Shown here: one piece after another, positions 1 to 47,797 of the stretch
Position numbering within the stretch: position 1 is the first letter of the stretch
Layout of the letters: each line of letters starts with the position of its first letter
Source: a virus
Lineage: Duplodnaviria > Heunggongvirae > Uroviricota > Caudoviricetes
Direction: 5' to 3' (one strand)
Virus record (IMG/VR): IMGVR_UViG_2571042438_000008
DNA length: 47,797 nt
Translations under genes and position numbers: made by a program
Notes under the pieces: generated by a model
What the model was told of the DNA's origin: nothing
The model's database searches: none
Seen by the model: the letters and a program-made list of their open reading frames with translations, nothing else

Positions 1-289
1 GGTTGAAGATGTAGTAAATAGCTTGGGTGGAGAGGTAAACATAACAGAATGGTTTGAAACATCACCACCTGGCGAACCATATACAGCCTCAATTGTTGCT
101 TCGATTAACTCTTTTGATGGTGCTGTTCCTTCGAAAGAGATGTTGGAGGATACGTTAAGAAGTATCAAGAGTGCAAAGTCGGCAAGAACACTATTTACAT
201 TTTCGCAAGCAACCAATGTTTCAGGTGGTGTTGGTATTGTCGGTGCTTTCCAGCCTGTGTCTTATGTACGATTAATTGGTGAGTGCTAA
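1..289 (+). CDS. 3' end of P2 gpI-like baseplate protein gene; continuation of 47254..47797 across the circular junction (1..251 duplicates 47547..47797)
   Basis: In-frame continuation of the ORF open at the window end; motif NITEWFETSPPGEPY resembles the P2 gpI family as recalled; stop at 287-289. Confidence 0.6.
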   Translation, partial: VEDVVNSLGGEVNITEWFETSPPGEPYTASIVASINSFDGAVPSKEMLEDTLRSIKSAKSARTLFTFSQATNVSGGVGIVGAFQPVSYVRLIGEC

Positions 290-319
290 TTTGCGATTTG
301 TTAATCCAAGGAATTAAGC

Positions 320-3166
320 GTGAGTAAATTATTATTTACGATGACTGACGCCGGGCGTAAGGCGCTGGTTAATGCCAACAAGACTGGAACAAATAAAGTT
401 GAGATCGTTTCTGTTGGTTTAGGTAGTAGATATTATGCCACATCAACCACACAAACAAAAATAACAGATGAAATAAAGCGACTTACCACAATAGGAGGCA
501 AAGTCGTTTCTCCTGATACCATTCATGTAACTGCGAAGGATGATAGTAAAGATGAGTATGCTGTCCATACAATAGGTTTGTATACAAATAAAGGAACATT
601 GTTTGCTGTATACTCGCAAGAACAAGTAATAATAAATAAAGCATCTTCTACAATTGCTTTAATATCAAGTGATATAGCAATTAAAAATCTTGATACTAAA
701 AACATTACATTTGGTGATGTTGAGTTTATTAACCCTCCCGCAACCGAAACTGTTGTTGGAGTAGCAAGATTTGCTAATGAACAAGAAATTGATGCAGGTA
801 CAGATGATTCCCTGGCTGTTTCAGCAAAGCGGCTTAAGCAAGCTATTGTAAAACATGAGCAATCACGTAATCATCCTGATGCAACTTTAACATCAAAAGG
901 CATTGTTCAACTCAGTAATGCCACCAATAGCACGTCTGAAAAGCTCGCAGCGACGCCTAAGGCTGTTAAGGCTGCATATGACCTGGCTGACGGAAAATAT
1001 ACCGCCCAGAATGCCACCACGGCACAAAAAGGGATAGTTCAGCTCAGTAGTGCCACTAACAGTACGTCTGAAACGCAGGCGGCAACGCCAAAAGCGGTCA
1101 AGGCAGCAAATGACAACGCAAATTCACGTCTGGCGAAAAATCAGAACGGTGCAGATATCCAGGATAAATCAGCTTTTCTGGACAATGTTGGCGTTACCAG
1201 CCTGACGTTTATGAAAAACAATGGCGAAATGCCGCTTGATGCTGATCTGAATACGTTTGGTCCTGTTAAGGCTTATTCAGGTATCTGGTCTAAAGCAACA
1301 TCCACCAACGCAACACTGGAGAAAAATTTCCCGGAAGATAATGCTGTCGGTGTGCTTGAGGTTTTTGCTGCCGGCAATTTTGCAGGTACGCAACGCTTTA
1401 CCACGAGAGACGGCAATGTATACATGCGTAAACTCGCCAATAAGTGGAATGGCACTGATGGTCCGTGGGGCGTATGGCGTCACACTCAATCTGCTACCCG
1501 CCCTTTGAGTACGACTATAGACCTGAATACGCTTGGAGCCGCCGAGCATCTTGGTTTATGGCGTAACAGTAGCTCAGCTATAGCTTCATTTGCCCGCAAT
1601 TATCCGGAAGAAGGGAGCTATGCTCAGGGGATTCTCGAAGTTCTTGAAGGCGGCGGATATTCGCGAACACAGCGTTACACTACCAGTCGTGGAAATATGT
1701 ATGTACGCTGCCTTACCGCAAGCTGGGATGCATCAAATCCGCAGTGGGGACAGTGGCTAAGAATCGGCAGCCAGACTGCAAGCGGTTTCTTTGAAGGCGA
1801 TCTGAATAATCTGACCGATCCTGGTATTTACAGTGTTACAGGAAAGGCAACAAACGGTCCGATGCTGGACGCTGCTGGGGCGACATTGCTTGGGATACTG
1901 GAAGTAATCAGGCGTTTTGATGGTGTATCTGTCTGGCAGCGTTACACAACCACAGGAAAATCAGAAACCACACAGGGGCGCACTTTTGAGCGCGTCTACG
2001 CCGGGAGCACATGGACCGAATGGCGAGAAGTGTATAACTCCTTTTCGTTGCCCCTGAATCTGGGTATTGGCGGCGCAGTGGCAAAACTCACCAGCCTGGA
2101 CTGGCAGACCTACGACTTTGTGCCGGGCAGTCTGATAACCGTTCGGCTTGATAACATGACCAACATTCCCGACGGTATGGACTGGGGCGTCATTGATGGT
2201 AACCTGATAAACATCGCTGTTGGCCCAAGTGATGATACCGGTACGGGGCGCTCAATGAAGGTATGGCGCAGCACTGTAAGTAAAGCCAACTACCGCTTTT
2301 TTATGGTGCGCATTTCAGGAAATCCGGGAAGCCGCACGATCACAGCAAGACGAGTACCAATCATTGACGAAGCCCAGACATGGGGCGCGGAACAGACATT
2401 CAGCGGTGGTCTTTCAGGCGAACTATCCGGCAATGCTGCTACAGCAACAAAGCTGAAAACGGCAAGGACAATTAACGGCGTAAAATTTGACGGCTCGGCA
2501 AATATTGAAGCGTTTCCGCCAGGTGTTCCGCTGCCGTGGCCATCAGATACGCCACCTGCAGGTTATGCAATCATGCAGGGGCAGACGTTTGATAAGGCAG
2601 CATATCCGAAACTGGCTATTGCCTATCCTTCTGGTGTTATTCCAGATATGCGCGGCTGGACAATCAAGGGCAAACCCGCCAGTGGTCGGGCCGTATTGTC
2701 TCAGGAACAGGATGGCATTAAATCGCACACCCACAGTGCCAGCGCATCCAGTACGGATTTGGGTACGAAAACCACATCGTCGTTTGATTACGGTACTAAA
2801 TCAACGAATAACACAGGTGCACATACCCACAATGTATCTGGTACTGCAAATAGTGCTGGCGCACATACTCATACCGTTCCATTAAGGAGACCAAACAGTG
2901 GCGGTATGAATTTCGACTGGCTGGATGGTTCATCAAGTGGCACGGTGGTGGGGAATGGAACTGTGCCTTCTTCTGGCGCACATACCCACTCAGTATCAGG
3001 TACCGCTACAAGTGCTGGGGCACATGCACACACTGTTGGTATTGGCGCTCATACGCACTCTGTTAAGATTGGTTCACATGGACACACCATCACCGTTAAC
3101 GCTGCTGGTAACGCGGAAAACACCGTTAAAAACATCGCATTTAATTATATTGTGAGGCTTGCATAA
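320..3166 (+). CDS. Tail fiber protein (P2 gpH / Mu S-like), 948 aa
   Basis: Position after the gpJ/gpI baseplate genes; two copies of the phage tail fibre repeat ([25 protein letters not shown]); three beta-rich internal repeats; C-terminal His-rich GAHTH.V repeats. Confidence 0.85.
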
Positions 3167-3783
3167 TGGCATTCAGAATGAGTGAACAATCACGTACCGT
3201 AAAAATTTATAACCTGCTGGCCGGAACTAATGAGTTTATTGGTGAAGGTGACGCATATATTCCACCTCATACAGGGCTGCCAGCTAATTCTACAGATATC
3301 GCCCCACCGGAAATTCCTGCTGGCTTTGTGGCAGTTTTTAACAGTGAAAATGAATCGTGGAATATTGTTGAAGACCATCGTGGTAAAACGGTCTATGACG
3401 TGGCGTCGGGGGACGCATTGTTTATTTCTGAACTCGGACCGCTACCAGAGAATGTCACCTGGTTGTCGCCAGCAGGGGAGTATCAGAAGTGGGACGGCGT
3501 ATCCTGGGTGAATGATGAGGAAGCAGAAAAACTGTTTCGGATACGGGAAGCGGAAGAGAAAAAGGCAAGGTTGATCCAGGAAGCAACAGATAACATCGCA
3601 ATTCTGCAGGATGCAGTTAATCTTGAAATAGCAACAAACGAGGAAAATTCACAACTGGATTCCTGGAGAAAATACAGAGTATTAGTGAGTAGAATTGACA
3701 CCAGTACAGCTCCGGATATCGTATGGCCAGAGCTGATGAATCAGGGTTATGTTCGGGAGGACGAGCAGATAACTTCAGACTGA
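3166..3783 (+). CDS. Tail fiber assembly protein (gpG/Tfa-like)
   Basis: Start overlaps the fiber stop (TAATG); size and position typical of Tfa chaperones. Confidence 0.65.
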
Positions 3784-4310
3784 AATTTAGTGATGAATGT
3801 TGAATCATCAGGAATATCATGCAATACCAATGCATGAGCACCTATTGTGACATTGTTTCCTATACGCACTTTGCCACCAAGAATGGTGGCATTACAACCA
3901 ATGGTCACATTATGCCCTATAACAATATCCATATCATTAAATTCCCCGCGAAGTCCAATAGTTACTCCGGGCTTAATTGAACAATTTTCACCGATTGTTA
4001 CTTTGTGACCGATAACAACACTGTTGAGATAAGAAATATCAAAGCCTTTCCCTATATTTACAGTTAAAGGGACTGTTACATTATATTTATCAAGAATGAA
4101 ACGTTCTATTTTTCCCGCAATCTTCCGACAGTATCCGCCTTTATCAAAAAGGTATTTGGCTATGCGCCACCAAAATAAATAACGAACCCTTCTATGTTTT
4201 ATTGCGCGAACAATTGCCTTTCGCCAGGAGAAAGGACGCTCGCTACCGATTACTTCATAGTGAATACAGTCTTTAAGTTCATTAATATTCATATCTTTAT
4301 TATTCAGCAT
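3747..4310 (-). CDS. Hexapeptide-repeat (left-handed beta-helix) acetyltransferase, moron-like
   Basis: Repeated [LIV]-G-x-x-x-x hexapeptides ([47 protein letters not shown]); opposite strand to the tail operon. Confidence 0.6.
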
Positions 4311-4725
4311 AAGATAATCATGTGACCAATTATTGTAATAATTTTAATGGTATGTTTCTACTGGCTATCCAGCGTGTCTGATATCCAGTAACAAATCGTC
4401 AACACGGGTGCAATCAAATGGTGAGTGTTAAGACTGACCACTTATTACCAGGTATGAGTGGCCAGCATTAAATCAGAACAGCCCTTTAACTGAACTGGCC
4501 GCGCTGTTAAGGGATGATGTCACCTTATCTTTGAAGCCGGACAGCATATTGCTGAACGATGAGTTTACCGCAGGTTTCTGGCTGGGAATCATTGACTGGA
4601 GTTAGGCCAGTAGTATGATGCTCGCAAAACGAGATCCAATTTAGATCCTTTTACTGGTGGATTATCGTTCGATCAGTGAGAGACTTCGTGCATGACCGAA
4701 AGTGTTGTGGTAGAGTTCTCTTAAA

Positions 4726-4740
4726 ACCACGTAACGTGGT
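4726..4740. promoter_or_regulatory. Repressor-type operator dyad ACCACGTAACGTGGT in the repA upstream region
   Basis: Perfect 5-N5-5 inverted repeat identical in arms to the three dyads in the cI/cro-like intergenic region; followed directly by TATGAT (4741-4746). Confidence 0.5.
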
Positions 4741-4780
4741 TATGATTGTGGGTGTCTGGTTGGAAAGTGACCAGATATGG

Positions 4781-4861
4781 AAACAAAAAGCCCGCAGATA
4801 AATCTGCGGGCTTCTTGCGACATCCACGGAAAACCAACAACTAACCATGGGCGCCTCGACA
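4781..4861 (-). ncRNA. Candidate CopA-like antisense RNA of the repA leader (~80 nt)
   Basis: Minus-strand perfect -10 TATAAT (plus coords 4868-4873) with weak -35; minus-strand intrinsic terminator (10-bp GC-rich stem 4789-4812 followed by a U-run); lies inside a 16-bp inverted repeat of the leader (4823-4838 / 4875-4890). Confidence 0.45.
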
Positions 4862-4905
4862 ACTCCCATTATACGTTGGTTTTCCGTGGACGCAAGAGCG
4901 AACAT

Positions 4906-5754
4906 ATGGATAGACCAATGCCGTCTCTACGTTCAGCTTACGTTTGTAATTTGTCGCCGGAGTTCCAGCCTCCAAAGCACCATACGCACAAGCTGCCGCT
5001 GGTGTTATCTGATGCTTTACAGCGCATTAATGGGCGTGATCTTACGTGTGAGGTTGCGTTCTACGTTAATCAACCGTCAGAGCGGAAGCGCCGGATAAAC
5101 GAGCATCGTCGTCGGGCGATTAATGCTGTGATCGCTGCGATTTTGCACCATGTAAACATCATTTCTAAGCGGGTTCTGGCCAGTGCTGAGGCGTTGGCTG
5201 ATTTTTGCGGCCTGTCTACCGTATCCGAAGCTGGGAACAAGTCTATAACGCGCTGTACAAGGGCGTTGTCGCAACTGAAAGCGTTAGGTTTTATTGATTA
5301 TGAACGTCGCTGGGATCGGGTGAATAAACAGTATTGGCCAGCGAAAATAGAGATTCGTGATCAACTGCTGGAAACCGTTGGTATTACTGAACAAGCATGG
5401 AGACGTGCGGTTAGCCAGAAACTTAATTACTTCAATGCGAAGAATAGCGAACGGCTTAAAAAAGCGATAACGGAGGCTGATTATAAGCGTATTGTTATTC
5501 AGGAGCAGATGGAGAATGTATGGCATCAGAGGAAGACGGCCAGAGAGATAAAGGCAAAACAGAAAGCAGCGGAGAGAGCTGCGCGTCTTGTTCGGGAAAA
5601 GGGAGAGGCCGAACTTCGTCATCAAATCACTAGAGAGGTTAGCCAGGAATTTGCTGATGGCATGTATCCTGGAGCTGACCTTGCATATTTACGATCCCTC
5701 GTTGAGCAGCGTTATAACAGGTTAAGAAAGACCTGGAAATCACTCCAACATTAA
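4906..5754 (+). CDS. repA: Replication initiator RepA, IncFII (RepFIIA) family
   Basis: Translation aligns with R100/R1 RepA1 as recalled (RRRAINAVIAAIL..., SITRCTRALSQLKALGFIDYE vs SITRATRALTFLSELGLITYQ); start chosen at the in-frame ATG 4906 by length; the ORF is open upstream to 4777. Confidence 0.85.
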   Translation: MDRPMPSLRSAYVCNLSPEFQPPKHHTHKLPLVLSDALQRINGRDLTCEVAFYVNQPSERKRRINEHRRRAINAVIAAILHHVNIISKRVLASAEALADFCGLSTVSEAGNKSITRCTRALSQLKALGFIDYERRWDRVNKQYWPAKIEIRDQLLETVGITEQAWRRAVSQKLNYFNAKNSERLKKAITEADYKRIVIQEQMENVWHQRKTAREIKAKQKAAERAARLVREKGEAELRHQITREVSQEFADGMYPGADLAYLRSLVEQRYNRLRKTWKSLQH

Positions 5755-5895
5755 CCCACCTGAATGATGAATCCGGTTTTACCGGAGGATTATCTACGTC
5801 GCAATAAAATATCTGTTCAAAAAACAATCTAAATTAATTTTCTCTAAACCGGAACACAGCAAAAATATCGCCTTTACAGGCATCGGCTAATAAAG

Positions 5896-5904
5896 TTATC
5901 CACA
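5896..5904 (+). promoter_or_regulatory. DnaA box TTATCCACA in the candidate oriR downstream of repA
   Basis: Perfect 9-mer consensus ~140 bp after the repA stop in an AT-rich tract, followed by a GC-rich hairpin cluster (6004-6200). Confidence 0.5.
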
Positions 5905-6385
5905 GTTTTGATATGTATATGCAAATGGTTTTTTATAATAGATGCACTAAACAAATAAATGCAAAATCACTTTCTTTTATTAAGACTTTCTTTATTTAAC
6001 TTACGCAGGCTTTGCCTGTGAATATGTTCGCCCTTGCAGCGAGCTAAAGCTCGCGCCGGTTCGAGTCGCTACGCTCAAATATACCTCCTCCGGCACTTGC
6101 CGGAGGCATGGAGCAGCCTGATCATCCTTTTCGAAACGGCGCGTTTCGAACTATACAAAATCAATTTATATAAGGCCGAAATAAGGCCTACGGCCGGGCT
6201 TTGCAGGAGGAAGGGGCGAGCCTTATCAATAAACGTCGAGAAATACGCACACAGTAGCCATCAGAACGCGATAAAACGTAAGAAACATCATTTCCTATTA
6301 GACATAGAAAACTTGTCTTATACGCAATGTAGTAAATTTCTATTGCCACATAGGAAAAGATTTCCTACCATCGTAGATATAATAA

Positions 6386-6685
6386 ATGGAGATGGTTATG
6401 GATAAAGATACTGTTTTAAAAATGTTGAATCCGGCTTGTTTAAAAAAAGCGGATGAATGGGAATCTCCTACATGTGGAGAAGTTCGGGCAGTCATTGGCC
6501 TCACCGGAATGAGTGGCTCGCAGTTGGCCAAAAAACTAGGCTTAAAAGATAGTCGCAATGTTCGCAACTGGCAGATGTTAAAGGAGTCCACATCCAGATC
6601 CAGCATTCCGTATGCAGCCTGGGCGCTGCTGTGTTACTTCGCTGGGTTAGGGTTAATCTTCATTGATAACAAAACAGATGTTTGA
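6386..6685 (+). CDS. Small XRE-type HTH protein with hydrophobic C-terminus
   Basis: HTH-like segment LTGMSGSQLAKKLGLKDSRNVRNWQ; C-terminal AAWALLCYFAGLGLIFI. Confidence 0.4.
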   Translation: MEMVMDKDTVLKMLNPACLKKADEWESPTCGEVRAVIGLTGMSGSQLAKKLGLKDSRNVRNWQMLKESTSRSSIPYAAWALLCYFAGLGLIFIDNKTDV

Positions 6686-6972
6686 AACATGCAAATATGA
6701 GGTTTGTTATGGAACTTGTACGCAAAACACGCAAAGAGTTCTTGGACCTGTATCGCATGGGAGCTTTCACTTGTGTTGTGGCTACCCAGGACGAAGTGAC
6801 AAAAAGCTGGCGGCTTTTTGCTCTCAATAAAAAAGGGATTGCCGTTTTCATTGAAAAAGCCCGTGGTGGTATCCGCGAATGGGCGGGATTGAATTATGTG
6901 GCTGATTTTTGCGCAGCTATGGGGATTCGTCGCTGGGAAGTCCATATGCCAGGAGTAAAGTCACAAAAATAG
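6682..6972 (+). CDS. Hypothetical protein, translationally coupled to 6386..6685
   Basis: ORF with 4-nt overlap to the upstream gene; no recognisable motif. Confidence 0.3.
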   Translation: MKHANMRFVMELVRKTRKEFLDLYRMGAFTCVVATQDEVTKSWRLFALNKKGIAVFIEKARGGIREWAGLNYVADFCAAMGIRRWEVHMPGVKSQK

Positions 6973-7113
6973 GGCTTTCGCGTCGAAAATGAGGCGAAAC
7001 TGAAAACGAGATTTCATTAACAAATAAGCAACATAAAAAACGGTGGAAAACGCCCAGGAAAACATGATCTTTTGAGCGGATTTTTTAGATCCGACAATGA
7101 ACGGTGATCCGGT

Positions 7114-7141
7114 GGTGCCGATAACGTCCATTATGTTAAAT
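7114..7141. other. Xer (XerC/XerD) site-specific recombination core, dif/cer-like multimer resolution site
   Basis: GGTGCCGATAA-CGTCCA-TTATGTTAAAT; right arm identical to the dif XerD arm, left arm 9/11 to the dif XerC arm, 6-bp spacer. Confidence 0.6.
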
Positions 7142-7216
7142 AGCCCCGTTTTTCTTGAAATTATAACCCACAGGTTATATAGTTAGTGATATAAACTACA
7201 GGTTATAGGATTGAGC

Positions 7217-7564
7217 ATGTGGACGGTACTTTTTAGCCAGCGATTTGACGACTGGCTAAATGAGCAAGAAGACGCTCTTCAGGAAAAGGTTTTGGCTGAT
7301 TTGAAAAAGCTACAGGTTTACGGACCTGAGTTACCCAGGCCATATGCCGATACCGTAAAAGGTTCTCGGTACAAAAATATGAAAGAGCTTCGCGTTCAGT
7401 TTTCTGGCCGTCCGATAAGAGCCTTTTATGCGTTCGATCCGATTCGTCGGGCCATCGTTCTTTGTGCAGGAGACAAAAGTAACGATAAGCGGTTTTATAA
7501 AAAACTGGTGCGTATAGCTGAGGATGAGTTTGCAGCACATCTGAACACACTGGAGAGCAAGTAA
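7217..7564 (+). CDS. Type II toxin, HigB/RelE-like (addiction module killer family)
   Basis: ~115 aa basic protein immediately upstream of, and overlapping (TAATG), an XRE-HTH antitoxin-like gene; AGGA RBS before ATG 7217. Confidence 0.55.
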   Translation: MWTVLFSQRFDDWLNEQEDALQEKVLADLKKLQVYGPELPRPYADTVKGSRYKNMKELRVQFSGRPIRAFYAFDPIRRAIVLCAGDKSNDKRFYKKLVRIAEDEFAAHLNTLESK

Positions 7565-7863
7565 TGAGAACATTAGATGAGGTGATTGCCAGCCGTTCAC
7601 CTGAAAGCCAGGCGCGAATTAAAGAAATGGCAGATGAGATGATTCTTGAGGTCGGCTTGCAGATGATGCGTGAAGAACTCCAGTTATCACAAAAACAGGT
7701 TGCTGAGGCGATGGGTATAAGCCAGCCAGCAGTAACAAAGCTGGAGCAGCGCGGAAATGATTTAAAGCTGGCGACATTAAAGCGTTACGTTGAAGCTATG
7801 GGAGGCAAATTAAGCCTGGATGTTGAGCTTCCTACAGGAAAGCGAGTAGCGTTCCATGTCTAA
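7564..7863 (+). CDS. Type II antitoxin, HigA-like XRE-family HTH
   Basis: HTH segment LSQKQVAEAMGISQPAVTKLE; 99 aa; toxin-first gene order. Confidence 0.6.
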   Translation: MRTLDEVIASRSPESQARIKEMADEMILEVGLQMMREELQLSQKQVAEAMGISQPAVTKLEQRGNDLKLATLKRYVEAMGGKLSLDVELPTGKRVAFHV

Positions 7864-7896
7864 CATAATGTAAGGCCCCATTGGGGCCTTACTTAT

Positions 7897-8181
7897 TTAC
7901 TTACCATTTTTGCGGTTTTTTTCGGACTTCATAAGCTGGCTAACGCGCCCAGGTGTGATATTTAACATGCGGCTTACTTCAGCTTGTGATCCTACTTCCT
8001 CTACTAGCGATGCAACATAGCGAGATTTTCCTGAGGAGGTTAATCCATTATATGTTGCTCGTGCGACTTTTCCCTGAGCTTCTCTCATATCAACTAATGC
8101 CTGAGCAACCTGCTCAAAACCTTTAATTGTTACTTCTGTTAATGCTCGAATAGCATCAATTTCAGATTTTGGTTTAGCCAT
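7897..8181 (-). CDS. Small DNA-binding regulator (C-terminal HTH)
   Basis: C-terminal SQAEVSRMLNITPGRVSQL; divergent from cassette copy 1; dyad just upstream of its start. Confidence 0.45.
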   Translation of the reverse strand: MAKPKSEIDAIRALTEVTIKGFEQVAQALVDMREAQGKVARATYNGLTSSGKSRYVASLVEEVGSQAEVSRMLNITPGRVSQLMKSEKNRKNGK

Positions 8182-8228
8182 TTGGCACCTCCAATTGTTT
8201 AAAATGTGTTAATTGTAAAATTCAGCCG

Positions 8229-8247
8229 ATACCATGTTCAATGGTAT
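8229..8247. promoter_or_regulatory. Dyad ATACCAT-GTTCA-ATGGTAT upstream of the 7897..8181 regulator gene
   Basis: Perfect 7-bp inverted repeat with outer TTCAGC/GCTGAA arms (8221-8259). Confidence 0.35.
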
Positions 8248-8335
8248 ACCATTGCTGAAATGTCTTTTTCAAGACCTTGCCAATAAGCTAAACAAAAATG
8301 TTTAATGTGCAGCCTAAAAAAGCACCAGTCACTAT

Positions 8336-8448
8336 TATTTATATAATTATAGATTTATATAAAAAGTGCTTTACGGGTGGGAAAAAATTTCCTATGGTTA
8401 TACCCGAAACCGAGCGATACCCGCCCTGGTTAAACCGGAGATAACCCG
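8336..8448 (+). promoter_or_regulatory. Promoter-leader cassette, copy 1 (AT-rich dyad motif, -35 TTTACG 8370-8375, 17-nt spacer, -10 TATGGT 8393-8398, conserved leader, GGAGA RBS)
   Basis: ~88 bp near-identical to 17311-17398 and 24189-24276 (two substitutions seen in this copy); sigma70-like hexamers with 17-bp spacing. Confidence 0.55.
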
Positions 8449-8829
8449 ATGAGCATGATTAAAATCCGCAAAAACGCTTTCCTTAAAATTCAAACTATCC
8501 TGGCTGGTTCTGTCGGCGTGATTTGCCGTTCTTCTTCAAGCCGCATCGATGACGGCTACGATGATGAGTATCGTGTGTCCTCGTGCGATGAGGCTTTAAC
8601 CTGGCTGAAGGAGAATCAGGAACGTGCCCAGGTATATCTGGAAACAGAGAACGGCAATCAGATGCTGCGTATTAGCGGTCGTTATGGATTTGAAACTACA
8701 TTCATGGCCTATTTTAATCAGGCTTACTTTGACAAGGAGCTGGCCTGGTACACTGACCGCATGAGCAAAAGCGAGCCAGCCCCGATTACACCGCCGAACA
8801 ATAAACCATTTTTATTCCTCGTTAAGTAA
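8449..8829 (+). CDS. Hypothetical protein (126 aa), first gene after cassette copy 1
   Basis: ORF with GGAGA RBS 9 nt upstream; no recognisable domain. Confidence 0.5.
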   Translation: MSMIKIRKNAFLKIQTILAGSVGVICRSSSSRIDDGYDDEYRVSSCDEALTWLKENQERAQVYLETENGNQMLRISGRYGFETTFMAYFNQAYFDKELAWYTDRMSKSEPAPITPPNNKPFLFLVK

Positions 8830-8892
8830 ACACAATGCGCAAAGTGTCATTTTGACACTTTGCGAGTGTTAATATTGTTCGAGGAGGATGCT

Positions 8893-9166
8893 ATGACGGG
8901 TTATGAATTGAAATTATGGCGTCGTGGGATGAATTGGACGCAGGAGCGAGCCGCTGAAGAGTTTGGGATATCGTTGGCTACATATAAGCGATATGAGAAG
9001 GGTGAGCCGCCGAGGGGGCATTGAGATGGCCATTCGCGTTCTGTCGTTTGACGATATGGTTAAGGATCTTTCACACCTTGATAAAGATGCGATTCTGTTA
9101 AGGCTGCAAACCCTTGTATGGGAAAAGGTTAAAGTGTCGTCAGAATTGGAACAAGGGATCAAATGA
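8893..9166 (+). pseudogene. XRE-type HTH protein gene interrupted by a +1 frame change at a G5 run (9014-9018)
   Basis: GAGGAGG RBS then ATG 8893; HTH-like segment LWRRGMNWTQERAAEEFGISLATYKRYEKGE; frame 1 stops at 9022-9024 and the sequence continues in the +1 frame to 9166; removing one G would give a single 90-aa ORF. Confidence 0.4.
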
Positions 9167-9216
9167 TCCTTTACGGATCGTTTTATGGTGGTGTAATGTA
9201 AGCGCCAGAAAGACAA

Positions 9217-9239
9217 AAACCGCCTTGCCGGGCGGTTTT
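9217..9239. terminator. Hairpin terminator (possibly bidirectional) after the 8449-9166 operon
   Basis: CCGCC-TTGCCG-GGCGG stem-loop flanked by an A5 run upstream and T4 downstream. Confidence 0.5.
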
Positions 9240-9953
9240 CAGTCTGAAATTTAAATCTTGCTTGGTAGGCTGGATTTAAAAAGACACCTCTTGATTGGGG
9301 CGGCTTTCTTGCGTCTAAAGATAATCAAATCTTTTTGCGCCTGCAACCCCTTTTTTACTGGTGCCCATTTCAGACTCACGCTCGCGTCGTTGTCTTTGCC
9401 ACTTCGTTGGGTTCGGTGTTTTTGGGCGAAGTGGCGCGCGGGTATGCGTACAAGGGGAAAGTGTGCTGACGCAAGCCAGGAACAGCGATCTAAACTAAGT
9501 CGAGTCTGAGAAAGGCAGGAGTGCGACAACTCGCCTGTGCTCTATGAGCAGAAGAAGGTATATCAGACGACCAATGGCATGATTGTGGGCCACAGGGCGC
9601 ACACGGCGGCGAAGCATTGGAAACGATGTGGAGCTATCTGGTGGCATGAGTTCCGGTACTCGATCTCGAGCTTTTTTTGATGCTTTTGAGAAGGGGCCGG
9701 AACTCCGGTAAAGGGCACCCTGTATGGGGGGAGGGGGGGTTGTGTCTGAAGGGTGGCTATCGGTTATGGTGGAATTATGATGCGTAGAAAAGCGAGTTTG
9801 CTGCAAGCTATTGGGTCCATTATTTCTTTGTTTCCGGCAGTTGATCATTTTCGTCATATGGCGACACGTTCGAGTATGGGCTTGGCGCGTGACGCTGACG
9901 CTATTCGAAAGGATTTTCAGAAAGTCTCTGGTGTTGATAAGAGAGAAAAGAGT

Positions 9954-9971
9954 AAGGGGCCGTAGCCCCTT
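9954..9971 (-). terminator. Hairpin after the antirepressor gene 3' end
   Basis: AAGGGGC-CGTA-GCCCCTT stem-loop; the minus-strand transcript continues into a U-rich tract. Confidence 0.4.
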
Positions 9972-9975
9972 GTAG

Positions 9976-11175
9976 TTATGGTCTGCTTTTCTGTGCCAGC
10001 TTATCAGCACATGTTTTTATCAGATCCTGTAGTGTCCTGGCTGGCAGGTTTGCATCCAGTACGCTGAGTATGCTGTTGTGATCTGCTTGGTCGACTACTT
10101 TGCCTGTCGGTGGTAGTAGCTTGAGCTGAGGATTCAGGTTTTCGTCAAAGCTGATAAGTGCTCTGGCGTTTCTGAGCAGATCAAGAAGTAAGGCTGATAT
10201 CACATTTTCCTGAGTCATTGCTGGCAGACTTAGCGCCGCTTTGGTTTTCCCTGTTGCCTTGTCAAACTCCTTGATTAGTTCCTTCCTGTAGTTCGGTTCC
10301 GTTAATAGCCGATTATGCTCTGTTGCCGCGCGGATAATCGTTTTTTCCTGGTATAGTCGTTTAGCCAGATCACGCTCGTACTGTGTTTTTAACACGCTGC
10401 TGATAGCGTTAAAGGCTTCAATGTAGGCCAGCTTGATATCTTTCACGCCTGGACCGTCGATGCTCTCCATGAGCAAGGTAAATCCGTCTTTTGTCATGCG
10501 ATAGATTGTTATTTCGCGGTCGCTTCCTTCCAGCGGTCGTTGCTCTTTAAAGAAGTGACGCGCCGCAGCCGTGCGAGGAATGCGTAGCGCATCGATGGCC
10601 ATAACGATGGAATTGTTTGTGGTGCTGAATGCCTGGGCAACATCGGCTGAGGTTGTGAGTGGCTCGTTGTTGCACACTTTAATGTAAAACATCGGTTTGG
10701 CGTTGAGCGTATCGACAACCTCACGAGCATTGCTTGGCGAGACGGTTACGGTCGCGGCCGTTTGCGCGTTCCGGCTGAAATAGCAGTCTTCCAGCCGTTC
10801 GAACACATCCCACGCTTGGTTAGTTTCAAGCATTTTGGCGTGACGTGCAGCCCCGCGTTCTGTCCAGAGAATGAGGGAGCGGGCTTTCGGGGAAATTTGT
10901 AACCCTCTTAAAGATGGTTGCACATTTTGTGAGTTACTTAAAGTAACCCGCAAATTTTGTGAGTGACTTAAAGTCACTCGCAAAGTTTTTAACTCATCGC
11001 CAGCCACTTTGAAAAAATGCTTTCCTTCAATAAAGCGGTTTGCGTTACGTGAGTAATTTTTTTTGATGTTATCAACGTCTGTGCCGTATAGCTTTGCCAG
11101 TAGTTCAGTAGTGATAACGGGGATCTGGTTATGCAGGATAGGCTGTAGGGTGTTAACGGTCGGAAGCGTTTTCAT
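9976..11175 (-). CDS. Antirepressor-like protein (ORF6N/KilA-N-like N-terminus plus Rha-like domain)
   Basis: N-terminal VITTELLAKLYGTDVDNIKKNYSRNANRFIEGKHFFKV and a central Rha-like segment, as recalled; 399 aa. Confidence 0.65.
   Translation of the reverse strand: MKTLPTVNTLQPILHNQIPVITTELLAKLYGTDVDNIKKNYSRNANRFIEGKHFFKVAGDELKTLRVTLSHSQNLRVTLSNSQNVQPSLRGLQISPKARSLILWTERGAARHAKMLETNQAWDVFERLEDCYFSRNAQTAATVTVSPSNAREVVDTLNAKPMFYIKVCNNEPLTTSADVAQAFSTTNNSIVMAIDALRIPRTAAARHFFKEQRPLEGSDREITIYRMTKDGFTLLMESIDGPGVKDIKLAYIEAFNAISSVLKTQYERDLAKRLYQEKTIIRAATEHNRLLTEPNYRKELIKEFDKATGKTKAALSLPAMTQENVISALLLDLLRNARALISFDENLNPQLKLLPPTGKVVDQADHNSILSVLDANLPARTLQDLIKTCADKLAQKSRP
10924..10983. repeat. Two tandem 30-bp repeats inside the antirepressor gene, each carrying a palindrome (GAGTTAC-TTAAA-GTAACCC; GAGTGAC-TTAAA-GTCACTC)
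   Basis: Units 10924-10953 and 10954-10983 differ at 3 positions, two of them compensatory for the inverted repeat; a degenerate third unit lies at ~10893-10923. Confidence 0.7.
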
Positions 11176-11399
11176 TTTGCACCTCCCATAACTACTTTGG
11201 TTACGAGGGAGATTTTTGCGTCAGAAACAGCGTTATCGTTGCTGGCGATGCGCATAGCTTCGCGCTCGATGATTTCAGTCAGGCGGAATTTATCGGCGTA
11301 TGAGGCTTTCTTGAGAAGGATCTTTACGAGGTTGACGTAATAGTCATGGGGTAGGTTTGTCATTGTGATATCTCCAGTATATGGAACTATCACCGCCAT
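11172..11399 (-). CDS. Small protein upstream of, and overlapping, the antirepressor gene
   Basis: 75-aa ORF with a 4-nt overlap to the antirepressor start. Confidence 0.4.
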   Translation of the reverse strand: MAVIVPYTGDITMTNLPHDYYVNLVKILLKKASYADKFRLTEIIEREAMRIASNDNAVSDAKISLVTKVVMGGAK

Positions 11400-11658
11400 T
11401 CGAGGCTAATCAAATGGTGGTGAGCCGTACAGGGTTAGCCTTACCGGACACAATGACGAACCGGCGCGGATTTCTCCGCCCCTGTACGACCCACCATAAT
11501 TTGGGCGTAACAGTGCTCTACGCATAAAAAAACCGCTAACGCGGTATGCGCCATCGTGTTATTCAGGAGGCTAATCCCGGCCGTAGATTTTGCTACGGCT
11601 CGGAAAGTGTCCACCAATGGCGCATTTATGTCAATACGGCGGGATTTTAACAGAGACA

Positions 11659-11673
11659 ACCACATAGCGTGGG
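11659..11673. promoter_or_regulatory. Degenerate operator-like dyad ACCAC-ATAGC-GTGGG upstream of the antirepressor operon
   Basis: 9/10 arm match to the ACCAC-N5-GTGGT dyad. Confidence 0.3.
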
Positions 11674-12116
11674 TTTATTGGTAGGCAGAAACAAAAAAAC
11701 CGCCCTATTGAGGACGGTTCTTTCGTGCTGATCGGATTCGCGGTCCTTTCAGCATTACGTTGTTGTATAAACAACCACGCAAGCACAAGCAGCAAGTTAA
11801 TTTTACCCAAAAGGTAATAATAGTCCACTATTATGCTTCAAAAAATTGTGGTTCTTGTTGTGCCTGCAAACTCACAGATTGTGGGTAGGTTACTGATTTT
11901 GTGAAAATAAACGAGTTTTTTCGTTTAATTTCTTTCCTATTACTAATCTTAAAATAATCGTAAAATACCTGTGGACCTTCCCGCCGATTCGCACCCGGGC
12001 ACCGACTTTAGGGGAGGATTCTCCGTTGCCGTACATGCAAGCACAAGCAGCCGTGCTTGCTCTCGCGTTGTTTTCGTCGGTGGGGATGCCGTGAAACGGC
12101 CTGTAAGGGCCATACA

Positions 12117-12239
12117 ATGAAAAAATACTGTATGTGTATTTTTATCGTTGTTACTGGGGCTTTGTTTACGCCACATGGGGAGGGTTGGAAGATTACTGAT
12201 AACGCTCTGAATGTGACGATAAACATTAGCAGCAAGTAG
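12117..12239 (+). CDS. Small hydrophobic peptide (40 aa; MKKYCMCIFIVVTGALF...)
   Basis: ATG 12117 in an otherwise ORF-poor, hairpin-rich region; followed 7 nt later by a strong intrinsic terminator. Confidence 0.3.
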   Translation: MKKYCMCIFIVVTGALFTPHGEGWKITDNALNVTINISSK

Positions 12240-12245
12240 CGATTA

Positions 12246-12268
12246 GGCCCCTTCGGGGGCCTTTTTTT
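12246..12268 (+). terminator. Rho-independent terminator
   Basis: GGCCCC-TTCG-GGGGCC stem-loop followed by T7. Confidence 0.8.
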
Positions 12269-12278
12269 ATGGCTGAAT

Positions 12279-12461
12279 TTAAACGCTGGAGCGCATTAAG
12301 CCTTTCAGAACTGCTTCACGTACCCATTCTGGCCTGGTGGATAGCAGGGCAAATAAGCAGCCAGCTTGCAGCCGTTTGAGGTCGGTTAGACGAGTTTTCA
12401 GTAACCGTGTATATTGTTGCTCGGACATAACAAATTCCCCTTGTTGTGTCGCGACGGCCAA
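12279..12461 (-). CDS. Hypothetical small protein downstream of the partition genes
   Basis: 60-aa ORF co-oriented with parA/parG; weak. Confidence 0.3.
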   Translation of the reverse strand: MAVATQQGEFVMSEQQYTRLLKTRLTDLKRLQAGCLFALLSTRPEWVREAVLKGLMRSSV

Positions 12462-12490
12462 CAGTTGGCGCTGGAGGCCGTCACCTTCTC

Positions 12491-12739
12491 TTACTTCTGG
12501 TTGTATTGAGCCTTGAGTAACTCAAAAGACTTTGTCAGCACTTCTTTCAATGACATATCCATTGAGCTGGCGAACGTTTTGTACTCGCGTTTAAATTCAG
12601 GGTCGACGTTAAACGCCATTTGTGCCCCACCTGATTTGGTTCTGGTTGGCGTTTCAGTCGGGTCGAAAACCTGCGGTTGTTCGATCGATGGCGGTACGCC
12701 TTTGCTGTTCTTCTTTGGTGGTTTTGATGGTGCGGCCAT
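12491..12739 (-). CDS. ParG-like ribbon-helix-helix centromere-binding protein
   Basis: 82 aa; basic N-terminal tail (PSKPPKKNSKG); C-terminal FNVDPEFKREYKTFASSMDMSLKEVLTKSFELLKAQY resembles the ParG/RHH family; directly downstream of parA. Confidence 0.5.
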   Translation of the reverse strand: MAAPSKPPKKNSKGVPPSIEQPQVFDPTETPTRTKSGGAQMAFNVDPEFKREYKTFASSMDMSLKEVLTKSFELLKAQYNQK

Positions 12740-12782
12740 GTGTATCCCCTCTTATATAAATCTATAAAACTATAATTATATA

Positions 12783-13451
12783 TTATGCGGCAGTAGTCAG
12801 AGCCTCAAGCTGGTTGATAATCCCCTGAATAACGTCGTCTGCCTTTTTGCGTGGCGCAACGTATGAGCACTCAATGAGGCTTAAGCCCTTATCCTGAGCT
12901 TTGCTCAGAGCTGGCTTGTGGGGAATGTACTTATCGACAACAAAGTATGGCGTATTAGCCAGGTACTCTTGGGCTTCAATATAGTCAGCTTCGTTTTCAG
13001 CCGCGCCGGAAAACACCATGCAAATTTTCTTGATTGGTACACCCTTTTTAACGATGCCGTGAGCAGTGTTAACGGTGGTTTCCAGGTCATCGGTAGAGAA
13101 TCGGGTTGGCAAAATAACCATATCCAGAAATTCAGATAGCTTCGGTACTGATTCAGATGCGTAGGCACCGCCATCGACGATAACCAGGTCGTATACTTCT
13201 GATTCGATGATTTTCTGGACTTGTGATGGTGTGCCGCACGGCTGCGCCGCGATTGCTGGTTCGATATTGTTGGCCATTCTGCGTTGTACCCAACGCGTTA
13301 CCGTTCCGTTAAGCACATCCATATCGATCAGGCATACATTCCAGCCAGCCTTTGCATAAGCAACTGCTAAAGCACGGGCAATTGTTGATTTGGTTACGCC
13401 GCCTTTTCCGTTGAAAATACCTACAGAGATAGTCATTTGTCGAGGCTCCAT
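12783..13451 (-). CDS. parA: ParA/ParF-type partition ATPase (type Ib)
   Basis: Deviant Walker A GIFNGKGGVTKST; ~220 aa; the true start may be the ATG at 13436, which has a GGAG RBS. Confidence 0.85.
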   Translation of the reverse strand: MEPRQMTISVGIFNGKGGVTKSTIARALAVAYAKAGWNVCLIDMDVLNGTVTRWVQRRMANNIEPAIAAQPCGTPSQVQKIIESEVYDLVIVDGGAYASESVPKLSEFLDMVILPTRFSTDDLETTVNTAHGIVKKGVPIKKICMVFSGAAENEADYIEAQEYLANTPYFVVDKYIPHKPALSKAQDKGLSLIECSYVAPRKKADDVIQGIINQLEALTTAA

Positions 13452-13586
13452 GTGTTTGGTTATATAATTCTATAAATCTATATTTATAGAACGAGGTAAG
13501 CATAACCAACTTTTTGGCTGATGAAAAGCGTTTTATATAATTATATAAATCTATAATCATATAAGCGGGCGTTAGCCCGCTTGCAG

Positions 13587-13961
13587 TCAGAGGTCAGCTA
13601 TCGTTGATATCAGTTGATTTGCTAGCTGTCGCTGTTTACGTGAGAGGGTTAGAGCAGCTTCTGAGCGGTCGCTAAGAGGGGGGGTTTCATCAAGAATCAT
13701 GAGGCATACAGAAATAATAGCCCTGTTATATGCCATCAATGGCTGGCACAGCTTCGATACCGCTGGCACATCGTATTGTAAGGCCGTTTTGAGGCAGACT
13801 TTTTGTTCTGATGCCAGATGAAGGATAGATTCTATCCAGTCGATATCTTTCTCATTATCAATGATTTGGCATAACATACACTCAATCGCTATGTTCAACG
13901 CTTGGATTTCGATTCCAGCAGTGATCAGAGTTTCGTTTTTATTGGCTGTATGTAATTCCAT
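13587..13961 (-). CDS. Hypothetical protein encoded immediately downstream of the repressor gene
   Basis: 124-aa ORF; operator dyad 13997-14011 lies between it and cI; hairpin 13564-13581 after its stop. Confidence 0.45.
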   Translation of the reverse strand: MELHTANKNETLITAGIEIQALNIAIECMLCQIIDNEKDIDWIESILHLASEQKVCLKTALQYDVPAVSKLCQPLMAYNRAIISVCLMILDETPPLSDRSEAALTLSRKQRQLANQLISTIADL

Positions 13962-13996
13962 GCGTAGCCTCTTTTATACTTTTACATGTTGTCAAA

Positions 13997-14011
13997 ACCA
14001 CAAAATGTGGT
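13997..14011. promoter_or_regulatory. Operator dyad ACCACAAAATGTGGT
   Basis: Perfect ACCAC-N5-GTGGT between the cI stop and the 13961 start. Confidence 0.5.
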
Positions 14012-14053
14012 TTTTTTGAGCGTAGAAATGCACGGCTTTCGCCGTGCTGTGTA

Positions 14054-14710
14054 TCATAACCAGTTGACAACACTAACTACGCGGCCAAGAACTTTATAAC
14101 GCTTAAATTCCTCGTTATTCAGATGCTTAGTGTTCATTTCAGCATCCCTTTCGGTTGACAGCATAACAGCATTGTCACCCGGTATGACTCTACAGTGCCT
14201 CAAAACAACCAGGCCATTTCTGTCTTCAAGGGCATAGATCCCCTCATGAATCTCTGTATCGTCTGTATTAATCAGGACTTGGGAGCCTGGGGATATTGTT
14301 GGTGACATTAACTCATCGTTGCTCTGGAGAACTGACAGAGACGATGGGTTGATGTTCTTGCTTCGTAGAATCTCCTGTTCTATCGCCAGCACTGGCTTTT
14401 CTCCGGCGTGCGATGCTATGTCATTTTTTATAGCTACAAGCCCAGGAATAACAGGAGCGTTAGTATTCTGGGGTGGGAACGGGTTATCTGTTAAGCACGC
14501 GATATAAGGCGCTGATGCTTTCAGGGCGTGCGCGATTTTCTTGATGGCAGGTATAGATGGTTGTCTTAATCCGGCCTCATAGTTCTGCAAGGTGCTTAAG
14601 CCTATTCCAGTGACTTGCTGGAGATCTCCGGCAGTCATGCCGGATTGTTTCCGTAGAGTCTGAATGCGCAGACCTATTTCTTTCTTGATGTTCTCGTCGT
14701 TGCTTTTCAT
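14054..14710 (-). CDS. CI-type prophage repressor (N-terminal XRE HTH plus C-terminal S24/LexA-like peptidase domain)
   Basis: HTH-like segment MTAGDLQQVTGIGLSTLQNYEAG; 218 aa with a C-terminal S24-type fold as judged from the translation; divergent from the cro-like gene with operators between. Confidence 0.85.
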   Translation of the reverse strand: MKSNDENIKKEIGLRIQTLRKQSGMTAGDLQQVTGIGLSTLQNYEAGLRQPSIPAIKKIAHALKASAPYIACLTDNPFPPQNTNAPVIPGLVAIKNDIASHAGEKPVLAIEQEILRSKNINPSSLSVLQSNDELMSPTISPGSQVLINTDDTEIHEGIYALEDRNGLVVLRHCRVIPGDNAVMLSTERDAEMNTKHLNNEEFKRYKVLGRVVSVVNWL

Positions 14711-14747
14711 GTCTCATCAATCGTGAATGGTGGGTTATTTATACATT

Positions 14748-14762
14748 ACCACATTTAGTGGT
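14748..14762. promoter_or_regulatory. Operator dyad ACCACATTTAGTGGT (cI-proximal)
   Basis: Perfect ACCAC-N5-GTGGT in the cI/cro-like intergenic region. Confidence 0.6.
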
Positions 14763-14829
14763 TTTCACATGGTAAGACGAGAGGTGGACCACAAATAGAA
14801 GGTTATTTTTTGTTTCGCCCATTGAAAAA

Positions 14830-14865
14830 CTCACGATATGTGGTTTTAATACCACGTATCGTGGT
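14830..14865. promoter_or_regulatory. Two adjacent operator dyads (CTCACGATATGTGGT 14830-14844; ACCACGTATCGTGGT 14851-14865), cro-like proximal
   Basis: Tandem dyads with 21-bp centre spacing just upstream of the 14885 start. Confidence 0.6.
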
Positions 14866-14884
14866 TTTAACTGGAGTTCGTTAA

Positions 14885-15379
14885 ATGACCTTTCAGGAGT
14901 GGGTTGACGAAAATGGAGGCCAAATTGGTGTTGCCAGAAAGTTTTGCTTTACGTCATCACTGATTGGTGCCTGGTATCGCTTCGAGAGATTCCCTCGTGC
15001 GGATAACCTGACGCTGCTGGTGGCGTATTCGGAAGGCCGGATTAACGTCCAGCAATGGGCGGCAGATTTTGCCGAACGTCAGCGCCAGCGTAGCGATGGC
15101 ACATCGGTTCGGCAGAACAAGATCAAAGGGAATCTCCCTGTTAACTGCTTATCAAGGCTGAAAGCGGTTTTCTCTGAGCTGGGGATGCCTGCGGAGCGTT
15201 GCAATCTACGCGGTCCGCGATTCATTGCTCGCTGGAAACACTCACACGTAACCGTTTCAGAGGTTCGTGATGCGATTACCGTGCTGGAGCTTAAGAATAA
15301 AGATTCCAGCGATATCGAGCTGATTCATAAGGAGATTAGCAACGCCCGGCGTTCAGCACTTGGGAGGCTTGAGGAATGA
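14885..15379 (+). CDS. Cro-like early regulator (putative)
   Basis: First gene of the rightward operon divergent from cI; N-terminal segment GGQIGVARKFCFTSSLIGAW resembles Cro/YdaS-type HTH. Confidence 0.4.
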   Translation: MTFQEWVDENGGQIGVARKFCFTSSLIGAWYRFERFPRADNLTLLVAYSEGRINVQQWAADFAERQRQRSDGTSVRQNKIKGNLPVNCLSRLKAVFSELGMPAERCNLRGPRFIARWKHSHVTVSEVRDAITVLELKNKDSSDIELIHKEISNARRSALGRLEE

Positions 15380-15891
15380 TGATTCTGGCCTTCTTTGGTG
15401 ATAATCACCAGATTCAATCGCAGGTGGTGCACTACCTTGATCAAACGATTAAAGGATTTGTTATCGATCATATTGATAACGATAGCAAACGTCTATCTGT
15501 AGAGCAGAAAATTGGAGGTGTGCAGCGACTGGTTGCCAGCCGTAACAGACGTGACACCGTAACAGTCGTTACGGGGATTACGGAGGTCATGGAGTACCAG
15601 ATGTTGCTGCATCGTGGAGCTGTTTTCTGCGTTCTTCCTGGTATTCTGCCAGCAATTCTTGCTCGTGGTTTTGTCCCTATTGATGAGTCGTTCTTATATG
15701 TAACCCCAAGCCGTTCCCTTCTGGATACGGAGGCGAAGCGTCGCATTTATATGATGCCGGACGAGGCATTTTCTGAATGTTACCGCCGTGAAATGAGGTT
15801 GGGTAAACGAGAAGTGTCTGTTGTTCGTGATGGCAGGTTTTTAAGAAGCCGCACGGTGAAAAGCACCAGAAATGACGGGGGCCATCAATGA
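15376..15891 (+). CDS. Hypothetical early protein
   Basis: 171-aa ORF, overlapping start/stop with neighbours. Confidence 0.4.
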   Translation: MMILAFFGDNHQIQSQVVHYLDQTIKGFVIDHIDNDSKRLSVEQKIGGVQRLVASRNRRDTVTVVTGITEVMEYQMLLHRGAVFCVLPGILPAILARGFVPIDESFLYVTPSRSLLDTEAKRRIYMMPDEAFSECYRREMRLGKREVSVVRDGRFLRSRTVKSTRNDGGHQ

Positions 15892-16121
15892 GTAGTTATG
15901 TTCGCGGTGCTGCGATGCATTGCCAGAATCCCCAATTCTGGCGCTTTCTGACCAGTAAAACAGGGAAGAACGTTTCAAACAGTTCTGAGGCCTCTGTGAT
16001 TCTGCGTGAGTTTTGCGGGATCTCATCCCGTAAAGAGCTGGCAAAGAACTACGCGGCCAGAAGCATGTATGTCCAGTTAATCAACGAGTTCAACCTCTTT
16101 ATCAATGGTAAGGGGCGCTGA
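15888..16121 (+). CDS. Hypothetical early protein
   Basis: 77-aa ORF in operon context. Confidence 0.35.
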   Translation: MSSYVRGAAMHCQNPQFWRFLTSKTGKNVSNSSEASVILREFCGISSRKELAKNYAARSMYVQLINEFNLFINGKGR

Positions 16122-16525
16122 TGAACGGACGTACACCAACGAAGAAAGAGAAACTTTATATACAAGCGGTGCTCACTCACGTGGGTTGCATAGCTTGCAT
16201 TATTGATGGCCGTGAAATTGAGAATCCAGAGCTGTGGACGGAGCTACATCACGATCCTGATTACGGCAGCGTTGATGAGAATTGCCACTTCCATAGCTTT
16301 GGGTTGTGCGCACCACATCATCGCGGTGTTGTGCCTGGTGGTGGGCGTGTGCCTCCGCATATTGCCGTTCGTCACCCTCCCCTGAGTAATTGTGCTCGCT
16401 TTGTTGAGCGTTATGGCACAGATGAATTTTTGTGTGCGCAGACGTGGGAGCTGTTGCCGCAGTCAGTTAAAGACGAAATTGGGTTTGATCTTAGTCTTGG
16501 TGAAGTACCAGGGGATACCAAATGA
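16121..16525 (+). CDS. HNH/Zn-finger nuclease-like protein (Ref/NinG-like, tentative)
   Basis: CxxC ... CHFH ... C ... HH spacing (GCIACII, ENCHFHSFGLCAPHHRG). Confidence 0.4.
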   Translation: MNGRTPTKKEKLYIQAVLTHVGCIACIIDGREIENPELWTELHHDPDYGSVDENCHFHSFGLCAPHHRGVVPGGGRVPPHIAVRHPPLSNCARFVERYGTDEFLCAQTWELLPQSVKDEIGFDLSLGEVPGDTK

Positions 16526-16854
16526 GATATACCGGCTTTCGCAAACCAGCGACAAGGAAAAGCAAATACGGCAATAAAAAAACGGTTGTCGATGATATCG
16601 CTTTTGATAGCAAAAAAGAGGCTGATTACTACTGCGAACTGAAGCTACTGAGAAAAGCTGGCCGCGTTGTGACGTTTCTTATGCAGGTGCCTTTTCATCT
16701 GCCAGGTGGTGTCGTTTATAAACTTGATTTCATGGTGTTTTATGACGATGGGACGATTGATTGTGTCGACACTAAAGGTGTGCGAACAGACGTCTACATC
16801 ATGAAGAAAAAGCAGGTAGAGGCGCTTTATCCCGTCACGATACGGGAGATCTGA
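16522..16854 (+). CDS. DUF1064-like putative endonuclease/resolvase (tentative)
   Basis: N-terminal KYGNKKT and downstream D..KG..T pattern recalled for this family. Confidence 0.35.
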   Translation: MRYTGFRKPATRKSKYGNKKTVVDDIAFDSKKEADYYCELKLLRKAGRVVTFLMQVPFHLPGGVVYKLDFMVFYDDGTIDCVDTKGVRTDVYIMKKKQVEALYPVTIREI

Positions 16855-16857
16855 ACA

Positions 16858-17235
16858 GTGAGACGCGATCTGGATAGCTTGTTTGAGCTATGGGCGCTGT
16901 GGGTGCGCAATGGCTGCAACGCCCGTAGCGGTTTCGCGTCGATGTTAGAAATGATGATGGTTACGCGCTGCCAGTTTACCGGAGGGGGCGGCGCACCAAA
17001 TGACTCACTGGAAACCAGTATAGAGGGAGCGGTGACGGCCCTCACGGTAGTTGATGAGACTGCGGCGCTGGTTGTCCGAATTGAATACGGGGCGTGGGAG
17101 ATTCGGGGCCTCGACATAAATGCACCGCATATTGATAAAGCCCACGCCCTTTCTCTTAGCCTCAGACAGTATCGCCGGAAGCTGGCAAAAGCCAGGGCGT
17201 ATGTTGTCGACTATTTGAAAAAGCGAAGAGAGTAA
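16858..17235 (+). CDS. Possible late-gene regulator (Q-like antiterminator candidate, weak)
   Basis: Last gene of the early operon, immediately upstream of cassette copy 2; N-terminal LFELWALWVRNG loosely resembles small Q proteins but lacks the Cys cluster. Confidence 0.3.
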   Translation: MRRDLDSLFELWALWVRNGCNARSGFASMLEMMMVTRCQFTGGGGAPNDSLETSIEGAVTALTVVDETAALVVRIEYGAWEIRGLDINAPHIDKAHALSLSLRQYRRKLAKARAYVVDYLKKRRE

Positions 17236-17286
17236 AAGTGTCATTTTGAGCTGTTTTGATGGTGTGTAGACATCGGGAACATCGAA

Positions 17287-17404
17287 AATCTATAAATATA
17301 TAATTATAGATTTATATAAAAAGTGCTTTACAGGTGGGAAAAAATTTCCTATGGTTATACCCGAAACCGAGCGATACCCGCCCTGGTTAAACCGGAGAAA
17401 TCTG
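17287..17404 (+). promoter_or_regulatory. Promoter-leader cassette, copy 2 (dyad AAATCTATA-N12-TATAGATTT, -35 TTTACA 17327-17332, -10 TATGGT 17350-17355, conserved leader, GGAGA RBS)
   Basis: Near-identical to copies 1 and 3 over ~88 bp; 17-bp spacer. Confidence 0.55.
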
Positions 17405-18472
17405 ATGAATAAACAAGTAATTATTTCTGACTGGATCAACAACCCTAACAGCCTGTTAAGCACTGATACTGGCTACCTATTACGCCATGTTAATGGTCGT
17501 ATGGTCAAAAGCGATGAGCACGAAACCTTTTTCTTTGTTGAAGACGATGGGCGTATCTATGAGGATGGTTACTCTTATGAAGCCCAAACTGGTTGTATCC
17601 CTGCGGAGCTGGTGGACGTAACAGAAGATCTGCGCAAAGCATGGCTTGAACAGCAGCAGCGCGGAGATGATTACGTAAACACCTATCAGGAACGCCAGAA
17701 CGCGCGTCTTGCCCGATATATTGCTCGTGCAGAAAAAGCCAGAAAAGAAGGTGCGGTAGCGCATAAGCGAGCGCATGACCTGTTGGATGTGATCCCGTTA
17801 GGCCAGCCGATTTTAGTTGACCATTATAGCGCGAAAGGCCATCGCCGCCGTTTGTCTAAAGCTGATGCGTTATTCAGAAAAGCGTTTGTTGAATGCGAAA
17901 GTAAAGCATCACACTACGAGAGCAAAGCCGCAGGTGTTGGTCGTAATGGAATTTCGTCTGATGATCCTGATGCGCTATTTAAGTTGCTTCGTAAGCTGCA
18001 AGGCTGCATGAAGTCACACGTCAAAATGAAGGCCGCAAATAAGGCCATTCGCAAATACAAAAAAGACCAAATACAGCAGCTTTCTGCATTAATCGATCTC
18101 AGGTTTACAGAAAGCGAAGCCAAAGAGTTACTGGCCGGAGATTTCTGTGGGCACATCGGATTCCCTTCATACGCACTGAGCAACAATAACGCCGAAATCA
18201 AACGACTACAGAGCCGTATTAAGGAGCTTGAATCGGTCAAGTCTGTAACAGGAGCACAGCGCGAAGAATACGACGGCTTTTCTATGGAGATAGATCCAGA
18301 GGATAACCGCATCCTGTTTTATTTCCCTGGCAAACCAGAGGCAAACATTCGTTCGCTGCTTAAATCACGCGCCTTTAAGTGGAGTCCAACCCGTAATGCA
18401 TGGGTTCGCAAGATTACTCCAAACGCCCTGGCTGATGCCCGATATCTAAAAGAATCGCTATTGAAAGCCTGA
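17405..18472 (+). CDS. Large hypothetical protein (355 aa), first gene after cassette copy 2
   Basis: Start set at ATG 17405 (GGAGA RBS); the upstream ATG 17351 lies in the conserved leader. Confidence 0.6.
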   Translation: MNKQVIISDWINNPNSLLSTDTGYLLRHVNGRMVKSDEHETFFFVEDDGRIYEDGYSYEAQTGCIPAELVDVTEDLRKAWLEQQQRGDDYVNTYQERQNARLARYIARAEKARKEGAVAHKRAHDLLDVIPLGQPILVDHYSAKGHRRRLSKADALFRKAFVECESKASHYESKAAGVGRNGISSDDPDALFKLLRKLQGCMKSHVKMKAANKAIRKYKKDQIQQLSALIDLRFTESEAKELLAGDFCGHIGFPSYALSNNNAEIKRLQSRIKELESVKSVTGAQREEYDGFSMEIDPEDNRILFYFPGKPEANIRSLLKSRAFKWSPTRNAWVRKITPNALADARYLKESLLKA

Positions 18473-18482
18473 CAGTAAGCCT

Positions 18483-18504
18483 ACGGCGGGACGTCTCCCG
18501 CCGT
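18483..18504 (+). terminator. GC-rich hairpin after 17405..18472
   Basis: CGGCGGGA-CGTC-TCCCGCCG stem-loop; weak U tract. Confidence 0.35.
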
Positions 18505-18528
18505 ATATAGAATTATATATTTATACAA

Positions 18529-18831
18529 ATGTATAAGGACGCCTCGACAATGAAACGCAAAATTATTAACCCCCAAGATGTGATTAATTTCCTGACCGAT
18601 CACCCATGTTCAAAAGTGGACGTAATCGCGGAGCACATTGGTGTGTCGCAGAACTCTATGCGTTGCAGACTGAGAAGCATGGTTGCCGAAGGACAGATAA
18701 CAACCAGGAAAATAAATGGTTGCCTGTACTACTCCGCTAAACCGGAATTGCCATTTGGCATGAATCCTAACTCCATGTTGTTTAACACCTTATTAGCCAA
18801 AGTTAAGCCGTTGAGAGGGGCTGTGGCATGA
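18529..18831 (+). CDS. Putative winged-HTH protein
   Basis: 100-aa ORF; DVIAEHIGVSQNSMRCRLRSM resembles an HTH. Confidence 0.4.
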   Translation: MYKDASTMKRKIINPQDVINFLTDHPCSKVDVIAEHIGVSQNSMRCRLRSMVAEGQITTRKINGCLYYSAKPELPFGMNPNSMLFNTLLAKVKPLRGAVA

Positions 18832-19193
18832 GCATCAAAACCCATACCGGAATAATCATTACCAATGATGGTGAGAAAAGAGTGAAGTTGCGCGAAACGC
18901 CGACAACCTGGTGTGTTGGTCCGAAAGAAACATATCGCAAGGAAGATGGCCGTCGTTGTGGGGCACCACTTTCCCGCCGTCGCCTCCTTTTGAGCACGAT
19001 AAAACCTATCGGGCAGGTTGAGCAACCAACGACTCCGGTAACGAAGATTTCAGACAAGAGTCTGGCAAACCTGATCGCTGATGCGGACAAGGTGCTGGAG
19101 CGGAACACCCCCGTTGCAGATGAGGAATGGTGGCAGGATTTCCGAGCCGCAATGCTAGAGCTTCAGGAACGTCGTCGGGAGGAGTTGAAGTGA
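18828..19193 (+). CDS. Hypothetical protein
   Basis: 121-aa ORF, coupled to neighbours. Confidence 0.4.
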   Translation: MSIKTHTGIIITNDGEKRVKLRETPTTWCVGPKETYRKEDGRRCGAPLSRRRLLLSTIKPIGQVEQPTTPVTKISDKSLANLIADADKVLERNTPVADEEWWQDFRAAMLELQERRREELK

Positions 19194-19381
19194 GCAAGAA
19201 AAATGCCGGATGGGTCAGGCCAATGAAGGCGAATAAACATCATTATTTTAATGAAGGTGAAGTAACCAGCATTTGCGGCCGTTGGATGTATTTTGGTGAT
19301 TACCGTGAGCCAGACACTTTTGAGAGTCCTGATGATTGCGTGTCTTGTCGCCGGAAATTGAACAAGGTGGCTTCTAAATGA
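19190..19381 (+). CDS. Small Cys-containing protein (possible Zn ribbon)
   Basis: GTG start overlapping the upstream stop; C..C ... C..C spacing (SICGRW ... DCVSCRRK). Confidence 0.35.
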   Translation: MSKKNAGWVRPMKANKHHYFNEGEVTSICGRWMYFGDYREPDTFESPDDCVSCRRKLNKVASK

Positions 19382-19989
19382 AAGAACGTGGTGTTGTTTT
19401 TAATGACGATATGGTTAGGGCCATCCTCGAAGGAAGGAAGACGCAGACTCGCCGACCTGTAAAAAATGTCAGGGCCGATAACTGCCTGGTTATCCGTAAA
19501 CCGACAAAGAAACGCAATGGTGTCTATACCCACGTTATGGATGCACTGGAACATGGTTTATGCCCGTTCGGTAACGTTGGTGATCGCATATGGGTCCGTG
19601 AAACATTCAACGCTTTTTGGCTGGATAACGATGTCATTCAGGAAATCAAAGATGGTGTCTCTCTGGCTTCTGAACTGTGTGATTACAAGGCTGATTACTC
19701 AGATAGTAGCAAGCCAGCTGAGGGCTGGACCCCGTCGATTCACATGCCGCGCTGGGCTTCGCGTATTTTGCTGGAAATTACCGACGTGCGTGTGGAGCGG
19801 CTGCATGACATGAGCGAGGCAGATGCTAAAGCAGAAGGCGCATCTCCGGTGACGTACAAGATTACACCGCCGGAAGCTGTTTATCGCGTTGGCTTTGGTG
19901 ATATCTGGCGCGGTATTTACGGGCAAGAGAACTGGCTATCTAACCCGTGGGTATGGGTAATTGAGTTTAAGCGTATTAAGGAAGCATAA
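19378..19989 (+). CDS. ASCH/PUA-like domain protein (tentative)
   Basis: N-terminal FNDDMVRAILEGRKTQTRRP resembles the ASCH GxKxxExR motif region. Confidence 0.35.
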   Translation: MKERGVVFNDDMVRAILEGRKTQTRRPVKNVRADNCLVIRKPTKKRNGVYTHVMDALEHGLCPFGNVGDRIWVRETFNAFWLDNDVIQEIKDGVSLASELCDYKADYSDSSKPAEGWTPSIHMPRWASRILLEITDVRVERLHDMSEADAKAEGASPVTYKITPPEAVYRVGFGDIWRGIYGQENWLSNPWVWVIEFKRIKEA

Positions 19990-19991
19990 CT

Positions 19992-20336
19992 ATGAGCAAA
20001 TCACTTAACGCACGCTGCATCCGTCGCTGGACCGTCGAATTTAAAGGCCGCTGCGACTCAAAATATAGCCCGTATTGGCGTAAGCGCGACCTGCGGGGGT
20101 ACATCCGTGAGGTTGCACTGAACACCGCGGATTGCATGGTCGAGCGTATGGCCGAGGATAATGCGATGGTAGATTTTCAGGGGGCTAATCGAGGATGGTC
20201 GCCGGAGTTCTCAGCCTGGTACCACGAACGCCGTGAACAGTATCTCAAAGAGGCGCGCGACCATCTGAACGAAGACGCCACCAATGACGAGGTTGACGAG
20301 GAGATTCAGAACGAGCTGGAGGCCTGGAATGACTAA
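19992..20336 (+). CDS. Hypothetical protein with acidic C-terminus
   Basis: 114-aa ORF. Confidence 0.4.
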   Translation: MSKSLNARCIRRWTVEFKGRCDSKYSPYWRKRDLRGYIREVALNTADCMVERMAEDNAMVDFQGANRGWSPEFSAWYHERREQYLKEARDHLNEDATNDEVDEEIQNELEAWND

Positions 20337-21045
20337 CAGCACAGCAATTAACTATCAGGCACTACGTGAGATAGCAAAACAGGCAACACAAGGCGAATGG
20401 GTCGCATTTATTTCGTCGGGTACTGGTACATATGCGGTGCATACACCCGGTGATAAACGATGTGAAGACGTTATCAAATGGACCGGCTTTGACGGACAGA
20501 AAAACGCAGAGAACAACGCTCGTTATATCGCAGCTTTCAACCCAGAAGTAGTGCAGGCGTTGCTGAATGAACGGGAAGCACAAAGCAAACGCATTGCTGA
20601 ACTGGAGGCCAGTCGTGCGGCGCTGGCGGCGGAGAATGCAGGGCTTAAGGCGATATGTGATGACCGTCGCAGGTTCATCATGAATGGGGTGCAGACGGGT
20701 TATATCAAGGTGCCAACAGCGGAAACAGCTCCAGACCTTGAGACAATTCGCATTGCTATATCACCACAAAAGCCCATTCCAGCCACCGATGCTTTCCTGG
20801 CTGAAATACGTGCGGAGGCACGCAACGAGGGGATTAACTACACCGCAAGCCGTCTTGCTGCTGCGTTCAATCACGGATTTATCAATAAGTCTTTGCGTGA
20901 AGTTTTCGACGTTACACGCATGATTTTGTCAGCGAAAGAAGAGTTGGCTAATGAACCGCACCCGATTGATGGCCTGTCCGGTGAATATGCGGAGAAATCT
21001 CTTGAGGAGTGGGCGGAACAGATTCGTAAAGGAGGCGACAAGTGA
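20332..21045 (+). CDS. Ead/Ea22-like protein (tentative)
   Basis: N-terminal QALREIAKQATQGEWVAF plus a central coiled-coil-like segment; start set at ATG 20332. Confidence 0.45.
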   Translation, partial: TNSTAINYQALREIAKQATQGEWVAFISSGTGTYAVHTPGDKRCEDVIKWTGFDGQKNAENNARYIAAFNPEVVQALLNEREAQSKRIAELEASRAALAAENAGLKAICDDRRRFIMNGVQTGYIKVPTAETAPDLETIRIAISPQKPIPATDAFLAEIRAEARNEGINYTASRLAAAFNHGFINKSLREVFDVTRMILSAKEELANEPHPIDGLSGEYAEKSLEEWAEQIRKGGDK

Positions 21046-21233
21046 GCAATTTAGCGAGGCTACGAGCAGTATTTAGATATTCAGAGCGGGTAATGAGGCA
21101 CATACAACCGAAAACATGGCAGAAATTGGATTCTGTGGGAGTTAAGTTGGAGAAGATTACTCAACTTAAGCAGTGGAATATCGGCGAATATTATGGAAGT
21201 CCTGGTCGGGATGTTCAGTTGGTAAAAAGTTGA
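21042..21233 (+). CDS. Hypothetical small protein
   Basis: 63-aa ORF. Confidence 0.3.
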   Translation: MSNLARLRAVFRYSERVMRHIQPKTWQKLDSVGVKLEKITQLKQWNIGEYYGSPGRDVQLVKS

Positions 21234-21379
21234 ACATTGCTTTTTTATTGATCGATTAACCACGATATGAAGGTTTTTTTATGGGGAAACCTTGTTTTAG
21301 GTGGTAACTGGGTGTAGTGTTTCATTTAACGTAGTAAAACTGCGTTAAGCGATTACCGCGTAATTTGTTGCTTTATGAA

Positions 21380-21410
21380 GCCCTGCCTTTTTCGGCGGGG
21401 CTTTTTTTTT
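21380..21410 (+). terminator. Strong intrinsic terminator immediately upstream of the lysis cassette
   Basis: GCCCTGCC-TTTTTC-GGCGGGGC stem-loop followed by T9. Confidence 0.8.
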
Positions 21411-21423
21411 AACGAGGATTTCA

Positions 21424-21819
21424 ATGTCAGCAGAACCAATTTCCGGTACGGCCGTTGCTGCTGGTGGCCTGATGGGTGCCAGCGTTTTTGGTATTGCAAC
21501 TGGTATTGATTACGGCGTTGTATTCGGGGCATTTGCTGGCGCTGTTTTCTATGTTGCTACAGCGGTGAATATTAGCCGTCTCAAGCTGATTGGCTATTTC
21601 TTTACATCGTTCATTGTTGGAGTGATTGGAGCGCCGTTAGTTGGCTCATTTCTTGCTAAATGGACCAGCTACAACGATCGTCCTCTGGATGCGCTTGGTG
21701 CGGTTATTGTGGCTGCATTGACCATTAAAATCCTCACGTTCGTAAACAGCCAGGATCTCGGTAGCATCTTTGGAATGCTTTCCCGCTTACGTGGAGGGGG
21801 TTCAAATGGTAAGCAGTGA
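21424..21819 (+). CDS. Holin-like membrane protein
   Basis: 131 aa, several hydrophobic segments, first gene of the lysis cluster. Confidence 0.55.
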   Translation: MSAEPISGTAVAAGGLMGASVFGIATGIDYGVVFGAFAGAVFYVATAVNISRLKLIGYFFTSFIVGVIGAPLVGSFLAKWTSYNDRPLDALGAVIVAALTIKILTFVNSQDLGSIFGMLSRLRGGGSNGKQ

Positions 21820-22102
21820 CCCGTCAGCACTGATTAATGCGGTGCTTTGCACAGTAATAGTAATGGCGCTGATGCTTTATCGACGGAAAGACTCCAGGCA
21901 TCGTCCATTTGTTTCCTTTCTGGCTTATATTTACGTCATTGTATACGCCAATGTTCCCTTCCGTTATGTGTTCGGTCTTTATCAAGAATCCCACTGGCTG
22001 GTGGTTATTGGAAATCTGATTATCTGCATCGTTGTTCTGTATTTCAGGGGCAATCTGGCGCGGATAGTTGACGCATTAGGGTTTAATCATGACCAAAGAT
22101 GA
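21806..22102 (+). CDS. Second small membrane protein (holin/antiholin candidate)
   Basis: Hydrophobic segments; start set at ATG 21806 (GGAGG RBS) inside track ORF 21770..22102. Confidence 0.45.
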   Translation: MVSSDPSALINAVLCTVIVMALMLYRRKDSRHRPFVSFLAYIYVIVYANVPFRYVFGLYQESHWLVVIGNLIICIVVLYFRGNLARIVDALGFNHDQR

Positions 22103-22631
22103 GATTTTTAACAGCGTTCTTGGAAAAGAGGGCGGCTATGTGGATCACCCTGACGACAAGGGAGGCCCAACAAAGTGGGGCATTACTCAGAACACTGCCC
22201 GTGCTCATGGATACCGTGGCGATATGCGCGATTTAACCCGCGAACAGGCACTGGAAATCCTTGAGGCTGATTACTGGTACGGACCACGCTTTGATCAGGT
22301 GGCCGCATTATCCTCTGATATTGCCGCAGAGCTGTGTGATACCGGTGTGAATATGGGGCCAACAGTGGCGTCCAAAATGCTTCAACGCTGGCTGAATGTG
22401 TTCAATCTGCGTGGGAAGCTGTATCCCGATTTGGATGCAGATGGACGAATCGGTCCACGTACCATTAATGCGCTGCGTGCTTATCTTGGGAATCGGGGAA
22501 AAGACGGCGAACGGGTGATGCTGACGTCGCTGAACTGTACGCAGGGCGAACGCTATCTGGAGCTGGCGGAGAAGCGCGAGGCGAATGAGTCGTTTGTCTA
22601 CGGCTGGATGAAAGAGCGAGTGGTGGTATGA
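22089..22631 (+). CDS. Endolysin, glycoside hydrolase family 108 type with C-terminal peptidoglycan-binding region
   Basis: N-terminal EGGYVDHPDDKGGPTKWGIT motif characteristic of GH108. Confidence 0.8.
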   Translation: MTKDEIFNSVLGKEGGYVDHPDDKGGPTKWGITQNTARAHGYRGDMRDLTREQALEILEADYWYGPRFDQVAALSSDIAAELCDTGVNMGPTVASKMLQRWLNVFNLRGKLYPDLDADGRIGPRTINALRAYLGNRGKDGERVMLTSLNCTQGERYLELAEKREANESFVYGWMKERVVV

Positions 22632-22906
22632 CTGGTTTGAAGGCCGTTTTGTCATTTATTGGCACAATTATATTGGTTGCATTCGGCGCGTTTGGTTTTG
22701 GTCGTATGAAGGGGCGAGAAAAGGCCGAAGATGAAGCTGAAAAGCAGCGCATTAATGAGAATGCAGCCGCCGTAAAAGCCACTGCGGAGCGGCGTATAGA
22801 AGTGACAAAAGAGGTGGGGAATGTACATCAGAGTGTTAACCATATGGCTGATGACGATGTTGATCGCGAGCTGCGGGAGTCGTGGAAGCGTCCCGGTGGT
22901 GGTTGA
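22628..22906 (+). CDS. i-spanin (Rz-like)
   Basis: N-terminal transmembrane segment then a charged coiled-coil-like region; follows the endolysin. Confidence 0.55.
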   Translation: MTGLKAVLSFIGTIILVAFGAFGFGRMKGREKAEDEAEKQRINENAAAVKATAERRIEVTKEVGNVHQSVNHMADDDVDRELRESWKRPGGG

Positions 22907-23030
22907 TACCGCCTGTGATTGGGTAAAGCCCATCTACCTGACTGATCACGATATCGATGTTATGGACCGCCAGACAAAGAAAGATATTCTGGCTCATAAC
23001 AGGGCATGGGAAATCAACTGCCCCAAGTAA
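22821..23030 (+). CDS. o-spanin (Rz1-like lipoprotein), partly nested in the i-spanin gene in the +1 frame
   Basis: Lipobox LIASC after a hydrophobic N-terminus; starts inside 22628..22906. Confidence 0.6.
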   Translation: MYIRVLTIWLMTMLIASCGSRGSVPVVVDTACDWVKPIYLTDHDIDVMDRQTKKDILAHNRAWEINCPK

Positions 23031-23199
23031 TATATATTTCTATAATTATATAAATATATAGTTACAACATTCTATGCGCTTTTCTCATGGGCGCACGCAT
23101 CAACCATGTTTGTCTGATATGCCGCCGCGCCCAAAAATCCTGAATTTATTGGCTGGGATTTTCGTGCGCGGCGCCACACCAGACAAACAGATCAAATAT

Positions 23200-23275
23200 G
23201 GCCCCTTAGCTCAGTGGTTAGAGCAGGCGACTCATAATCGCACGGTCATCGGTTCAAATCCGGTAGGGGCCACCA
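23200..23275 (+). tRNA. tRNA with CAU anticodon (Met or Ile2/lysidine type), 76 nt including CCA
   Basis: Cloverleaf elements readable: acceptor GGCCCCT/AGGGGCC, D-arm AGCTCAGTGGTTAGAGC, anticodon loop CTCATAA, T-arm GGTTCAAATCC, 3' CCA; close to E. coli tRNA-Ile2 as recalled. Confidence 0.85.
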
Positions 23276-23482
23276 ATTCACTCTCACACATAAAGATAAG
23301 CGCGGTGGAGTTACTTCCTTCGTGCTCATCTTTATGCGTGCCTGGTGCGCATTTCGGGCGAACGTGGGGCTAAGTTACAGGCAGGGCCTGTTATCCGCAA
23401 AGGGGTAAAAGCTGGAGCGGCACGGAACTGTAGCCGTGTTACCAAAACAGCGTTGTCGGGCGATATCCGGCACACAACAGGC

Positions 23483-23515
23483 AAGGGCATTAATCAGTCT
23501 GGTTAGTGCCCTTTT
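23483..23515 (+). terminator. Hairpin in the tRNA-distal noncoding region
   Basis: AAGGGCA ... TGCCCTT stem followed by TTTTCG. Confidence 0.35.
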
Positions 23516-23583
23516 CGTTGTGTCTGCTGTAGAGCTGGCCAGCGTTATGACTGCCGGAGATCAGCGCCGGAGGCACAACTAAC

Positions 23584-24171
23584 ATGGAGGCAATTGCATT
23601 GTTTAATCTGATTTATGCAGATCCCCCCTGGGAATACAAAGATAAGTGTAAGGATGGGAATCGTGGAGCTGGTTTTAAGTATCCAACGATGAAAGCTGAG
23701 GATATTGCTCGTATTCCTGTCTGGCAGCTTGCTAATCCTGAATCGTGTTTGTTGGCCATGTGGTGGGTTCCGACTCAGCCAGAAGAAGCGTTGCTGGTGG
23801 TGAAAGCATGGGGATTCAGGCTTATGACCATGAAGGGCTTCACATGGAACAAATGTGGTAGCCGACAACCAGATAAGCTGGTGATGGGGATGGGGCATAT
23901 GACTCGTGCAAACAGTGAAGATTGCTTGTTTGCGGTAAAAGGCAAATTGCCGACCCGCCTTGATGCGGGGATCATTCAGTCGTTTACATCGCCTCGTCTG
24001 GAGCATTCTCGGAAGCCTGATGTGGTTCGTGACAAGCTGGTAAGGCTGTTAGGTGATGTTCCTCGTATTGAGCTGTTTTCTCGCGGTGATTTACCTGATG
24101 GTTGGCATGGCTGGGGCAACCAGTGCAATGGAGGTATCCAGTTGCATGATGCTCTCTGGCAAGTGGCATAA
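23584..24171 (+). CDS. MT-A70-family N6-adenine methyltransferase
   Basis: DPPW motif (LIYADPPWEY) and family-typical N-terminal layout. Confidence 0.8.
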   Translation: MEAIALFNLIYADPPWEYKDKCKDGNRGAGFKYPTMKAEDIARIPVWQLANPESCLLAMWWVPTQPEEALLVVKAWGFRLMTMKGFTWNKCGSRQPDKLVMGMGHMTRANSEDCLFAVKGKLPTRLDAGIIQSFTSPRLEHSRKPDVVRDKLVRLLGDVPRIELFSRGDLPDGWHGWGNQCNGGIQLHDALWQVA

Positions 24172-24282
24172 AATTATATAATTATATATTTATATAAAAA
24201 GTGCTTTACAGGTGGGAAAAAATTTCCTATGGTTATACCCGAAACCGAGCGATACCCGCCCTGGTTAAACCGGAGAAATCTG
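24171..24282 (+). promoter_or_regulatory. Promoter-leader cassette, copy 3 (-35 TTTACA 24205-24210, -10 TATGGT 24228-24233, conserved leader, GGAGA RBS)
   Basis: Near-identical to copies 1 and 2. Confidence 0.55.
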
Positions 24283-24552
24283 ATGAAAGTACAAGACCGT
24301 GAAGTAGTAAAAAACCTCCTGCAATACCTGACCTCAAAAAACCTGACGGGCAGCGTTGAGTTCCGTGAAGCGTTAAAACATTTCAACGTCACTACGGTTT
24401 ATCGTTGGGAAAACAAACATTCTGAAAGACCGTATGTGGTGGATGTTTTTGCGCCTGATATTGAGTGCGGTTTTGAGCGTCATTCGTTCAAGGAGAAACA
24501 TTCTGCTGATTTTTTTTGTGAGGTTGTATGTGCGGCAGGAGATGATGAGTGA
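24283..24552 (+). CDS. Hypothetical protein (90 aa), first gene after cassette copy 3
   Basis: Start set at ATG 24283; the upstream ATG 24229 lies in the conserved leader. Confidence 0.5.
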   Translation: MKVQDREVVKNLLQYLTSKNLTGSVEFREALKHFNVTTVYRWENKHSERPYVVDVFAPDIECGFERHSFKEKHSADFFCEVVCAAGDDE

Positions 24553-24749
24553 TGCGTATTTCCTTCAAACGTGCGACTGAGCAGCAACGCAAAGAGTTCC
24601 TGGCTGATGATGTTGCGGCCGTTTATGACCTCATGAAAGAGGTTGTGGAATCAGGGAACTACACGGCGGCAAAGATGCTTAAACTGCAATTCTTGCTGGG
24701 CGACCTGAAATACAAATCCGAAGTTGTCGCCGGACGACGCGAGCATTAA
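24549..24749 (+). CDS. Hypothetical small protein
   Basis: 66-aa ORF overlapping the upstream stop. Confidence 0.4.
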   Translation: MMRISFKRATEQQRKEFLADDVAAVYDLMKEVVESGNYTAAKMLKLQFLLGDLKYKSEVVAGRREH

Positions 24750-24771
24750 ACCGTAACGATAACGAACAACG

Positions 24772-24798
24772 AGCCTCGGCAATTGCCGGGGCTTTTTT
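24772..24798 (+). terminator. Intrinsic terminator
   Basis: AGCCTCGGC-AATT-GCCGGGGCT stem-loop followed by T6. Confidence 0.8.
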
Positions 24799-24823
24799 AC
24801 ATCCAGACAAAGGAGAACATGGG

Positions 24824-25123
24824 ATGCCTTCGACAAGCACCAAAAAAGAAATGGCGGTTAGTGATGTGCTTTACGCGCTTTCGACTATATGTGACGGAGC
24901 AATGATGAGGATGAAAGTCCTCCGTGAAGCATACGGAAAAAGTCACGATGAGGCAGCTAAAGAATGCCTGAATGAGATTGTGGACTTCATTGATAACCAT
25001 CGTTCAGTTATATCGCGTCAACCGACAGAGTCGTCCATCACGATTAGCGCACCGGTTATCAATATATCAGTAACTGCGGCGTGTAAATCAGCAGCGGAAG
25101 ATGATCGTGCTTATGCCGAGTGA
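24824..25123 (+). CDS. Hypothetical protein
   Basis: 99-aa ORF preceded by AGGAGA. Confidence 0.4.
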   Translation: MPSTSTKKEMAVSDVLYALSTICDGAMMRMKVLREAYGKSHDEAAKECLNEIVDFIDNHRSVISRQPTESSITISAPVINISVTAACKSAAEDDRAYAE

Positions 25124-25313
25124 TTTGTTCTGGTTTCCGCTTCCAATAAGAGATTTGTTGGTATTTCTGGCTGGCGCTTACGTCTGGAGAAAAGCGAAAG
25201 ACACCTCGTTATCTTTGAGGTTTGTCTTAGCTATATCGGTAGGAACCGCGCTGGGTACGGCGTATCTCTTGATATTACTGGAGGTATTCATTGAAAAATG
25301 GATAGTTTCATGA
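25101..25313 (+). CDS. Small membrane protein
   Basis: Two hydrophobic segments. Confidence 0.35.
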   Translation: MIVLMPSDLFWFPLPIRDLLVFLAGAYVWRKAKDTSLSLRFVLAISVGTALGTAYLLILLEVFIEKWIVS

Positions 25314-25463
25314 ATGGTCTTGGCATTTTTCTGATGATTGTGGCCGTGTGTTTTTGTATCTCGCTGGTGGTTATTGCTGGTGTCCTGTGGCGCATCTTAG
25401 TGGCGCAGAGAGCTTTTCGGCTTAAGCGGGAGCAAATGCGCCTTGATTTCTATCGAAAGTAAC
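25311..25463 (+). CDS. Small membrane protein (50 aa; MNGLGIFLMIVAVCFCISLVVIAGVLW...)
   Basis: Hand-translated ORF below the track size cutoff; hydrophobic core then a basic tail; terminator follows. Confidence 0.3.
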
Positions 25464-25470
25464 TCTTACA

Positions 25471-25499
25471 GCCTCGCGGTGTCGCGGGGCTTTTATTTT
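25471..25499 (+). terminator. Intrinsic terminator
   Basis: GCCTCGCG-GTGT-CGCGGGGC stem-loop followed by TTTTATTTT. Confidence 0.75.
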
Positions 25500-25591
25500 C
25501 AGGTGATGTTATGGAAAAGAAAGAAGATAAACCGATTGCCATTGGTGCAGAGTCTGTTCCGTTTAAGTTTGAATGATCCCAACTGGTAACA

Positions 25592-25921
25592 ATGCGTATC
25601 AGTGAAGAGTGGGGAGAAGTACAAGCCCGTGCTCAGTATGCAAATGGCGAAAACCAGTATTTGATTCACTATCAGGCGGCTGATGGTCGTGCTACCACAG
25701 AGTGGTTCGGTGAATCGATGTTGATTGCGATGGAAGATGATCGTTATCCAGGCTGCCCTGTTTTTGCCTGTGTTGATTTGCCAGAAGGCGCGGTACTTGA
25801 AGACGACAAAGAAGAATGCTCGTCTGATGGCGAACTTGTCATTACCGGAATCGTTGATGGTAAGCCGGAATACTCTCGTATTGAGGTAAATAACGGCCGC
25901 ATCCGTTTGATCCCTGCGTAA
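25592..25921 (+). CDS. Hypothetical acidic protein
   Basis: 109-aa ORF. Confidence 0.4.
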   Translation: MRISEEWGEVQARAQYANGENQYLIHYQAADGRATTEWFGESMLIAMEDDRYPGCPVFACVDLPEGAVLEDDKEECSSDGELVITGIVDGKPEYSRIEVNNGRIRLIPA

Positions 25922-26155
25922 CGCATTACAGCAGCTCTTGTGCTTATCAGGGGCTGCGATAATGCGCAAACCAAAGCTGCCTCATTAACTCCAGCTCGCT
26001 GTGGAGTTAATGCTGGTGGCTTTTTTATTACTGGAAGGTGGGCGACCGCCGTCAGTTGCGACCTGACGACAGTCATTCATACCCACAGGGTGCCGTGGAT
26101 ACAAACCGAGGCCCACTTGCTTGCACAAGCGAGGGGATTTTAGCGGATAAACGGC

Positions 26156-26779
26156 ATGACAAAACATCTTAATGTGGTTTCTTTACCACTTTCTGTGTTG
26201 ATTGGTTATGAAAAGAACGCTCGCACACACTCCGTGGAGCAGGTAGATCAGATTGTTGCCAGCATACAGGAGTACGGATGGACTAATCCGATCCTGATAG
26301 ACGAGAACAACGTTGTAATTGCTGGTCATGGTCGAATTGCTGCGGCCACTCAGTTGGGGATGGATGAGGTTCCCTGCATTGTTCTGGAAGGGCTAACGGA
26401 GAATCAGAAGAAGGCATATCGTCTGGCCGACAACCGTATTCCGCTGAATGCTGGTTGGGATGAAGAGTTGTTAAGCGCGGAGCTTGCAGATCTTGCGGCC
26501 GATGATTTTGCTCTGGACTCAATTGGTTTTACTCAGCGCGAACTGGATAACTTATTGAGTGCGGCGGTCTACGATGACACAGAGGGTATGGATATCCCAT
26601 TTGAGAAGGATGAGGCCAAATCAGGCGTAAAAGTTCAGTACCTGTCATTTGGAGGTCATAAAATCCCGGCAACGGATGAGGAAGCGGATCGTTTTGACTG
26701 CGCGGTGTCTCGTTATGTTGATGATAATGGCAGCTATATCGGATTTGTATCCGCATTGCTGGCTGGGGAGGTGTGCTGA
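26156..26779 (+). CDS. ParB N-terminal (ParB/Srx nuclease-like) domain protein, paralog 1
   Basis: LIDENNVVIAGHGRIAAATQLGMDEVPCIVL; paralogous to 29446..30036. Confidence 0.7.
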   Translation: MTKHLNVVSLPLSVLIGYEKNARTHSVEQVDQIVASIQEYGWTNPILIDENNVVIAGHGRIAAATQLGMDEVPCIVLEGLTENQKKAYRLADNRIPLNAGWDEELLSAELADLAADDFALDSIGFTQRELDNLLSAAVYDDTEGMDIPFEKDEAKSGVKVQYLSFGGHKIPATDEEADRFDCAVSRYVDDNGSYIGFVSALLAGEVC

Positions 26780-28152
26780 TGCTTCACCTCAATTACGACA
26801 TAACGCACCTACGCGGCGCGGAATATAACCCGCGTTTTATCGGTGAGGATGATCTTGCGAGGCTGGCGGAAAGCGTCAGGGAGCTGGGGCTTGTGAAGCC
26901 ATTGATAGTGCGCGGCGATTTGCTGGTGGCGGGACACCAAAGGACGAAGGCGCTACGTAAGTTGGGAATAACGCGTGCTGCGGTGTATGTGTTGCCCTGT
27001 GAAACGACGGTATACGACGAAGTACGGTTTAACCAACTGCATAACGGAACGGATTTTGATAGCGGAGATGAGCGTTGCAGGGTGTCCGGTCTGGAAGATA
27101 AGCATGGTTTTGTTCAGGTATCGGCAAGCCAGATCTCAGGCAATATGCGCGCGAAAATGGCATATGTTCGAAAGAACATAGCGGAACTGGTTATCAAGTA
27201 TGGTCCGTGGGGTGGTTGTGTTGCTACTCAGTCTGGCGAGGTTATTCACTGTGCTCAGTATGCATTAGCAGCGAAGATGACGCGCACACCGCTAACGGTG
27301 TTTGTGATCCCTGATGTTGAGAAGGAAAAATACCAAAGTTATCTGAATAAAACTTATGGTGTATTTGAGTATTCTCATCTGGAGAAAACAACATACATCC
27401 AGACGTATGCGCAGCTTATGCGGTTGCGTAATGGTGGCAGCCTGAAATCAAACCTGTATGAGTCGTTGATCCTCCCGATCATTGCCAAGACGCCAAGAGG
27501 AATTGATTTTGGTTCGGGGCAGGGAGACTACGCGCGAATGCTCAGGGCAAAGGGATATAACCTGCATGATCTCGAGCTTTTCCGCCGTAAGGGCGCTGGA
27601 AACACTCTGGATAGGACCGCAACAAACCGGATGATTGATACGCTGGTGGACGACTTAAAAACGCGAGGGCGTTACGACTACGTGATTTGCGATAGCGTTT
27701 TGAACTCGGTCGATAGTGTCGAGGCTGAATGGTCCGTTCTGACGGTTCTGAAAGGCTTGTGTAAAGCTGGTGGGTCAATATTCTTTTCTGGCCGTAGCCG
27801 TGGAGAGCTGGAAACCGTCCTGAAACAAACACAAGCGGCGAGTTCCAAAAGCCGGCTTTATTTTATTGATCATAACGGTTTTACCGCGTTGTACCGGAAG
27901 GGGCACTGGTTTTACCAGAAGTTTCACTCTGATGATGAAGTGAAGCAGTTGTGTCGTGTACATGGTTTCAGGATTAAGCGGTCAATATTCAACTGTAAGA
28001 GCTGGTATTTGCACGTCATTAACGATGATTCCCTTAGTTGGGCGAGTCTGGAGAAAGCTGTTCGTTTTGAGTTTGAGTTGCCGTTGCCTGGTGGTTCAAC
28101 AATCGGACGATCTGATGATGTGCTGGCGGCTTTCCGGCCGTTGATTAAGTAG
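26773..28152 (+). CDS. ParB N-terminal domain fused to a putative SAM-dependent methyltransferase domain
   Basis: N-terminal LVKPLIVRGDLLVAGHQRTKALRKLG (ParB-like); glycine-rich IDFGSGQGDYARML (motif I-like); no DPPY/NPPY seen. Confidence 0.55.
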   Translation: MLMLHLNYDITHLRGAEYNPRFIGEDDLARLAESVRELGLVKPLIVRGDLLVAGHQRTKALRKLGITRAAVYVLPCETTVYDEVRFNQLHNGTDFDSGDERCRVSGLEDKHGFVQVSASQISGNMRAKMAYVRKNIAELVIKYGPWGGCVATQSGEVIHCAQYALAAKMTRTPLTVFVIPDVEKEKYQSYLNKTYGVFEYSHLEKTTYIQTYAQLMRLRNGGSLKSNLYESLILPIIAKTPRGIDFGSGQGDYARMLRAKGYNLHDLELFRRKGAGNTLDRTATNRMIDTLVDDLKTRGRYDYVICDSVLNSVDSVEAEWSVLTVLKGLCKAGGSIFFSGRSRGELETVLKQTQAASSKSRLYFIDHNGFTALYRKGHWFYQKFHSDDEVKQLCRVHGFRIKRSIFNCKSWYLHVINDDSLSWASLEKAVRFEFELPLPGGSTIGRSDDVLAAFRPLIK

Positions 28153-28168
28153 TGTGTAGGAGGCGCTG

Positions 28169-28888
28169 GTGGCTGACAGAATTGAGATAAAGATGGATTT
28201 TTCTTCTCAGGATATTCAACGACAACTCCAGCGCCTTGAAGAACGCGAATTGCCGTTCGCAATGGCGCTTGCGGCAACCAGAACGGCAAAGGCTTCTCAG
28301 GCTGCGATTAAGAATGAAATTAATCGGGTATTTGACAGGCCCACGCCGTGGATTCAGAACTCTACTTACGTTTTGGCCGCAAAGAAGAGTGATCCTACAG
28401 CCATTGTGTATGCTCGTGAATGGGGAGGAACGCCAGCCCCTGTAACGTTGACTCCGCAAATCGAAGGTGGACAACGACAGTACAAACGCTCAGAAGGGGC
28501 GCTAAGGGCTGGTGGATATTTGCCTAACGGCTGGCAGCTTGCTCCTGGTCCCGGTGCAAAGCTGGACAAATACGGGAATATTTCGCGGGGGCAATTACAG
28601 CAGGTCTTATCTGGCCTAAGAGTTCAGCGAGATGCGCATCAAAATCGCCGTCAGGGCAAGCCTACGGAGTTTTTTGTTGTTCGACCTGGTACAAGTAACC
28701 CGCTTCAACCAGGCGTCTGGCAGCGCGTTGGGCGGCGTCCTACGTTGATCCTTACGTTTATCCAGCAACCTAACTATTCGCAGCGTCTTGATTGGCATGG
28801 CGTGGCGCTGCGTGCTGGTGAGGATGCGTTTGCTGATGAAGTCACAAAGGCTATTGATGACATTCTTTCTAAGACTTTCTCTCGTTAA
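28169..28888 (+). CDS. Hypothetical protein
   Basis: 239-aa ORF after the ParB-methyltransferase fusion. Confidence 0.45.
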   Translation: MADRIEIKMDFSSQDIQRQLQRLEERELPFAMALAATRTAKASQAAIKNEINRVFDRPTPWIQNSTYVLAAKKSDPTAIVYAREWGGTPAPVTLTPQIEGGQRQYKRSEGALRAGGYLPNGWQLAPGPGAKLDKYGNISRGQLQQVLSGLRVQRDAHQNRRQGKPTEFFVVRPGTSNPLQPGVWQRVGRRPTLILTFIQQPNYSQRLDWHGVALRAGEDAFADEVTKAIDDILSKTFSR

Positions 28889-29445
28889 TCATCGTGTGGT
28901 TGATGGTGTTGTTATGCAGAGTGTATTCACTGTGTTCTGTAGCGTCGCTCGCTGGCTGTCTGTGGGTGGGCACGAGCATCGTTTCATCGTCCGGCAGAAT
29001 TGGGTCCTTCTGGCCAAAAGCGTTGGATGCGGGTCATTCGAACCCCGATGTTCGGCTAGCTAAACGTGAAAAAAGTTAGGTTAAAAGTTGCGGTAAAAGA
29101 AATTTACCCATCTCATTGAAAAATATTGGGAAAACGTGATTTTTTGCTGTGCTTGTGATGGTGAAAAGAAAGTAGAGAATTTTCTTTTAGATCATCAAGA
29201 TACGCGCAGATCTTTAACCAATGCAAGGCTGTTTTGATAAAAATCTTTATAAATCATGCAAATACATCCAATCTTTTAACCAAAACACCATCGGAAGATC
29301 CTTTTTACTTATAAAAACTTAATAAAACCAGATAATTATGCTGGTTTGTGTGATTTTTTATGAGTAAAAAGATCGTCATTTTTCTCTTTTAGTATCAATA
29401 AGTTAAACATTTTTCTTTAACCTGTTGTGTTATGGCGGTTAAAAA

Positions 29446-30036
29446 ATGGCTCTAAAAATCGAATATTTACCAGTCGGTAAGCTGCTCAGATATGCCAAAA
29501 ATTCACGGACTCATTCAGATGAGCAAGTTGAACAGTTGGTGAACAGTATCCGTGAGTTCGGTTTCACTAATCCTGTGCTGATCGATGAAAAGAATGAACT
29601 GATTGCGGGGCATGGGCGGCTTGCAGCAGCCGAAATTCTGGAAATGGATAAAGTTCCGGCGATTCGGTTGAGTAACCTTTCTGAAAAACAGAAGAAGGCG
29701 TACAGGATTGCAGATAACAAGCTGGCCTTAAATGCTGGCTGGGATATGCAGCTTCTGGCCGAAGAAGTCAAAGAGTTAATGGATGATGATTTTGATATTG
29801 ATCTGCTTGGGTTTAATGATGCAGAGCTTGACGAAATGTTAAGCGATGAACAGCCGCAGGAAGAAGACGATAATTCTTCCCCTGTTGTTCAAATTAAGTA
29901 CCTGGCTATTGATAAAGAACGTATTCCCGCGACGGATATGGAAATTGCATTGTTGCTGGATGTTTATCGTCAGTACCACGACGCGCATGAAACGCATGAG
30001 GGATTTGTTCAGTATCTTGCTAATGGTTGCAAGTAA
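29446..30036 (+). CDS. ParB N-terminal domain protein, paralog 2, immediately upstream of terminase
   Basis: LIDEKNELIAGHGRLAAAEILEMDKVPAIRL; clearly alignable with paralog 1 over the N-terminal ~110 aa by eye. Confidence 0.7.
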   Translation: MALKIEYLPVGKLLRYAKNSRTHSDEQVEQLVNSIREFGFTNPVLIDEKNELIAGHGRLAAAEILEMDKVPAIRLSNLSEKQKKAYRIADNKLALNAGWDMQLLAEEVKELMDDDFDIDLLGFNDAELDEMLSDEQPQEEDDNSSPVVQIKYLAIDKERIPATDMEIALLLDVYRQYHDAHETHEGFVQYLANGCK

Positions 30037-30587
30037 TGGCCATCGTCAGTAAGTCAGAGTTTGCCCGCCGGAAAGGTATTTCTCCGGCAATGGTTACGAA
30101 GCTCTGTCGTTCCGGTCGCATTCCAGTGCTGAAAAGCGGCAAGCTGGATTTTGATAAAGCCAGTGCGGCTTATGAAGCGAGCCGACAGGTTGGTCGTGAG
30201 GTATCTGCTGAAAATGGAAAAAGAGGGCATGGGATATCTTCGGAACAACCAGAGTTACCCGCTGATGATGCCGGATTAGCTGGTGGTACTTCCGGTGTTG
30301 CGGTGCAATTCAACAAGGCTAAGACCGCAGAAAAAATTTATCAGGCAAAGCTGAAACGCCTTGAATTTGAAGAAAAGGAAGGCTCTCTCATCGCTAAAGA
30401 TGCGGTCAGGGATGATGCATTTCTGGCAGCTAATGAATTGCGTAGCCGCTTATTTAGTATTGCTCCAAGAGCAGCTCCCCGTTGTGAAGGCAAAACAGCC
30501 AGGGAGATCGAACGCATTATTGAAGACGAGATTAATTTTGCGCTTCAGGCGCTCCAGGAATCCCGATTTATTAAGCAGGAAGAATAA
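30027..30587 (+). CDS. Terminase small subunit (Nu1-like, putative)
   Basis: N-terminal HTH-like SKSEFARRKGISPAMVTKLCRSGRIP; directly upstream of the large terminase; alternative start ATG 30036. Confidence 0.6.
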   Translation: MQVMAIVSKSEFARRKGISPAMVTKLCRSGRIPVLKSGKLDFDKASAAYEASRQVGREVSAENGKRGHGISSEQPELPADDAGLAGGTSGVAVQFNKAKTAEKIYQAKLKRLEFEEKEGSLIAKDAVRDDAFLAANELRSRLFSIAPRAAPRCEGKTAREIERIIEDEINFALQALQESRFIKQEE

Positions 30588-30592
30588 ACCTC

Positions 30593-32449
30593 ATGGGCGA
30601 AACAGTATGGAGCACCGCTTTTTTCCGTGCGCTTCGCCCTAAATCACGGCTAACTGTTTCCGAATGGGCTGATAAGTATCGTCATGTAGCGCCGGGAACG
30701 TCTCCAGAGCCAGGGCCGTGGCGTACAAGCCGAGTGCCATATTTGCGTGAACCAATGGATGTTATTGGTGACGCTGATACAGAAACAGTAGTGATGCAAT
30801 GTAGCTCGCAAATTGGTAAATCCGAATTACAGCTAAATGTTATGGGTTACTTTGCAGATCAGGAGCCATCTCCTCAGTTGATGATTTATCCAACGGTAGA
30901 GGCGGCTGAGGCTTTTTCAAAGGAGCGTATTGATCCGACGTTCAAATATTCCCCTGGTTTGAAACACAAGCTGCATGAAGGGAAAGAGGGGCGCGGTGCA
31001 GCCAAAAAGTCCAGCACGACTATACGTATGAAGCATTACGCTGGTGGATATATAGCACTTGTTGGTGCTAATTCCCCAGCAGGTCTTGCATCCAGGCCAA
31101 TTCGAATACTGTTAGCTGATGAGATTGATCGTTACGGTGTGACGCAGGAGGGCGACCCACTAAAACTAGGTATTCAGCGTACTACCAACTTTCATAATCG
31201 TAAGAAAGTTTTTGTTTCTACTCCTGTTTTGGAGGAAACGAGCAAAATCCACAAGTGGTTTAAGCTCTCCGATCAGCGTTACTACCATGTTCCTTGCCCA
31301 TGTTGTGGCACCATGCAGGTGATGAAATGGTCGCAAGTCAGATGGGATAAGAGCGATTCAGGTGAGGCGTTACCGGAAACGGCCAGATATGAGTGCTGTG
31401 AGTGCGGCGGGATTATGCGCGGATCTGGTAAACCAGACGTTGATTGGTTGGCGAAGGGGGTATGGATAGCTGAACATACTGGAGTTAAAGGTATTGTTGG
31501 TTTTCATATTAACAGTCTTTACTCCCCGTGGGTTGCATTGTCAGAGCTGGTTGAAGAATTTACGGAAGCAACCAGAAACCGCGATAAAAATGGATTAATG
31601 GAGTTTATTAACCTTAAGCTGGGTGAGCCATGGAAAGAGGATGCTAAAGACGATATCGATCCTGAATACTTGTTGCAACGCAGAATAAGGTTTGAAGAGT
31701 TTTTACCAGATGATGTTTTATTGTTAAGTGCTGGTGTTGACGTACAGGACACGTATTTAGTTTGTGAATTGGTCGGTTGGGGAAAAGGTAAGGAGTCATG
31801 GGGGATAGAATATAAAATATTCCCAGGTGATCCCGCACAAGATGTTGTCTGGAAACAACTTGATGAATACTTACTCCGTAGCTGGTCATTCCGTGACGGT
31901 CGAAAATTACAGATTTCTTCCGTTTGTATTGACTCTGGTGGGCATTTTACGACAGAGGTATATCGCTTTACTAAGCCGAGAGAATCAAGGCGAATATACT
32001 CTATCAGGGGGCGTGGTGGGGTAGGTTTACCGTTTATAGGAAAGCCAAGTAATAATAACCGTGTGGGTGCTATGTTGTTTAATTTGGGGGTTGATGATGG
32101 TAAAGGGACCATCATGGCAAGAATTAAACTACATGATCCTGGTCCTGGTTATATGCATTTCCCATTAGATTCTGACAGAGGATATGATACCGAATACTTT
32201 AAAGGATTATTATCAGAGAAGAAAATATTTGAATATAAAAATGGGCAGACAAAAGAAAAGTGGGTAAAAGTCTACGAGCGTAACGAGCCTCTTGATTGCC
32301 GTAACTATGCAACTGCCGCGATGGAAATTCTGAACCCTAATTTTAACTGGCTTGCCGAACAGGAAATGCGAGGTAATGTGTATGTGCAGAACTCGTCAGG
32401 TATACGTAGAAGACGCCGTAGAGTTATAAGTAAAGGCGTAACCATATAG
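30593..32449 (+). CDS. Terminase large subunit (lambda gpA family)
   Basis: 618 aa; gpA-like motifs in the translation (VSEWADKYRHV..., LADEIDRY); position before gpW-like and portal. Confidence 0.85.
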   Translation: MGETVWSTAFFRALRPKSRLTVSEWADKYRHVAPGTSPEPGPWRTSRVPYLREPMDVIGDADTETVVMQCSSQIGKSELQLNVMGYFADQEPSPQLMIYPTVEAAEAFSKERIDPTFKYSPGLKHKLHEGKEGRGAAKKSSTTIRMKHYAGGYIALVGANSPAGLASRPIRILLADEIDRYGVTQEGDPLKLGIQRTTNFHNRKKVFVSTPVLEETSKIHKWFKLSDQRYYHVPCPCCGTMQVMKWSQVRWDKSDSGEALPETARYECCECGGIMRGSGKPDVDWLAKGVWIAEHTGVKGIVGFHINSLYSPWVALSELVEEFTEATRNRDKNGLMEFINLKLGEPWKEDAKDDIDPEYLLQRRIRFEEFLPDDVLLLSAGVDVQDTYLVCELVGWGKGKESWGIEYKIFPGDPAQDVVWKQLDEYLLRSWSFRDGRKLQISSVCIDSGGHFTTEVYRFTKPRESRRIYSIRGRGGVGLPFIGKPSNNNRVGAMLFNLGVDDGKGTIMARIKLHDPGPGYMHFPLDSDRGYDTEYFKGLLSEKKIFEYKNGQTKEKWVKVYERNEPLDCRNYATAAMEILNPNFNWLAEQEMRGNVYVQNSSGIRRRRRRVISKGVTI

Positions 32450-32460
32450 AGGAAATATAA

Positions 32461-32700
32461 ATGAACAATGAAGCATTTTCTCTGACTGAAGCCAGAGAGA
32501 TGTTATCTGTCTGGCGGGAAGCATATCGCGCTATTGCTATTGGCGGTCAGTCATATAAATTTGGTACGCGGCAGTTAACTCGTGCGGATTTATCAGAAGT
32601 CAGAAAAGAGATGGATTACTGGCGTAATGAAGTAGAAAGATTATCAGCAGGTATACGCCGAGGCCCACGAATTAAACGAGTGGTGATAAGAGATTTATGA
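32461..32700 (+). CDS. Head-tail joining protein (lambda gpW-like)
   Basis: 79-aa ORF between terminase and portal, as in lambda. Confidence 0.5.
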   Translation: MNNEAFSLTEAREMLSVWREAYRAIAIGGQSYKFGTRQLTRADLSEVRKEMDYWRNEVERLSAGIRRGPRIKRVVIRDL

Positions 32701-34271
32701 ATATTCTTGATCGAGTTATTGCGCCGTTTTCACCTCAGAGGGCATTAAATCGAGCTTTGGCAAGAAAACGGTTAGAAGCACTTGAAGGTATTAATAACCT
32801 TGGATATTCACGTCATGGTGCAAGCACTCATAAAAAATCATTAAGGGGTTGGTTTAGTAAAGCTGGTTCTCCTGATGATGATATTGTTAAAAATATAGAT
32901 AAATTGCGTGAGCGTTCTCGTGATCTCTTCATGGGAAACCCGCTATCGGTTGGCGCAATAAAAACTATCAGGACAAACGTTGTTGGTTCCGGTTTAAAAC
33001 TAAATGCGAACATTGATGCCGATTTCTTGGGGATGACGCAGGAAGAAGCGCGAGCATGGGAAAAGCATGTTGAGCGTGAGTTTAGATTATGGGCTGATTC
33101 TCCAAATTGTGATGCATCAAGAATGTGTACTTTTGGACAATTGCAATCATTGGTCCAAATATCTGCGTTAACATCTGGCGATATATTTGCTGCGCTACCA
33201 GTTATTAAGCGTAAGGGTGTTATATATGATTTGTGCGTCTATTTAATTGAAGGTGATCGTGTTTGCAATCCAGAGGATCGTTTTATACCAAATCTTTACG
33301 GTGGCGTAGAGGTTGGTGAATTTAGCGAGCCTGTGGCGTACTGGGTTGCAAAACATCACCCAGCCGGGACTTCTGGTTTTGTAACCCGCAAGTGGGAACG
33401 TATTCCCGCATATGGGAGTAAAACAGGAAGAAGAAATATTCTGCATGTCATGCAGGATTTTGAAAGGCCTGGGCAACGCCGTGGCGTTCCTGTCCTTGCT
33501 CCTGTAATTGAAGCATTGAAGCAGTTAGGACGATACACCGATGCTGAATTGGTTGCTGCGGTTGTGTCAGGGATGTTTACTGTCTTTATTAAAACAGACG
33601 CTCCTGATGGGCCAGTCGGTGAATCGGGTATCCCTCAGTACGAGCAGATCGATAACCATGATGATAACACCCAAGAAATGGGGAATGGCTCCATAGTAAG
33701 TTTGGGTGAAGGTGAGTCGATAGATACAGCAAATCCCGGGCGACCAAATACGGCATTTGATGGTTTTGTTGTCGCCATATGCCGTCAAATTGGGGCTGCT
33801 TTAGAACTCCCTTACGAACTCTTGGTAAAGCATTTTACAGCAAGTTATAGCGCAAGCAGGGCCGCATTACTTGAAGCCTGGAAAATGTTCCGTATGCGAC
33901 GTGACTGGATGGTTCAGTCATTTTGCCAACCGATCTATGAGGAATGGTTGGCCGAAGCCGTTGCTAAAGGTCGTGTTATTGCCCCTGGTTTTTTTTATGG
34001 GCCTGAATATCGCGCTGCATGGAGTGGCGCTCAATGGTATGGCCCATCACAAGGCCAATTAGATCCCCTTAAAGAAGTCAAAGCTGCAAAACTGCGTGTT
34101 GAGGAAACATTCTCTACCCGTGAAAAAGAAGCGGCTGAAATGTCAGGTCTTAACTGGGAAGAAACCGCACAAATCTGTGGCAGAGAAGAGAATGCTCGCC
34201 GTGAGTTGGGGCTTATTACACCTCCTGTTTCTGAGGTAAATGAACAAAATATGGAGACTGATGATGCCTAA
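32697..34271 (+). CDS. Portal protein (lambda gpB-like)
   Basis: 524 aa; gene order and size. Confidence 0.8.
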   Translation: MNILDRVIAPFSPQRALNRALARKRLEALEGINNLGYSRHGASTHKKSLRGWFSKAGSPDDDIVKNIDKLRERSRDLFMGNPLSVGAIKTIRTNVVGSGLKLNANIDADFLGMTQEEARAWEKHVEREFRLWADSPNCDASRMCTFGQLQSLVQISALTSGDIFAALPVIKRKGVIYDLCVYLIEGDRVCNPEDRFIPNLYGGVEVGEFSEPVAYWVAKHHPAGTSGFVTRKWERIPAYGSKTGRRNILHVMQDFERPGQRRGVPVLAPVIEALKQLGRYTDAELVAAVVSGMFTVFIKTDAPDGPVGESGIPQYEQIDNHDDNTQEMGNGSIVSLGEGESIDTANPGRPNTAFDGFVVAICRQIGAALELPYELLVKHFTASYSASRAALLEAWKMFRMRRDWMVQSFCQPIYEEWLAEAVAKGRVIAPGFFYGPEYRAAWSGAQWYGPSQGQLDPLKEVKAAKLRVEETFSTREKEAAEMSGLNWEETAQICGREENARRELGLITPPVSEVNEQNMETDDA

Positions 34272-35328
34272 TTGGTGGGAAATAAAAAATAGCACGGGTG
34301 AAGATGACTCTCCGGCTGAACTTTTAATTTACGGGTATATTGGTGAATTTGATGAGGTTTCTTCTTCTGACATAGTTAATAAATTAAAGGATATTTCATC
34401 AAATACTATCAACGTAAAAATTAATAGTTATGGTGGTTCTGTTTTTACTGCTCAAGCTATTCTTTCATCATTAAAGCGTCATAAGGCGAATATTACGGTT
34501 TATATCGACGGGATTGCTGCATCGGCTGCAACTATTATTGCAATGGCGGGTGATAAAATTATTATCCCATCTAATGCTATGATGATGATCCATAATCCGT
34601 GGACATTTGCTGCTGGCGATGCGGATGAATTGCGTGATATTGCTGAGATGATGGATAAGATACGCAATAGTATTTTATCTGCATATAAGGAGAAAACAGG
34701 GCTTTCTGAGGATAAATTAATTGAACTAATGGATCAGGAAACATGGCTAAATGCAGAAGAGGCTGTAGAGCTTGGATTTGCTGACGAAGTTGAAAAACCA
34801 ATACGCTTATCCGCTTCTATAAAGGAAGGGATGCTTTCGCTTAATGGAATAACTTTTGAAGCATCAAGGTTTTCAAAATTACCTGATTCACTCGCAAAGT
34901 TGCCGCAAAATAAAAATGAGTTATCTACTGAATCAAATGAACAAAATGAGGACGATATTGTGACTCTTGATGAATTAAAAAATAAATATCCAGAATTATA
35001 CAATCAGGTTTTTAATGCTGGTAAAGACGAGGGCGTTAAATCAGAACGCGAGCGCATTGAAACAATCGAGAATAGCGTGATTCCTGGTCATGACGACCTG
35101 GTTAAGAATGCAAAATTCAAAACAGGAGTTTCTGCGGCTGAACTTGCTTTGGAAATTATGAATGCAGAGCGAGCGCGTAACAAAAACTTTCTTAATCAAC
35201 GGCAAGAAGACGCAAGTGAGGTGAATGATTCAGTTGATGTTAATCAACCAGAAAACAACGGCAACAAACAGGCTGAAGCAGTAAAAAATGTTATTGGGTC
35301 AGTATTTAAAAACCGCGATAAAAATTAA
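34240..35328 (+). CDS. Prohead protease / scaffold (S49 or ClpP-like, lambda gpC-like)
   Basis: KINSYGGSVFTAQAI ... IAASAATIIAMAGDKIII ... MMIHNPW is typical of the S49/ClpP fold; acidic C-terminal region. Confidence 0.75.
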   Translation: MNKIWRLMMPNWWEIKNSTGEDDSPAELLIYGYIGEFDEVSSSDIVNKLKDISSNTINVKINSYGGSVFTAQAILSSLKRHKANITVYIDGIAASAATIIAMAGDKIIIPSNAMMMIHNPWTFAAGDADELRDIAEMMDKIRNSILSAYKEKTGLSEDKLIELMDQETWLNAEEAVELGFADEVEKPIRLSASIKEGMLSLNGITFEASRFSKLPDSLAKLPQNKNELSTESNEQNEDDIVTLDELKNKYPELYNQVFNAGKDEGVKSERERIETIENSVIPGHDDLVKNAKFKTGVSAAELALEIMNAERARNKNFLNQRQEDASEVNDSVDVNQPENNGNKQAEAVKNVIGSVFKNRDKN

Positions 35329-35337
35329 GGTGAGTTT

Positions 35338-35721
35338 ATGCGAGAGTCTTTTTCATTTGAACCAGATAATCTGATTATTTCTGGTGGTATGCCAGCAATT
35401 CCAACAAGTATTAAACTTGCCAGCGGTAAAGTAAAACGGGGTGAGTTACTTGCTTTTGTCAGTATTGATCAGACAACAAATGTTGTCACTGTGGCGCCAA
35501 TAAATCTCTCTGGTGAAGGGGAGGCAAAAGAACCGTATTGTATCGCTCAACACAATATTGATGCGACTGATTCAGCGCAAGTTGGAACAGCATGGCTGAC
35601 CGGAATGTTCAATGCACATGCGGTTATCCTTCCTGAATCAGCAAAGATTGCCGATGTATATCTGGCTTGCCGGAAGGTTGGGATATTCCTTAATACCGCA
35701 CAACAAAATCCATCTGCATAA
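35338..35721 (+). CDS. Head decoration protein (gpD-like, putative)
   Basis: 127-aa ORF between protease and major capsid. Confidence 0.45.
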   Translation: MRESFSFEPDNLIISGGMPAIPTSIKLASGKVKRGELLAFVSIDQTTNVVTVAPINLSGEGEAKEPYCIAQHNIDATDSAQVGTAWLTGMFNAHAVILPESAKIADVYLACRKVGIFLNTAQQNPSA

Positions 35722-35741
35722 TATAAAGAGGTCGTATTTTT

Positions 35742-36785
35742 ATGCCGAATATTGATATTTTTGAACGACGTACAATGCTTGAGCCTGTTATTCAGAATTT
35801 CAAGGCTCGTCGTTTTCTTCTTCGTACCTTTTTTCCTGGTGTTCAGACCTTTAATACAAAGAAAGTTGATCTGGATTTTGTTCGCGGGGGCCGTACTATG
35901 GCTCCGTTTGTTGGTAAAGGTTTTGGCTCAAAAACCGTTGAGCGACGCGGCTTTGTAACGAGAACTCTGGAGCCACCACTTGTTGCACCTGATTTGGTAA
36001 CAACAGCCGAGCTGCTTTTAAACAGGCTTCCGGGTGAGAATATTTACAACGCAAAATCGCCAGAAGAACGAGCCGCCGAGCAATTAGGTAAAGATTTGCT
36101 TGAGCTTGATGAAATGGTTAACCGCCGTGAAGAATGGATGTGTGCACAAGTCTTGTTTACGGGGCAGGTTGATATTGTTGGTGAAGGAGTGGATGACACA
36201 GTTTATTTTTGGCCTGAAGAGGAAGGAGATAAACCATATCTTGAACTGACAGGTGATGATTTATGGAGTGCAGCAAAATCAGATCCGTTGGTCAATGTTC
36301 GCAACTGGAAACGTCGGGTATCACTAACTTCAGGTTTTACACCTCGTGTTGCCGTAATGGGCGCAAAAGTTGTTGATGCCTTCGTTAAAAATGAAGCAGT
36401 AACTAAATATCTTGATAATCGCCGAAAAGAGCTTGGGTATATTGAGCCTAAGGAGTTAGAAGAAGGCGTAACTCATTATGGCAATCTTGAAGGTGTCGAT
36501 TTTTATGGTTACGACGAACTTATTCGCAATGATAAAACAGGAAAACCAGAACCATTAGTACCGGAAGATAAGATCCTCTTTGGCTCTCCTGGTCGAGGAA
36601 CGATGCTGTATGGTGCTGTAGAGCTTGTAGATGACGCCGAAAAGACTCTAACGATTGTTGAGTCGCCACGAGTTCCAGACACCTGGGTAACTCGTAAGCC
36701 GGCTGGCCGTTATGTTGCCATGAAGTCATCTCCACTGCCTAATCCTGGTGTGGCTGATGCCTATCTGGTGGCTAAGGTGGTTTAA
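35742..36785 (+). CDS. Major capsid protein (lambda gpE family)
   Basis: N-terminal ARRFLLRTFFPG and C-terminal PDTWVTRKPAGR resemble gpE as recalled; 347 aa. Confidence 0.85.
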   Translation: MPNIDIFERRTMLEPVIQNFKARRFLLRTFFPGVQTFNTKKVDLDFVRGGRTMAPFVGKGFGSKTVERRGFVTRTLEPPLVAPDLVTTAELLLNRLPGENIYNAKSPEERAAEQLGKDLLELDEMVNRREEWMCAQVLFTGQVDIVGEGVDDTVYFWPEEEGDKPYLELTGDDLWSAAKSDPLVNVRNWKRRVSLTSGFTPRVAVMGAKVVDAFVKNEAVTKYLDNRRKELGYIEPKELEEGVTHYGNLEGVDFYGYDELIRNDKTGKPEPLVPEDKILFGSPGRGTMLYGAVELVDDAEKTLTIVESPRVPDTWVTRKPAGRYVAMKSSPLPNPGVADAYLVAKVV

Positions 36786-37178
36786 ATGGCCAGACTGATT
36801 AAAAACATTGATACGATAAGCCACGGCTCGCTAAAAGCGGGCCGTTTGCTTAATGGGCTAATGGATAACTCCAGAATTGCCGAACTGATTGCGTCAGGAC
36901 ATGCTATTGCCACCGAAGAGGATGGTGATTTGGCATCGGCTGGGGGCTATGATGCTGCTAAGTTAGCTTTTGAGCATGGATACGCATCTGCTGTTAATGA
37001 TGCTGTGGACGCAGGGTTGATTACGCGAACGGAGGCGGGTAGCTGTGTATTCGAGGTTGAGTTTGAGGATGATGGCGGCAATGAGGAAATGGTTGCTGAT
37101 GATTCATCTGAGTCTGTAGCTACTTCTGATACCAGTAATGCGAAAAAATCAACGCAAAAAAAAGGTAATAAGAAGTAA
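36786..37178 (+). CDS. Hypothetical head/neck protein with acidic C-terminus
   Basis: Position between capsid and tail genes. Confidence 0.35.
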   Translation: MARLIKNIDTISHGSLKAGRLLNGLMDNSRIAELIASGHAIATEEDGDLASAGGYDAAKLAFEHGYASAVNDAVDAGLITRTEAGSCVFEVEFEDDGGNEEMVADDSSESVATSDTSNAKKSTQKKGNKK

Positions 37179-37522
37179 TGAACTCCTTCAAAGAGGTTAT
37201 AGCGCAAGATATTTCTGCAATATTCCTCAATGAAAAAGAGTTTGCCGATACATATAACATAGACGGCAAGGATATCCTTGCCGTTATTGATACAGACCTT
37301 ATTCATGAGCGTAATAAACGCTCATATGCTGAGTTTGCAGAGGGAATAAATCAGGGGCAAATAATATTATTTGTTTCAAGAAAAGATTTTCCTGTTCTCC
37401 CTGTCAAAGACCAGTCAATGAAAATCAACGGTAAAAGTTATATTGTTGATGAAGTATCAGATAATGTTGGTGTATTGGAAATAACTCTCACTGTTAATAC
37501 TAACAGAGGAATGCCGATTTGA
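37178..37522 (+). CDS. Putative head-tail connector/adaptor
   Basis: Position and size only. Confidence 0.3.
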   Translation: MNSFKEVIAQDISAIFLNEKEFADTYNIDGKDILAVIDTDLIHERNKRSYAEFAEGINQGQIILFVSRKDFPVLPVKDQSMKINGKSYIVDEVSDNVGVLEITLTVNTNRGMPI

Positions 37523-38004
37523 TTAATCTTTTGATAGATGCAATAAAAAATCGGTTGGAACATGAGGTTTTCCATGATTTATTAGTGCAGGGGCCTCCTT
37601 ATGATGAAACAGACAGCGATATTAAATTGTTTGTTCCAACAATATTTAAAGGGTACTTGCCTCCTAAATCACAACCATCTCCAGATAAACCGCCAGAATT
37701 TCCTCATGTGATTATCAGACCCACGGAAGGAGGAATGCAGCCTGAAACGGATGAAGTTAAGGTTAAGTTTCTTCTAGGTGGTTTTTGTGAGGACCATACT
37801 GGGTATGAATGGGTAATGGCTCTTCTTGAAAGGATGATGTTTCATTTTCAGGAGAAGCCTTTACTTGAAGAGAAATTTCTCTTTCAGGGTGATATCAGAT
37901 GGCGAATGTTTGATGATCAACCATATCCATATTGGATAACGGAAGCAACTGGAACGTGGCTAGTATTAAAGCCTCAGAATATTCAGTCTCAGGAGTTTAT
38001 CTAA
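37519..38004 (+). CDS. Putative tail completion/neck protein
   Basis: Position and size only. Confidence 0.3.
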   Translation: MINLLIDAIKNRLEHEVFHDLLVQGPPYDETDSDIKLFVPTIFKGYLPPKSQPSPDKPPEFPHVIIRPTEGGMQPETDEVKVKFLLGGFCEDHTGYEWVMALLERMMFHFQEKPLLEEKFLFQGDIRWRMFDDQPYPYWITEATGTWLVLKPQNIQSQEFI

Positions 38005-38295
38005 ATGGCTAATAAGAAAAGTAGTAAAGAAGATATAGAAAAGAAGGAAGATGTTGCTCAAACATTTGTATATATAGGACCAACAATCCCTCAACTCTCA
38101 ATTTTGAAGCATAAACTATTTAAGAATGGCTTATCTCCAGAGTGTGAAAAATTAATATCACATATTCCTGGTGCAAAGTGTTTGTTTGTGGCAACCAGTG
38201 ATTTTGCAGATGCAGAAAAAAGACTTTCTGATAAAACCAGTGTCGAGTATGTAATGTACTCTAGAGTTTCTTCTTCTATCATGGAGATTAAATAA
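38005..38295 (+). CDS. Hypothetical protein
   Basis: 96-aa ORF preceding the sheath gene. Confidence 0.3.
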   Translation: MANKKSSKEDIEKKEDVAQTFVYIGPTIPQLSILKHKLFKNGLSPECEKLISHIPGAKCLFVATSDFADAEKRLSDKTSVEYVMYSRVSSSIMEIK

Positions 38296-39758
38296 TGGGA
38301 TATCGCCACGGTATTTATATATCTGAGCTGGCTACATCTATAACTCCTCCAGTACAAGTTAGTGCTGGGTTGATTGTCGCATTTGGTACAGCTCCTGTTA
38401 ATCAGTTAGAAGATCCAGCCTCAGCGGTAAATAAACCTATCATTGCTTATACATACGCAGAGGCCGTATCTAAAATAGGATATAGCACAAACTTCGAGAA
38501 ATATACTTTAAGCGAAGTAATTAAAGTCGCATTTGGAATATATGGTGTTGCGCCAGTTGTATTTATCAATGTGCTTGATCCAGCAAAGCATAAGAAAGAC
38601 GTAACTGATGAGGTAGTAAAACTTTCTGGCGGGAAAGGTACGCTCTCTAACGATGGTGTCTTATATAAATCTGTTGTTGTGAAAAAAGCAGATGGTGATT
38701 CGGCAGGGTTAACGGTTGATACCGATTATGTGCTGGCGCTGGATGATAATGGCTATACGGTCATTACCGCTATTAGCGGAGGAAAAATTACCGAAAAAGA
38801 CGCTACTCTTAAGGTTAGTTATACACATCTTGATCCCGGTGCCGTAACTAAAAATGACATTATCGGTGGTGTGGATTCCAACACTAAAGCCAATACAGGG
38901 CTTGAGTTACTGTCTGATGTGTATCCCCGCTTCAAGTTGGTTCCTGGACAAGTGATTGCGCCTGGATTTAGTTCTGATAGTGAAGTTGGTCAGCTAATGG
39001 CGGCTAAAGCCGCGTTGATTAGTGAATTGTTCAAAGCAGAAGCCATAACTGATGCACCGACCGATAAATCTACTATCAGTGATTACTCGGCTGTTCCTGA
39101 ATGGAAACAGAACAATAATCACATGGCCGCTAACCAGACAGTGTGCTGGCCGATGGTGAAACTTGGTGACAATATTTACCATCACTCAACCCATTTAGCG
39201 GCCGCAACATGCTTGCTGGATAGTCAGTATGGCGATATTCCATCACGTTCTCCGTCAAATATAAAACTACAGATGGACGGTGCTGTACGTAAAGATGGCA
39301 GTGAAGTATGGCTTAACATTAGCCAGGCAAACTACTTAAATGGACAGGGGATTGTAACAAGCCTTAATTTTGATGGTTGGAAATCATGGGGAAACCGTAA
39401 TGCTATTTATCCAACATCTACAGACCCCAAAGACGCATTTCGTGTTTGCCGACGTATGTTTAACTGGGTGGGTAATACGTTAATTCTTTCGCATTGGTCA
39501 AAAATAGACAATCCTGCAAACCGTCGATTAATTGAATCGATTGTTACAAGTGCGAATATTTGGCTTAACGGCCTCACAGGTAATCAGGATATTGCAGGTG
39601 GTGTTGTTACCTTTGATCAGTCTGAAAACACGATTACGTCATTGATGGACGGGATTGTTAAATTCCATGTAAAAATGACACCATTCTCACCTGCCAGAGA
39701 TATAGAGTTCGTCATGGAATATAATCCTGATTATCTGCTGAACTTGTTTTCTGAATAA
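38295..39758 (+). CDS. Tail sheath protein
   Basis: 487 aa; precedes tube and chaperone/tape-measure genes. Confidence 0.75.
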   Translation: MGYRHGIYISELATSITPPVQVSAGLIVAFGTAPVNQLEDPASAVNKPIIAYTYAEAVSKIGYSTNFEKYTLSEVIKVAFGIYGVAPVVFINVLDPAKHKKDVTDEVVKLSGGKGTLSNDGVLYKSVVVKKADGDSAGLTVDTDYVLALDDNGYTVITAISGGKITEKDATLKVSYTHLDPGAVTKNDIIGGVDSNTKANTGLELLSDVYPRFKLVPGQVIAPGFSSDSEVGQLMAAKAALISELFKAEAITDAPTDKSTISDYSAVPEWKQNNNHMAANQTVCWPMVKLGDNIYHHSTHLAAATCLLDSQYGDIPSRSPSNIKLQMDGAVRKDGSEVWLNISQANYLNGQGIVTSLNFDGWKSWGNRNAIYPTSTDPKDAFRVCRRMFNWVGNTLILSHWSKIDNPANRRLIESIVTSANIWLNGLTGNQDIAGGVVTFDQSENTITSLMDGIVKFHVKMTPFSPARDIEFVMEYNPDYLLNLFSE

Positions 39759-39774
39759 ATAATAGGAGGTTGCT

Positions 39775-40296
39775 TTGAGCAATCAAATTCCTGAGAGACT
39801 TATTAACTTTACAGTATACGGTGAGGGAAACCGTATTATCGGTGTTGCTGACGCAAAGCTGCCATCAATTGAGATGATGACAGAAACTGTTAGTGGTGCA
39901 GGTATCGCTGGAGAGCTTGATAGCGGAACGCTGGGGCATTTCAAACCAATGACTGTCTCTCTTAAATGGCGAACTCTGACCTCTGCTGGTACAAAATTAT
40001 TTCTATCCTCATCGCATCAGGTAGATTTTCGCGGTAGCCAGCAGGTTTATGATGCCGGAACAGGAAAATATAAAACGGTTCCTATTCGAGCTTCAATGAA
40101 GCTAAATCCTAAAAAACTGGATTTGGGTTCGCTACAGGTAGCAAAGGCCACTGATTCAGAAAATGAATTCGAAGTTCTCTATATCAAATTATTTATTGAT
40201 GGGAAAGAAGTCTTAGAAATTGATAAGTTGAACTTTATTTGTATCTTTGATGGCGAAGATATATTAAAAACTGTTCGTGATGATTTAGGTTTATAA
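39775..40296 (+). CDS. Tail tube protein
   Basis: 173 aa; between sheath and chaperone. Confidence 0.65.
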   Translation: MSNQIPERLINFTVYGEGNRIIGVADAKLPSIEMMTETVSGAGIAGELDSGTLGHFKPMTVSLKWRTLTSAGTKLFLSSSHQVDFRGSQQVYDAGTGKYKTVPIRASMKLNPKKLDLGSLQVAKATDSENEFEVLYIKLFIDGKEVLEIDKLNFICIFDGEDILKTVRDDLGL

Positions 40297-40305
40297 GGTG
40301 AAAAA

Positions 40306-40587
40306 ATGGAAACCGTTAAATTAAGTAAAGAATATCGTTTTGAAGACTTTGAGCCAGTGACTGAACTCAACCTTGATTTAGACAACCTAAAAGGCAGTGA
40401 TATTTTAGAGGTATCGGACTTACTGCAATCTCAAGGGCATGTTTCAGTTCAAACATCACTTGATAATAAAGTCCATGCAGCCTTGGCTGCTCGCTGTATT
40501 GGTCGTCCAATAGAGTATCTGAATGGATTACCAGCGAAAGACTTTGTTAAAGTTTGTCAAAAGGTACAGAATTTTTTGCTCTCGTAG
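40306..40587 (+). CDS. Tail assembly chaperone (gpE/gpG-like), frame-0 product
   Basis: Small acidic protein directly upstream of the tape measure gene; slippery T_TTT_TTG at 40572-40578. Confidence 0.6.
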   Translation: METVKLSKEYRFEDFEPVTELNLDLDNLKGSDILEVSDLLQSQGHVSVQTSLDNKVHAALAARCIGRPIEYLNGLPAKDFVKVCQKVQNFLLS

Positions 40588-40736
40588 GTTTTGATGAGCA
40601 AAAACCTATTGATAAGCAAATAATGAGGGCCGCGAGTTCTCTATCTCAATCATCTCAATCAACACCTATATCCTACTGGCTTTCGCTTCGGTTGAGGCGA
40701 ATCGTCGCATGGATTGACGTGTTTAATGAGGATTAA
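40554..40736 (+). CDS. Tail assembly chaperone -1 frameshift extension (gpE+E'/gpGT-like)
   Basis: Overlapping -1 frame ORF continuing from the slippery heptamer to 40736. Confidence 0.45.
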   Translation: MSKGTEFFALVGFDEQKPIDKQIMRAASSLSQSSQSTPISYWLSLRLRRIVAWIDVFNED

Positions 40737-40741
40737 TACTA

Positions 40742-43534
40742 ATGGCCAGCAATAAGAACTTTAAGCTGGCTTTTGAAATTGGCGGCAAAGTTGCCGCCTC
40801 TCTCCCCAAAAGTTTTACTACAGCTAATCAGGCTGTTGCTAAATTAAATGCCGAGCTTGCTGGATTAACGAAAGAACATGGGGAAATTCAAAAGCTACAA
40901 TCTGTAAAAGTAAAGGTTGGACAGACTGCCCTCGAATATCATAAAGCTGCCGCTCGCGTTGAAGAGTTACAGAAGCAAATAAAAAACACGGCCAATCCAA
41001 CCAGAGCGATGCTTCGTGACTTTGAGAAGGCAAAAACACATTCATCGAATTTACGAGCATCACTACGTTCTCAGCGTGAAGAACTGGCCGCTTTAAAGTC
41101 TGCCTATCAGGGAGCTGATACATCTGCCAGAGCTTTGGCCTCAAGAGAGAAAGAGCTTAAAGCCAGCATTGATCGTAATCGTGAGGCTCAGGCCCGTAGC
41201 GTTGAGCAGGTTAACCGCTACAGAACGGCTTTGGCTTTAGCCAGAGCAAATGTTCAGCAAGTGAAAAAACAGCAGGAGGAACTTAACCGGGCATTAGAAA
41301 AACAACGTATTGATAAAATTAACAGCTATAAAAATGCGTTGGCTGAAGCACGGAAAAATGTTCTTGCAGTAAAACGTGCTCAGGAGGAGTTAAACCGCGC
41401 GTTGGAAAGGCAGCGTGAATTGAAGCGAGAGCATCTTGGTGAGGCAAAGAGTCAACTTGTAAGGTCAGGATTACAAACTGGTGCTGTAGCGGCTGGTGCA
41501 TTTGCTGCTGCTAACAATGCAGCAAATTTCAATCGTGAAAACAAAATGATTGGTCTTACGGCAGATATGAAGCCGGAAGAAGTTCAGGCGATGGGGCAGG
41601 CGATGCTTGTTACCGGAACGGCTACCAACCAGTTTGCATCTGATATTCAGGCCGCTCAGGGTTTTCTCGTCGCTGCTGGGCAGGATTATAAAGAGGCTCA
41701 GGCGAATCTACTAACTATTGGGCGAACAGCTACAGCTACTGGCTCTGATATCCTCGATGTCTCGAAAGCATCATTTACATTAAGTGACTCATTGAAGATT
41801 GATCCATCTCAAATGAAGTCTGCAATGGGGATTCTGGTTCAGGCAGGGAAAGAGGGGAACTTTGAATTTAAAGATATGGCCAAAAATCTTCCTGTGCTTG
41901 GTGCTCAGTTCCAGGCATTAAAAATGGGAGGTAAAGAAGCAGCCGCGACGATGGGTGCAGCTTTGCAGATAGCTCGCAAGGGGGCTGCAACTTCGGATGA
42001 GGCTGCTAATAATATGAACAACTTTTTGGCAAAAATACTTTCCCCTGAAACACTAAAAAAAGCAAAGAAAAATTTCGGTGTAGATTTATATAAAATTGTT
42101 ACAACAGCGCAGAAAAAAGGGAAGAATCCATTCGAAGCTGCAATGCATTCTGTCATGAAAATGACTAAGAACGGAGATCAGAAGTTACTTGGTGAACTAT
42201 TTGGCGATATGCAGGTTCAGAACTTTGTTCGTCCGATGATTCAAAACTGGAAGGAATACCAGAGAATCAAAGCAACATCTCTTGGAGCTGGAAGTGCTGT
42301 TATTGACCGCGATTTTGCCAACATAACGAAAGATAATGCGGAGCGATTGAAACAATTACGTATTCAGGCTAGCAATGCATCATTAAGTTTTGGTCAGGCC
42401 TTGCAACCTGCTTTGAATGCCGCGCTTAGTGTTTTGGTTCCGCTGATTACAAAAATTAGTGAATTTGTAGCTAACAACCCCAATTTTGTGTCTCAGATAG
42501 TGATGGCGGCAGGTGCGTTTCTAACCATGAAAAGTGTGGTTATAGCGTGTAGGGTAGCTATGCTGGCTTTATCTGTAGCGACAAAGCTAACACCCTTCGG
42601 GTGGATTCAGATGGCTATATCTGCGCTGGTTGCCGCAGGAATATTGCTCTATCAGAATTGGGATAAGATCAGAGATTATGCTGTCAGAGTTTGGCCTTCT
42701 GTTAAGGAATATACAGTTAAATCATTTGAGGCTATAAAAAACTTTATCTTAAACTTTGACCTCAATGGATGGATTATATCTATGTTTGGTAAAGCATGGG
42801 ATTATCTTTCCAACATAAACTGGAGTTCGGCAGGTGTAAGAATTTACAGTACATTAATTAGTGCTTTTAAATGGATGTCTCCGCTTCCGTTCTTAATTAA
42901 AGCATTTAAAATTACAACAAATTACCTTTCTGGCATTAACTGGAGCGAAACAGGAAAGAAAATCATAGATACACTGGTATCTGTTTTTATGCGTTTTTCA
43001 CCAGTTGGACTCTTTATAAGAGCATTCCAATCTGTAACGACTTATTTATCTGGAATAAACTGGAGTGAGTCAGGCGCAAAAATAATTGAGACGTTAATCA
43101 CTGGGATAAAATCAAAAGCAAATGCTTTAATTAATGAAGTGAAAGGCGTTTTTTCTTCTGTACGTGAGTATTTACCGTTCTCTGACGCGAAAAAAGGTCC
43201 ATTCTCACAGCTAACAAAGTCAGGTGGTGCAATAATGACTACTCTGGCATCAGGTGTTAGCAGGAATAACAGCTTACAGAATGCAATAGCAAGCAAGTTC
43301 GGGCAATCAAATTTATCACCTCACGGGATATCTGCCGCCGGGACTTCTGGACCTCGCCAGAACGTTAACGCTGTGACTGGTGGAATAACCTATTCACCTG
43401 TAATCAATCTTCCGGCTGGTTCACCAAAGGAAACTGAGGCGGCAGCTAAAAGAGCATTAGATGCGGGATATTCTGATTTTGAGAAGAAATTGAGTGCTCA
43501 TATGTTCCAACAACGGAGATTAAGTTTTGGATGA
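40742..43534 (+). CDS. Tail tape measure protein
   Basis: 930 aa; long coiled-coil-like N-terminal half, hydrophobic segments, repeated W-containing motifs (GINWSE). Confidence 0.85.
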   Translation: MASNKNFKLAFEIGGKVAASLPKSFTTANQAVAKLNAELAGLTKEHGEIQKLQSVKVKVGQTALEYHKAAARVEELQKQIKNTANPTRAMLRDFEKAKTHSSNLRASLRSQREELAALKSAYQGADTSARALASREKELKASIDRNREAQARSVEQVNRYRTALALARANVQQVKKQQEELNRALEKQRIDKINSYKNALAEARKNVLAVKRAQEELNRALERQRELKREHLGEAKSQLVRSGLQTGAVAAGAFAAANNAANFNRENKMIGLTADMKPEEVQAMGQAMLVTGTATNQFASDIQAAQGFLVAAGQDYKEAQANLLTIGRTATATGSDILDVSKASFTLSDSLKIDPSQMKSAMGILVQAGKEGNFEFKDMAKNLPVLGAQFQALKMGGKEAAATMGAALQIARKGAATSDEAANNMNNFLAKILSPETLKKAKKNFGVDLYKIVTTAQKKGKNPFEAAMHSVMKMTKNGDQKLLGELFGDMQVQNFVRPMIQNWKEYQRIKATSLGAGSAVIDRDFANITKDNAERLKQLRIQASNASLSFGQALQPALNAALSVLVPLITKISEFVANNPNFVSQIVMAAGAFLTMKSVVIACRVAMLALSVATKLTPFGWIQMAISALVAAGILLYQNWDKIRDYAVRVWPSVKEYTVKSFEAIKNFILNFDLNGWIISMFGKAWDYLSNINWSSAGVRIYSTLISAFKWMSPLPFLIKAFKITTNYLSGINWSETGKKIIDTLVSVFMRFSPVGLFIRAFQSVTTYLSGINWSESGAKIIETLITGIKSKANALINEVKGVFSSVREYLPFSDAKKGPFSQLTKSGGAIMTTLASGVSRNNSLQNAIASKFGQSNLSPHGISAAGTSGPRQNVNAVTGGITYSPVINLPAGSPKETEAAAKRALDAGYSDFEKKLSAHMFQQRRLSFG

Positions 43535-43745
43535 TTATAGAACGGTTCAAGGGGACTCATGGGATAGTATCGCTTTAAAGTTGTATGGTAATGAGTACCT
43601 GTCTTATCTTCTTATTGATGCTAATACTGAGCACCGCTTTACGGTGCTTTTTTCTGCGGGAATTATTCTTAAAGTTCCTGATGCTCCGGTTATGCCAATA
43701 TCAGTAAACAATTTTCCTCCGTGGAGACGCAATAGTGTTACGTAA
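43527..43745 (+). CDS. Tail protein X (LysM-like, P2 gpX-like)
   Basis: 72 aa; YRTVQGDSWDSIALKLYG resembles gpX/LysM. Confidence 0.55.
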   Translation: MDDYRTVQGDSWDSIALKLYGNEYLSYLLIDANTEHRFTVLFSAGIILKVPDAPVMPISVNNFPPWRRNSVT

Positions 43746-44736
43746 AACGCTTTTTGATGTTATATATCAGAATGTAAATATTACCGCTCATATGTCACCT
43801 GATGTTTTGTCAATGTCTTATACAGATAATGAAGATGGTCAGGTCGATGATATTTCTATTATATTAAAAAATGATGATGGGAAATGGTCTGGAGACTGGA
43901 CACCTAAAAAGGGTGATTTTATTGATTTGAGCTTTAAGCCTATAAATCAAATCGTCCTTGAGTGCGGGAAATTCCAGGTAGATGGCATAACTTGCTCTGG
44001 ACCACCTTCTGTGGTTGAGGTAACTGCTGTTTCTGTTCCTATTTCATCAGGCATTAGACGTGATTTAAAAAGTAATGCATGGGAAAAAACAACTCTTAAA
44101 GATATAGCAACTTCTATAGCTAAATTAGCTAACCTTGAACTGTTGTTTCTTATTGATGGTGATAGTAATCCATATTATGCACGTGAAGATCAAATGGAGG
44201 AAAGCGATTTAAAATTTCTCCATCGACTTTGCCAGGATGAAGGGTTGTCGTTAAAGGTCACTGATAGCCAATTAATAATATTTGCTCAAGAGATGTTTGA
44301 GCAAAAAGATCCTATCGCTACGCTTACGTTAGGTATTGATGAGATAATCAGATATAGCTTTAGCACACAATCTACAGATTTGTATAAAAGTTGCACGTGC
44401 AAATATCGCGTACCTAAAAAAAGAAAGTCGCTTTCGTATACTTGGGTAGATCCATCCGTAGAAGAAGGGTCGAATCTTAAGATAAGAAAACTGGTAGCTA
44501 ATTTAGATGAAGCAAAACGTAAGGCAAAGGCTGCTTTGCGGCTTAAAAATAGATATCAAAATACCGGATCTTTAGTATTGGTTGGAGACACCAGATTGGT
44601 AGCTGGTGTAACTATAAATCTGGAGGGATTCGGTTCATTTTCTGGAAAATATCTTATATCGAAAGCTGTGCATTCAATTGGGACTAGTGGTTATACCACC
44701 TCGATTGATGTCCGAAGAGTAATTAATGGGTATTAA
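43735..44736 (+). CDS. Baseplate hub / late control D-like protein (P2 gpD-like)
   Basis: 333 aa; position after gpX-like; central EESDLKFLHRLCQDEGL resembles the gpD family as recalled. Confidence 0.65.
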   Translation: MLRKTLFDVIYQNVNITAHMSPDVLSMSYTDNEDGQVDDISIILKNDDGKWSGDWTPKKGDFIDLSFKPINQIVLECGKFQVDGITCSGPPSVVEVTAVSVPISSGIRRDLKSNAWEKTTLKDIATSIAKLANLELLFLIDGDSNPYYAREDQMEESDLKFLHRLCQDEGLSLKVTDSQLIIFAQEMFEQKDPIATLTLGIDEIIRYSFSTQSTDLYKSCTCKYRVPKKRKSLSYTWVDPSVEEGSNLKIRKLVANLDEAKRKAKAALRLKNRYQNTGSLVLVGDTRLVAGVTINLEGFGSFSGKYLISKAVHSIGTSGYTTSIDVRRVINGY

Positions 44737-44738
44737 TT

Positions 44739-45359
44739 ATGAATGATTTAGAAACATTATTACGTCAGACTATAAGAGTTGGCGTTGTTTCTGATATTGA
44801 TGATGGTGATGTTACAGCAAGAGTTACTTTCGATGATCAGGATAACGTCACTTCGGCAAAGTTATCAGTTATTGTGAAAAATACAGATAAGAATGCTGAT
44901 TACTGGATGCCAGATATTGGTGAGCAAGTTTTGTGTATCTTTCATCCCGCGGGGCCGCAACAAGGTTTTATTCTTGGTAGTTTTTATGATGAAACACAGA
45001 AGCCGCCATCTAATACTGTTAATAAACGCGTCATTAGATTTAATAACGGAACTCGTATTGAGATAGACAGAGAATCTAATTTACTCCTTGTTGATGCTGT
45101 CGGAGATGTAACCATTAAGGCTACAGGAACCGTAACTATTGATGCTCCAGAAACCATCATTACCGGAAATGCTACAGTTGAAGGATTACTAACCTTCAAA
45201 GGTGGAATGAAAGGATCTTCTGCTGGAGGTGTTGCAGCTACAATTTCTGGGAATGTTAAGGTTGTTGGTGGTGATATAGATGTTGATGGGATTAAATCTA
45301 AAGGCCACCATCACACAGCTCAGGGGGAATACGCTCCGACAACGGAGGCTCAGGCATGA
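44739..45359 (+). CDS. Baseplate spike (P2 gpV-like)
   Basis: IGEQVLCIF motif and Gly-rich C-terminal beta-helix-like repeats. Confidence 0.65.
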   Translation: MNDLETLLRQTIRVGVVSDIDDGDVTARVTFDDQDNVTSAKLSVIVKNTDKNADYWMPDIGEQVLCIFHPAGPQQGFILGSFYDETQKPPSNTVNKRVIRFNNGTRIEIDRESNLLLVDAVGDVTIKATGTVTIDAPETIITGNATVEGLLTFKGGMKGSSAGGVAATISGNVKVVGGDIDVDGIKSKGHHHTAQGEYAPTTEAQA

Positions 45360-45823
45360 TTGTGGGTATGCTTGGTACAATGCCTTTTGTTGCCTCATCA
45401 ATAGTGGTGAATACGTTCAACAATTTTAAAAGGACGTCAAAGCGTCGTGTAGCGCGCCATGATGTTATTGGGCTTAAACCTGTTCTGGAGGATATAGGTC
45501 CAGATCTGGATGAAGTTAGTTTTAATATGCGGTTGGATACAACACTTGGCATTGTTCCATTGGCTGCGCTTTCATTACTTAGGACAATGCAATCAATTCA
45601 GGAAGTAAATCCTGTTGTAATTGGTATTCAGTATTTTGGTAATTTTATAATTACAGATATAGAGGAATCATGGACTTATTTCGGTCCAACTGGGAATCCA
45701 CGAGTGATTATCGTCGGCATTAAATTACAGGAAGTCGGACAGACCTCTCTGAAAGAAGCATTAGTTGATATTGCTGGCAATATAGAGTCAAAAACTAGAA
45801 GTGCGTTAGGTAAATTATTATGA
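45356..45823 (+). CDS. Baseplate-associated protein (uncharacterised)
   Basis: 155-aa ORF between gpV-like and gpW-like genes. Confidence 0.4.
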   Translation: MIVGMLGTMPFVASSIVVNTFNNFKRTSKRRVARHDVIGLKPVLEDIGPDLDEVSFNMRLDTTLGIVPLAALSLLRTMQSIQEVNPVVIGIQYFGNFIITDIEESWTYFGPTGNPRVIIVGIKLQEVGQTSLKEALVDIAGNIESKTRSALGKLL

Positions 45824-46140
45824 ATAATACGTTTACCATATCATCACCTTCTTACTCGATTGATTGGTCGCCCAAAACAGTTGTAGAAGAAGTTTTGCAA
45901 AATGTCTCTACTATTATTAATACTCAAATTGGCACTGTACCATATGCCAGAAAATTAGGAATTAATTCAAGTCTTGTTGATAGCCCTAGTCCAATTTTTA
46001 TTGCTACAGCAACACGAGAAATAATTCAAAAAATTAGTGAGTTTGAGCCTAGAGCGATTATCCATTCTGTTACTTTTGAAAGAACGGACGTTTCTGATGG
46101 TTTTATTAGGCCAAAACTTGTGATAGGAGTTAGAGAATGA
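45820..46140 (+). CDS. Baseplate wedge protein (GPW/gp25-like)
   Basis: 106 aa; position before gpJ-like. Confidence 0.55.
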   Translation: MNNTFTISSPSYSIDWSPKTVVEEVLQNVSTIINTQIGTVPYARKLGINSSLVDSPSPIFIATATREIIQKISEFEPRAIIHSVTFERTDVSDGFIRPKLVIGVRE

Positions 46141-47261
46141 CGTTGCCGCGTGGTGGTTTGCCAGATATTACTTTCGCAGATTCTAACCCGACTGATATAA
46201 CAACTCGTTCAATCAGGGCTTTTGAGAGTATAACAGGTGAAACATTAGCACCTGCTGATCCACGTAGATTATTCATCTTATCATTGTGTGAGATTATTAT
46301 ACAGCAAAGAAAAGCTATCGATTTTTCTGCAAAACAAAACCTTCTTACATATGGTGAAGGTGAATATCTCGACCATATAGGCTATCTGACGGATACGCCT
46401 AGGCTGGAAGCTCAATCTGCCTTGACTACATTTGAGTTTAATCTGTCAACAAAATTATCGGGGATATATACAATACCTGCTGGCACTCAAGTTTCAACTG
46501 GAAATGGTGTTATTTTCCAAACAGATATTTTGTTGGAAATACCTGCTGGGAAAACAGTTGGTACAGTCTCAGGATATGCTGTTATACCTGGTTTATCTGG
46601 GAATGGCTTTTTACCAGGGCAAATAAATGAGTTGGTGACTCCGTTGCCGTATGTTTCCAGCGTAAGGAATGTAACAACATCTAATTCTGGTGCTGATACG
46701 GAGTCAGATGATAATTATGCTGAAAGAATAAAACTGTCGCCGGAAAAACTGTCTACAGCAGGGCCGGAGGATTCTTATAAATATTGGACAAGAACAGCCA
46801 ATCAGAATATAAAAGATGTGAATGTATATACACCATCGCCCGGAATTGTAGAAATCCGTTCTTTGTTAGAGAACGGAGATATACCTTCTAATGAACTATT
46901 AGAGCAGATAAATAGCGTTCTCTCTGCAACTAATATTCGACCATTCACAGATAAAGTTCTTGTTAAGAAACCAGAGAGCATTGAATACGATATAATAATT
47001 AAATACTGGATTAACTCATCGGACAAAAACAGAACAACTTTAATTCAAAGTGAGGTTGAGAAAGCTATTGATGAGTATAAACAATGGCAACGTTCGGTTA
47101 TGGGAAGAGATATAAATCCAGATGAAATTATTCAACGTTTAAAAAATGCTGGGGCTAAAAGATTAGAAATATCAAGTCCTGTTTTTACTGTGATTGGAGA
47201 GACACAGGTCGCCAGAGAGAGAAATATAAATTGCCAGTATGCGGGGTTAGAGGATGGCTGA
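46137..47261 (+). CDS. Baseplate protein J-like
   Basis: 374 aa; position before gpI-like and tail fiber. Confidence 0.7.
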   Translation: MTLPRGGLPDITFADSNPTDITTRSIRAFESITGETLAPADPRRLFILSLCEIIIQQRKAIDFSAKQNLLTYGEGEYLDHIGYLTDTPRLEAQSALTTFEFNLSTKLSGIYTIPAGTQVSTGNGVIFQTDILLEIPAGKTVGTVSGYAVIPGLSGNGFLPGQINELVTPLPYVSSVRNVTTSNSGADTESDDNYAERIKLSPEKLSTAGPEDSYKYWTRTANQNIKDVNVYTPSPGIVEIRSLLENGDIPSNELLEQINSVLSATNIRPFTDKVLVKKPESIEYDIIIKYWINSSDKNRTTLIQSEVEKAIDEYKQWQRSVMGRDINPDEIIQRLKNAGAKRLEISSPVFTVIGETQVARERNINCQYAGLEDG

Positions 47262-47797
47262 TATCTTTAATGTTAGCTTGTTGGATGTTTTACCTCCTAA
47301 CTTAGCTAGCGATCCCAACGTGATAGCTATGTCGAAAGCTATTGATGATGAACTACAAGCAATTAACAATTTAATATATAAGACAGAAATATATAGCGTT
47401 GTTGATAACCTGGACTCAGTTGTTCTCGATCATTTAGCTTGGCAATGGAATGCTGATACATGGAGGGATAGTTGGCCTGTATTGTTAAAGCGTTCTGTTT
47501 TTAAATCAATAATACGAACAAAGCGAATAAAGGGTACAAGGGCAGCGGTTGAAGATGTAGTAAATAGCTTGGGTGGAGAGGTAAACATAACAGAATGGTT
47601 TGAAACATCACCACCTGGCGAACCATATACAGCCTCAATTGTTGCTTCGATTAACTCTTTTGATGGTGCTGTTCCTTCGAAAGAGATGTTGGAGGATACG
47701 TTAAGAAGTATCAAGAGTGCAAAGTCGGCAAGAACACTATTTACATTTTCGCAAGCAACCAATGTTTCAGGTGGTGTTGGTATTGTCGGTGCTTTCC
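47254..47797 (+). CDS. Baseplate gpI-like protein, 5' part (open at window end; continues at 1..289 through the terminal duplication)
   Basis: ATG 47254 overlapping the gpJ-like stop; ORF not terminated within the window; frame matches 23..289. Confidence 0.65.
   Translation, partial: MADIFNVSLLDVLPPNLASDPNVIAMSKAIDDELQAINNLIYKTEIYSVVDNLDSVVLDHLAWQWNADTWRDSWPVLLKRSVFKSIIRTKRIKGTRAAVEDVVNSLGGEVNITEWFETSPPGEPYTASIVASINSFDGAVPSKEMLEDTLRSIKSAKSARTLFTFSQATNVSGGVGIVGAF
47547..47797. repeat. Terminal direct repeat: 47547..47797 is identical to 1..251
   Basis: Read directly: both begin ggttgaagatgtagtaaatagc and end gtcggtgctttcc. Confidence 0.9.

Follow-up and report, generated by a model that had tools for sequence, protein, structure and literature searches.

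The window, that is, the whole stretch of 47,797 nucleotides that was analysed, is a ~48-kb circular phage-plasmid with a myovirus-type tail and RepA/ParA plasmid maintenance. Phage-plasmids of this family are often met in clinical E. coli, and the reference strain ATCC 25922 has one too, NZ_CP009073.1, whose copy of the locus is 95% identical over the 308 nt that follow the tRNA. Membership in the pSLy3 phage-plasmid group was ruled out, as pSLy3 measures 114 kb and is part of the SSU5 supergroup. The locus examined here begins behind a lysis cassette of two holins, a GH108 endolysin and an Rz-like gene, which ends at 22906, with an embedded lipoprotein ORF reaching 23030. The annotation thus places the tRNA gene between the lysis cassette and the MT-A70 methyltransferase gene, as the original prediction had it. 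The features of the locus are as follows.

23031–23060, no strand: AT-rich, operator-like palindrome of 30 bp, an inverted repeat with 15-nt arms that are 93% complementary
23107–23189, + strand: long imperfect hairpin of 83 nt, an inverted repeat with 34-nt arms, ending 10 nt before the tRNA
23200–23275, + strand: gene assigned to tRNA-Ile2, anticodon CAU, CCA encoded (ARAGORN, Rfam, comparison with ileX and trnI)
23285–23340, + strand: hairpin with 25-nt arms (inverted repeat; comparison with relatives L015, 2567–2705, and L003, 2362–2490)
23377–23472, + strand: conserved noncoding core with three small hairpins (23377–91, 23419–40 and 23455–71)
23473–23522, + strand: predicted intrinsic terminator with an upper stem-loop at 23483–23513, the tail TTTTCGTT and a lower extension, CACAAC/GTTGTG
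23516–23583, + strand: rydB-like leader, ending at the MT-A70 ribosome-binding site
23584–24171, + strand: MT-A70 family DNA methyltransferase gene, annotated start 23584, directly after the leader

The true start of the MT-A70 gene is probably the TTG at 23599. Specifically, in the relatives and in a Yersinia phage record the protein begins (MFNLIYADPPW) at the site that corresponds to 23599, and GGAGG at 23586–90 precedes this TTG.

Two features upstream of the tRNA are absent from the original prediction. The palindrome at 23031–23060 belongs to a set of eight intergenic sites that carry a TATATAAATMTATA-type motif with a period of 8 bp, for which 29 matches were found against 0.6 expected, and the block 23030–23075 matches the Salmonella relative at 45 of 45 aligned positions; the palindrome may serve as an operator or promoter. 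The hairpin at 23107–23189 is kept in three lineages at only 69–79% sequence identity, with compensatory changes in 5 of 32 pairs, and no T-run follows it on either strand. It may act as an RNA processing site of the RNase III type.

Downstream of the tRNA, about 308 nt (23276–23583) separate it from the MT-A70 gene without a conserved ORF. All stop-to-stop frames were compared across four lineages, the window and three diverged ones, and none survived, each being broken by stops or frameshifts, start-less or nearly all-nonsynonymous, in agreement with the original view that 23276–23580 holds no credible ORF. A long minus-strand frame, open in three relatives, is interrupted by a stop codon in the window. 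It lacks an ATG, its single GTG has no Shine-Dalgarno sequence, and almost every substitution in it is nonsynonymous. A 325-nt stretch folds at z = -5.2 relative to shuffles. In the relatives, the counterpart of the hairpin at 23285–23340 is the basal stem of a larger closed RNA module, 'G', of which the inner ~100 nt are missing here. The segment had been described as ~300 bp of structured noncoding DNA following the tRNA. It is indeed noncoding and structured, but it is more than the tail of the tRNA: because relatives that lack the tRNA keep this downstream DNA, sequence comparison identifies 23276–23583 as an independent module rather than a tRNA trailer. In line with this, the order of core, terminator, leader and MT-A70 is kept in all three diverged lineages, with or without the tRNA.

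The conservation of this module is concentrated in the core and the leader. The conserved block 23377–23480, which runs 8 nt into the lower stem of the terminator, is 94.2% and 90.4% identical to two diverged lineages, compared with 72% and 70% for the adjoining MT-A70 CDS; core and leader together range from 90 to 96%, against 70–72% for that CDS. Against the Salmonella relative, the core (23377–23480) and the leader (23506–23577) stand at 93–94%, where the genome-wide median is 75%. Both fall in the top 1% of 100-nt windows genome-wide, and the core is one of only six 100-nt stretches in the genome with at least 93% identity to that relative. Changes in the core are wobble-compatible, bar three single-sequence mismatches. 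Its hairpins are invariant or changed on one side only, and real covariation among the three diverged lineages is limited to the terminator.

Wider searches returned little beyond these lineages. At permissive thresholds, Rfam gave no match to the core in the window region or in the relatives, and the only matches in the region were sub-threshold rydB and meaningless miRNA-type hairpins. BLAST and nhmmer did not find the noncoding block in about 100 loci with MT-A70 homologues of 63–78% identity, drawn from IMG/VR and from one genome per species, and exact-pattern scans of IMG/VR and metagenomes returned near-identical copies and three chance matches only. Covariation power is therefore limited to the three lineages. 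Elsewhere in the window, nothing relevant was found in the way of core copies or of boxA/nut-like or ops-like sites. A 16-nt identity between 23547–23562 and the CDS of an XRE repressor (14623–14638, minus strand) is not kept in the Salmonella relative and was taken as a chance match.

The hairpin that had been noticed at about 23483–23515 lies at 23483–23513, and it appears to be more than a hairpin. It has 14 pairs (5 of them G-C), is followed by the U-rich tail TTTTCGTT and scores as terminator-like, with a U-tract that is interrupted (UUUUCGUU). The relatives have a different stem, 36 nt longer, on the same base and with the same tail, and six stem pairs show compensatory changes on both sides. 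In the alignment, 96.9% of terminator cells are paired, compared with 34–50% when the partners are slid, and none of 500 shuffles reaches the observed values. The hairpin is therefore a predicted intrinsic terminator with a covarying stem. A search for a conserved antiterminator pairing that would compete with the upper stem found none; the lower extension GUUGUG alone could pair in two ways, with CACAAC at 23473 or with the copy at 23574. Four more + strand terminators, at 14831, 21377, 24771 and 25470, lie in the same co-directional gene array, so that read-through control appears to be a general feature of the element. No known antitermination protein or late activator was detected in a scan of 20 proteins from the early region and the neighbourhood, of which ten were compared with PHROGs and the other ten with Pfam.

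Between the terminator and the MT-A70 start, the leader is predicted to fold into a closing helix GUUGUGUC/GGCACAAC, a small GCU/AGC hairpin and a hairpin of the form CCGG-A-G-AUCAG-C-G-CCGG. In the alignment of this leader, pairing holds in 99% of cells and every common polymorphism is wobble-compatible; those in the helices are G-C/G-U/A-U interchanges that preserve pairing only in the + strand RNA. Much the same three-part fold appears to be present in rydB, a 68-nt E. coli sRNA encoded between ydiH and sufA, with a closing helix, a small hairpin and the hairpin CCGGAGAUAAGCGCCGG. The leader thus resembles rydB at a score below threshold: the Rfam model (RF00118) gives 22.5 bits in the window and 25.7–29.1 bits in relatives (29.1 in L004), with E-values from 1e-4 to 0.07, where the gathering score is 50. 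Conversely, a model built from the leader (R1) finds chromosomal rydB with 26.1 bits and an E-value of 2.6e-4 under a rough calibration. The rydB core GCCGGAGAUAAGCGCCGG is identical in the relatives and has one mismatch in the window, where the loop carries C in place of the A of rydB. Among most members of the rydB-like family this 19-nt core is the same, and the closing helix differs by compensatory changes. The arrangement differs in that rydB precedes its own terminator, whereas the leader follows a terminator and is itself followed by a ribosome-binding site.

These features together give an attenuator-type layout, with a conserved structured domain directly 5′ of a terminator and a downstream gene. 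No sigma-70-like promoter was recognised in 22700–23900, and the next promoter-like sites lie from 24163, at the end of the MT-A70 gene, and at 24205. Transcription would mostly end at about 23515–23522, and MT-A70 expression would need read-through of the terminator, since there is no promoter on the stretch from the terminator to the gene. Such a requirement would make the leader region, made up of the ~100-nt structured core, the terminator and the rydB-like three-helix element abutting the MT-A70 ribosome-binding site, a transcriptional checkpoint or attenuator that separates the methylase from the lysis/tRNA unit. Its most likely, if unproven, role is that of a cis-acting RNA checkpoint in front of MT-A70, and the high conservation of core and leader is in keeping with this. 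More distant MT-A70 homologues (63–77% identity, about 100 loci) lack the leader element.

The core and terminator (about 23350–23520) could instead constitute a trans-acting small RNA that base-pairs with host or phage mRNAs, released from the tRNA precursor or a longer transcript in the manner of the glyW-cysT-leuZ 3′ external transcribed spacer or of DicF. The hairpin with its U-rich tail is like the 3′ ends of enterobacterial sRNAs, the very high conservation of sequence and not merely of structure is typical of seed-dependent sRNAs, and the same element bears three bona fide sRNA-family members, ryfA, C4 and isrK; P1, moreover, has a dicF-like region and tRNAs in one operon leader. However, the three lineages share no conserved promoter in front of the core, and a U-tail as short and broken as this one would bind Hfq poorly. 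A duplex-energy scan of core and leader against the whole element gave no outlier target (best z about -3.7 among 4694 windows, as chance predicts). Conservation also continues unbroken past the terminator and through the leader to the MT-A70 ribosome-binding site, as would sooner be expected of a cis element. We consider an sRNA rather unlikely on this evidence.

Still less probable is that conservation acts on the DNA, as a platform for a protein (a late activator, a repressor or a ParB-type protein) or as the boundary of a recombination module. The unit of tRNA, leader and MT-A70 is flanked by AT-rich palindromes, at 23031 and 24175, of a type seen at six further intergenic sites, the modules that precede the core have been shuffled between lineages, and three ParB/Srx-domain proteins are encoded shortly downstream, all of which would be consistent with such a platform or boundary. 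Against it, the sequence of the terminator stem has been replaced, yet its pairing and the + strand U-tract are kept, and the common polymorphisms keep G-U pairs that are C/A mismatches on the other strand, a distinction meaningless for duplex DNA. Additionally, neither the core nor the leader has a segment that is found again in the window, as a repeated binding site would be. We thus retain the cis-acting RNA checkpoint as the preferred reading of the downstream module.

The tRNA gene itself is complete. ARAGORN finds a single tRNA in the window, at 23200–23275 on the + strand with anticodon CAT, and the Rfam tRNA model matches over its full length (1–71) with 67 bits (E 9.8e-14), well over the gathering score of 29, so that the two programs bear out the 76-nt tRNA originally described and speak against a pseudogene. 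The 3′ end is ACCA, encoding the CCA, and U8, A14, G18G19, U33, A37, GTTC and A58 are all present. It is the same as E. coli ileX at 68 of 76 positions and as P1-type trnI at 72 of 76, in keeping with the likeness to tRNA-Ile2 originally proposed. The acceptor stem (GGCCCCU/AGGGGCC) and D-arm are those of ileX. So is the anticodon stem-loop (loop CUCAUAA, pairs 28–42 to 31–39) except for pair 27:43 at the top of the stem, a G27/A43 mismatch as in P1 trnI where ileX has G27-U43. The T-stem differences from ileX are compensatory, and the variable loop differs. In E. coli, pairs 4:69 and 5:68 are identity elements for TilS, being C:G and C:G in tRNA-Ile2 and U:A and A:U in tRNA-Met (PMC11947777). 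The phage tRNA carries C4:G69 and C5:G68. All BLAST matches are annotated as tRNA-Ile, including RefSeq records identical to the window, and none in 5426 E. coli genomes carries a tRNA-Met annotation.

An elongator tRNA-Met is the label given by ARAGORN and by three phage GenBank records, on the anticodon alone, and phage tRNAs as counter-defence are a known idea, by which the gene would mainly be a decoy or replacement against host anticodon nucleases. Both are very improbable here. The metT and metU tRNAs differ from the phage tRNA in the acceptor stem (GGCUACG), in D-loop length with a 17a nucleotide, and in the anticodon stem (CAUCA/UGAUG), where it matches ileX, pair 27:43 apart; the TilS identity pairs are present; and while ATA exceeds the host sample 6.5-fold, ATG shows no rise, at 23.7 per 1000. 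The original prediction held that sequence alone cannot decide between Met and Ile, which was too cautious: with the ileX-type acceptor stem and D-arm, an anticodon stem-loop that departs from ileX at pair 27:43 only, the TilS pairs and the tRNA-Ile annotations, the sequence largely settles the matter. By these comparisons, the gene is a probably functional tRNA-Ile2 of the P1 trnI/E. coli ileX type and not a tRNA-Met, with C34 presumably converted to lysidine and the tRNA hence charged with Ile. The suggestion that it marks a former attP or ancestral integration target can be dismissed almost entirely, for although tRNA genes are common integration sites and the first 42 nt are the same as in ileX, the element replicates as a plasmid (repA, parA) with no integrase annotated in the identical 48-kb records, the tRNA gene is full-length with its own CCA, its mismatches to ileX fall in the 3′ half, the part in which attP and attB would normally agree, and its closest homologue is in P1, another non-integrating phage-plasmid.

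Codon usage is consistent with a role of this tRNA in AUA decoding. ATA occurs at 15.7 per 1000 codons overall and, as the proposal of AUA supplementation had anticipated, is elevated in the element, at 24.9 in tail genes and 18.4 in head genes compared with 7.0 for the early genes and 2.4 for 50 kb of host chromosome, the sample that served as the host codon reference. The tRNA-less Salmonella relative has 10.1 in head genes, 14.9 in tail genes and 10.1 overall, ATA thus being ~40% rarer in the same genes, and relatives without the tRNA evidently persist. The high ATA may simply follow the low G+C of the tail genes, since AGA is also elevated, ~8-fold above the host sample (10.1 vs 1.2 per 1000), without a phage tRNA-Arg, and since the major capsid gene has no ATA at all. 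ATA usage therefore fits supplementation by the phage tRNA but is confounded with G+C.

We propose that the tRNA is most likely part of a longer + strand transcript that enters from the lysis cassette or from beyond it, and that it is freed by RNase P and 3′ trimming, with the hairpin at 23107–23189 as an upstream processing site; co-transcription and processing would be in keeping with this layout. No sigma-70 promoter of its own is recognisable for the tRNA, and the timing of its expression is for this reason something that we infer. Host TilS would then convert C34 to lysidine, so that the tRNA is charged with Ile and reads AUA, raising the supply of the host's scarcest Ile tRNA during translation of the AUA-rich packaging, head and tail genes.

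Taken together, our preferred reading, to which we assign a probability of roughly 55%, is that the locus combines a tRNA-Ile2 for AUA codons with a separate cis-acting RNA leader that acts as a transcriptional checkpoint or attenuator before MT-A70. That a phage should bring along a copy of its host's rarest isoleucine tRNA is routine, and the gene is already annotated in the RefSeq copies, and the main value of this result lies in correcting the 'tRNA-Met' label of anticodon-only tools and phage GenBank records. The more useful result is the unannotated ~210 nt beside it, among the six most conserved stretches of the phage-plasmid family. A bolder and doubtful extension is that core, terminator and rydB-like leader together are a phage cis-regulatory RNA of a kind not described before, of which rydB would be the domesticated remnant. 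If so, a factor-independent (put-like) or ligand- or protein-sensing switch would time the methyltransferase and perhaps the downstream late genes, and the orphan sRNA rydB would have come from a phage module, as ryfA, C4 and isrK homologues sit in the element. The leader allows experiments in a standard strain, both on late or methylase gating in this family and on the origin of the function-poor sRNA rydB.

Among known systems, the closest is trnI of P1, annotated 'tRNA-ile2 (CAT)', which has the G27/A43 mismatch in common with the tRNA here and is likewise carried by a phage-plasmid. It belongs to the C1-controlled ban operon, whose long, structured and largely noncoding leader includes a dicF-like region, tRNA-Asn and tRNA-Thr, and in both phage-plasmids a DNA methyltransferase gene adjoins the tRNA region (dmt in P1). 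The two share the hairpin motifs ACACAACAGGYAAGGGCATT and GCCGGAGATCAGCRCCGG, which at 18–20 nt are not individually significant (E 0.001–0.06), and the conserved core was not found in P1. Additionally, trnI lies upstream of the ban helicase gene in an early operon with three tRNAs in all, whereas the single tRNA here lies between lysis and late genes. The chromosomal ileX and ileY of E. coli, whose lysidine-modified products read AUA, have the same acceptor stem, D-arm, anticodon loop, A73 and TilS pairs; they differ in the variable loop, in the compensatory changes of the T-stem and at pair 27:43, and the copy here is plasmid- or phage-borne.

The Shiga-toxin phage 933W, a temperate coliphage, carries the rare-codon tRNAs ileZ, argN and argO, with its CAU tRNA-Ile2 copy near the late antitermination/lysis region and read as rare-codon supply, and Stx-converting phages are among the 80–90% matches to the tRNA. 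Phages of the 933W type are integrating lambdoid phages with a known Q/tR′ system and carry Arg tRNAs too, of which there is none here despite the elevated AGA. Unlike in lambda, no Q-, N- or put-like component was identified in the 20 proteins scanned against PHROGs or Pfam, and the lysis genes lie upstream of the terminator here but downstream in the lambda checkpoint. The proposed leader nevertheless resembles the lambda pR′-tR′/6S RNA checkpoint in that a short structured transcript would end at an intrinsic terminator before late genes, and, like that checkpoint and other terminator-containing leaders, it sits in a long co-directional operon with several terminators.

The gap between the lysis cassette and the MT-A70 methyltransferase gene is a chain of structured elements:

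23031-23060, AT palindrome of 30 bp, between the lysis cassette and MT-A70
23107-23189, imperfect hairpin of 83 nt, between the AT palindrome and the tRNA
23200-23275 (+), tRNA with anticodon CAT
23285-23340, hairpin of 56 nt, between the tRNA and the core
23377-23472, core, between the 56-nt hairpin and the terminator-like hairpin
23483-23513, terminator-like hairpin, followed by TTTTCGTT
up to the MT-A70 ribosome-binding site, leader of 65 nt, the last element

The outer frame of this spacer is kept, and its middle varies, in three diverged lineages: two Salmonella plasmids (L003 and L004) and one contig from IMG/VR (L015). In the Salmonella plasmids the tRNA is absent and 350-650 nt of other helix-closed modules stand in its place; L015 has such modules plus a tRNA with 85.5% identity to that of the window. 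The hairpin at 23285-23340 is what the window has of one module of the relatives: its base, without the interior. Because the lineages keep the frame and swap the middle with or without a tRNA, the tRNA behaves, in this sequence comparison, as one cassette within a modular noncoding spacer whose distal part is independent of it. The extra modules (~130-170 nt each; L003 2130-2500, L004 1835-2500, L015 2165-2710) lie between the long hairpin and the core, have no Rfam match, and are shuffled, lost or gained from lineage to lineage.

The tRNA is the only one that ARAGORN calls in the window; with an Rfam score of 67 bits (threshold 29) and an encoded CCA, it is complete, as originally predicted. 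ARAGORN and phage GenBank records label it 'tRNA-Met' on the anticodon alone, and the original prediction held that sequence cannot settle Met versus Ile. Alignment with ileX, the E. coli tRNA-Ile2 gene that reads AUA via lysidine, versus the elongator tRNA-Met genes metT and metU decides the matter. The tRNA agrees with K-12 ileX at 68 of 76 positions. Acceptor stem, D-arm, anticodon loop and all but one of the five anticodon-stem pairs are identical, and the eight differences are confined to the variable loop, T-loop and T-stem, where the T-stem changes are compensatory. In contrast, metT and metU differ from it in the acceptor stem (GGCUACG), D-loop length and anticodon stem. The main identity elements of E. 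coli TilS are pairs 4:69 and 5:68 (PMC11947777). Both are C:G in this tRNA and in ileX, whereas tRNA-Met has U:A and A:U at these positions. In a search of 5426 E. coli genomes, all matches listed carry the annotation tRNA-Ile. The closest relative (72/76) is trnI of P1-type phage-plasmids, annotated 'tRNA-ile2 (CAT)' in the curated P1 record at 89% identity to ileX; both share a G27/A43 mismatch atop the anticodon stem, a caveat on the Ile2 assignment. By alignment, this is a real tRNA, Ile2 rather than Met and predicted to be lysidine-modified. As such it is unremarkable, belonging to a known type (P1 trnI, ileX), and in RefSeq copies of the element it is already annotated.

Codons were counted in 52 intact CDS of an identical record mapped onto the window, with 42 genes of one 50-kb E. 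coli chromosome stretch as the host sample.

ATA per 1000 codons, and share of Ile codons
All 52 CDS: 15.7; 24.7%
Early genes: 7.0; 12.7%
Lysis genes: 8.0; 12.5%
MT-A70 to ParB block: 7.3; 13.5%
Head genes: 18.4; 30.3%
Tail genes: 24.9; 33.5%
E. coli host sample: 2.4; 4.2%

The anticipated rise in AUA use is present in the tail and head genes relative to the early genes and the host sample. In a Salmonella relative without the tRNA (NZ_LN890526.1), ATA stands at 10.1 (head) and 14.9 (tail) per 1000, ~40% below the window. A codon-supply role of the tRNA is supported at the level of correlation. A simple adaptive reading is weakened because AGA is also raised ~8-fold over the host sample though the phage has no tRNA-Arg, the major capsid gene has zero ATA, and the ATA-rich genes are those of low G+C (0.33-0.42).

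Two circular E. coli plasmids of ~48 kb (NZ_CP020497.1, NZ_CP020518.1) are 100% identical over 701 nt around the tRNA locus, and the 49-kb Yersinia phage genomes vB_YpM_39, 41 and 44 are 99% identical over 701 nt; the locus is also present in 69 further complete E. coli genomes and in the ATCC 25922 plasmid. The identical record is annotated with repA, parA, a RelE/ParE toxin pair, an XRE repressor and a long + strand early-gene array, then lysis genes (two holins, a GH108 endolysin, an Rz-like gene), the tRNA, the MT-A70 methyltransferase, ParB/Srx-domain proteins, terminase, portal, capsid and a P2-like contractile tail. From this annotation we conclude that the element is a phage-plasmid. 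The suggestion that the tRNA marks an integration target fails: the element is a plasmid, no integrase is among the annotated genes of the identical record, the tRNA gene is complete, and its mismatches to ileX lie in the 3' half. A 69-aa ORF that is missing from the annotation (22821-23030, +) has a lipobox (LIASC), overlaps the last part of the Rz-like gene and runs past it. It probably encodes the o-spanin (Rz1 equivalent), which would place the end of the lysis cassette at 23030 instead of 22906.

Downstream of the tRNA, the description of 23276-23580 as noncoding with a hairpin stands. There is no conserved ORF, the + strand frames being broken or frameshifted in relatives. A long minus-strand frame was rejected as a gene, having no plausible start and almost exclusively nonsynonymous changes. 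The segment is more interesting than first thought, and we infer its function from the following features.

Identity to the window in L003 and L015
Core, 23377-23480: 94.2%; 90.4%
Leader, 23506-23577: 95.8%; 91.5%
Adjacent MT-A70 CDS: 71.7%; 69.8%
Long hairpin, 23107-23189: 79%; 69%

Genome-wide against a complete Salmonella relative, 100-nt windows have a median identity of 75% and a 99th percentile of 91%, and the core is one of only six places reaching 93%. Other stretches at or above 93% are 9161-9561, 12401-12511, 28651-28751 and 30501-30671; the first, inside a gap with no annotated genes beside a Rha-family gene, may hold another regulatory RNA or site.

Base pairing is kept as well. 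In relatives the terminator stem is a different stem, 36 nt longer, on an unchanged base and tail; across 13 distinct variants, pairing holds in 96.9% of cells versus 34-50% in slid controls, six pairs are changed on both sides, and none of 500 shuffles matches these values. In the long hairpin, 32 pairs are maintained, 5 of which show compensatory changes, with sequence identity at 69-79%. The three core hairpins are invariant or show A-U/G-U/G-C interchange only, bar three single-sequence mismatches, and in the 8-bp closing helix of the leader (GUUGUGUC/GGCACAAC) four pairs vary on one side only, all wobble-compatible. Because G-U pairs are meaningful only in + strand RNA, there is modest evidence that the constraint is on RNA. 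GUUGUG has two possible partners: it would extend the terminator by pairing with CACAAC at 23473, or close the leader by pairing with the CACAAC at 23574. For the upper terminator stem, no alternative pairing was found. The leader hairpin loop (23558-23563) reads GATCAG in the window and a few identical records, which creates a GATC site and, in the minus-strand frame, a TGA; in most family members it reads GATAAG. An exact 16-nt identity connects this hairpin (23547-23562) to the XRE repressor gene (codons 25-30; 14623-14638, -); the Salmonella relative lacks it, and we regard it as coincidence.

No sigma-70-like promoter was found in 22700-23900, and the next ones start from 24163 and 24205, at or just past the MT-A70 end near another AT palindrome; MT-A70 expression therefore seems to depend on transcription passing the terminator. 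Within 23584-23601, the RefSeq MT-A70 start, ATG 23584, lacks a Shine-Dalgarno sequence and is out of frame in the Salmonella relatives; the start used in relatives and in the Yersinia phage record corresponds to TTG 23599, 8 nt past GGAGG. Four other strong + strand terminator-like hairpins (14831-14864, 21377-21404, 24771-24794, 25470-25491) break the co-directional gene array, so regulated read-through, implying antitermination, is probably a general strategy of this phage; the one at 21377 lies 20 nt ahead of the holin start codon, a placement similar to lambda tR'. No antiterminator protein was recognised among the neighbouring proteins scanned. We propose that the tRNA would be cut from a longer transcript and supply AUA decoding for late genes, and that core, terminator and leader may form a cis-acting checkpoint ahead of the methylase. 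The main rival to such a checkpoint is a processed trans-acting sRNA; a DNA-level protein site is less likely.

AT-rich palindromes of 8-bp units (TATATAAATMTATA-like) occur at eight intergenic sites (8340-8361, 12753-12766, 13461-13490, 13534-13555, 17289-17318, 18506-18535, 23031-23060, 24175-24196), with 29 pattern matches versus 0.6 expected and two directly upstream of parA. They resemble dispersed operators, of which those of P1 C1 are an example, or centromere-like sites such as the scattered centromeres of N15. A ~110-bp module comprising an AT palindrome, TTTACA-N17-TATGGT (TTTACG in the first copy), a conserved 5' UTR and a gene start is present at 8340-8470, 17289-17420 and 24175-24300, beginning the genes at 8449, 17405 (DUF3560) and 24283; its three near-identical copies suggest that one regulator may drive three separate units.

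Matches over the Rfam gathering scores, to C4 antisense RNA (11413-11501, -; 70.8 bits), isrK (11526-11599, -; 68 bits) and ryfA (11971-12267, +; 141.8 bits), indicate what appears to be a P1/P7-type RNA-based immunity region with a ryfA-type locus. Near their tRNAs, P1-type plasmids have 18-20-nt matches to the leader hairpin and to the terminator base, which are not individually significant. In these plasmids, three CACAACAGGTAAGGG...CCCTTACCGTTGTGAT hairpins surround tRNA-Asn and tRNA-Thr (L088 61-150, 499-590, 711-790; L157 2002-2020), one enclosing a T-arm-like GGTTCGAATCC, and a sub-threshold STnc100-like match is also present. The Rfam model of rydB, an E. coli sRNA, gives the leader 22.5 bits (window) and 25.7-29.1 bits (relatives), with a gathering score of 50; conversely, a leader-only covariance model recovers chromosomal rydB, located between ydiH and sufA (26.1 bits, E 2.6e-4 in 215 kb), which nhmmer also detects (E 0.0015). 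The hairpin GCCGGAGAUAAGCGCCGG is identical between rydB and the relatives, with one mismatch in the window, and the closing helix is compensatory. This resemblance is reciprocal but sub-threshold, and the leader is not filed as rydB; the likeness is made more plausible by the above-threshold ryfA, C4 and isrK family members that the same element holds.

Follow-up and report, generated by a model that had tools for sequence, protein, structure and literature searches.

How would a string of small genes be transcribed when strong intrinsic terminators interrupt it? The question is raised by a locus in a window of 47,797 nucleotides (the whole stretch of DNA analysed), in which the third copy of a repeated cassette is followed by six small open reading frames, O1 to O6. 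All six, which an earlier note on this DNA had listed, were found on the + strand, with the correction that O6 is a pseudogene. That note offered two readings, either independently terminated morons or a late operon that needs antitermination to reach the structural genes, and each of them stood only in part. The O1-O6 region is an ordinary mosaic accessory stretch located between the lysis/methylase and the ParB/packaging modules. The account that we prefer, and which as a whole we hold to have about an even chance of being right, is that of a conserved unit insulated by the terminator T1 and followed by accessory genes that would depend on read-through in a terminator-rich zone.

The phage-plasmid and its relatives

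The element in the window is a ~47.5-kb E. coli phage-plasmid, a temperate myovirus kept as a plasmid, which carries RepA, ParA and a c4/isrK-type immunity RNA locus and has all its genes from 14885 on in the same strand. Its family was found in 74 of 5,426 complete E. coli genomes, nearly always as a ~48-kb plasmid, with the reference strain ATCC 25922 among the carriers. The deposited phage records represent virion-forming relatives (Yersinia phages vB_YpM_39, 41 and 44; Escherichia phage vB_EcoM-613R2). To our knowledge, there is no prior study of regulation in this family. Terminators and open reading frames were compared across 14 complete relatives including one Salmonella relative, and a search for ParB relatives in representative genomes, carried out to broaden the comparison, returned unrelated taxa only. 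An assignment to the pSLy3 group was dropped, since by its description pSLy3 belongs as a subgroup to the SSU5 supergroup and not to the family analysed here. The annotated features are listed in Table 1.

Table 1. Features annotated from cassette copy 3 to the ParB gene leader (window coordinates).
Feature	Position	Strand	Remarks
Array of four phased 8-bp AT-only repeats	24171..24202	.	unit about TTATATAA; immediately 5' of the -35 hexamer
Predicted sigma-70-type promoter, cassette copy 3	24205..24233	+	-35 TTTACA, 17-nt spacer, -10 TATGGT; 9/12 matches
Conserved 5'UTR	24240..24282	+	Shine-Dalgarno (SD) GGAG at 24272-24275; identical among the three cassette copies
O1, 89 aa	24283..24552	+	soluble alpha/beta protein
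O2, 65 aa	24552..24749	+	start overlaps O1 stop (ATGA); phrog_6621
T1, intrinsic terminator	24771..24800	+	10-bp GC-rich stem 24771-24794, AATT loop, six T 24795-24800
O3, 99 aa	24824..25123	+	SD AAGGAG 24811-24816; ATG 23 nt past T1 T-run; phrog_8319
O4, 70 aa	25101..25313	+	membrane peptide; overlaps O3 end; stop overlaps O5 start (ATGA)
O5, 50 aa	25310..25462	+	one N-terminal transmembrane helix, basic C-terminal tail; PGAP-annotated
T2, intrinsic terminator	25470..25500	+	9-bp stem 25470-25491, GUGU loop, TTTTATTTT
O6 pseudogene, 136-aa gene	25511..25921	+	in-frame TGA 25574-25576; start 10 nt past T2 T-run
T3, intrinsic terminator	25976..26026	+	long stem, then six T; dG -26.1, z -5.5
ParB gene leader, conserved, non-coding	26030..26155	+	ends in hairpin T4
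T4, hairpin	26112-26137, then TTTT (to 26141)	+	weak; dG -13.4, z -2.0

Cassette copy 3 and the repeat arrays

The claim of a third cassette copy holds, as the copy was found at 24169-24295 and is one of three that share 85-100% identity, each preceding a gene start with an SD sequence. The stop codon of the MT-A70 gene (24169-24171) adjoins the 8-bp repeat array of this copy, and further 8-bp arrays were found at 8339, 12752, 13460, 13533, 17288, 18497 and 23030. Both lineages, E. coli and Salmonella, have arrays on either side of parA and at each of the three cassettes, and in the Salmonella relative they occupy the corresponding sites. The spacer of the copy 3 promoter contains a GGAAA-N3-TTTCC palindrome (24215-24227) which in its exact form is present in all three cassettes and at one other site (6353). 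Among the relatives the -10 hexamer reads TATGGT, TAAGGT, TAATGT, TAAGAT or TATTCT, with TAnnnT invariably kept, and the sequences suggest that the -35 and -10 elements of the three copies are under evident constraint and not incidental. The cassette promoter aligns with the parA promoter, both of them consisting of a repeat array, a -35, an A-rich palindromic spacer and a -10 of the form TATGnT.

Transcription from this promoter would start near 24240. The fold of the cassette 5'UTR is of no significance (dG -9.9, z -1.8). Pairing of the c4 antisense RNA with this 5'UTR was rejected as nonspecific (duplex -35.2 vs -32.8 +/- 7.7 on average over the genome). The CI-like repressor was likewise rejected as a regulator of the cassette, as its operators (ACCAC-N6-GTGGT) lie at 14740-14870 and none were seen in the cassette sequence.

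Some partition proteins also regulate transcription, namely ParG at the parFG operator of TP228 and omega of pSM19035. For the phage-plasmid N15, the Sop system is said to have been described by Ravin and colleagues in 2008 (as listed in PMC11652158) as another case in which a partition protein acts as a transcription regulator. As in these systems, short phased repeat arrays are located upstream of a small parA gene; they are found again at promoters scattered over the phage-plasmid, that of cassette copy 3 among them. The repeat unit (about TTATATAA), however, is unlike any of the known operator boxes, and the candidate binder, an 82-aa protein encoded after parA (12491-12739), is without detectable family membership. 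With respect to type Ib partition, the arrays and a ParA of 222 aa are present, whereas the 82-aa product gave no sequence match in Pfam, NCBIfam or the PDB; it is a candidate ParG-like or ribbon-helix-helix protein by its position, its size and a reading of its sequence.

The O1-O2 unit

A longer frame for O1 (107 aa, from 24229) was rejected, as the additional part is conserved cassette DNA and noncoding. The structure model of O1 is confident and has no significant structural neighbour; weak resemblances to double-stranded-RNA-binding, PH and AP2 domains were discounted, and a PDB sequence search gave no match. Ten synonymous and two non-synonymous changes in total were observed in O2 among seven relatives, and O1 is followed by diverged O2 homologues in the Salmonella, L006 and L027 lineages. 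The region tolerates damage, as seen from a deletion that fuses O1 to O2 in three relatives (L003, L017 and L030) and a bigger deletion in L026.

The terminator that had been proposed at 24772-24798 was confirmed as T1 (dG -18.8 kcal/mol, z -5.9), and none of the shuffles of either T1 or T2 folded equally well. The isrJ-like Rfam matches at T1 and T2 are merely these terminators. T1 was found in 13 of the 14 complete relatives. At the T1 position of the Salmonella relative there is an unrelated terminator (GCCCCnnnACCCATCGGGGC followed by a T-run), and L006 and L025 carry T1 and the GCCCCnnnACCCATCGGGGC-type terminator together. All 14 relatives have a terminator directly 3' of O2 and two unrelated terminator sequences are used for it. 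Since the Salmonella lineage has kept O1, O2 and a terminator 3' of O2, and the promoter resembles that of parA, the predicted promoter-O1-O2-T1 unit is part of the family core and not a foreign add-on. This predicted unit is self-contained, and the E. coli and Salmonella lineages share it.

The O3-O5 genes

The O3 family was found solely in this phage-plasmid family, where it occurs as two C-terminal variants of 99 and 151 aa. O4 is annotated in no record that we saw and has no family match. Its frame is open in every relative, with a 30-nt in-frame deletion in L005, and in the relatives with the 151-aa O3 it begins at an alternative GTG which has an SD sequence ahead of it; from this pattern O4 behaves as a gene. 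O5 has a net charge of +6 and no family match at E below 0.003. Two membrane peptides had been predicted among the six products, and O4 and O5 are indeed the sole hydrophobic ones (Kyte-Doolittle 19-residue maxima of 2.17 and 3.12 respectively).

Very few substitutions were observed in O3, O4 and O5, and the non-synonymous changes are about equal to or above the synonymous ones (in O3, at least equal), a pattern that fits weak constraint. All three genes are missing from the Salmonella relative and they behave like a lineage-specific insert. Genes O3 to O6 have ribosome-binding sites, and they are considered to be without a promoter of their own because the gap from the T-run to the next ATG is just 23 nt after T1 and 10 nt after T2. 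No promoter-like sites were found 3' of 24233.

T2 and the O6 pseudogene

The second proposed terminator (25471-25499) is confirmed as T2, with dG -16.6 and z -5.0. Only six of the 14 relatives have it, so that it is dispensable, and where present it accompanies the 5' part of the O6 module. The 109-aa frame listed as O6 (25592-25921) is present, but as the distal part of an interrupted 136-aa gene and not as an intact gene. The internal stop is flagged by PGAP, the relatives have Leu at that codon, and the match to phrog_1935 begins at profile position 28. The O6 structure model is poor (pLDDT 48) and gave no fold match, and a PDB sequence search with the family returned none. In other relatives the O6 slot holds a DUF2513 gene or a tail-fibre-assembly fusion instead. 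The O6 homologues in lambdoid prophages are located between the lysis and terminase genes, and these prophages encode Q (PF06530, PF03589 and PF06323) and also have terminators ahead of the holin gene.

The HMM check suggested in the earlier note was run with Pfam, NCBIfam and PADLOC on O1-O6 and on two alternative products (the DUF2513 protein and the 151-aa O3), and nothing meaningful was found. In PADLOC-DB 2.0, O1-O6 are without a match at E <= 0.1 and the DUF2513 protein has none, while a single weak match to PtuB (E 0.014, 12.8 bits) was obtained for the 151-aa O3. Exclusion or anti-defence roles of these products are pure conjecture.

T3, the ParB leader and the terminator-rich zone

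The strongest terminator, T3, and the hairpin T4 were both missing from the earlier note and both occur in 14 of 14 relatives, with T3 weakened in L004. The stem of T3 has 17 pairs with 95% of cells paired, and two compensatory and five one-sided changes distinguish the E. coli from the Salmonella lineages. A hexamer resembling a -10 element is conserved just 5' of T3, as GATAAT in E. coli and TGTAAT in Salmonella. Most of the leader that follows T3 is near-identical in the two lineages, in which the flanking proteins differ by ~20%. The stretch from T3 to the ParB ATG contains no recognisable sigma-70 promoter, and a search for the ParB leader in IMG/VR found close relatives only. The earlier statement that the string leads into ParB-like/terminase genes is correct for ParB, which comes next after T3 and T4, but the terminase gene (30593) does not follow directly, being preceded by two ParB-domain genes, a 239-aa gene and an AT-rich region. 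This region (about 29100-29446, between the ParB genes and terminase) reads as a candidate cos-like sequence.

Six hairpin-plus-T-run sites with dG <= -14 were found on the + strand at 21200-26200, compared with 0.67 +/- 0.79 (maximum 3) in sixty dinucleotide shuffles, and none were found in the early region (14885-21199). Five strong intergenic terminators are present in 21.3-26.0 kb, located before the holin gene (21380), after the tRNA (23485) and at T1 (24773), T2 (25471) and T3 (25976). The first of these lies 10 nt upstream of the holin ATG and its stem shows compensatory changes. Conserved leaders occur before the holin gene (21234-21424) and at 25960-26155; in the former, a 57-nt segment adjoining the terminator is near-identical between lineages. 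The holin leader gave a sub-threshold GcvB-like match in Rfam (34.3 bits vs a gathering score of 42), and Rfam over 23000-30000 detected the tRNA only.

No Q/N antiterminator was detected among the ten early-region open reading frames (14885-21233) by PHROGs, Pfam or NCBIfam, and none is named among the remaining genes in the PGAP annotation of an identical plasmid. Homologues of the 63-aa frame at 21042-21233 were found in the phage collection in three Yersinia phages only. The leaders have no Rfam match to a known element and no qut- or nut-like element was recognised. The holin and ParB leaders share no motif, and none common to the holin leader, ParB leader, tRNA flank, cos-like region and cassette was found above shuffles.

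Discussion

In the proposed account, the sigma-70 promoter of cassette copy 3 would drive the translationally coupled O1-O2 pair and the transcript would end at T1, which would shut cassette transcription out of the downstream genes. From the promoter layout common to the cassettes and parA it appears probable that the small protein encoded after parA acts on the 8-bp arrays to control all three cassette units, which would probably be on in the plasmid-prophage state or in early infection. The genes beyond T1 have ribosome-binding sites and no room for a promoter, O3-O4-O5 being a lineage-specific insert and O6 dead in this copy. They may be made from the few polymerases that leak past T1 and T2, or in the lytic phase from upstream transcription that is resistant to terminators, which is the mode for the O6 homologues in Q-dependent lambdoid prophages. 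With so many terminators in close succession, late transcription would either cross them by some form of antitermination or restart after T3.

A single late operon with processive antitermination, in which polymerase modified at or before the holin leader reads through five terminators and the cassette is a minor internal promoter, appears unlikely to us. The terminator cluster, the terminator ahead of the holin ATG as in Q-dependent prophages, the near-identical leader segment with its adjoining terminator, the shared strand of all genes from 14885 and the synteny of the O6 family in Q-dependent operons all point towards it. The layout resembles the lambda PR'/tR'/Q late operon in having a strong terminator just upstream of the lysis genes, more terminators within a single-strand late region, and O6 homologues that hold the lysis-to-terminase position in Q-encoding prophages. 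It differs from such operons in that no Q/N homologue (Pfam, PHROGs, NCBIfam, PGAP) and no qut/nut-like element were found and in that the element lives as a plasmid-prophage and carries RepA, ParA and an immunity RNA locus. Against this reading are also the lack of an identified late promoter, the limited distribution of T2, the evident constraint on the cassette -35/-10, and the GcvB-like match, from which the leader may instead encode a small RNA that has a terminator of its own. A graded operon is also quite improbable; here T1 and T2 would be leaky attenuators and 3'-end stabilisers, with O1/O2 expressed high, O3-O5 low and O6 lower, T3 would end the operon, and ParB and the late genes would be transcribed from an activator-dependent promoter in 26030-26155. 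It is consistent with downstream genes that have SD sequences and no promoter, with T3 as the strongest and most conserved terminator, with the almost invariant stretch past it and with the -10-like hexamer just 5' of it. However, neither a sigma-70 promoter between T3 and the ParB ATG nor a late activator was identified, and the terminator right before the holin gene is left unexplained.

Morons are found in lambdoid phages, for example HK97 gene 15 and lambda bor and lom (definition per PMC3594210, citing Juhala et al. 2000). The reading of the locus as independent morons, each terminated block being acquired horizontally and expressed in the prophage to the benefit of the host through exclusion, defence or anti-defence, seems quite improbable too. 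As in morons, small genes with no known virion or replication function lie between conserved modules, intrinsic terminators close the blocks (T1, T2 and T3, all with z <= -5), and O3-O5 and the O6 slot vary among close relatives. The absence of O3-O5 from the Salmonella relative fits extra DNA and the GC content is slightly lowered at 24150-25350 (40-49%), a mild dip. O4 and O5 are predicted small inner-membrane-type peptides like HK97 gp15, an exclusion protein that is a small membrane peptide (PMC3594210), and a role in superinfection exclusion or another envelope-level function can be guessed by analogy. Unlike in morons, only the first unit has both a predicted promoter and a terminator; this unit is conserved across lineages and its promoter, akin to that of parA, is present in three copies, while O3-O6 are promoter-less. 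O6 is inactivated in this copy and the searches with PADLOC, Pfam and NCBIfam also gave no support to the moron reading.

The preferred account of an insulated unit followed by read-through-dependent genes can be extended, at a much lower probability, to a scheme in which the three cassettes form a partition-protein regulon operating via the arrays, combined with a lytic antitermination that dispenses with Q/N and possibly uses a cis-acting RNA in the holin leader. If true, this would be a switch linked to plasmid partition that selects either accessory expression in lysogeny or late transcription. There is no sign of a new kind of system, as the layout is like that of known lambdoid late regions and morons. 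What is gained is a map of transcription units for this phage-plasmid, which consists of a promoter that is repeated and probably linked to partition, a conserved terminator that would act as an insulator, and orphan genes that can be deleted.

Terminators and promoter space

Both intrinsic terminators described earlier for the string of six small + strand ORFs (O1-O6) were recovered in our analysis, T1 after O2 (dG -18.8 kcal/mol, z -5.9) and T2 after O5 (dG -16.6 kcal/mol, z -5.0), each being a strong hairpin followed by a T-run that no shuffled sequence folded as well. A scan for hairpin-plus-T-run sites with dG <= -14 found six on the + strand of 21200-26200 as compared to 0.67 +/- 0.79 in 60 dinucleotide shuffles, so that terminator density exceeds chance here. 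The same scan gave no site in the 6.3-kb early region and two in the 21-kb structural region, both within the TerL and tape-measure ORFs. Two hairpins between O6 and the ParB gene, T3 and T4, had been overlooked in the earlier note. The region ends at T3, where pairing is kept in 95% of cells over 17 pairs and the changes between lineages are two compensatory and five one-sided.

The ATG of O3 lies 23 nt past the end of the T1 T-run, with the Shine-Dalgarno sequence already inside that gap, and the ATG of O6 lies 10 nt past the end of the T2 T-run. A consensus promoter scan found no promoter-like site in this stretch beyond 24233. Given these short gaps and the lack of promoter-like sites, O3-O5 and O6 depend on transcription passing T1 and T2.

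Coordinates of the annotated features
Feature	Position	Strand	Remarks
O1	24283-24552	+	89 aa
O2	24552-24749	+	65 aa
O3	24824-25123	+	99 aa
O4	25101-25313	+	70 aa
O5	25310-25462	+	50 aa
O6	25592-25921	+	109 aa as first read
T3	25976-26026		dG -26.1, z -5.5
T4 hairpin	26112-26137
Cassette copies, window	8334-8460, 17291-17417, 24169-24295
Cassette copies, related locus L019	17613, 26735, 35015
Array sites besides the three cassettes	12752-12785, 13460-13566, 18497-18538, 23022-23071
82-aa gene after parA	12491-12739	-
c4 antisense RNA, isrK and ryfA sites	11413-11599 and 11971-12267	c4/isrK -, ryfA +	Rfam
ORF6N/Rha-type antirepressor-like gene	9976-11175		adjoins c4/isrK
XRE-type repressor gene	14054-14710	-

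The cassette promoter and the parA arrays

The cassette, a three-copy element whose third copy lies upstream of O1, is a predicted promoter. In copy 3, four phased 8-bp AT repeats are followed by a -35 element (TTTACA), a 17-nt spacer carrying the palindrome GGAAA-N3-TTTCC, a -10 element (TATGGT), a conserved leader of ~43 nt with GGAG and the O1 start codon. Among 36 distinct cassette sequences the -10 element occurs as TATGGT, TAAGGT, TAATGT, TAAGAT or TATTCT with TAnnnT always kept, and the gene that follows is a 126-aa gene, a DUF3560 gene or O1, the sole exception being the E. coli plasmid locus L006 where an unrelated 86-aa gene takes the place of O1. The Salmonella plasmid pAR-0407-1 carries the same three copies in the same three places and they are closer to each other than to their E. 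coli counterparts, a sequence pattern that indicates either concerted evolution of the copies or their co-evolution with a binding factor. One copy in L006 is a hybrid in which an E. coli-type promoter is joined to a leader of the Salmonella type; taken together with concerted evolution of the three copies within each lineage, this suggests that modules are also joined by recombination at the cassettes. The c4 RNA was rejected as a partner of the cassette leader as no specific pairing was found. CI-type control was also rejected, since the ACCAC-N6-GTGGT operators are a different motif and none was seen in the cassette sequence.

The cassette can be aligned with the promoter of parA, which lies on the opposite strand, over the array, AAAnnGCTTTnCA, the A-rich palindromic spacer and TATGCT. 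These arrays also stand on both sides of parA and in front of a 93-aa winged-helix gene and the tRNA. Phased 8-bp AT repeats of about TTATATAA, in three to four units, were observed flanking parA and at five other intergenic sites. Family and PDB searches with the product of the 82-aa gene after parA gave no match; from its position, size and sequence we infer a candidate ParG-type centromere-binding protein acting on the arrays. The shared arrays suggest that one DNA-binding protein, perhaps this product, may control partition together with several dispersed promoters. The closest precedent for such control is N15, where Ravin et al. (2008, as listed in PMC11652158) reportedly found that the partition proteins also regulate phage genes.

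The six ORFs and their products

All six ORFs were found with lengths nearly as first described, and the two predicted membrane peptides are indeed the only hydrophobic products (O4 and O5). None of the six products had a match in Pfam, NCBIfam or PADLOC searches; O1, O2, O3 and O6 belong to PHROG families without known function, and the PHROG search gave no family for O4 or O5. The close family of O1 is narrow. Its remote homologues (33 cluster representatives) include longer proteins of 160-256 aa, themselves without a Pfam match, of which O1 forms the N-terminal domain, and in a lambdoid prophage one homologue directly follows the repressor gene. The AlphaFold2 model of O1 is confident (pLDDT 91.4, topology a-a-b-b-b-a) and had no significant neighbour in the PDB.

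O3 is restricted to this phage-plasmid family. O4 carries no annotation but behaves like a gene: no relative interrupts its frame, one relative carries an in-frame 30-nt deletion, relatives with the long O3 provide a GTG start preceded by a separate Shine-Dalgarno sequence, and its stop overlaps the O5 start. The ORF described as O6 is present but is not an intact gene, as an in-frame TGA at 25574-25576 breaks the gene, whose start is at 25511, making it a pseudogene in this copy; PGAP likewise reports an internal stop for the identical plasmid, and relatives have Leu at this codon and a product of 136 aa. The O6 structure model was poor and a fold search gave no match. Its family is widespread in enterobacterial prophages.

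Comparison of relatives

Fourteen relatives spanning the cassette to the ParB gene were compared. The cassette is universal, a terminator directly after O2 occurs in 14/14 (T1 itself in 13, an unrelated terminator replacing it in the Salmonella plasmid), and both terminators are present in L006 and in the incomplete locus L025. T3 and T4 were found in 14/14 and T2 in 6/14. O1-O2 is conserved but has diverged alleles in L006, and a deletion fuses the two genes in three loci (L003, L017 and L030). O3 comes in a 99-aa and a 151-aa form that differ at the C-terminus. The Salmonella plasmid lacks O3-O5, its order being cassette, O1', O2', terminator, O6', T3, T4 and ParB, and in other relatives the O6 slot is taken by a DUF2513 gene, fused to a tail-fibre-assembly fragment or deleted. 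The non-coding stretch from T3 to the ParB start is nearly invariant between lineages, whereas ParB is only 80% identical.

The string was said to lead into ParB-like and terminase genes. A ParB gene does follow, but the terminase is not adjacent: two ParB-domain genes, a 239-aa gene and an AT-rich cos-like region intervene. 5' of the first ParB gene, the non-coding stretch 26030-26105 differs at hardly any position between the E. coli and Salmonella lineages. Short palindromes are frequent in it (GGCGACCGCC, GTCAG-N7-CTGAC), and it may serve as a late promoter, an activator site or a protein-binding site. The non-coding, AT-rich (~30% GC) stretch at 29100-29446 carries repeated GATCTTTAACC-like motifs and is flanked by the 239-aa gene and by the third ParB-domain gene, the small terminase and TerL; it is probably a cos or packaging site.

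Genome and immunity loci

Bases 1-251 are an exact repeat of 47547-47797, which shows the window to be a complete genome of ~47.5 kb, circularly permuted and cut open with overlap. Over the region queried, it shows 100% identity to a 48-kb plasmid from E. coli strain 222. This 2.1-kb query was matched in 74 of 5,426 complete E. coli genomes, ATCC 25922 included, with a plasmid location for 212 of 217 matching places; among the full-length matches listed, all are plasmids of ~46-51 kb. Yersinia phages vB_YpM_39, 41 and 44 are ~97% identical to the queried region. The annotated twin plasmid encodes RepA, ParA, an XRE-type repressor, a RelE/ParE toxin-antitoxin pair, a lambda-like head module and a P2-like contractile tail. 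This gene set, the plasmid matches, the phage relatives and the RNAs identify the window as a temperate myovirus maintained as a plasmid.

Essentially every gene from 14885 onwards is on the + strand. Within 11413-12267, c4 antisense RNA, isrK and ryfA scored above the Rfam gathering score and, with the antirepressor-like gene, suggest a P1-type secondary immunity locus. Three ACCAC-N6-GTGGT palindromes in 14713-14870, between the divergent repressor gene and the first rightward gene (14885), are likely the operators of the main immunity switch.

Possible antitermination and the holin leader

The earlier note had proposed either independently terminated morons or a late operon requiring antitermination. 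The terminator layout fits the latter. Five strong terminators separate the early and structural genes (holin-proximal, post-tRNA, T1, T2 and T3), as in a late region that needs a terminator-resistant polymerase. The holin-proximal terminator (21377-21404, dG -20.5) lies 10 nt 5' of the holin ATG. Compensatory changes occur in its stem in the Salmonella relative, and the 57 nt 5' of it are nearly identical between lineages. In Q-encoding prophages, members of the O6 family have the lysis cassette on one side and the cos/terminase region on the other, and these prophages also have terminators directly 5' of holin. However, a Q- or N-type antiterminator was not found in our searches: ten early-region ORFs gave no hit to a Q, N or further antiterminator family, and for the rest of the genes the PGAP annotation of the identical plasmid lists no such protein. 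The holin leader (21234-21424) has a full-length but sub-threshold GcvB match at 21252-21409 in Rfam (34.3 bits, the gathering score being 42; E 4e-6 for the searched stretch), with its GU-rich stretch aligned to the single-stranded GU-rich region of GcvB. The leader may therefore be a small RNA gene and not an antitermination element; a small RNA of the phage and a 6S-like leader are both conceivable.

A 63-aa ORF (21042-21233, phrog_9594) lies directly 5' of this leader, where Q sits in lambdoid phages. It is 63% identical in the same place in the Salmonella relative, is missing from the annotations of the E. coli and Salmonella plasmid records, and matched only the three Yersinia phages in the phage collection. 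The tRNA at 23200-23275 (CAT anticodon) is called tRNA-Met by ARAGORN and tRNA-Ile by PGAP in the identical plasmid; ~200 nt of non-coding sequence follow it before a strong terminator at 23483-23513.

Organisation of the string

Independent morons do not account for the whole string, as O3-O6 are without promoter space and only the O1-O2 unit is self-contained, and an operon relying on antitermination is a candidate reading. The best-supported reading is a string of two parts. One would be a conserved, self-contained unit of cassette promoter, O1, O2 and T1, with a promoter belonging to a three-member set related to the parA promoter; the other would be a run of exchangeable, promoter-less accessory genes, O3-O5 plus O6, which is dead here. 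The closest known frames are morons (PMC3594210 for the concept) and the lambda late operon. On this two-part reading the O1-O2 unit is probably expressed in the plasmid state or early, and O3-O6 would be expressed only via leakage or terminator-resistant late transcription.

What the first reader, a model, noticed from the sequence alone, without database searches (positions are those of the whole stretch)
26156..30036. Two ParB-like paralogs and a ParB-methyltransferase fusion bracket the region just upstream of terminase
26156..26779 and 29446..30036 are clear paralogs with a ParB/Srx-type N-terminal domain, clearly alignable by eye over the N-terminal ~110 aa. The gene between them (26773..28152) fuses a third ParB-like N-terminus to a domain with a glycine-rich SAM-binding-like motif, and an MT-A70 adenine methyltransferase lies further upstream. 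ParB-like nuclease domains next to terminase are recurrent in phages but functionally unresolved; together with the methyltransferases this could be a packaging-initiation module or an anti-restriction DNA-modification module.
Basis: partly seen in the sequence, partly recalled or inferred. Interest (0 to 1): 0.6.

Follow-up and report, generated by a model that had tools for sequence, protein, structure and literature searches.

The report
Phage ParB-fold and methyltransferase cassette
Next to the DNA-packaging genes of a common E. coli phage-plasmid sit three proteins with a ParB-type nucleotide-binding fold, one of them fused to a methyltransferase of unknown target; the domain calls are correct, the fusion type was catalogued in 2025, and its function is still unknown.

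Summary

The window is a roughly 48-kb circular E. coli phage-plasmid. Its partition locus (ParA plus a small ORF) lies elsewhere, so these are not partition proteins, and nothing supports a nuclease role.

- ParB1 plus ParB-MT is a conserved, translationally coupled cassette: 53 of 58 loci keep the small ParB just upstream.
- Some genomes fuse the two genes into one protein.
- The cassette sits just upstream of large terminases of at least three families, from Proteobacteria to Bacteroides phages.
- The probable cos site (about 29032-29043) lies between ParB-MT/ORF239 and ParB2-TerS-TerL. ParB2 belongs to the packaging module and occurs without the cassette elsewhere.
- The methyltransferase lacks DNA amino- and C5-methyltransferase motifs and resembles small-molecule and RNA enzymes.

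Kaljevic et al. (PNAS 2025) catalogued this fusion and purified a 41-42% identical member. My best reading is a late-expressed heteromeric nucleic-acid modification module, but the substrate is unproven. I class it as a new member of a known, uncharacterised kind.

The parts
23584..24171 (+). Stand-alone MT-A70 family adenine methyltransferase (195 aa, DPPW motif)
   Evidence: Pfam MT-A70 80.9 bits against a 23.9-bit cutoff. phrog_359 E=2e-102. PADLOC MTase_II E=1e-67. 72-73% identical to the 'adenine methylase' of Stx2a phages.
26156..26779 (+). ParB1: acidic stand-alone ParB/Srx-fold protein (207 aa, pI 4.3). Nucleotide-binding domain 1-94, helical segment 103-138, disordered acidic linker 139-159, small C-terminal domain 160-204. 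It is the conserved partner of ParB-MT.
   Evidence: Homologous small ParB lies within 400 nt upstream of ParB-MT in 53 of 58 loci. Its stop overlaps the ParB-MT ATG.
26779..28152 (+). ParB-MT: ParB/Srx domain (aa ~1-95, GHQR P-motif), conserved middle domain (aa ~99-205, possibly a degenerate second ParB-like fold) and class I SAM methyltransferase (aa ~230-420). 457 aa from ATG 26779, or 459 aa from GTG 26773.
28169..28888 (+). ORF239: basic 239-aa protein (pI 10.1), the last gene before the probable cos site. Labelled 'minor tail' in PHROGs.
   Evidence: phrog_1924 E=2.5e-97 with no Pfam hit. Homologs are the last gene at the right end of Pseudomonas F10-like cos phages and lie just before the cos gap in a Yersinia prophage.
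28889..29445 (.). AT-rich intergenic region holding the probable cos site. The putative 12-nt cohesive end is 29032-29043 (GGTCATTCGAAC), around the palindrome TTCGAA.
   Evidence: Yersinia phage records vB_YpM_39/41 end at window 29031 and start at 29032. vB_YpM_44 ends at 29043 and starts at 29044. GC is 0.39 for 29001-30000. This is inferred, not measured, and the records are labelled circular.
29446..30036 (+). ParB2: paralog of ParB1 (196 aa, pI 4.5). It is the first gene after the probable cos site and is translationally coupled to TerS.
   Evidence: Pfam ParB_N 33.7 bits. 48% identical to ParB1. It forms a clade distinct from the ParB1/partner clade. TAATG overlap with the TerS start. 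It occurs with ORF239-cos-TerS-TerL but without ParB-MT in a Yersinia mollaretii prophage.
30036..30587 (+). Terminase small subunit
   Evidence: phrog_57 E=7e-42.
30593..32449 (+). Terminase large subunit, lambda gpA type
   Evidence: GpA_ATPase 255 bits and GpA_nuclease 285 bits.

Best explanation
The region holds two linked modules of a temperate phage-plasmid, both transcribed with the packaging genes.

Module 1 is a conserved two-gene cassette. ParB1 is an acidic stand-alone ParB/Srx nucleotide-binding-fold protein with no DNA-binding domain. ParB-MT is a basic enzyme built from its own ParB/Srx domain, a conserved middle domain and a class I SAM methyltransferase.

I propose that the two proteins form one complex, probably through engagement of their ParB folds and the ParB1 C-terminal domain, and probably controlled by ATP or another NTP. 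I propose that this complex loads or activates the methyltransferase on replicated phage DNA before packaging. Progeny genomes would then carry a protective or regulatory methyl mark.

Module 2 is ParB2. It belongs to the ORF239-cos-TerS-TerL packaging module as an optional accessory. It acts either as a second in-trans partner for a DNA methyltransferase (for example the stand-alone MT-A70) or as a helper at cos.

Shown: the folds, the paralogy, the cassette conservation, the gene fusions and the synteny with terminase.
Inferred: the physical complex, NTP control, DNA as the substrate and the anti-restriction benefit.
For: - Folds and motifs: ParB/Srx fold with the GxxR P-motif (GHGR, GHQR) and conserved Box I Arg and Box III Asn in all three proteins. 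Methyltransferase fold with invariant motif I and the acidic motif II residue E268.
- Cassette: a small ParB lies within 400 nt upstream of ParB-MT in 53 of 58 unique loci, and overlaps or abuts it in 49. This includes Bacteroides phage BS-TP3. TGATG coupling is present here.
- Gene fusions: P0500 and P0501 fuse a whole small ParB to ParB-MT, and P0413 fuses only the small-ParB C-terminal domain.
- Timing and position: the first large ORF downstream is a large terminase in at least 44 of 60 loci. The families are GpA 21, Terminase_6 20 and TerL_ATPase 3, plus 6 Terminase_3 hits that may overlap the Terminase_6C set. This argues for a generic late function rather than a partnership with one particular terminase.
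- Link to DNA methylation: aa 1-150 of ParB1 and ParB2 match the N-terminal domain of ParB-N6_N4 DNA methyltransferases. The hits are PADLOC MTase_II E~1e-40, phrog_498 E~1e-52, and 40-60% identity to phage 'DNA methyltransferases'.
- Charge: ParB-MT is basic (pI 9.2) and the small ParBs are acidic (pI 4.3-4.5).
- Precedents: phage ParB-like proteins with the same domain layout (nucleotide-binding domain, helices, disordered linker, C-terminal domain, no DNA-binding domain) activate a cognate DNA-modifying dioxygenase on dsDNA (PMC13229309). GmrS/GmrSD doublets pair a ParB_n-only gene with a ParB_n-effector gene (PMC12373910).
- Related biochemistry: a 41-42% identical family member was purified and has a pocket R->A control construct, of the kind that paper used as controls for NTP binders. 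That paper reports ATP binding for a SAM-methyltransferase fusion (PMC12704722).
Against: - The methyltransferase domain has no (D/N/S)PP(Y/F/W) or PC motif. Its motif IV region is CDSVLNSV.
- Its best structural neighbours are small-molecule and tRNA methyltransferases, and none is a DNA methyltransferase.
- No methylome or biochemical data exist for any member.
- The complex between ParB1 and ParB-MT is inferred only from synteny and gene fusion.
- In the dioxygenase precedent, NTP-pocket mutations had no effect, so NTP control is uncertain.
- The residues used for CTP hydrolysis in canonical ParB (Gln and Glu) are Asn and His here.
- A Brochothrix phage and one IMG/VR locus have ParB-MT without a small ParB.
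- Natural variants of this element have lost or disrupted the cassette, so it is dispensable at least for plasmid maintenance.
Confidence: 0.42

Rival explanations
1. Packaging accessory. One or more of the ParB-fold proteins, ParB2 above all, help terminase recognise or cleave cos or start packaging. This would be analogous to the HNH proteins that HK97-like terminases need, or to host factors at lambda cosB.
For: - ParB2 is the first gene after the probable cos site and is translationally coupled to TerS.
- The ORF239-cos-ParB2-TerS-TerL arrangement recurs in Serratia and Yersinia prophages, once without ParB-MT.
- The ParB1+ParB-MT cassette sits just upstream of terminase in most loci.
Against: - The small ParBs are acidic and have no recognisable DNA-binding domain.
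- The same cassette precedes at least three unrelated large-terminase families, so a specific protein partnership is unlikely.
- Pseudomonas phage F10 has the ORF239 homolog and a gpA-type terminase but no ParB. Lambda-type terminases cut cos by themselves (established knowledge).
- The ParB1/ParB2 type of domain is mostly found fused to DNA methyltransferases.
Confidence: 0.2
2. The methyltransferase does not act on DNA. ParB-MT would methylate an RNA, a protein or a small molecule such as a nucleotide or a defence signal. The ParB/Srx domains would then serve as ATP-binding or catalytic modules, as in sulfiredoxin, SerK and SbnI.
For: - There is no DNA-methyltransferase catalytic motif.
- ParB/Srx-fold enzymes that act on small molecules or proteins are among the structural neighbours of ParB1.
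- ATP rather than CTP binding is reported for a SAM-methyltransferase fusion.
Against: - The partner ParB clade is tied to DNA methyltransferases.
- The conserved position before terminase across phyla points to a substrate common to all these phages.
- The methyltransferase domain is basic.
- No candidate small-molecule pathway genes are conserved next to the cassette.
Confidence: 0.22
3. Plasmid partition. The ParB-like proteins would be the centromere-binding partners that segregate the phage-plasmid.
For: The element is a plasmid prophage, and some records annotate these genes as 'chromosome (plasmid) partitioning protein'.
Against: - TIGR00180 scores are 16-40 bits against a 58.45-bit cutoff.
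- There is no HTH or DNA-binding domain in the ParB1 model.
- There is no (L/F/I)G(K/R)G(L/F/I) ParA-binding motif in the sequences.
- The ParA-type ATPase lies about 13 kb away on the other strand with its own 82-aa partner ORF.
- The cassette occurs in integrated prophages and in virulent or non-plasmid phages without ParA.
Confidence: 0.03
4. Nuclease or NTPase weapon. The ParB-like domains would act as DNases, as reported for plasmid Osa, against host or competitor DNA.
For: Only the historic 'ParB-like nuclease' name and annotations as 'nuclease'.
Against: - No nuclease domain was detected.
- The closest structural relatives are NTP-binding ParB/PadC/KorB/Srx proteins.
- The conserved residues are those of the nucleotide pocket.
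Confidence: 0.05

Closest known systems
ParB-CTPase fold fused to Methyltransf_23 (PF13489), catalogued as phage-enriched by Kaljevic et al., PNAS 2025 (PMC12704722). The tested member was uvig_65837_18.
   Same: Same architecture and same family. The readable fragments of their construct are 42% (ParB part) and 41% (methyltransferase part) identical to the window protein, with the same YNPR, AGHQRTKA, RFNQxHNG, DFGxG and CDxVxNSV motifs.
   Different: That paper gives no substrate, no partner protein and no genomic context. The obligatory small-ParB partner, the gene fusions, the pre-terminase synteny and the cos-bracketing arrangement come from this analysis. Which NTP their protein bound is not stated unambiguously in the text available to me.
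ParB-N6_N4 DNA methyltransferase fusions of phages and plasmids (phrog_498, PADLOC MTase_II PDLC03229)
   Same: ParB1 and ParB2 match the first ~150 residues of these enzymes strongly (E about 1e-40 to 1e-52, 40-60% identity). The match covers the ADNxLxLNAGWD helical segment.
   Different: ParB1 and ParB2 carry a ~45-aa C-terminal domain instead of a methyltransferase. The methyltransferase encoded next to ParB1 belongs to a different class, without a DPPY-type motif.
5mYOX-associated phage ParB activators, e.g. ParB176 (O'Toole et al., PNAS 2026, PMC13229309)
   Same: Same domain layout: nucleotide-binding domain, short helical segment, ~50-aa disordered linker and small C-terminal domain, with no DNA-binding domain. 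They are encoded next to a DNA-modifying enzyme near terminase genes.
   Different: The partner enzyme here is a methyltransferase that has its own ParB domain, not a dioxygenase. No dioxygenase is annotated in the element. Sequence relatedness to ParB176 could not be tested because no sequences were available.
GmrS/GmrSD two-gene Type IV restriction systems (PMC12373910)
   Same: A two-gene architecture in which one gene encodes only a ParB_n (DUF262) domain and the neighbour encodes ParB_n plus an effector domain.
   Different: Those are host defence nucleases that sense modified DNA. Here the effector is a methyltransferase encoded by a phage.
Canonical ParB/Spo0J/Noc CTP-dependent DNA clamps
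   Same: The N-terminal fold and the phosphate-binding residues (Box I Arg, Box II GxxR, Box III Asn).
   Different: No HTH, no canonical C-terminal dimerisation domain detected, no ParA partner and no ParA-binding motif. The catalytic Gln and Glu are replaced by Asn and His.

Membership tests
ParB/Srx (ParB-CTPase) fold, PF02195 | Sequence match to the ParB_N profile at or above the curated cutoff | tested here: inconclusive
   ParB2 33.7 bits (above 26.3). ParB1 25.4 and ParB-MT 24.3 bits (just below). All three are strongly supported by PHROG ParB families.
ParB/Srx (ParB-CTPase) fold, PF02195 | Three-dimensional fold like ParB N-domain or sulfiredoxin | tested here: met
ParB/Srx (ParB-CTPase) fold, PF02195 | GxxR P-motif (Box II) with Box I Arg and Box III Asn for nucleotide phosphate binding | tested here: met
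   GHGR in ParB1 and ParB2, GHQR in ParB-MT. R23, G57-R60 and N93 are invariant or nearly so.
ParB/Srx (ParB-CTPase) fold, PF02195 | Actual NTP binding or hydrolysis | not testable with these tools
   Indirect only: a 41-42% identical homolog was purified, and an R->A pocket control was built for it.
Canonical partition ParB (TIGR00180) | Full-length match including the HTH DNA-binding domain | tested here: not met
   16-40 bits against a 58.45-bit cutoff, N-domain only. No HTH in the ParB1 model.
Canonical partition ParB (TIGR00180) | Encoded in an operon with parA and carrying an N-terminal ParA-binding motif | tested here: not met
   The ParA-type gene is at 12783-13451 on the minus strand with its own small partner ORF. 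No LG(K/R)GL-type motif is present in the sequences.
ParB-CTPase-Methyltransf_23 fusion family (phrog_5475; PMC12704722) | N-terminal ParB fold plus C-terminal PF13489-type methyltransferase in one ~460-aa protein | tested here: met
   Pfam domains. phrog_5475 aligned 3-459 of 459, E=1.6e-265. 308 clusters of uniform length. 41-42% identity to the published construct.
Class I SAM-dependent methyltransferase | Rossmann-like methyltransferase fold with motif I GxGxG and the acidic motif II residue | tested here: met
DNA N6-adenine / N4-cytosine methyltransferases | Catalytic (D/N/S)PP(Y/F/W) motif after strand 4 | tested here: not met
   ParB-MT has CDSVLNSV at that position, with D307, N311 and S312 invariant. 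It has no PF01555, PF02384 or PF05063 hit. The separate MT-A70 protein does meet this feature (DPPW).
DNA C5-cytosine methyltransferases | PC catalytic dipeptide and ENV motif; PF00145 match | tested here: not met
   No such Pfam hit. Cys306 is not invariant and is Ser in a tested bacterial homolog.
ParB-type activators of DNA-modifying enzymes (5mYOX-ParB class) | Nucleotide-binding domain plus C-terminal domain, no DNA-binding domain, encoded next to the enzyme | tested here: met
   ParB1 model architecture. Adjacency and coupling to ParB-MT.
ParB-type activators of DNA-modifying enzymes (5mYOX-ParB class) | Cognate Fe(II)/2OG dioxygenase partner; demonstrated activation | tested here: not met
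   No dioxygenase is annotated anywhere in the near-identical plasmid p142_C. Activation cannot be tested here.

The most novel reading that the evidence does not exclude
ParB1 and ParB-MT would form an NTP-gated heteromeric ParB-fold complex that installs a non-canonical methyl mark on phage DNA just before packaging. The mark would not be N6-adenine, N4-cytosine or C5-cytosine; a ring-nitrogen or backbone methylation is one possibility. That would make this a new enzymatic class of DNA modification. ParB2 would couple the same logic to the cos-terminase module.
Probability: 0.18. Interest if true: 0.8.

Novelty: new member of a known kind. Interest (0 to 1): 0.48.

Why it matters
ParB-fold proteins outside chromosome segregation are a current open area. 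The 2025 survey flagged ParB-Methyltransf_23 fusions as phage-enriched and of unknown role.

This element offers a natural, abundant and genetically tractable E. coli system. It is present in 74 of 5426 complete E. coli genomes, and the exact ParB2 sequence is indexed in more than 11,000 blocks of the assembly collection. It contains both a ParB-fold enzyme with its dedicated ParB-fold partner and a second paralog wired to terminase.

If the methyltransferase acts on DNA, its motif content implies an unrecognised catalytic type. That would be relevant to restriction evasion, to methylome interpretation and to the spread of phage-plasmids. If it acts on something else, the strict pre-terminase synteny across phyla needs a new explanation.

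Tried and rejected
- Partition role: rejected, because there is a separate ParA locus, no HTH and sub-threshold TIGR00180 scores.
- Nuclease role: no supporting domain or motif.
- Second ParB-like fold in the middle domain of ParB-MT (aa 99-205). Domain-versus-domain hhalign found nothing. A profile search of PDB sequences found nothing. Profile-profile comparison with the small ParBs gave only a weak, in-register match (probability 3%). The identical secondary-structure order makes it plausible, but I could not superpose structures, so it is left as a suggestion.
- Repeats or binding sites in the 28889-29445 gap. Several short AT-rich repeats were found, but the GGTTAAAAG-type motif is not enriched window-wide beyond chance (15 observed against 14.2 expected). 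No cosB or parS-like site is claimed.
- Promoter and terminator scan of 25400-30700: nothing above shuffled expectation except one strong hairpin at 25470-25491.
- Rfam: no RNA family in the finding's region.
- The homology search with ParB2 returned only ~99% identical sequences and gave no diversity. ParB1 was used instead.
- BFVD fold search found no full-length viral structural match and no functional lead.
- Supplementary data of PMC13229309 were not available, so ParB176 could not be compared.
- Assignment of the element to the pSLy3 phage-plasmid group was considered and dropped. That group is SSU5-related, and I did not test membership.

Full report
**What the window is.** The 4.6-kb region is 99.9% identical to E. 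coli plasmid p142_C (47,545 bp, circular). It is present in 74 of 5426 complete E. coli genomes, and 79 of the 82 places are on plasmids. It is also in induced phages: Escherichia phage vB_EcoM-613R2 and Yersinia phages vB_YpM_39/41/44. The annotated plasmid has RepA, a ParA-family gene, a RelE/ParE toxin, lambda-type head genes with a gpA terminase, and a contractile tail. The window is therefore a phage-plasmid.

**Check of the observation.**
- All ORFs are present as described.
- ParB1 (26156-26779) and ParB2 (29446-30036) share 48% identity over their whole length, E=7e-62.
- Pfam ParB_N scores are 33.7 bits for ParB2, 25.4 for ParB1 and 24.3 for the central protein, against a 26.3-bit cutoff. 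PHROG ParB families match at E~1e-75.
- The central protein matches Methyltransf_23 above threshold (32.6 bits).
- The upstream 195-aa protein is a clear MT-A70 enzyme with DPPW (80.9 bits). It is 72-73% identical to the adenine methylases of Stx2a phages.
- The central gene probably starts at ATG 26779, overlapping the ParB1 stop (TGATG).
- The ParB2 stop likewise overlaps the TerS ATG (TAATG).

**These are not partition proteins.**
- TIGR00180 scores are far below cutoff.
- The ParB1 model has no HTH.
- The ParA-type ATPase lies at 12783-13451 on the other strand, followed by its own 82-aa ORF.
- The small ParBs are very acidic (pI 4.3 and 4.5), whereas ParB-MT is basic (pI 9.2).

**cos lies inside the bracket.**
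- Two of the three Yersinia phage records end at window 29031 and restart at 29032. The third ends at 29043 and restarts at 29044.
- This 12-nt offset falls in the AT-rich 557-bp gap between ORF239 and ParB2. It surrounds a TTCGAA palindrome.
- It fits a lambda-like 12-nt cohesive end for a gpA terminase.
- This is an inference, because the records are labelled circular.
- If it is right, ParB1, ParB-MT and ORF239 are the last genes of the virion chromosome, and ParB2-TerS-TerL are the first.

**ParB1 plus ParB-MT is a conserved cassette.**
- ParB-MT has 715 homologs of uniform ~460-aa length at 45-60% identity, from Enterobacteria to Bradyrhizobium. In a library of 1.84 billion representatives, 308 clusters at 50% identity reach E<=1e-30.
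- The family has many invariant residues across all three domains.
- In contexts from genomes, metagenomes and IMG/VR, a ~190-260-aa small ParB lies immediately upstream. It is a full-length homolog of ParB1 and ParB2.
- Of 58 unique loci with enough upstream sequence, 53 have the small ParB within 400 nt and 49 have it overlapping or abutting. Only two lack it.
- Bacteroides phage BS-TP3 shows ParB-like gp51, methyltransferase gp52, TerS gp53 and TerL gp54.
- Two proteins (P0500, P0501) fuse an entire small ParB to the N-terminus of ParB-MT. A third (P0413) fuses only the small-ParB C-terminal domain. Together these argue that the two gene products work as one unit.

**Position relative to terminase.** In 60 loci, the first ORF of at least 380 aa downstream of the cassette is a large terminase in at least 44. 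The counts are GpA 21, Terminase_6 20 and TerL_ATPase 3. Six further Terminase_3 hits may overlap the Terminase_6C set. The same cassette precedes at least three unrelated terminase families. This fits a generic late function on a substrate shared by all these phages better than a specific partnership with one terminase.

**ParB2 is a separate story.**
- A second small ParB downstream of the cassette is found only in close relatives of this element, including a Serratia proteamaculans prophage.
- In a neighbour-joining tree, ParB2 groups with P0316, P0270 and P0354, apart from the ParB1/partner clade. The duplication is therefore old and both copies have been maintained.
- A Yersinia mollaretii prophage has ORF239, the cos gap, a ParB2-like gene, TerS and TerL, but no ParB1/ParB-MT. 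It carries a stand-alone N6_N4 methyltransferase upstream.
- Pseudomonas phage F10 has the ORF239 homolog as its last gene and a terminase at its left end, but no ParB.
- ParB2 is thus an optional accessory of the packaging module.
- Natural variants of the E. coli element have deleted the cassette or carry an IS in ParB1.

**What the small ParBs resemble.**
- Residues 1-150 of ParB1 and ParB2 match the N-terminal domain of ParB-N6_N4 DNA methyltransferases very strongly: PADLOC MTase_II E~1e-40, phrog_498 E~1e-52, and 40-60% identity to phage 'DNA methyltransferases'.
- A PHROG family that matches both the ParB domain and MT-A70, consistent with a fusion of the two, also exists (phrog_21315).
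- The ParB1 model shows a nucleotide-binding domain, a helical segment, a disordered acidic linker and a small beta-hairpin plus two-helix C-terminal domain.
- This is the layout described for phage ParB proteins that activate their cognate thymine dioxygenase on dsDNA (PMC13229309).
- GmrS/GmrSD doublets give another precedent for a ParB_n-only gene next to a ParB_n-effector gene (PMC12373910).

**What the methyltransferase resembles.**
- It has motif I (IDFGSGQGDY) and the acidic motif II residue. After strand 4 it reads CDSVLNSV, with no DPPY-type or PC motif.
- Its structural neighbours are small-molecule, tRNA and cap methyltransferases and the SAM sensor SAMTOR. None is a DNA methyltransferase.
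- DNA as the substrate is therefore inferred from association, not from the catalytic domain.
- The middle domain (aa 99-205) repeats the secondary-structure order of the ParB domain. It gives a weak in-register profile match, VIH[CA]AQYALAA against IIAGHGRxxAA. Other sequence tests found nothing. A degenerate second ParB fold is possible but not shown.

**Nucleotide pocket.** The phosphate-binding Arg of Box I, the GxxR of Box II and the Asn of Box III are conserved. The Gln and Glu used for CTP hydrolysis in canonical ParB align with Asn and His (with residue roles). Binding is likely; the hydrolysis chemistry is uncertain.

**Literature.**
- Kaljevic et al. [quoted passage not shown]
- Their gut-phage construct uvig_65837_18 is 41-42% identical to the window protein in both readable fragments.
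- It has an R->A pocket control construct, of the kind that paper used as controls for NTP binders, and the paper reports ATP binding for a SAM-methyltransferase fusion.
- I found no statement there about the partner gene, the fusions or the terminase synteny.

**Verdict.** The region is best read as two modules. The first is a conserved heteromeric ParB-fold/methyltransferase cassette, expressed with the packaging genes and most likely modifying phage nucleic acid before packaging. The second is an extra ParB paralog embedded in the cos-terminase module. The target of the methyltransferase, the role of NTPs and the role of ParB2 remain open. The kind is already catalogued, so this is a new member of a known but uncharacterised kind. 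It has moderate interest, because it is abundant, lives in E. coli and is directly testable.

Noticed in passing
window 11413-12267: Rfam gathering-score hits to C4 antisense RNA (11413-11501, minus strand), isrK (11526-11599, minus strand) and ryfA (11971-12267, plus strand). A P1/P7-type antisense immunity RNA in a 48-kb lambda-head, contractile-tail phage-plasmid.
   Followed up: no
window 28169-28888; L099 5769-6488; L102 2858-3601: ORF239 (basic, pI 10.1; PHROG label 'minor tail protein') is always the last gene before the genome end or cos gap. This holds here, in a Yersinia mollaretii prophage and in Pseudomonas F10-like cos phages. The position suggests a cos or packaging accessory rather than a tail protein.
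   Followed up: partly
window 29032-29043: Probable 12-nt cohesive end (GGTCATTCGAAC, around a TTCGAA palindrome). It is inferred from the 12-nt offset between the start and end points of three Yersinia phage records.
   Followed up: partly
P0500, P0501, P0413 (metagenomic proteins): Natural fusions of a complete small ParB (P0500, P0501), or of only its C-terminal domain (P0413), to the N-terminus of ParB-MT.
   Followed up: yes
L088 and L090 (relatives of the window): One relative lacks ParB1, ParB-MT and ORF239 but keeps ParB2-TerS-TerL; its TerL is split and IS21 genes are nearby. Another has an IS3-family insertion inside ParB1.
   Followed up: no
window 25470-25491: Strong terminator-like hairpin (9-bp stem, 7 GC pairs, T-run) after the small ORFs downstream of MT-A70. 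It may separate the lysis/MT-A70 transcription unit from the ParB1 operon.
   Followed up: no
L002 9936-17196 (Bradyrhizobium barranii prophage): The ParB+ParB-MT cassette there is followed by genes for Amidoligase_2, GGACT/AIG2-like proteins and a small MTS/N6_Mtase-like protein, before a Terminase_3 gene. This may be a modification or peptide-tagging cluster.
   Followed up: no
window 23584-24171 vs L001 16307-16893: The MT-A70 gene is intact in the window (195 aa) but is annotated as a frameshifted pseudogene in the near-identical plasmid p142_C.
   Followed up: no
window 23200-23272: A tRNA gene (annotated tRNA-Ile in p142_C) sits between the lysis genes and MT-A70.
   Followed up: no
L006 2210-2644 and L002 9419-9883: A conserved 144-154-aa protein of unknown function directly follows ParB-MT in two distant loci (a metagenomic contig and a Bradyrhizobium prophage). 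It is absent from the window, where ORF239 occupies that place.
   Followed up: no

Follow-up and report, generated by a model that had tools for sequence, protein, structure and literature searches.

The gap at 28889-29445 of the DNA analysed here (a stretch of 47,797 nucleotides, hereafter the window) is very probably the cos site of a phage-plasmid and is built like the cos site of phage lambda. It is an ordinary kind of feature that had previously gone unannotated. The window is a circular E. coli phage-plasmid of ~48 kb, encoding RepA, ParA, a lambda-like head module with a portal protein of the lambda family (Pfam) and a contractile tail. An earlier note, made from the sequence alone, had named a cos site among several candidates for this gap. 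That candidate is now strongly supported by the ends of relatives' records that fall within the tract, by the cosQ-cosN geometry of lambda and by a large terminase of the GpA family.

The tract and the genes that follow it

The gap had been described as AT-rich and devoid of any credible open reading frame. The second statement holds, the longest ORF lying wholly within 28889-29445 being at most 61 aa; a 91-aa ORF with a TTG start (28788-29063) begins within the upstream gene and extends into the gap. As to composition, the description fits 29062-29445 (29% GC) but not 28889-29061, which at 53-56% GC lies above the window mean of 44.6%. No alignment of the left 110 nt of the gap is possible between sister lineages. 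The tract occurs in at least 72 complete E. coli genomes, nearly all of them without annotation there; neither the RefSeq plasmid p142_C nor the related phage records have any annotation under the gap, and plasmid NZ_CP172156.1 has a 'hypothetical protein' annotated beneath the match. A scan of 28700-29600 returned no sigma-70 promoter or intrinsic terminator. No Rfam family reached its gathering threshold on the tract; with the limit relaxed to E 1, the only matches were sub-threshold ones of miRNA hairpins to the palindrome described below. The tRNA-like look that GGGTCATTCGAACCCC has to the eye was not confirmed by ARAGORN, which found no tRNA there. The several GATC sites noted before are indeed present (29190, 29209, 29297 and 29371), but their excess is marginal (1.0 expected from local composition, Poisson P = 0.02), and GATC is rarer than expected across the window as a whole. 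We rejected a Dam-regulated feature on account of this marginal excess, yet three of the four sites adjoin the ends of repeats or of the palindrome.

Profile searches bear out that genes for a ParB-like protein, a small terminase and a large terminase follow immediately downstream, as a ParB_N-domain protein, a member of PHROG 57 and a GpA-family protein, respectively (Table 1). TerL shares 28% identity with lambda gpA across 599 aa (E 2e-62). By contrast, BLASTP found no similarity between TerS and gpNu1, a search of PDB sequences gave nothing meaningful for TerS, and its Pfam matches were limited to sub-threshold helix-turn-helix families. Its single-sequence AF2 model has an N-terminal beta-helix-helix-wing-helix (pLDDT 85-89). 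Foldseek returned no significant match to this model, its N-terminal 50 residues aligning to the winged helices of Xis, BldC and RacA at E > 0.5; the winged helix at the N-terminus of TerS is thus a prediction based on this model and on non-significant fold matches. The ParB-like protein matches the ParB N-terminal domain only (residues 15-86), with no helix-turn-helix domain detected. Its gene sits between cos and terS, an order also found in Vibrio phages X29 and XM1, while more distant relatives have no ParB-like gene at this position and carry cos ~710-750 nt before terL. Three ParB_N paralogues cluster around cos, one of which is fused to a methyltransferase; one paralogue lies at 26156-26779.

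Table 1. Features of the candidate cos site and the adjoining packaging genes (window coordinates).
Feature	Coordinates	Strand	Remarks
Heptamer GGGTCCT, cosQ-like	29002-29008	+	Within conserved block TTGGGTCCTTCTGG (29000-29013); putative packaging-termination signal
cosN core GCG|GGTCATTCGAAC|CCCG	29029-29047	.	Probable nicks 29031|29032 (top strand) and 29043|29044 (bottom strand)
Probable 12-nt 5' cohesive end GGTCATTCGAAC	29032-29043	+	Breakpoints 12 nt apart in Yersinia records; length and 5' polarity as suggested by relatives
Conserved CTAGCT	29056-29061	+	13-18 nt right of nick; possible counterpart of lambda I2 segment
Proximal cosB candidate AAAAGTTAGGTTAAAAGTTGCGGTAAAAGA	29071-29100	+	Contains S1 and S1'; nearly invariant in lineages A to C
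S1 GGTTAAAAG	29079-29087	+	In proximal cosB candidate
S1' GGTAAAAGA	29092-29100	+	In proximal cosB candidate
Degenerate repeat S1'' GGTGAAAAGA	29160-29169	+	Homologous position: GGTAAAAAGA in group B, GGTTAACAAA in L013 and L055
Repeat S2 GGTTAAAGA	29211-29219	-	First element of the earlier note
Repeat S3 GGTTAAAAG	29273-29281	-	Second element of the earlier note; inverted copy of S1
Large imperfect palindrome	29294-29376	.	Arms GATCCTTTTTAC... and ...GTAAAAAGATC; GATC ends each arm
Match to IHF consensus WATCAANNNNTTR (TATCAATAAGTTA)	29393-29405	+	1 of 4 in window, a chance number; weak evidence
Inverted pair S4 GGTTAAAGA (29414-29422, -) / S5 GGTTAAAAA (29437-29445, +)	29414-29445	.	Abuts ATG of ParB-like gene
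ParB_N-domain protein gene (196 aa)	29446-30036	+	Pfam ParB_N E 3.8e-8; PHROG 620 E 4.6e-75
Small terminase TerS gene (183 aa)	30036-30587	+	PHROG 57 E 1.4e-41
Large terminase TerL gene, lambda gpA family (618 aa)	30593-32449	+	Pfam GpA_ATPase E 7e-76, GpA_nuclease E 1e-84

Genome ends of relatives and the probable cut site

The position of the cut is indicated by the termini of relatives' records, which are the positions where others' assemblies of these genomes were linearised. Window position 29032 is the first base in the records of Yersinia phages vB_YpM_39 and vB_YpM_41, and 29043 is the last base in that of vB_YpM_44. These three records, all flagged circular, are ~96% identical over the tract and break at 29031|29032 (two) or at 29043|29044 (one), exactly 12 nt apart; our literature search did not find a paper describing any of the three phages. 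In five records of Vibrio phages (TerL 63-65% identical), the break is at the homologous GCG|GGT or lies 10-12 nt to its right. The record of Vibrio phage XM1 bears the 12-mer GGTGCTCGCGAC at both ends with an extra A at the 3' end, as results when a 5' overhang is filled in and A-tailed, although the XM1 ends are not curated and the XM1 paper is silent on termini (PMC11432961). The record of Paenibacillus phage Lily also breaks at GCG|GGT and has GGTACT at the cosQ offset. For two further relatives, 5' ends have been mapped. In Serratia phage BZS1, PhageTerm gave 12-nt 5' ends that PCR and sequencing bore out (PMC7556043); GGGTCCT lies at -31 and CTAGCT right of the cut, and the published nick is offset by 1 nt in our alignment. 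Acinetobacter phage HFM1 has 11-nt 5' ends by PhageTerm (annotation of OR246918.1) in the context GCG|GGACCGAGGAC|CCC. The right-hand boundary thus lies 12 nt from the left one in vB_YpM_44 and XM1, 11 nt in X29 and HFM1 and 10 nt in R19R. We infer a 5' overhang of 12 nt for the present element, uncertain by 1-2 nt because this boundary varies among the records and the BZS1 nick is offset by 1 nt.

The heptamer GGGTCCT occurs once in the window, both strands counted, and lies at -30 to -24 from breakpoint 29031|29032, which is its offset in lambda (NC_001416). With this cosQ heptamer at the exact nick distance of lambda and with the left nick context CG|GG shared as well, the earlier statement that no lambda cosN-like sequence could be seen by eye does not hold. 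The tract had been rightly chosen, but the emphasis within it was misplaced, the cut site at 29029-29047 lying in the GC-normal left part, ~170-240 nt upstream of both repeats then stressed. Relatives whose TerL is 42-77% identical keep GGGTCCT, or the variant GGTACT, at the same offset. CTAGCT, on the other side of the cut, stands at the same offset in Vibrio phages XM1 and X29, in all E. coli-type lineages and in phage Lily (as CTAGTT), and is 1 nt off in BZS1.

The cut site also stands out by its conservation. Among TerL-defined relatives with enough upstream DNA, distant ones being left out of the count, at least 44 of the 49 positions of 29000-29048 are kept in 22 of 23 loci, against ~50-68% identity in the surrounding intergenic DNA. 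Of the 22 TerL-defined relatives that retain the site, with flanking genes only 72-80% identical in DNA, 21 match the 18-mer 29029-29046 without a difference. In distant relatives (TerL 50-77%), the ends of the overhang are retained and its centre is variable; two-fold symmetry about the overhang is modest. A scan of 185,579 species genomes with the pattern GGGTCCT-N20-GCGGGT-N8-CCCCG matched 65 loci, and at 32 of these the start of a GpA TerL gene follows 600-810 nt further along the strand of the match. Since the arrangement GGGTCCT-N23-nick...CCCG-N8-CTAG(C/T)T is common to GpA-terminase phages from Proteobacteria to Firmicutes, this sequence comparison suggests that TerL itself may read cosQ and I2 in all GpA-terminase phages sharing the module.

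The repeat array and its possible readers

The repeated TCTTT(T)AACCAA element reported earlier is real (TCTTTAACCAAT at 29211-29222 and TCTTTTAACCAAA at 29272-29284), and both copies belong to a larger family, with seven GGTTAAARR-type sites in 29062-29445. Within 29044-29448 (405 nt), GGTTAAA is found five times where a first-order Markov model predicts 0.15 (none of 5000 simulations reached five), and all five copies of GGTTAAARR in the 47.8-kb window fall within these same limits. The repeats are of mixed orientation and irregular spacing. They evolve in concert, six sites at conserved homologous positions having jointly switched from GGT(T)AAAAG to GGTTAACAA in the sister lineages L013 and L055. 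In these two lineages, S1 and S1' jointly become GGTTAACAA and AGTTAACAA, S3 is TTGTTAACC or TTGTTAACT (L055 and L013) and S4 is TTGTTAACC; in the same place, the Vibrio phages carry 5-6 GTTAACA(C/G) repeats. S2 is lost in a natural 90-nt deletion (window 29170-29259) of phage vB_YpM_44 and is dispensable for plaque formation, because this phage forms plaques. Between the repeats, the large palindrome folds as single-stranded DNA at -16.5 kcal/mol (z = -6.0 versus shuffles), and its arm ends are kept in lineages A to C. The IHF match is present in lineages C and C2 and absent in B. The GGTTAAARR-type sites are probably cosB sites, to which TerS would bind.

It is possible, though we lean against it, that the AT-rich array 29062-29445 is mainly not a cosB but a region bound by the downstream ParB-like protein or by its paralogue (26156-26779), cosQ and cosN standing as described. 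Such an array could serve in autoregulation of the operon, in a nucleoprotein complex at the chromosome end or in an accessory packaging role. Array and ParB-like gene co-occur in the E. coli-type lineages, in L013 and L055 and in Vibrio phages X29 and XM1, and both are absent from L061, L064, BZS1 and Lily, where cos directly precedes terS; because relatives without the gene at this place are also without the array, the ParB-like protein is an equally lineage-correlated candidate binder. Moreover, the S4/S5 pair abuts its start codon, the conserved 83-nt palindrome is more operator-like than lambda-cosB-like, and S2 is dispensable. The Xis/MerR-type helix-turn-helix predicted at the N-terminus of TerS argues for this protein, as the class binds AT-rich repeat arrays, and so does the limited match of the ParB-like protein, which covers the ParB N-terminal domain only. 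Besides, S1 and S1' are 36-57 nt away from the nick, at a place where terminases of the lambda type bind. The recognition-helix region of TerS also differs between lineages that differ in repeat sequence, but so does the ParB-like protein, and this co-variation does not discriminate between them. On balance, we infer that the repeats would be read by TerS and neither by the ParB-like protein nor by a regulator. An elaborated version in which the ParB-like protein is the reader seems unlikely to us: an enlarged array of six or more co-evolving sites, in place of a simple lambda-style cosB, would have been acquired together with the ParB-like gene inserted between cos and terS, and this protein, not TerS, would read the GGTTAARR/GTTAAC repeats, thereby adding a third, lineage-specific component to the recognition of cos, to end protection or to the control of packaging.

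That the element lives as a plasmid and encodes a ParB_N protein beside the repeats might suggest a parS-like partition centromere for plasmid maintenance. This is very unlikely, given that the plasmid's own ParA and a small downstream partner gene are ~16 kb away, that no DNA-binding domain was detected in the short ParB-like protein, that the cluster of three ParB_N paralogues around cos, including the methyltransferase fusion, is typical of ParB-like genes in phage packaging regions, and that the same arrangement exists in Vibrio phages deposited as linear virion genomes. The earlier note had also entertained a second origin, and a lytic origin of the iteron type would account for the 29% GC, the repeated 9-mers and the marginal GATC excess. 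We nevertheless hold it to be highly improbable. The tract contains no TTWTNCACA; the sole perfect DnaA box, TTATCCACA (5896-5904), lies with repA (4777-5754) ~23 kb away, and genes for an initiator, a helicase and a primase are all absent next to the tract. Furthermore, repeats in both orientations and at irregular distances do not resemble iterons, AT-richness alone fitting such an origin, and the same array adjoins cosN in the Vibrio phages, where the whole spacer is ~130 nt. Finally, a pac site for headful packaging, the other candidate named before, has hardly any probability left. Its sole evidence is the position upstream of terS and terL. Against it stand the cosQ element of lambda type and the family of TerL, since those GpA-family terminases that have been characterised cut at cos. 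Moreover, independent records break at the same two nucleotides, their ends being defined and not spread as in circularly permuted genomes.

Relation to known cos systems and the proposed packaging of the element

The cos site described here shares with the gpNu1/gpA system of lambda a GpA-family large terminase and a lambda-family portal, GGGTCCT(T) at an identical distance (23 nt from heptamer to nick), CG|GG at the left nick, a 12-nt end that is probably also a 5' one, repeats on the terS side of the cut and a small terminase with a predicted N-terminal helix-turn-helix. In lambda, cosQ acts in packaging termination (PMC4669245), and according to the Feiss laboratory, what is conserved in lambda-like cos sites is cosQ and the CG flanks (PMC4669245). 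The differences are nonetheless substantial. TerL is distant and TerS not detectably similar in sequence, the right flank reads C|CCCG instead of T|CGCG, and the repeat motif is unrelated to the R sites, with at least seven repeats over 370 nt here versus the compact cosB of ~120 nt in lambda. Besides, a ParB-like gene separates cos from terS, the IHF match is not conserved and the prophage is a plasmid. The cohesive end is identical to GGGCGGCGACCT of lambda at only 3 of 12 positions, which places the element outside the narrow lambda-like cohesive-end group of lambda, 434, phi80, 21, N15 and gifsy-1 (PMC4669245), although it would work like lambda's cos. N15 with its 'simple' cosB illustrates that cosB architecture varies among phages sharing cosQ and cosN, packaging specificity lying in the TerS-cosB pairing (PMC4669245). 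In N15, the end matches that of lambda at 10 of 12 positions and cosB is reduced, whereas here the end sequence is another one and the array is expanded.

Phages BZS1 (vB_SspM_BZS1) and HFM1, with GpA-family TerL 37.5% and 46% identical, respectively, differ by their overhang sequences and by having terS directly after cos, without ParB-like gene or GGTTAA array; in HFM1, the upstream element is GAGTCTC, shifted by 3 nt. The closest parallel in gene order (cos, ParB-like, terS, terL) is with Vibrio phages X29, phi 2, vB_VpaM_XM1, PVP-XSN, R19R and R20L (TerL 63-65%), for which a family 'Weiviridae' has been proposed with no description of cos (PMC11432961). They share the skeleton GGGTCCT-N23-|GGT......GAC|CCCG-N8-CTAGCT and a GTTAAC-type array between cosN and the ParB-like gene, but their spacer is ~130 nt versus ~400 nt here, their GTTAACA(C/G) repeats are evenly spaced and their records are linear virion genomes. 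In our literature searches, GGGTCCT was mentioned with a terminase only in an unrelated Brucella study, and a search for the present phage-plasmid family returned only P1-like and SSU5-like elements.

During lytic growth, the terminase formed by TerS and TerL would bind the concatemer at the GGTTAAARR sites right of the cut (cosB), with S1 and S1' (29079-29100) as the most likely anchors. TerL would then introduce the staggered nicks of Table 1, and packaging would run rightward, led by the ParB-like gene, terS and terL. The putative cosQ, together with cosN, would direct the terminating cut when the next cos is reached. The virion DNA would measure ~48-49 kb, and re-annealing of its 12-nt 5' cohesive ends would restore the circular plasmid.

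To conclude, these results locate the physical termini of the virion chromosome in ~48-kb phage-plasmids of E. coli, Salmonella and Klebsiella, a common family, and the position of cos offers a guide to annotators who orient such genomes. The region around 29000-29100 constitutes a minimal candidate packaging signal for transducible cosmids, and the same candidate signal can serve in searches for satellites hijacking the phage. Besides, the heptamer of lambda cosQ keeps its spacing even where TerL identity is only 28%, and across distant phyla, which bears on how GpA terminases recognise their termination signal.

A very probable cos site in the gap upstream of the terminase genes

The gap at 28889-29445 is real and, as the earlier note had claimed, holds no credible ORF: none lying wholly inside it exceeds 61 aa, and a 91-aa TTG ORF (28788-29063) starts within the upstream gene and ends within the gap. 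ARAGORN and Rfam returned nothing in the tract, so an RNA gene was rejected. No annotation lies under the gap in p142_C, a near-identical RefSeq plasmid, or in the phage records; a 'hypothetical protein' is annotated under the match in a single plasmid, NZ_CP172156.1. The AT-richness ascribed to the whole tract holds for 29062-29445 (29% GC) and not for 28889-29061 (53-56%; window, 44.6%), and its several GATC sites amount to four, a marginal excess over the 1.0 expected locally (P = 0.02). Domain and PHROG matches agree with the packaging genes proposed directly downstream, which are, in order, a ParB N-terminal-domain protein, a small terminase (TerS, PHROG 57), a GpA-family large terminase (TerL) and a lambda-family portal. 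The last gene before the gap (28169-28888) matches PHROG 1924 'minor tail protein' (E 2.5e-97), a label that is probably unreliable; it is distant from the tail genes and has no match in Pfam or NCBIfam.

The decisive evidence, taken from deposited sequences, comes from the linearisation points of related phage genomes. The records of Yersinia phages vB_YpM_39 and 41 end in ...GGATGCG and start with GGTCATTCGAAC CCCG..., which is window 29031|29032, and that of vB_YpM_44 ends in ...GCGGGTCATTCGAAC and starts with CCCGATG..., corresponding to window 29043|29044; exactly 12 nt separate the two breakpoints. A TerL protein search led to Vibrio phages X29, phi 2, XM1, PVP-XSN, R19R and R20L (TerL identity 63-65%), which share the ParB-like/terS/terL order and whose terL begins about 1375 nt into the record. 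Among the five whose record ends were compared (all except phi 2), PVP-XSN, R20L and XM1 begin at GCG|GGTGCTCGCGAC, and the breaks lie 11 nt (X29) and 10 nt (R19R) rightward of that point. The XM1 record carries GGTGCTCGCGAC at both termini plus one additional A at its 3' end. A short terminal duplication with an A is a trace of 5'-overhang fill-in and A-tailing in an uncurated assembly; the XM1 paper does not mention termini. The same GCG|GGT break is found in the record of Paenibacillus phage Lily. Besides, Serratia phage BZS1 has 12-nt 5' ends determined by PhageTerm and confirmed by PCR and sequencing (PMC7556043), and 11-nt 5' ends were determined by the authors (PhageTerm) for Acinetobacter phage HFM1, in the context GCG|GGACCGAGGAC|CCC.

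We therefore hold it very probable that a cos site lies in this tract, where the earlier note had expected a packaging site and where the relatives' record ends indeed fall; a 12-nt 5' overhang cut at exactly 29031|29032 and 29043|29044 is probable. Of the cos/pac alternative only cos stands: the ends are discrete and common to several records, and a cos-type terminase is encoded. The suggestion of a second origin was also abandoned, since the tract has neither a DnaA box nor an adjacent initiator gene. Just one perfect DnaA box (TTATCCACA, 5896-5904) exists in the window; it lies just downstream of repA and is adjoined by short AT-rich direct repeats (5959-5999); three GATC sites occur within 42 nt (4633-4674) just upstream of repA, whose surroundings are likely the plasmid origin region. 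A partition centromere is very unlikely: the plasmid's own ParA cassette is elsewhere, the ParB-like protein shows only the N-terminal domain, and Vibrio phages whose records are linear virion genomes have the same arrangement.

The feature belongs to a familiar class, cos sites that GpA-type terminases cut to leave 12-nt 5' ends; our searches turned up neither an annotation nor a description of it in this common phage-plasmid family. The tract has matches of 95-99.6% identity in 72 complete E. coli genomes. For 71 of these the match is plasmid-borne, the plasmids being mostly 47-52 kb in size; Salmonella and Klebsiella plasmids also match, and all are typed non-mobilisable. The RefSeq annotation of p142_C includes RepA, ParA, a RelE/ParE toxin-antitoxin pair, lysis genes, lambda-type head genes and a contractile tail. 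Because of this gene content and the plasmid location of the tract, we read the window as a circular phage-plasmid. Plaque-forming relatives comprise the three Yersinia phages (about 49 kb, with about 96% identity in the tract) as well as two E. coli phages with partial records. Elsewhere in the window, a tRNA with a CAU anticodon (23200-23275) is called tRNA-Met by ARAGORN versus tRNA-Ile by PGAP on a near-identical plasmid, and may be a lysidine-type tRNA-Ile2. Rfam gathering-level matches to C4 antisense RNA (11413-11501, -), IsrK (11526-11599, -) and ryfA (11971-12267, +) adjoin Rha and ORF6N-type genes, which suggests a P1/P7-style antisense-RNA immunity region.

Likeness to lambda and conservation of the cos core

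The cos core lies at 29002-29061, and not in the repeats that had been highlighted as part of the candidate site. By eye, no lambda cosN-like sequence had been noticed, but lambda-like elements are present: when aligned on the nick, the right end of lambda reads GGGTCCTT at -30..-23, and the window has GGGTCCTT at 29002-29009, likewise -30..-23 from 29031|29032. The heptamer GGGTCCT has no second copy in the window on either strand; in lambda it is cosQ, the termination signal (PMC4669245). The left nick context CG|GG is also common to both. According to the Feiss laboratory, cosQ and the nick-flanking CG dinucleotides are invariant in lambda-like cos sites, and cohesive-end positions 7-12 are variable (PMC4669245). 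In contrast, only 3/12 overhang bases are shared with lambda, and the right flank is not the same; over 599 residues TerL has 28% identity to gpA, and no sequence similarity is detectable between TerS and gpNu1.

An exact search with an 18-mer around the cut retrieved 27 viral contigs, mostly diverged relatives (flanking genes 72-80% DNA identity, intergenic DNA about 50-68%). Since this search presupposes the 18-mer, the survey was repeated with loci fetched by TerL alone: at least 44 of the 49 positions of 29000-29048 are kept in 22 of the 23 loci with enough upstream DNA. Five distant relatives (TerL 50-77%), counted apart, keep the skeleton GGGTCCT-N23-GCG|GGT......(A/G)C|CCCG...CTAG but differ in the centre of the overhang, the heptamer varying to GGTTCCT, or to GGTACT one nt rightward. 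Left of 29000 the lineages are wholly unalignable, for which reason we take cos to mark a mosaic junction.

Scanning one genome per bacterial species (GTDB) with the degenerate pattern GGGTCCT-N20-GCGGGT-N8-CCCCG gave 65 matches (loci L078-L142). In 32/65, a same-strand GpA TerL (24-56% identical) begins 600-810 nt downstream; many of the others had no downstream room in the fetched locus or came from GC-rich genomes, where chance matches are likely. The hosts include Pseudomonas, Paenibacillus, Brevibacillus, Neobacillus, Domibacillus, Sporomusa, Sutterella, Roseomonas and Devosia. Because the skeleton lies upstream of GpA-family terS/terL in such hosts, the lambda cosQ heptamer and its spacing appear conserved far beyond lambda-like phages, for which we found no published statement; this wide conservation despite low TerL identity goes slightly beyond routine. 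Three contigs of the Paenibacillus sp. USDA918EY assembly (L086, 6-51; L090, 7891-7936; L103, 1162-1207) stop 5 nt from the pattern, which looks as if the assembly had broken at a cos site or at a prophage end present in several copies; a fourth contig (L128) has the pattern with TerL downstream. Finally, the window (29056-29061), XM1, X29, Lily and BZS1 all have a CTAG(C/T)T hexamer to the right of the cut, at +13..+18, which may be a counterpart of the lambda I2 segment.

The AT-rich repeat array and its putative reader

The repeated element described earlier is present in both copies and belongs to a larger GGTTAAARR family. A stretch of 405 nt has 5 copies of GGTTAAA (0.15 expected) and contains every one of the window's 5 GGTTAAARR sites.

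Repeat sites and palindrome to the right of the cos core
Feature	Coordinates	Strand	Remark
S1, GGTTAAARR-type site	29079-29087	+	
S1', GGTTAAARR-type site	29092-29100	+	
S1'', GGTTAAARR-type site	29160-29169	+	
S2, GGTTAAARR-type site	29211-29219	-	
S3, GGTTAAARR-type site	29273-29281	-	
S4, GGTTAAARR-type site	29414-29422	-	
S5, GGTTAAARR-type site	29437-29445	+	
Imperfect palindrome, 83 nt	29294-29376		DNA fold z = -6.0; GATC-ended arms conserved

The palindrome may act as an operator, form a cruciform, or give the late transcript an RNA hairpin. The tract's one match to the IHF consensus (29393-29405) is no more than chance would give in the window, and group B, one of the E. coli-type lineages, does not keep it. 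Plaque-forming vB_YpM_44 has a natural 90-nt deletion corresponding to 29170-29259, with loss of S2 and two GATC sites; this part of the array is thus dispensable.

In an alignment of one representative per lineage, six repeat positions are conserved and the motif switches in concert, from GGT(T)AAAAG in E. coli-type lineages A to C to GGTTAACAA at all six in loci L013 and L055; the Vibrio phages have 5-6 GTTAACA(C/G) repeats within a 130-nt spacer. Motif change in step across many sites is a hallmark of recognition by a single co-evolving protein. Guided by the lambda analogy and by the location beside cosN, we lean towards the repeats being putative cosB sites bound by TerS. The TerS N-terminus matches a Cox/excisionase-type helix-turn-helix (PHROG 575, E 7.5e-5) and is modelled as a winged helix (pLDDT 85-89), its alignments to Xis, BldC and RacA domains being not significant, and its recognition-helix region differs between lineages with different repeat motifs. 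The ParB-like protein differs too between these lineages, and relatives that lack its gene at this position also lack the array; this makes binding by the ParB-like protein, or a regulatory role of the repeats, a serious if less likely alternative. The expanded co-evolving array, together with the ParB-like gene that separates cos from terS, is again slightly beyond routine.

Three ParB N-terminal-domain genes bracket cos (26156-26779, 26773-28152 and 29446-30036): two short PHROG 620 paralogues, one on each side, and a third gene fused to a methyltransferase domain. Ends at 29031/29044 place the methyltransferase-fusion gene near the right end of the virion DNA, which would be packaged last if packaging runs as in lambda.

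Follow-up and report, generated by a model that had tools for sequence, protein, structure and literature searches.

The window analyzed here is a stretch of 47,797 nucleotides, corresponding to a circular phage-plasmid of approximately 47.8 kb. It carries a contractile-tail module in which the genes for sheath, tube and chaperone, an open reading frame (ORF) in the -1 frame and the tape measure gene follow one another in this order, all on the plus strand. The tail sheath gene (487 aa, 38295..39758; phrog_23 tail sheath, E=8.6e-96) precedes the tail tube gene (173 aa, 39775..40296; PF04985 Phage_tube, FII, E=9.8e-44). A Shine-Dalgarno-like AAGGTG at 40295..40300, read from the sequence, is located 5 nt 5' of the ATG that opens the frame-0 chaperone gene at 40306. 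This gene (40306..40587) encodes 93 aa with the C-terminus ...CQKVQNFLLS and ends with the stop codon TAG at 40585-40587. The tape measure protein gene (930 aa, 40742..43534; PF10145, E=1e-20; phrog_28, E=9e-109) starts with ATG at 40742, 5 nt after the end of the -1 ORF, and its Shine-Dalgarno GAGGA (40728..40732, likewise read from the sequence) lies within the final codons of that ORF. Further 3', genes for an X-like hub protein, a gpD-like protein and V/W/J-like baseplate proteins are found; the order of the tail genes (tape measure, X-like, D-like, V, W, J) is Mu-like and not P2-like, and the head genes, for a major capsid protein E and a decoration protein, are lambda-like.

The -1 frame is open from 40551, following its last stop codon TAA at 40548-40550, to TAA at 40734-40736, which is 149 nt past the chaperone stop. 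A shift from frame 0 into this frame must therefore fall into the overlap zone 40551..40587, and the only slippery heptamer in register within this overlap is T_TTT_TTG at 40572..40578. The 0-frame codons at this position are AAT (40570), TTT (40573), TTG (40576), CTC, TCG and TAG; thus, the heptamer is in the X_XXY_YYZ register, with TTT (Phe90) in the P site and TTG (Leu91) in the A site, and it is followed by two sense codons, the stop being the third codon 3' of the heptamer. The +1/-2 frame is shut 7 nt beyond the chaperone stop, which rules out a -2 shift of the Mu type; because this frame is closed, only a -1 shift can yield an extension in the window. The predicted fusion, join(40306..40578, 40578..40736), is 143 aa long, its -1 part (40578..40736) consisting of 52 codons, ALVGFDEQ...VFNED, followed by TAA. 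Tandem slippage would give ...VQNFL|ALVGFDEQKPIDKQIMRAASSLSQSSQSTPISYWLSLRLRRIVAWIDVFNED. An earlier note, made from the letters of this DNA, had placed a chaperone ORF at 40306..40587, a T_TTT_TTG heptamer at 40572-40578, three codons before its stop, and an overlapping -1 ORF running to 40736, just before the tape measure gene; all these coordinates check out.

The assignment of the frame-0 product was examined with sequence profiles and a structural model. The match to PF10109 (Phage_TAC_7) is a marginal pass (25.4 bits versus a cutoff of 25.0, E=1.5e-5) and covers positions 1-78 of the 79 in the profile; the match to phrog_3140, 'tail assembly chaperone', has E=8.7e-43. An AlphaFold (AF2) model of the chaperone has a pLDDT of 80 and consists of a beta-hairpin and four helices; a Foldseek comparison of this model with BFVD returned predicted viral tail and tape-measure chaperones (best E=1.8e-8, TM 0.87). 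Neither the PDB sequence search nor the Foldseek search of PDB produced a solved relative. In RefSeq, the identical chaperone gene is named 'phage tail assembly protein'. Judged from these matches, the ORF at 40306..40587 is a tail assembly chaperone, the analogue of G or E, as the earlier note had it. The -1 part taken alone matches phrog_30074 (E=4.4e-32), and we regard it as the analogue of T or E'. The phrog_3140 alignment runs unbroken over the frame junction and includes residues 1-137 of the fusion. NCBIfam contains a model neither for the window fusion nor for P2 E+E'.

It should be noted that the count of the motif in the window carries no signal. There are 18 copies of TTTTTTG, compared with 21.4 +/- 4.1 expected from shuffles, so that the motif is not over-represented, and, given the base composition, a random frame stays open for 52 codons with P of about 0.04. 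The position of the heptamer is more specific. Among the mechanical ORFs of at least 80 aa on both strands, there are 90 in-register X_XXY_YYZ heptamers, and only one of these, the site under study, is located at most 10 codons from the stop and is followed by a -1 frame without a stop codon over the next 90 nt or more. The decisive support is comparative, that is, it comes from the position of the heptamer and from its conservation in related sequences, and not from the number of motifs.

Close relatives, with 70-96% aa identity, were taken from two kinds of source, namely viral contigs and the assemblies of Hafnia, Klebsiella, Symbiopectobacterium and others; a scan of viral contigs for close relatives yielded near-identical loci only. 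The nucleotide alignment of the chaperone gene comprises 12 sequences (70-100% aa identity) and is ungapped. TTTTTTG is the longest invariant nucleotide run of the gene in this alignment. Only 11 of the 93 third-codon positions are invariant gene-wide (12%), whereas inside the heptamer all three are. Codon 89 is AAT, AGT or CGT, encoding N, S or R, respectively, with the third base T throughout the 12 relatives. Similarly, Phe90 is always TTT and Leu91 is always TTG, whereas TTC and five other Leu codons occur elsewhere in the gene. This pattern of conservation shows selection on the nucleotides of the heptamer and not on the protein that they encode.

Selection on a run of six T could, in principle, act on transcription instead of translation. 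If RNA polymerase added one U on the T6 run, the same -1 frame would be read downstream and the same fusion would be produced, with the junction ...NFF-ALVG... and the peptide VQNFFALVGFDEQK; the homopolymeric run is present and invariant, and sequence alone separates neither route from the other. However, the run is exactly six nucleotides long in 20 lineages, where it is flanked by A, G or C on the 5' side and by G, A or C on the 3' side, whereas selection for transcriptional slippage would favour longer runs and would need no fixed register. Efficient slippage by bacterial RNA polymerase generally needs about 8-9 or more A or T. Furthermore, the record of phage P2 assigns an identical site to translational frameshifting. 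We consider transcriptional slippage quite improbable at this site and infer that the slippage is ribosomal.

The -1 extension itself shows the signs of a protein-coding sequence. In all intact close relatives, T_TTT_TTG occupies the same codons and the -1 ORF comprises 52-59 codons; the end of this ORF ranges from 5 nt 5' of the tape measure start to an overlap of 32 nt with it (L037). Pairwise dN/dS values for the extension are between 0.08 and 0.33, and its variable columns are distributed over codon positions 1, 2 and 3 as 29, 17 and 43. Across seven relatives, no stop codon is found within the extension in the -1 frame, compared with 2-8 in the other frames. These values are those expected of purifying selection, and we conclude from them that the extension is constrained at the protein level. 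The earlier note had made its case depend on conservation of the -1 ORF in relatives; this comparison has now been run, and in every intact relative the ORF is open, of similar length and under purifying selection, with the heptamer invariant.

Coding capacity of the -1 frame would also be conserved if this ORF were a separate small gene that used a start of its own, either TTG 40554 or ATG 40623-40625 (the latter giving 37 aa), and no fusion were made. Indeed, codon 16 of the extension is a conserved Met, and some annotators have called a small ORF in this region: a 37-aa entry exists in nr, the phrog_30074 protein is 62 aa, and gp19 of KLER1-1 and gp16 of Lily are further examples. Conversely, the conserved internal ATG is not preceded by a Shine-Dalgarno (GATAAGCAAATAATG), and the 15 codons 5' of it are open in all relatives, with the G, P, D and Q residues kept. 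A single 37-aa call covers the -1 region in a database of 5.8 billion protein clusters. A gene with its own start would leave the invariance of TTTTTTG and the obligatory third-base T of codon 89 unexplained, and the phrog_3140 chaperone profile is continuous over the junction. Such a separate gene therefore appears very improbable. A frameshift in the overlap agrees with what is characteristic of the G/GT type (Xu, Hendrix & Duda 2004), namely overlapping ORFs between the tube and tape measure genes, an in-register slippery site in the overlap, and a downstream ORF that is coding but has no start of its own.

The two-frame layout is not confined to the window. Of 5426 complete E. coli genomes, 71 contain the G/T region, and each of its 75 occurrences is on a plasmid of about 47-49 kb; the region is also carried by three Yersinia phages and by the Escherichia phages vB_EcoM-613R2 and vB_EcoM-473R2. 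The layout is identical in the 71 genomes and in these five phage isolates, and it also occurs in lineages of two phyla. These observations bear on the suggestion that the overlap is non-functional, i.e., that the two frames overlap by chance, that a sequencing error is responsible or that what was once a single 143-aa gene has recently become a frameshifted pseudogene; the chance-level motif count and the existence of degraded relatives would agree with this suggestion. The degraded relatives are uninformative about the site: in one (L010), the -1 ORF is short, but this prophage is truncated directly after G and has no tape measure gene, and two others (L029 and L030) have stop codons inside G itself and are degraded copies. 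Given the identical layout and the purifying selection on the -1 frame, the chance or pseudogene reading is effectively refuted by the sequence comparison, with a probability close to nil.

Distant relatives were identified using tblastn and a scan of genome contigs, the latter yielding two loci, in Blautia and Agathobacter. The heptamer is T_TTT_TTG in Vibrio phage X29 (G identity 45%), Pararheinheimera KLER1-1 (35%), Acinetobacter HFM1 (34%) and Paenibacillus phage Lily (37%), T_TTT_TTC in Faecalibacterium phage Epona (37%), and T_TTT_TTA in the Blautia and Agathobacter prophages (about 34-37%). In all seven, the T6 run keeps its register, lies at the homologous S/N-F-L position and is followed by a -1 extension of 146-164 nt. 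In six of them, the extension ends beside the tape measure gene; in the seventh, HFM1, the next annotated tape-measure-like gene begins about 370 nt beyond it. A motif, TP(I)xYW(L)S(L)xL, is common to the T parts of this wider family. X29 is the nearest relative found in which a frameshift has been annotated (SBVcX29_0050/0049, RefSeq NC_024369.2): T_TTT_TTG likewise lies two sense codons before the stop, and the 164-nt -1 extension contains the TPIxYW motif, whereas the host is a different one and the linker is divergent. The RefSeq annotation describes the two products as analogues of lambda gpG and gpGT with a joined CDS, an assignment that, as far as the record shows, was made by analogy too.

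This distribution raises the question of whether the site is older than the lineages that carry it. The slip site may be ancestral and family-wide, with T6N fixed at the last PF10109 column and with lineage-specific stimulators, such as the hairpin described below, tuning the G:GT ratio; it would then have been retained in myophages of both Proteobacteria and Firmicutes while protein identity fell to about 15-35% and the T domain diverged beyond Pfam recognition. We give this scenario an even chance. If it is true, the family would be a natural series for long retention of a heptamer and for tuning of efficiency without a conserved stimulator.

Sequences that might stimulate frameshifting were sought around the heptamer. 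A fold of the 50 nt after the heptamer contains a candidate hairpin at 40584..40609, with a 9-bp stem (GUAGGUUUU/AAAACCUAU) and an 8-nt loop, separated from the heptamer by a 5-nt spacer (z=-1.9 in the window and -3.7 in the relative L006). For four of eight relatives, this hairpin is not the minimum free energy structure, and P2 lacks it. Hairpin cells are paired in 75% versus 70% in shuffles (6/500), with two compensatory cells, a count that is biased in that the structure was derived from the window sequence. The RNAalifold covariation term is only -0.86 kcal/mol, and RNAalifold gave no well-supported conserved structure near the site. In a 201-nt fold (z=-3.5), the nearest hairpin pairs the heptamer with GAGCAAAAA; it is not conserved and was rejected as a stimulator. 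On the 5' side, an SD-like AAGGT is located 6 nt upstream of the heptamer; its presence is confounded by the conserved K-V codons. The spacing of this AAGGT differs from the one, of about 10 nt, that favours the -1 shift in dnaX. The hairpin at 40584..40609, only slightly better than shuffles and conserved in part, is a candidate, and the search gave no convincing stimulatory element near the slip site.

Taken together, the sequence comparisons and the analogy to known phages point to a programmed -1 ribosomal frameshift at T_TTT_TTG in the chaperone gene of this contractile-tailed phage-plasmid, with a probability of roughly 0.9. This interpretation builds on the anatomy of the locus, the family membership of the G part, selection on the nucleotides of the heptamer and selection on the protein encoded by the -1 extension, all established by comparison of sequences. 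The majority of ribosomes would read 40306..40587 and produce the 93-aa chaperone. A minority would slip on U_UUU_UUG, where the P-site tRNA-Phe, paired with UUU, and the A-site tRNA-Leu, paired with UUG, would both re-pair one base 5', on UUU and UUU; these ribosomes would then read the -1 frame for 52 codons to TAA 40734-40736, producing the 143-aa GT or E+E' analogue. Tandem slippage would result in the junction ...VQNFL-ALVGFDEQ...VFNED and the junction peptide VQNFLALVGFDEQK, whereas a slip in the P site only would give ...NFF-ALVG... and VQNFFALVGFDEQK. By analogy to lambda G/GT and P2 E/E+E', both products are expected to coat the tape measure protein, and the rarer fusion would recruit tube subunits through its additional C-terminal domain; the frequency of slippage would set a fixed ratio of the two products, and neither protein would be found in the virion. 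How efficient the shift is, and how G and GT would divide their tasks in this phage, we infer from those systems.

The value of the site is mainly in annotation. Three GenBank or RefSeq records of close relatives, ON470591, OR545053 and NZ_AP022164, do not annotate the fusion, and positions 40588-40741 (154 nt) appear in them as an intergenic gap; no fusion is named in the feature lists of the other close matches, and a frameshift is likewise not mentioned in the publication on the 613R2 prophage. Sequence conservation and the analogy to known phages indicate that 40588-40741 codes for the C-terminal domain of a tail assembly protein that is probably essential, and the proper annotation of this protein would be a joined CDS with ribosomal slippage. 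The site is an unannotated example of a well-known system, i.e., ordinary biology, and it leaves what is known about frameshifting and tail assembly unchanged. It adds a clean comparative example to the P2-type T6G class, in which this heptamer occupies one and the same profile column all the way from Enterobacteria to Firmicutes.

The arrangement can be compared to those of lambda, Mu and P2. The predicted arrangement of the window resembles that of lambda in the N-terminus shared by the two products, in a -1 slip shortly before the end of the first ORF and in a site located just before the tape measure gene, and it differs in that the tail of lambda is non-contractile and no sequence similarity to the window is detectable. 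The heptamer of lambda is G_GGA_AAG. In lambda, the tape measure is bound both by G and by the G portion of GT, whose T domain attaches to the major tail subunit (Levin, Hendrix & Casjens 1993; Xu, Hendrix & Duda 2004, 2013, 2014; as summarised in PMC5009743); the G:GT ratio is approximately 30:1, and neither chaperone is found in virions (PMC5009743). The efficiency of frameshifting is about 3-4% in lambda and 2-3-fold higher at P2-type sites (PMC5009743). The similarity to Mu gp41 (Mu_41/Mu_56) includes PF10109, described as 'E, or 41 or 14', the position between the tube and tape measure genes and a similar order of downstream baseplate genes; the verified shift in Mu, however, is -2.

With P2, the correspondence is in the position of the chaperone gene and in the slip site rather than in overall sequence. 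A pairwise BLAST of the window fusion and P2 E+E' is not significant (E=4.5), and BLAST and hhalign comparisons of the fusion family with P2 E+E' gave nothing significant beyond the slip-site helix. The T part of the window does not match PF06528 (Phage_P2_GpE) at E<=10, compared with 76 bits for P2 E+E', and none of 10 T parts (the window and nine diverse relatives) matches this family. The hhalign match to P2 E' is weak (E=0.018, probability 2.5%) and is limited to the C-terminal L..L..W helix. As far as these profile searches reach, the -1 extension is outside the P2 E' family PF06528. The 0-frame stop also differs in position, following the heptamer after two sense codons in the window and after six in P2. 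The P2 site, which is backed by experiment according to its GenBank record and secondary citations, whereas that of the window is predicted from sequence and analogy, was reported by Christie et al. 2002 as the T6G site of the FETUD operon and is conserved in P2-like phages (PMC3931495). The P2 record (AF063097) lists gpE, 91 aa, and gpE+E', 142 aa, the latter with the description 'shares amino terminus with gpE; -1 frameshift; essential tail protein', and the sizes of the products are near-equal to the 93 and 143 aa of the window. In both phages, the chaperone lies between the FII-type tube and tape measure genes, and the extension ends at the start of the tape measure gene. The P2 slip site, GGT TTT TTG, contains an identical T_TTT_TTG in the same register and with the same -1 direction. 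The slip-site Leu is residue 91 in the window and residue 85 in P2 gpE, and both residues, as well as that of the Blautia homologue, align with position 78 of the 79 in PF10109; because the two sites occupy the same profile column, they are positionally homologous. The gpG/gpGT or E/E' arrangement proposed in the earlier note is thus borne out by synteny and by the identical heptamer of P2 at the homologous column. By conservation and by this analogy, the slip site of the window very probably yields a longer second protein, in the ordinary G/GT (P2 E/E+E') arrangement of long-tailed phages.

The window is a circular phage-plasmid of approximately 47.8 kb, and not an integrated prophage. Using the region of the tail assembly chaperone gene (G) and its -1 frame extension (T) as the query, 75 matches were found in E. 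coli, in 71 of 5426 complete genomes; all 75 are located on plasmids of ~47-49 kb, and there is no chromosomal copy among them. The window encodes a RepA-like protein (4777..5754), a ParA-like protein (12783..13451, minus strand) and a CI-like repressor (14054..14710, minus strand). The sister plasmid NZ_AP022164.1 encodes RepA and a toxin-antitoxin pair of the RelE/ParE type, in addition to three ParB-like genes, and is classified in PLSDB as non-mobilizable, without a replicon type.

Some of the IMG/VR relatives are degraded: in L010 (2780..3000), the phage sequence ends a few dozen nucleotides past the G stop codon, and the tape measure gene is absent, while L029 and L030 (2501..2780) contain premature stop codons within G. 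The window has an intact ORF of 399 aa (9976..11175, minus strand) that matches phrog_8244 over its full length; its N-terminal region is of the Ant/ORF6N type, and its C-terminal region is Rha-like. In the annotation of NZ_AP022164.1, a Rha-family CDS adjoins an ORF6N-domain CDS that is a partial pseudogene; we infer that this pair is the putative counterpart of the window ORF, disrupted in the sister.

The single tRNA gene (23200..23275, plus strand) was identified by ARAGORN as tRNA-Met with the anticodon CAT, whereas the tRNA that PGAP annotates at the corresponding position of the sister plasmid, flanked by lysis genes on one side and an MT-A70 methyltransferase on the other, is tRNA-Ile. 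This gene may encode a lysidine-type tRNA-Ile2, reading AUA. Phages of Pectobacterium and Erwinia carry tRNAs with 87-89% identity to it.

The 154-nt stretch 40588..40741, which encodes the greater part of the fusion chaperone's T domain, has no annotation in the three close-relative records inspected (RefSeq (PGAP) and GenBank). Within the T coding region, ~40 nt upstream of the tape measure start, there is a strong 8-bp hairpin, UUCGCUUC-GGUU-GAGGCGAA (40682..40701, plus strand), which is the dominant element of a 201-nt fold (z=-3.5) and shows compensatory changes among relatives at two inner pairs. A role as a frameshift stimulator is excluded because the distance from the slip site, ~100 nt, is too great; the hairpin might instead affect coupling to tape measure translation.

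An A8 run (37156..37163, plus strand) is found in a structural-module gene of 130 aa (ORF 36786..37178), where an in-register A_AAA_AAA (37157-37163) lies four codons upstream of the stop codon. A -1 slip at this heptamer would reach a TAA almost immediately and, therefore, extension is impossible; this heptamer is probably incidental.

The virion module (29446..47797 and 1..3783) is a mosaic of a lambda-like head and a contractile tail. The lambda-like head genes encode the large terminase, portal, ClpP-type protease, decoration protein and E-type major capsid protein. The tail proteins resemble those of P2 (FI, FII, X, D, V, W, J and I), yet the order of the tail genes is Mu-like.
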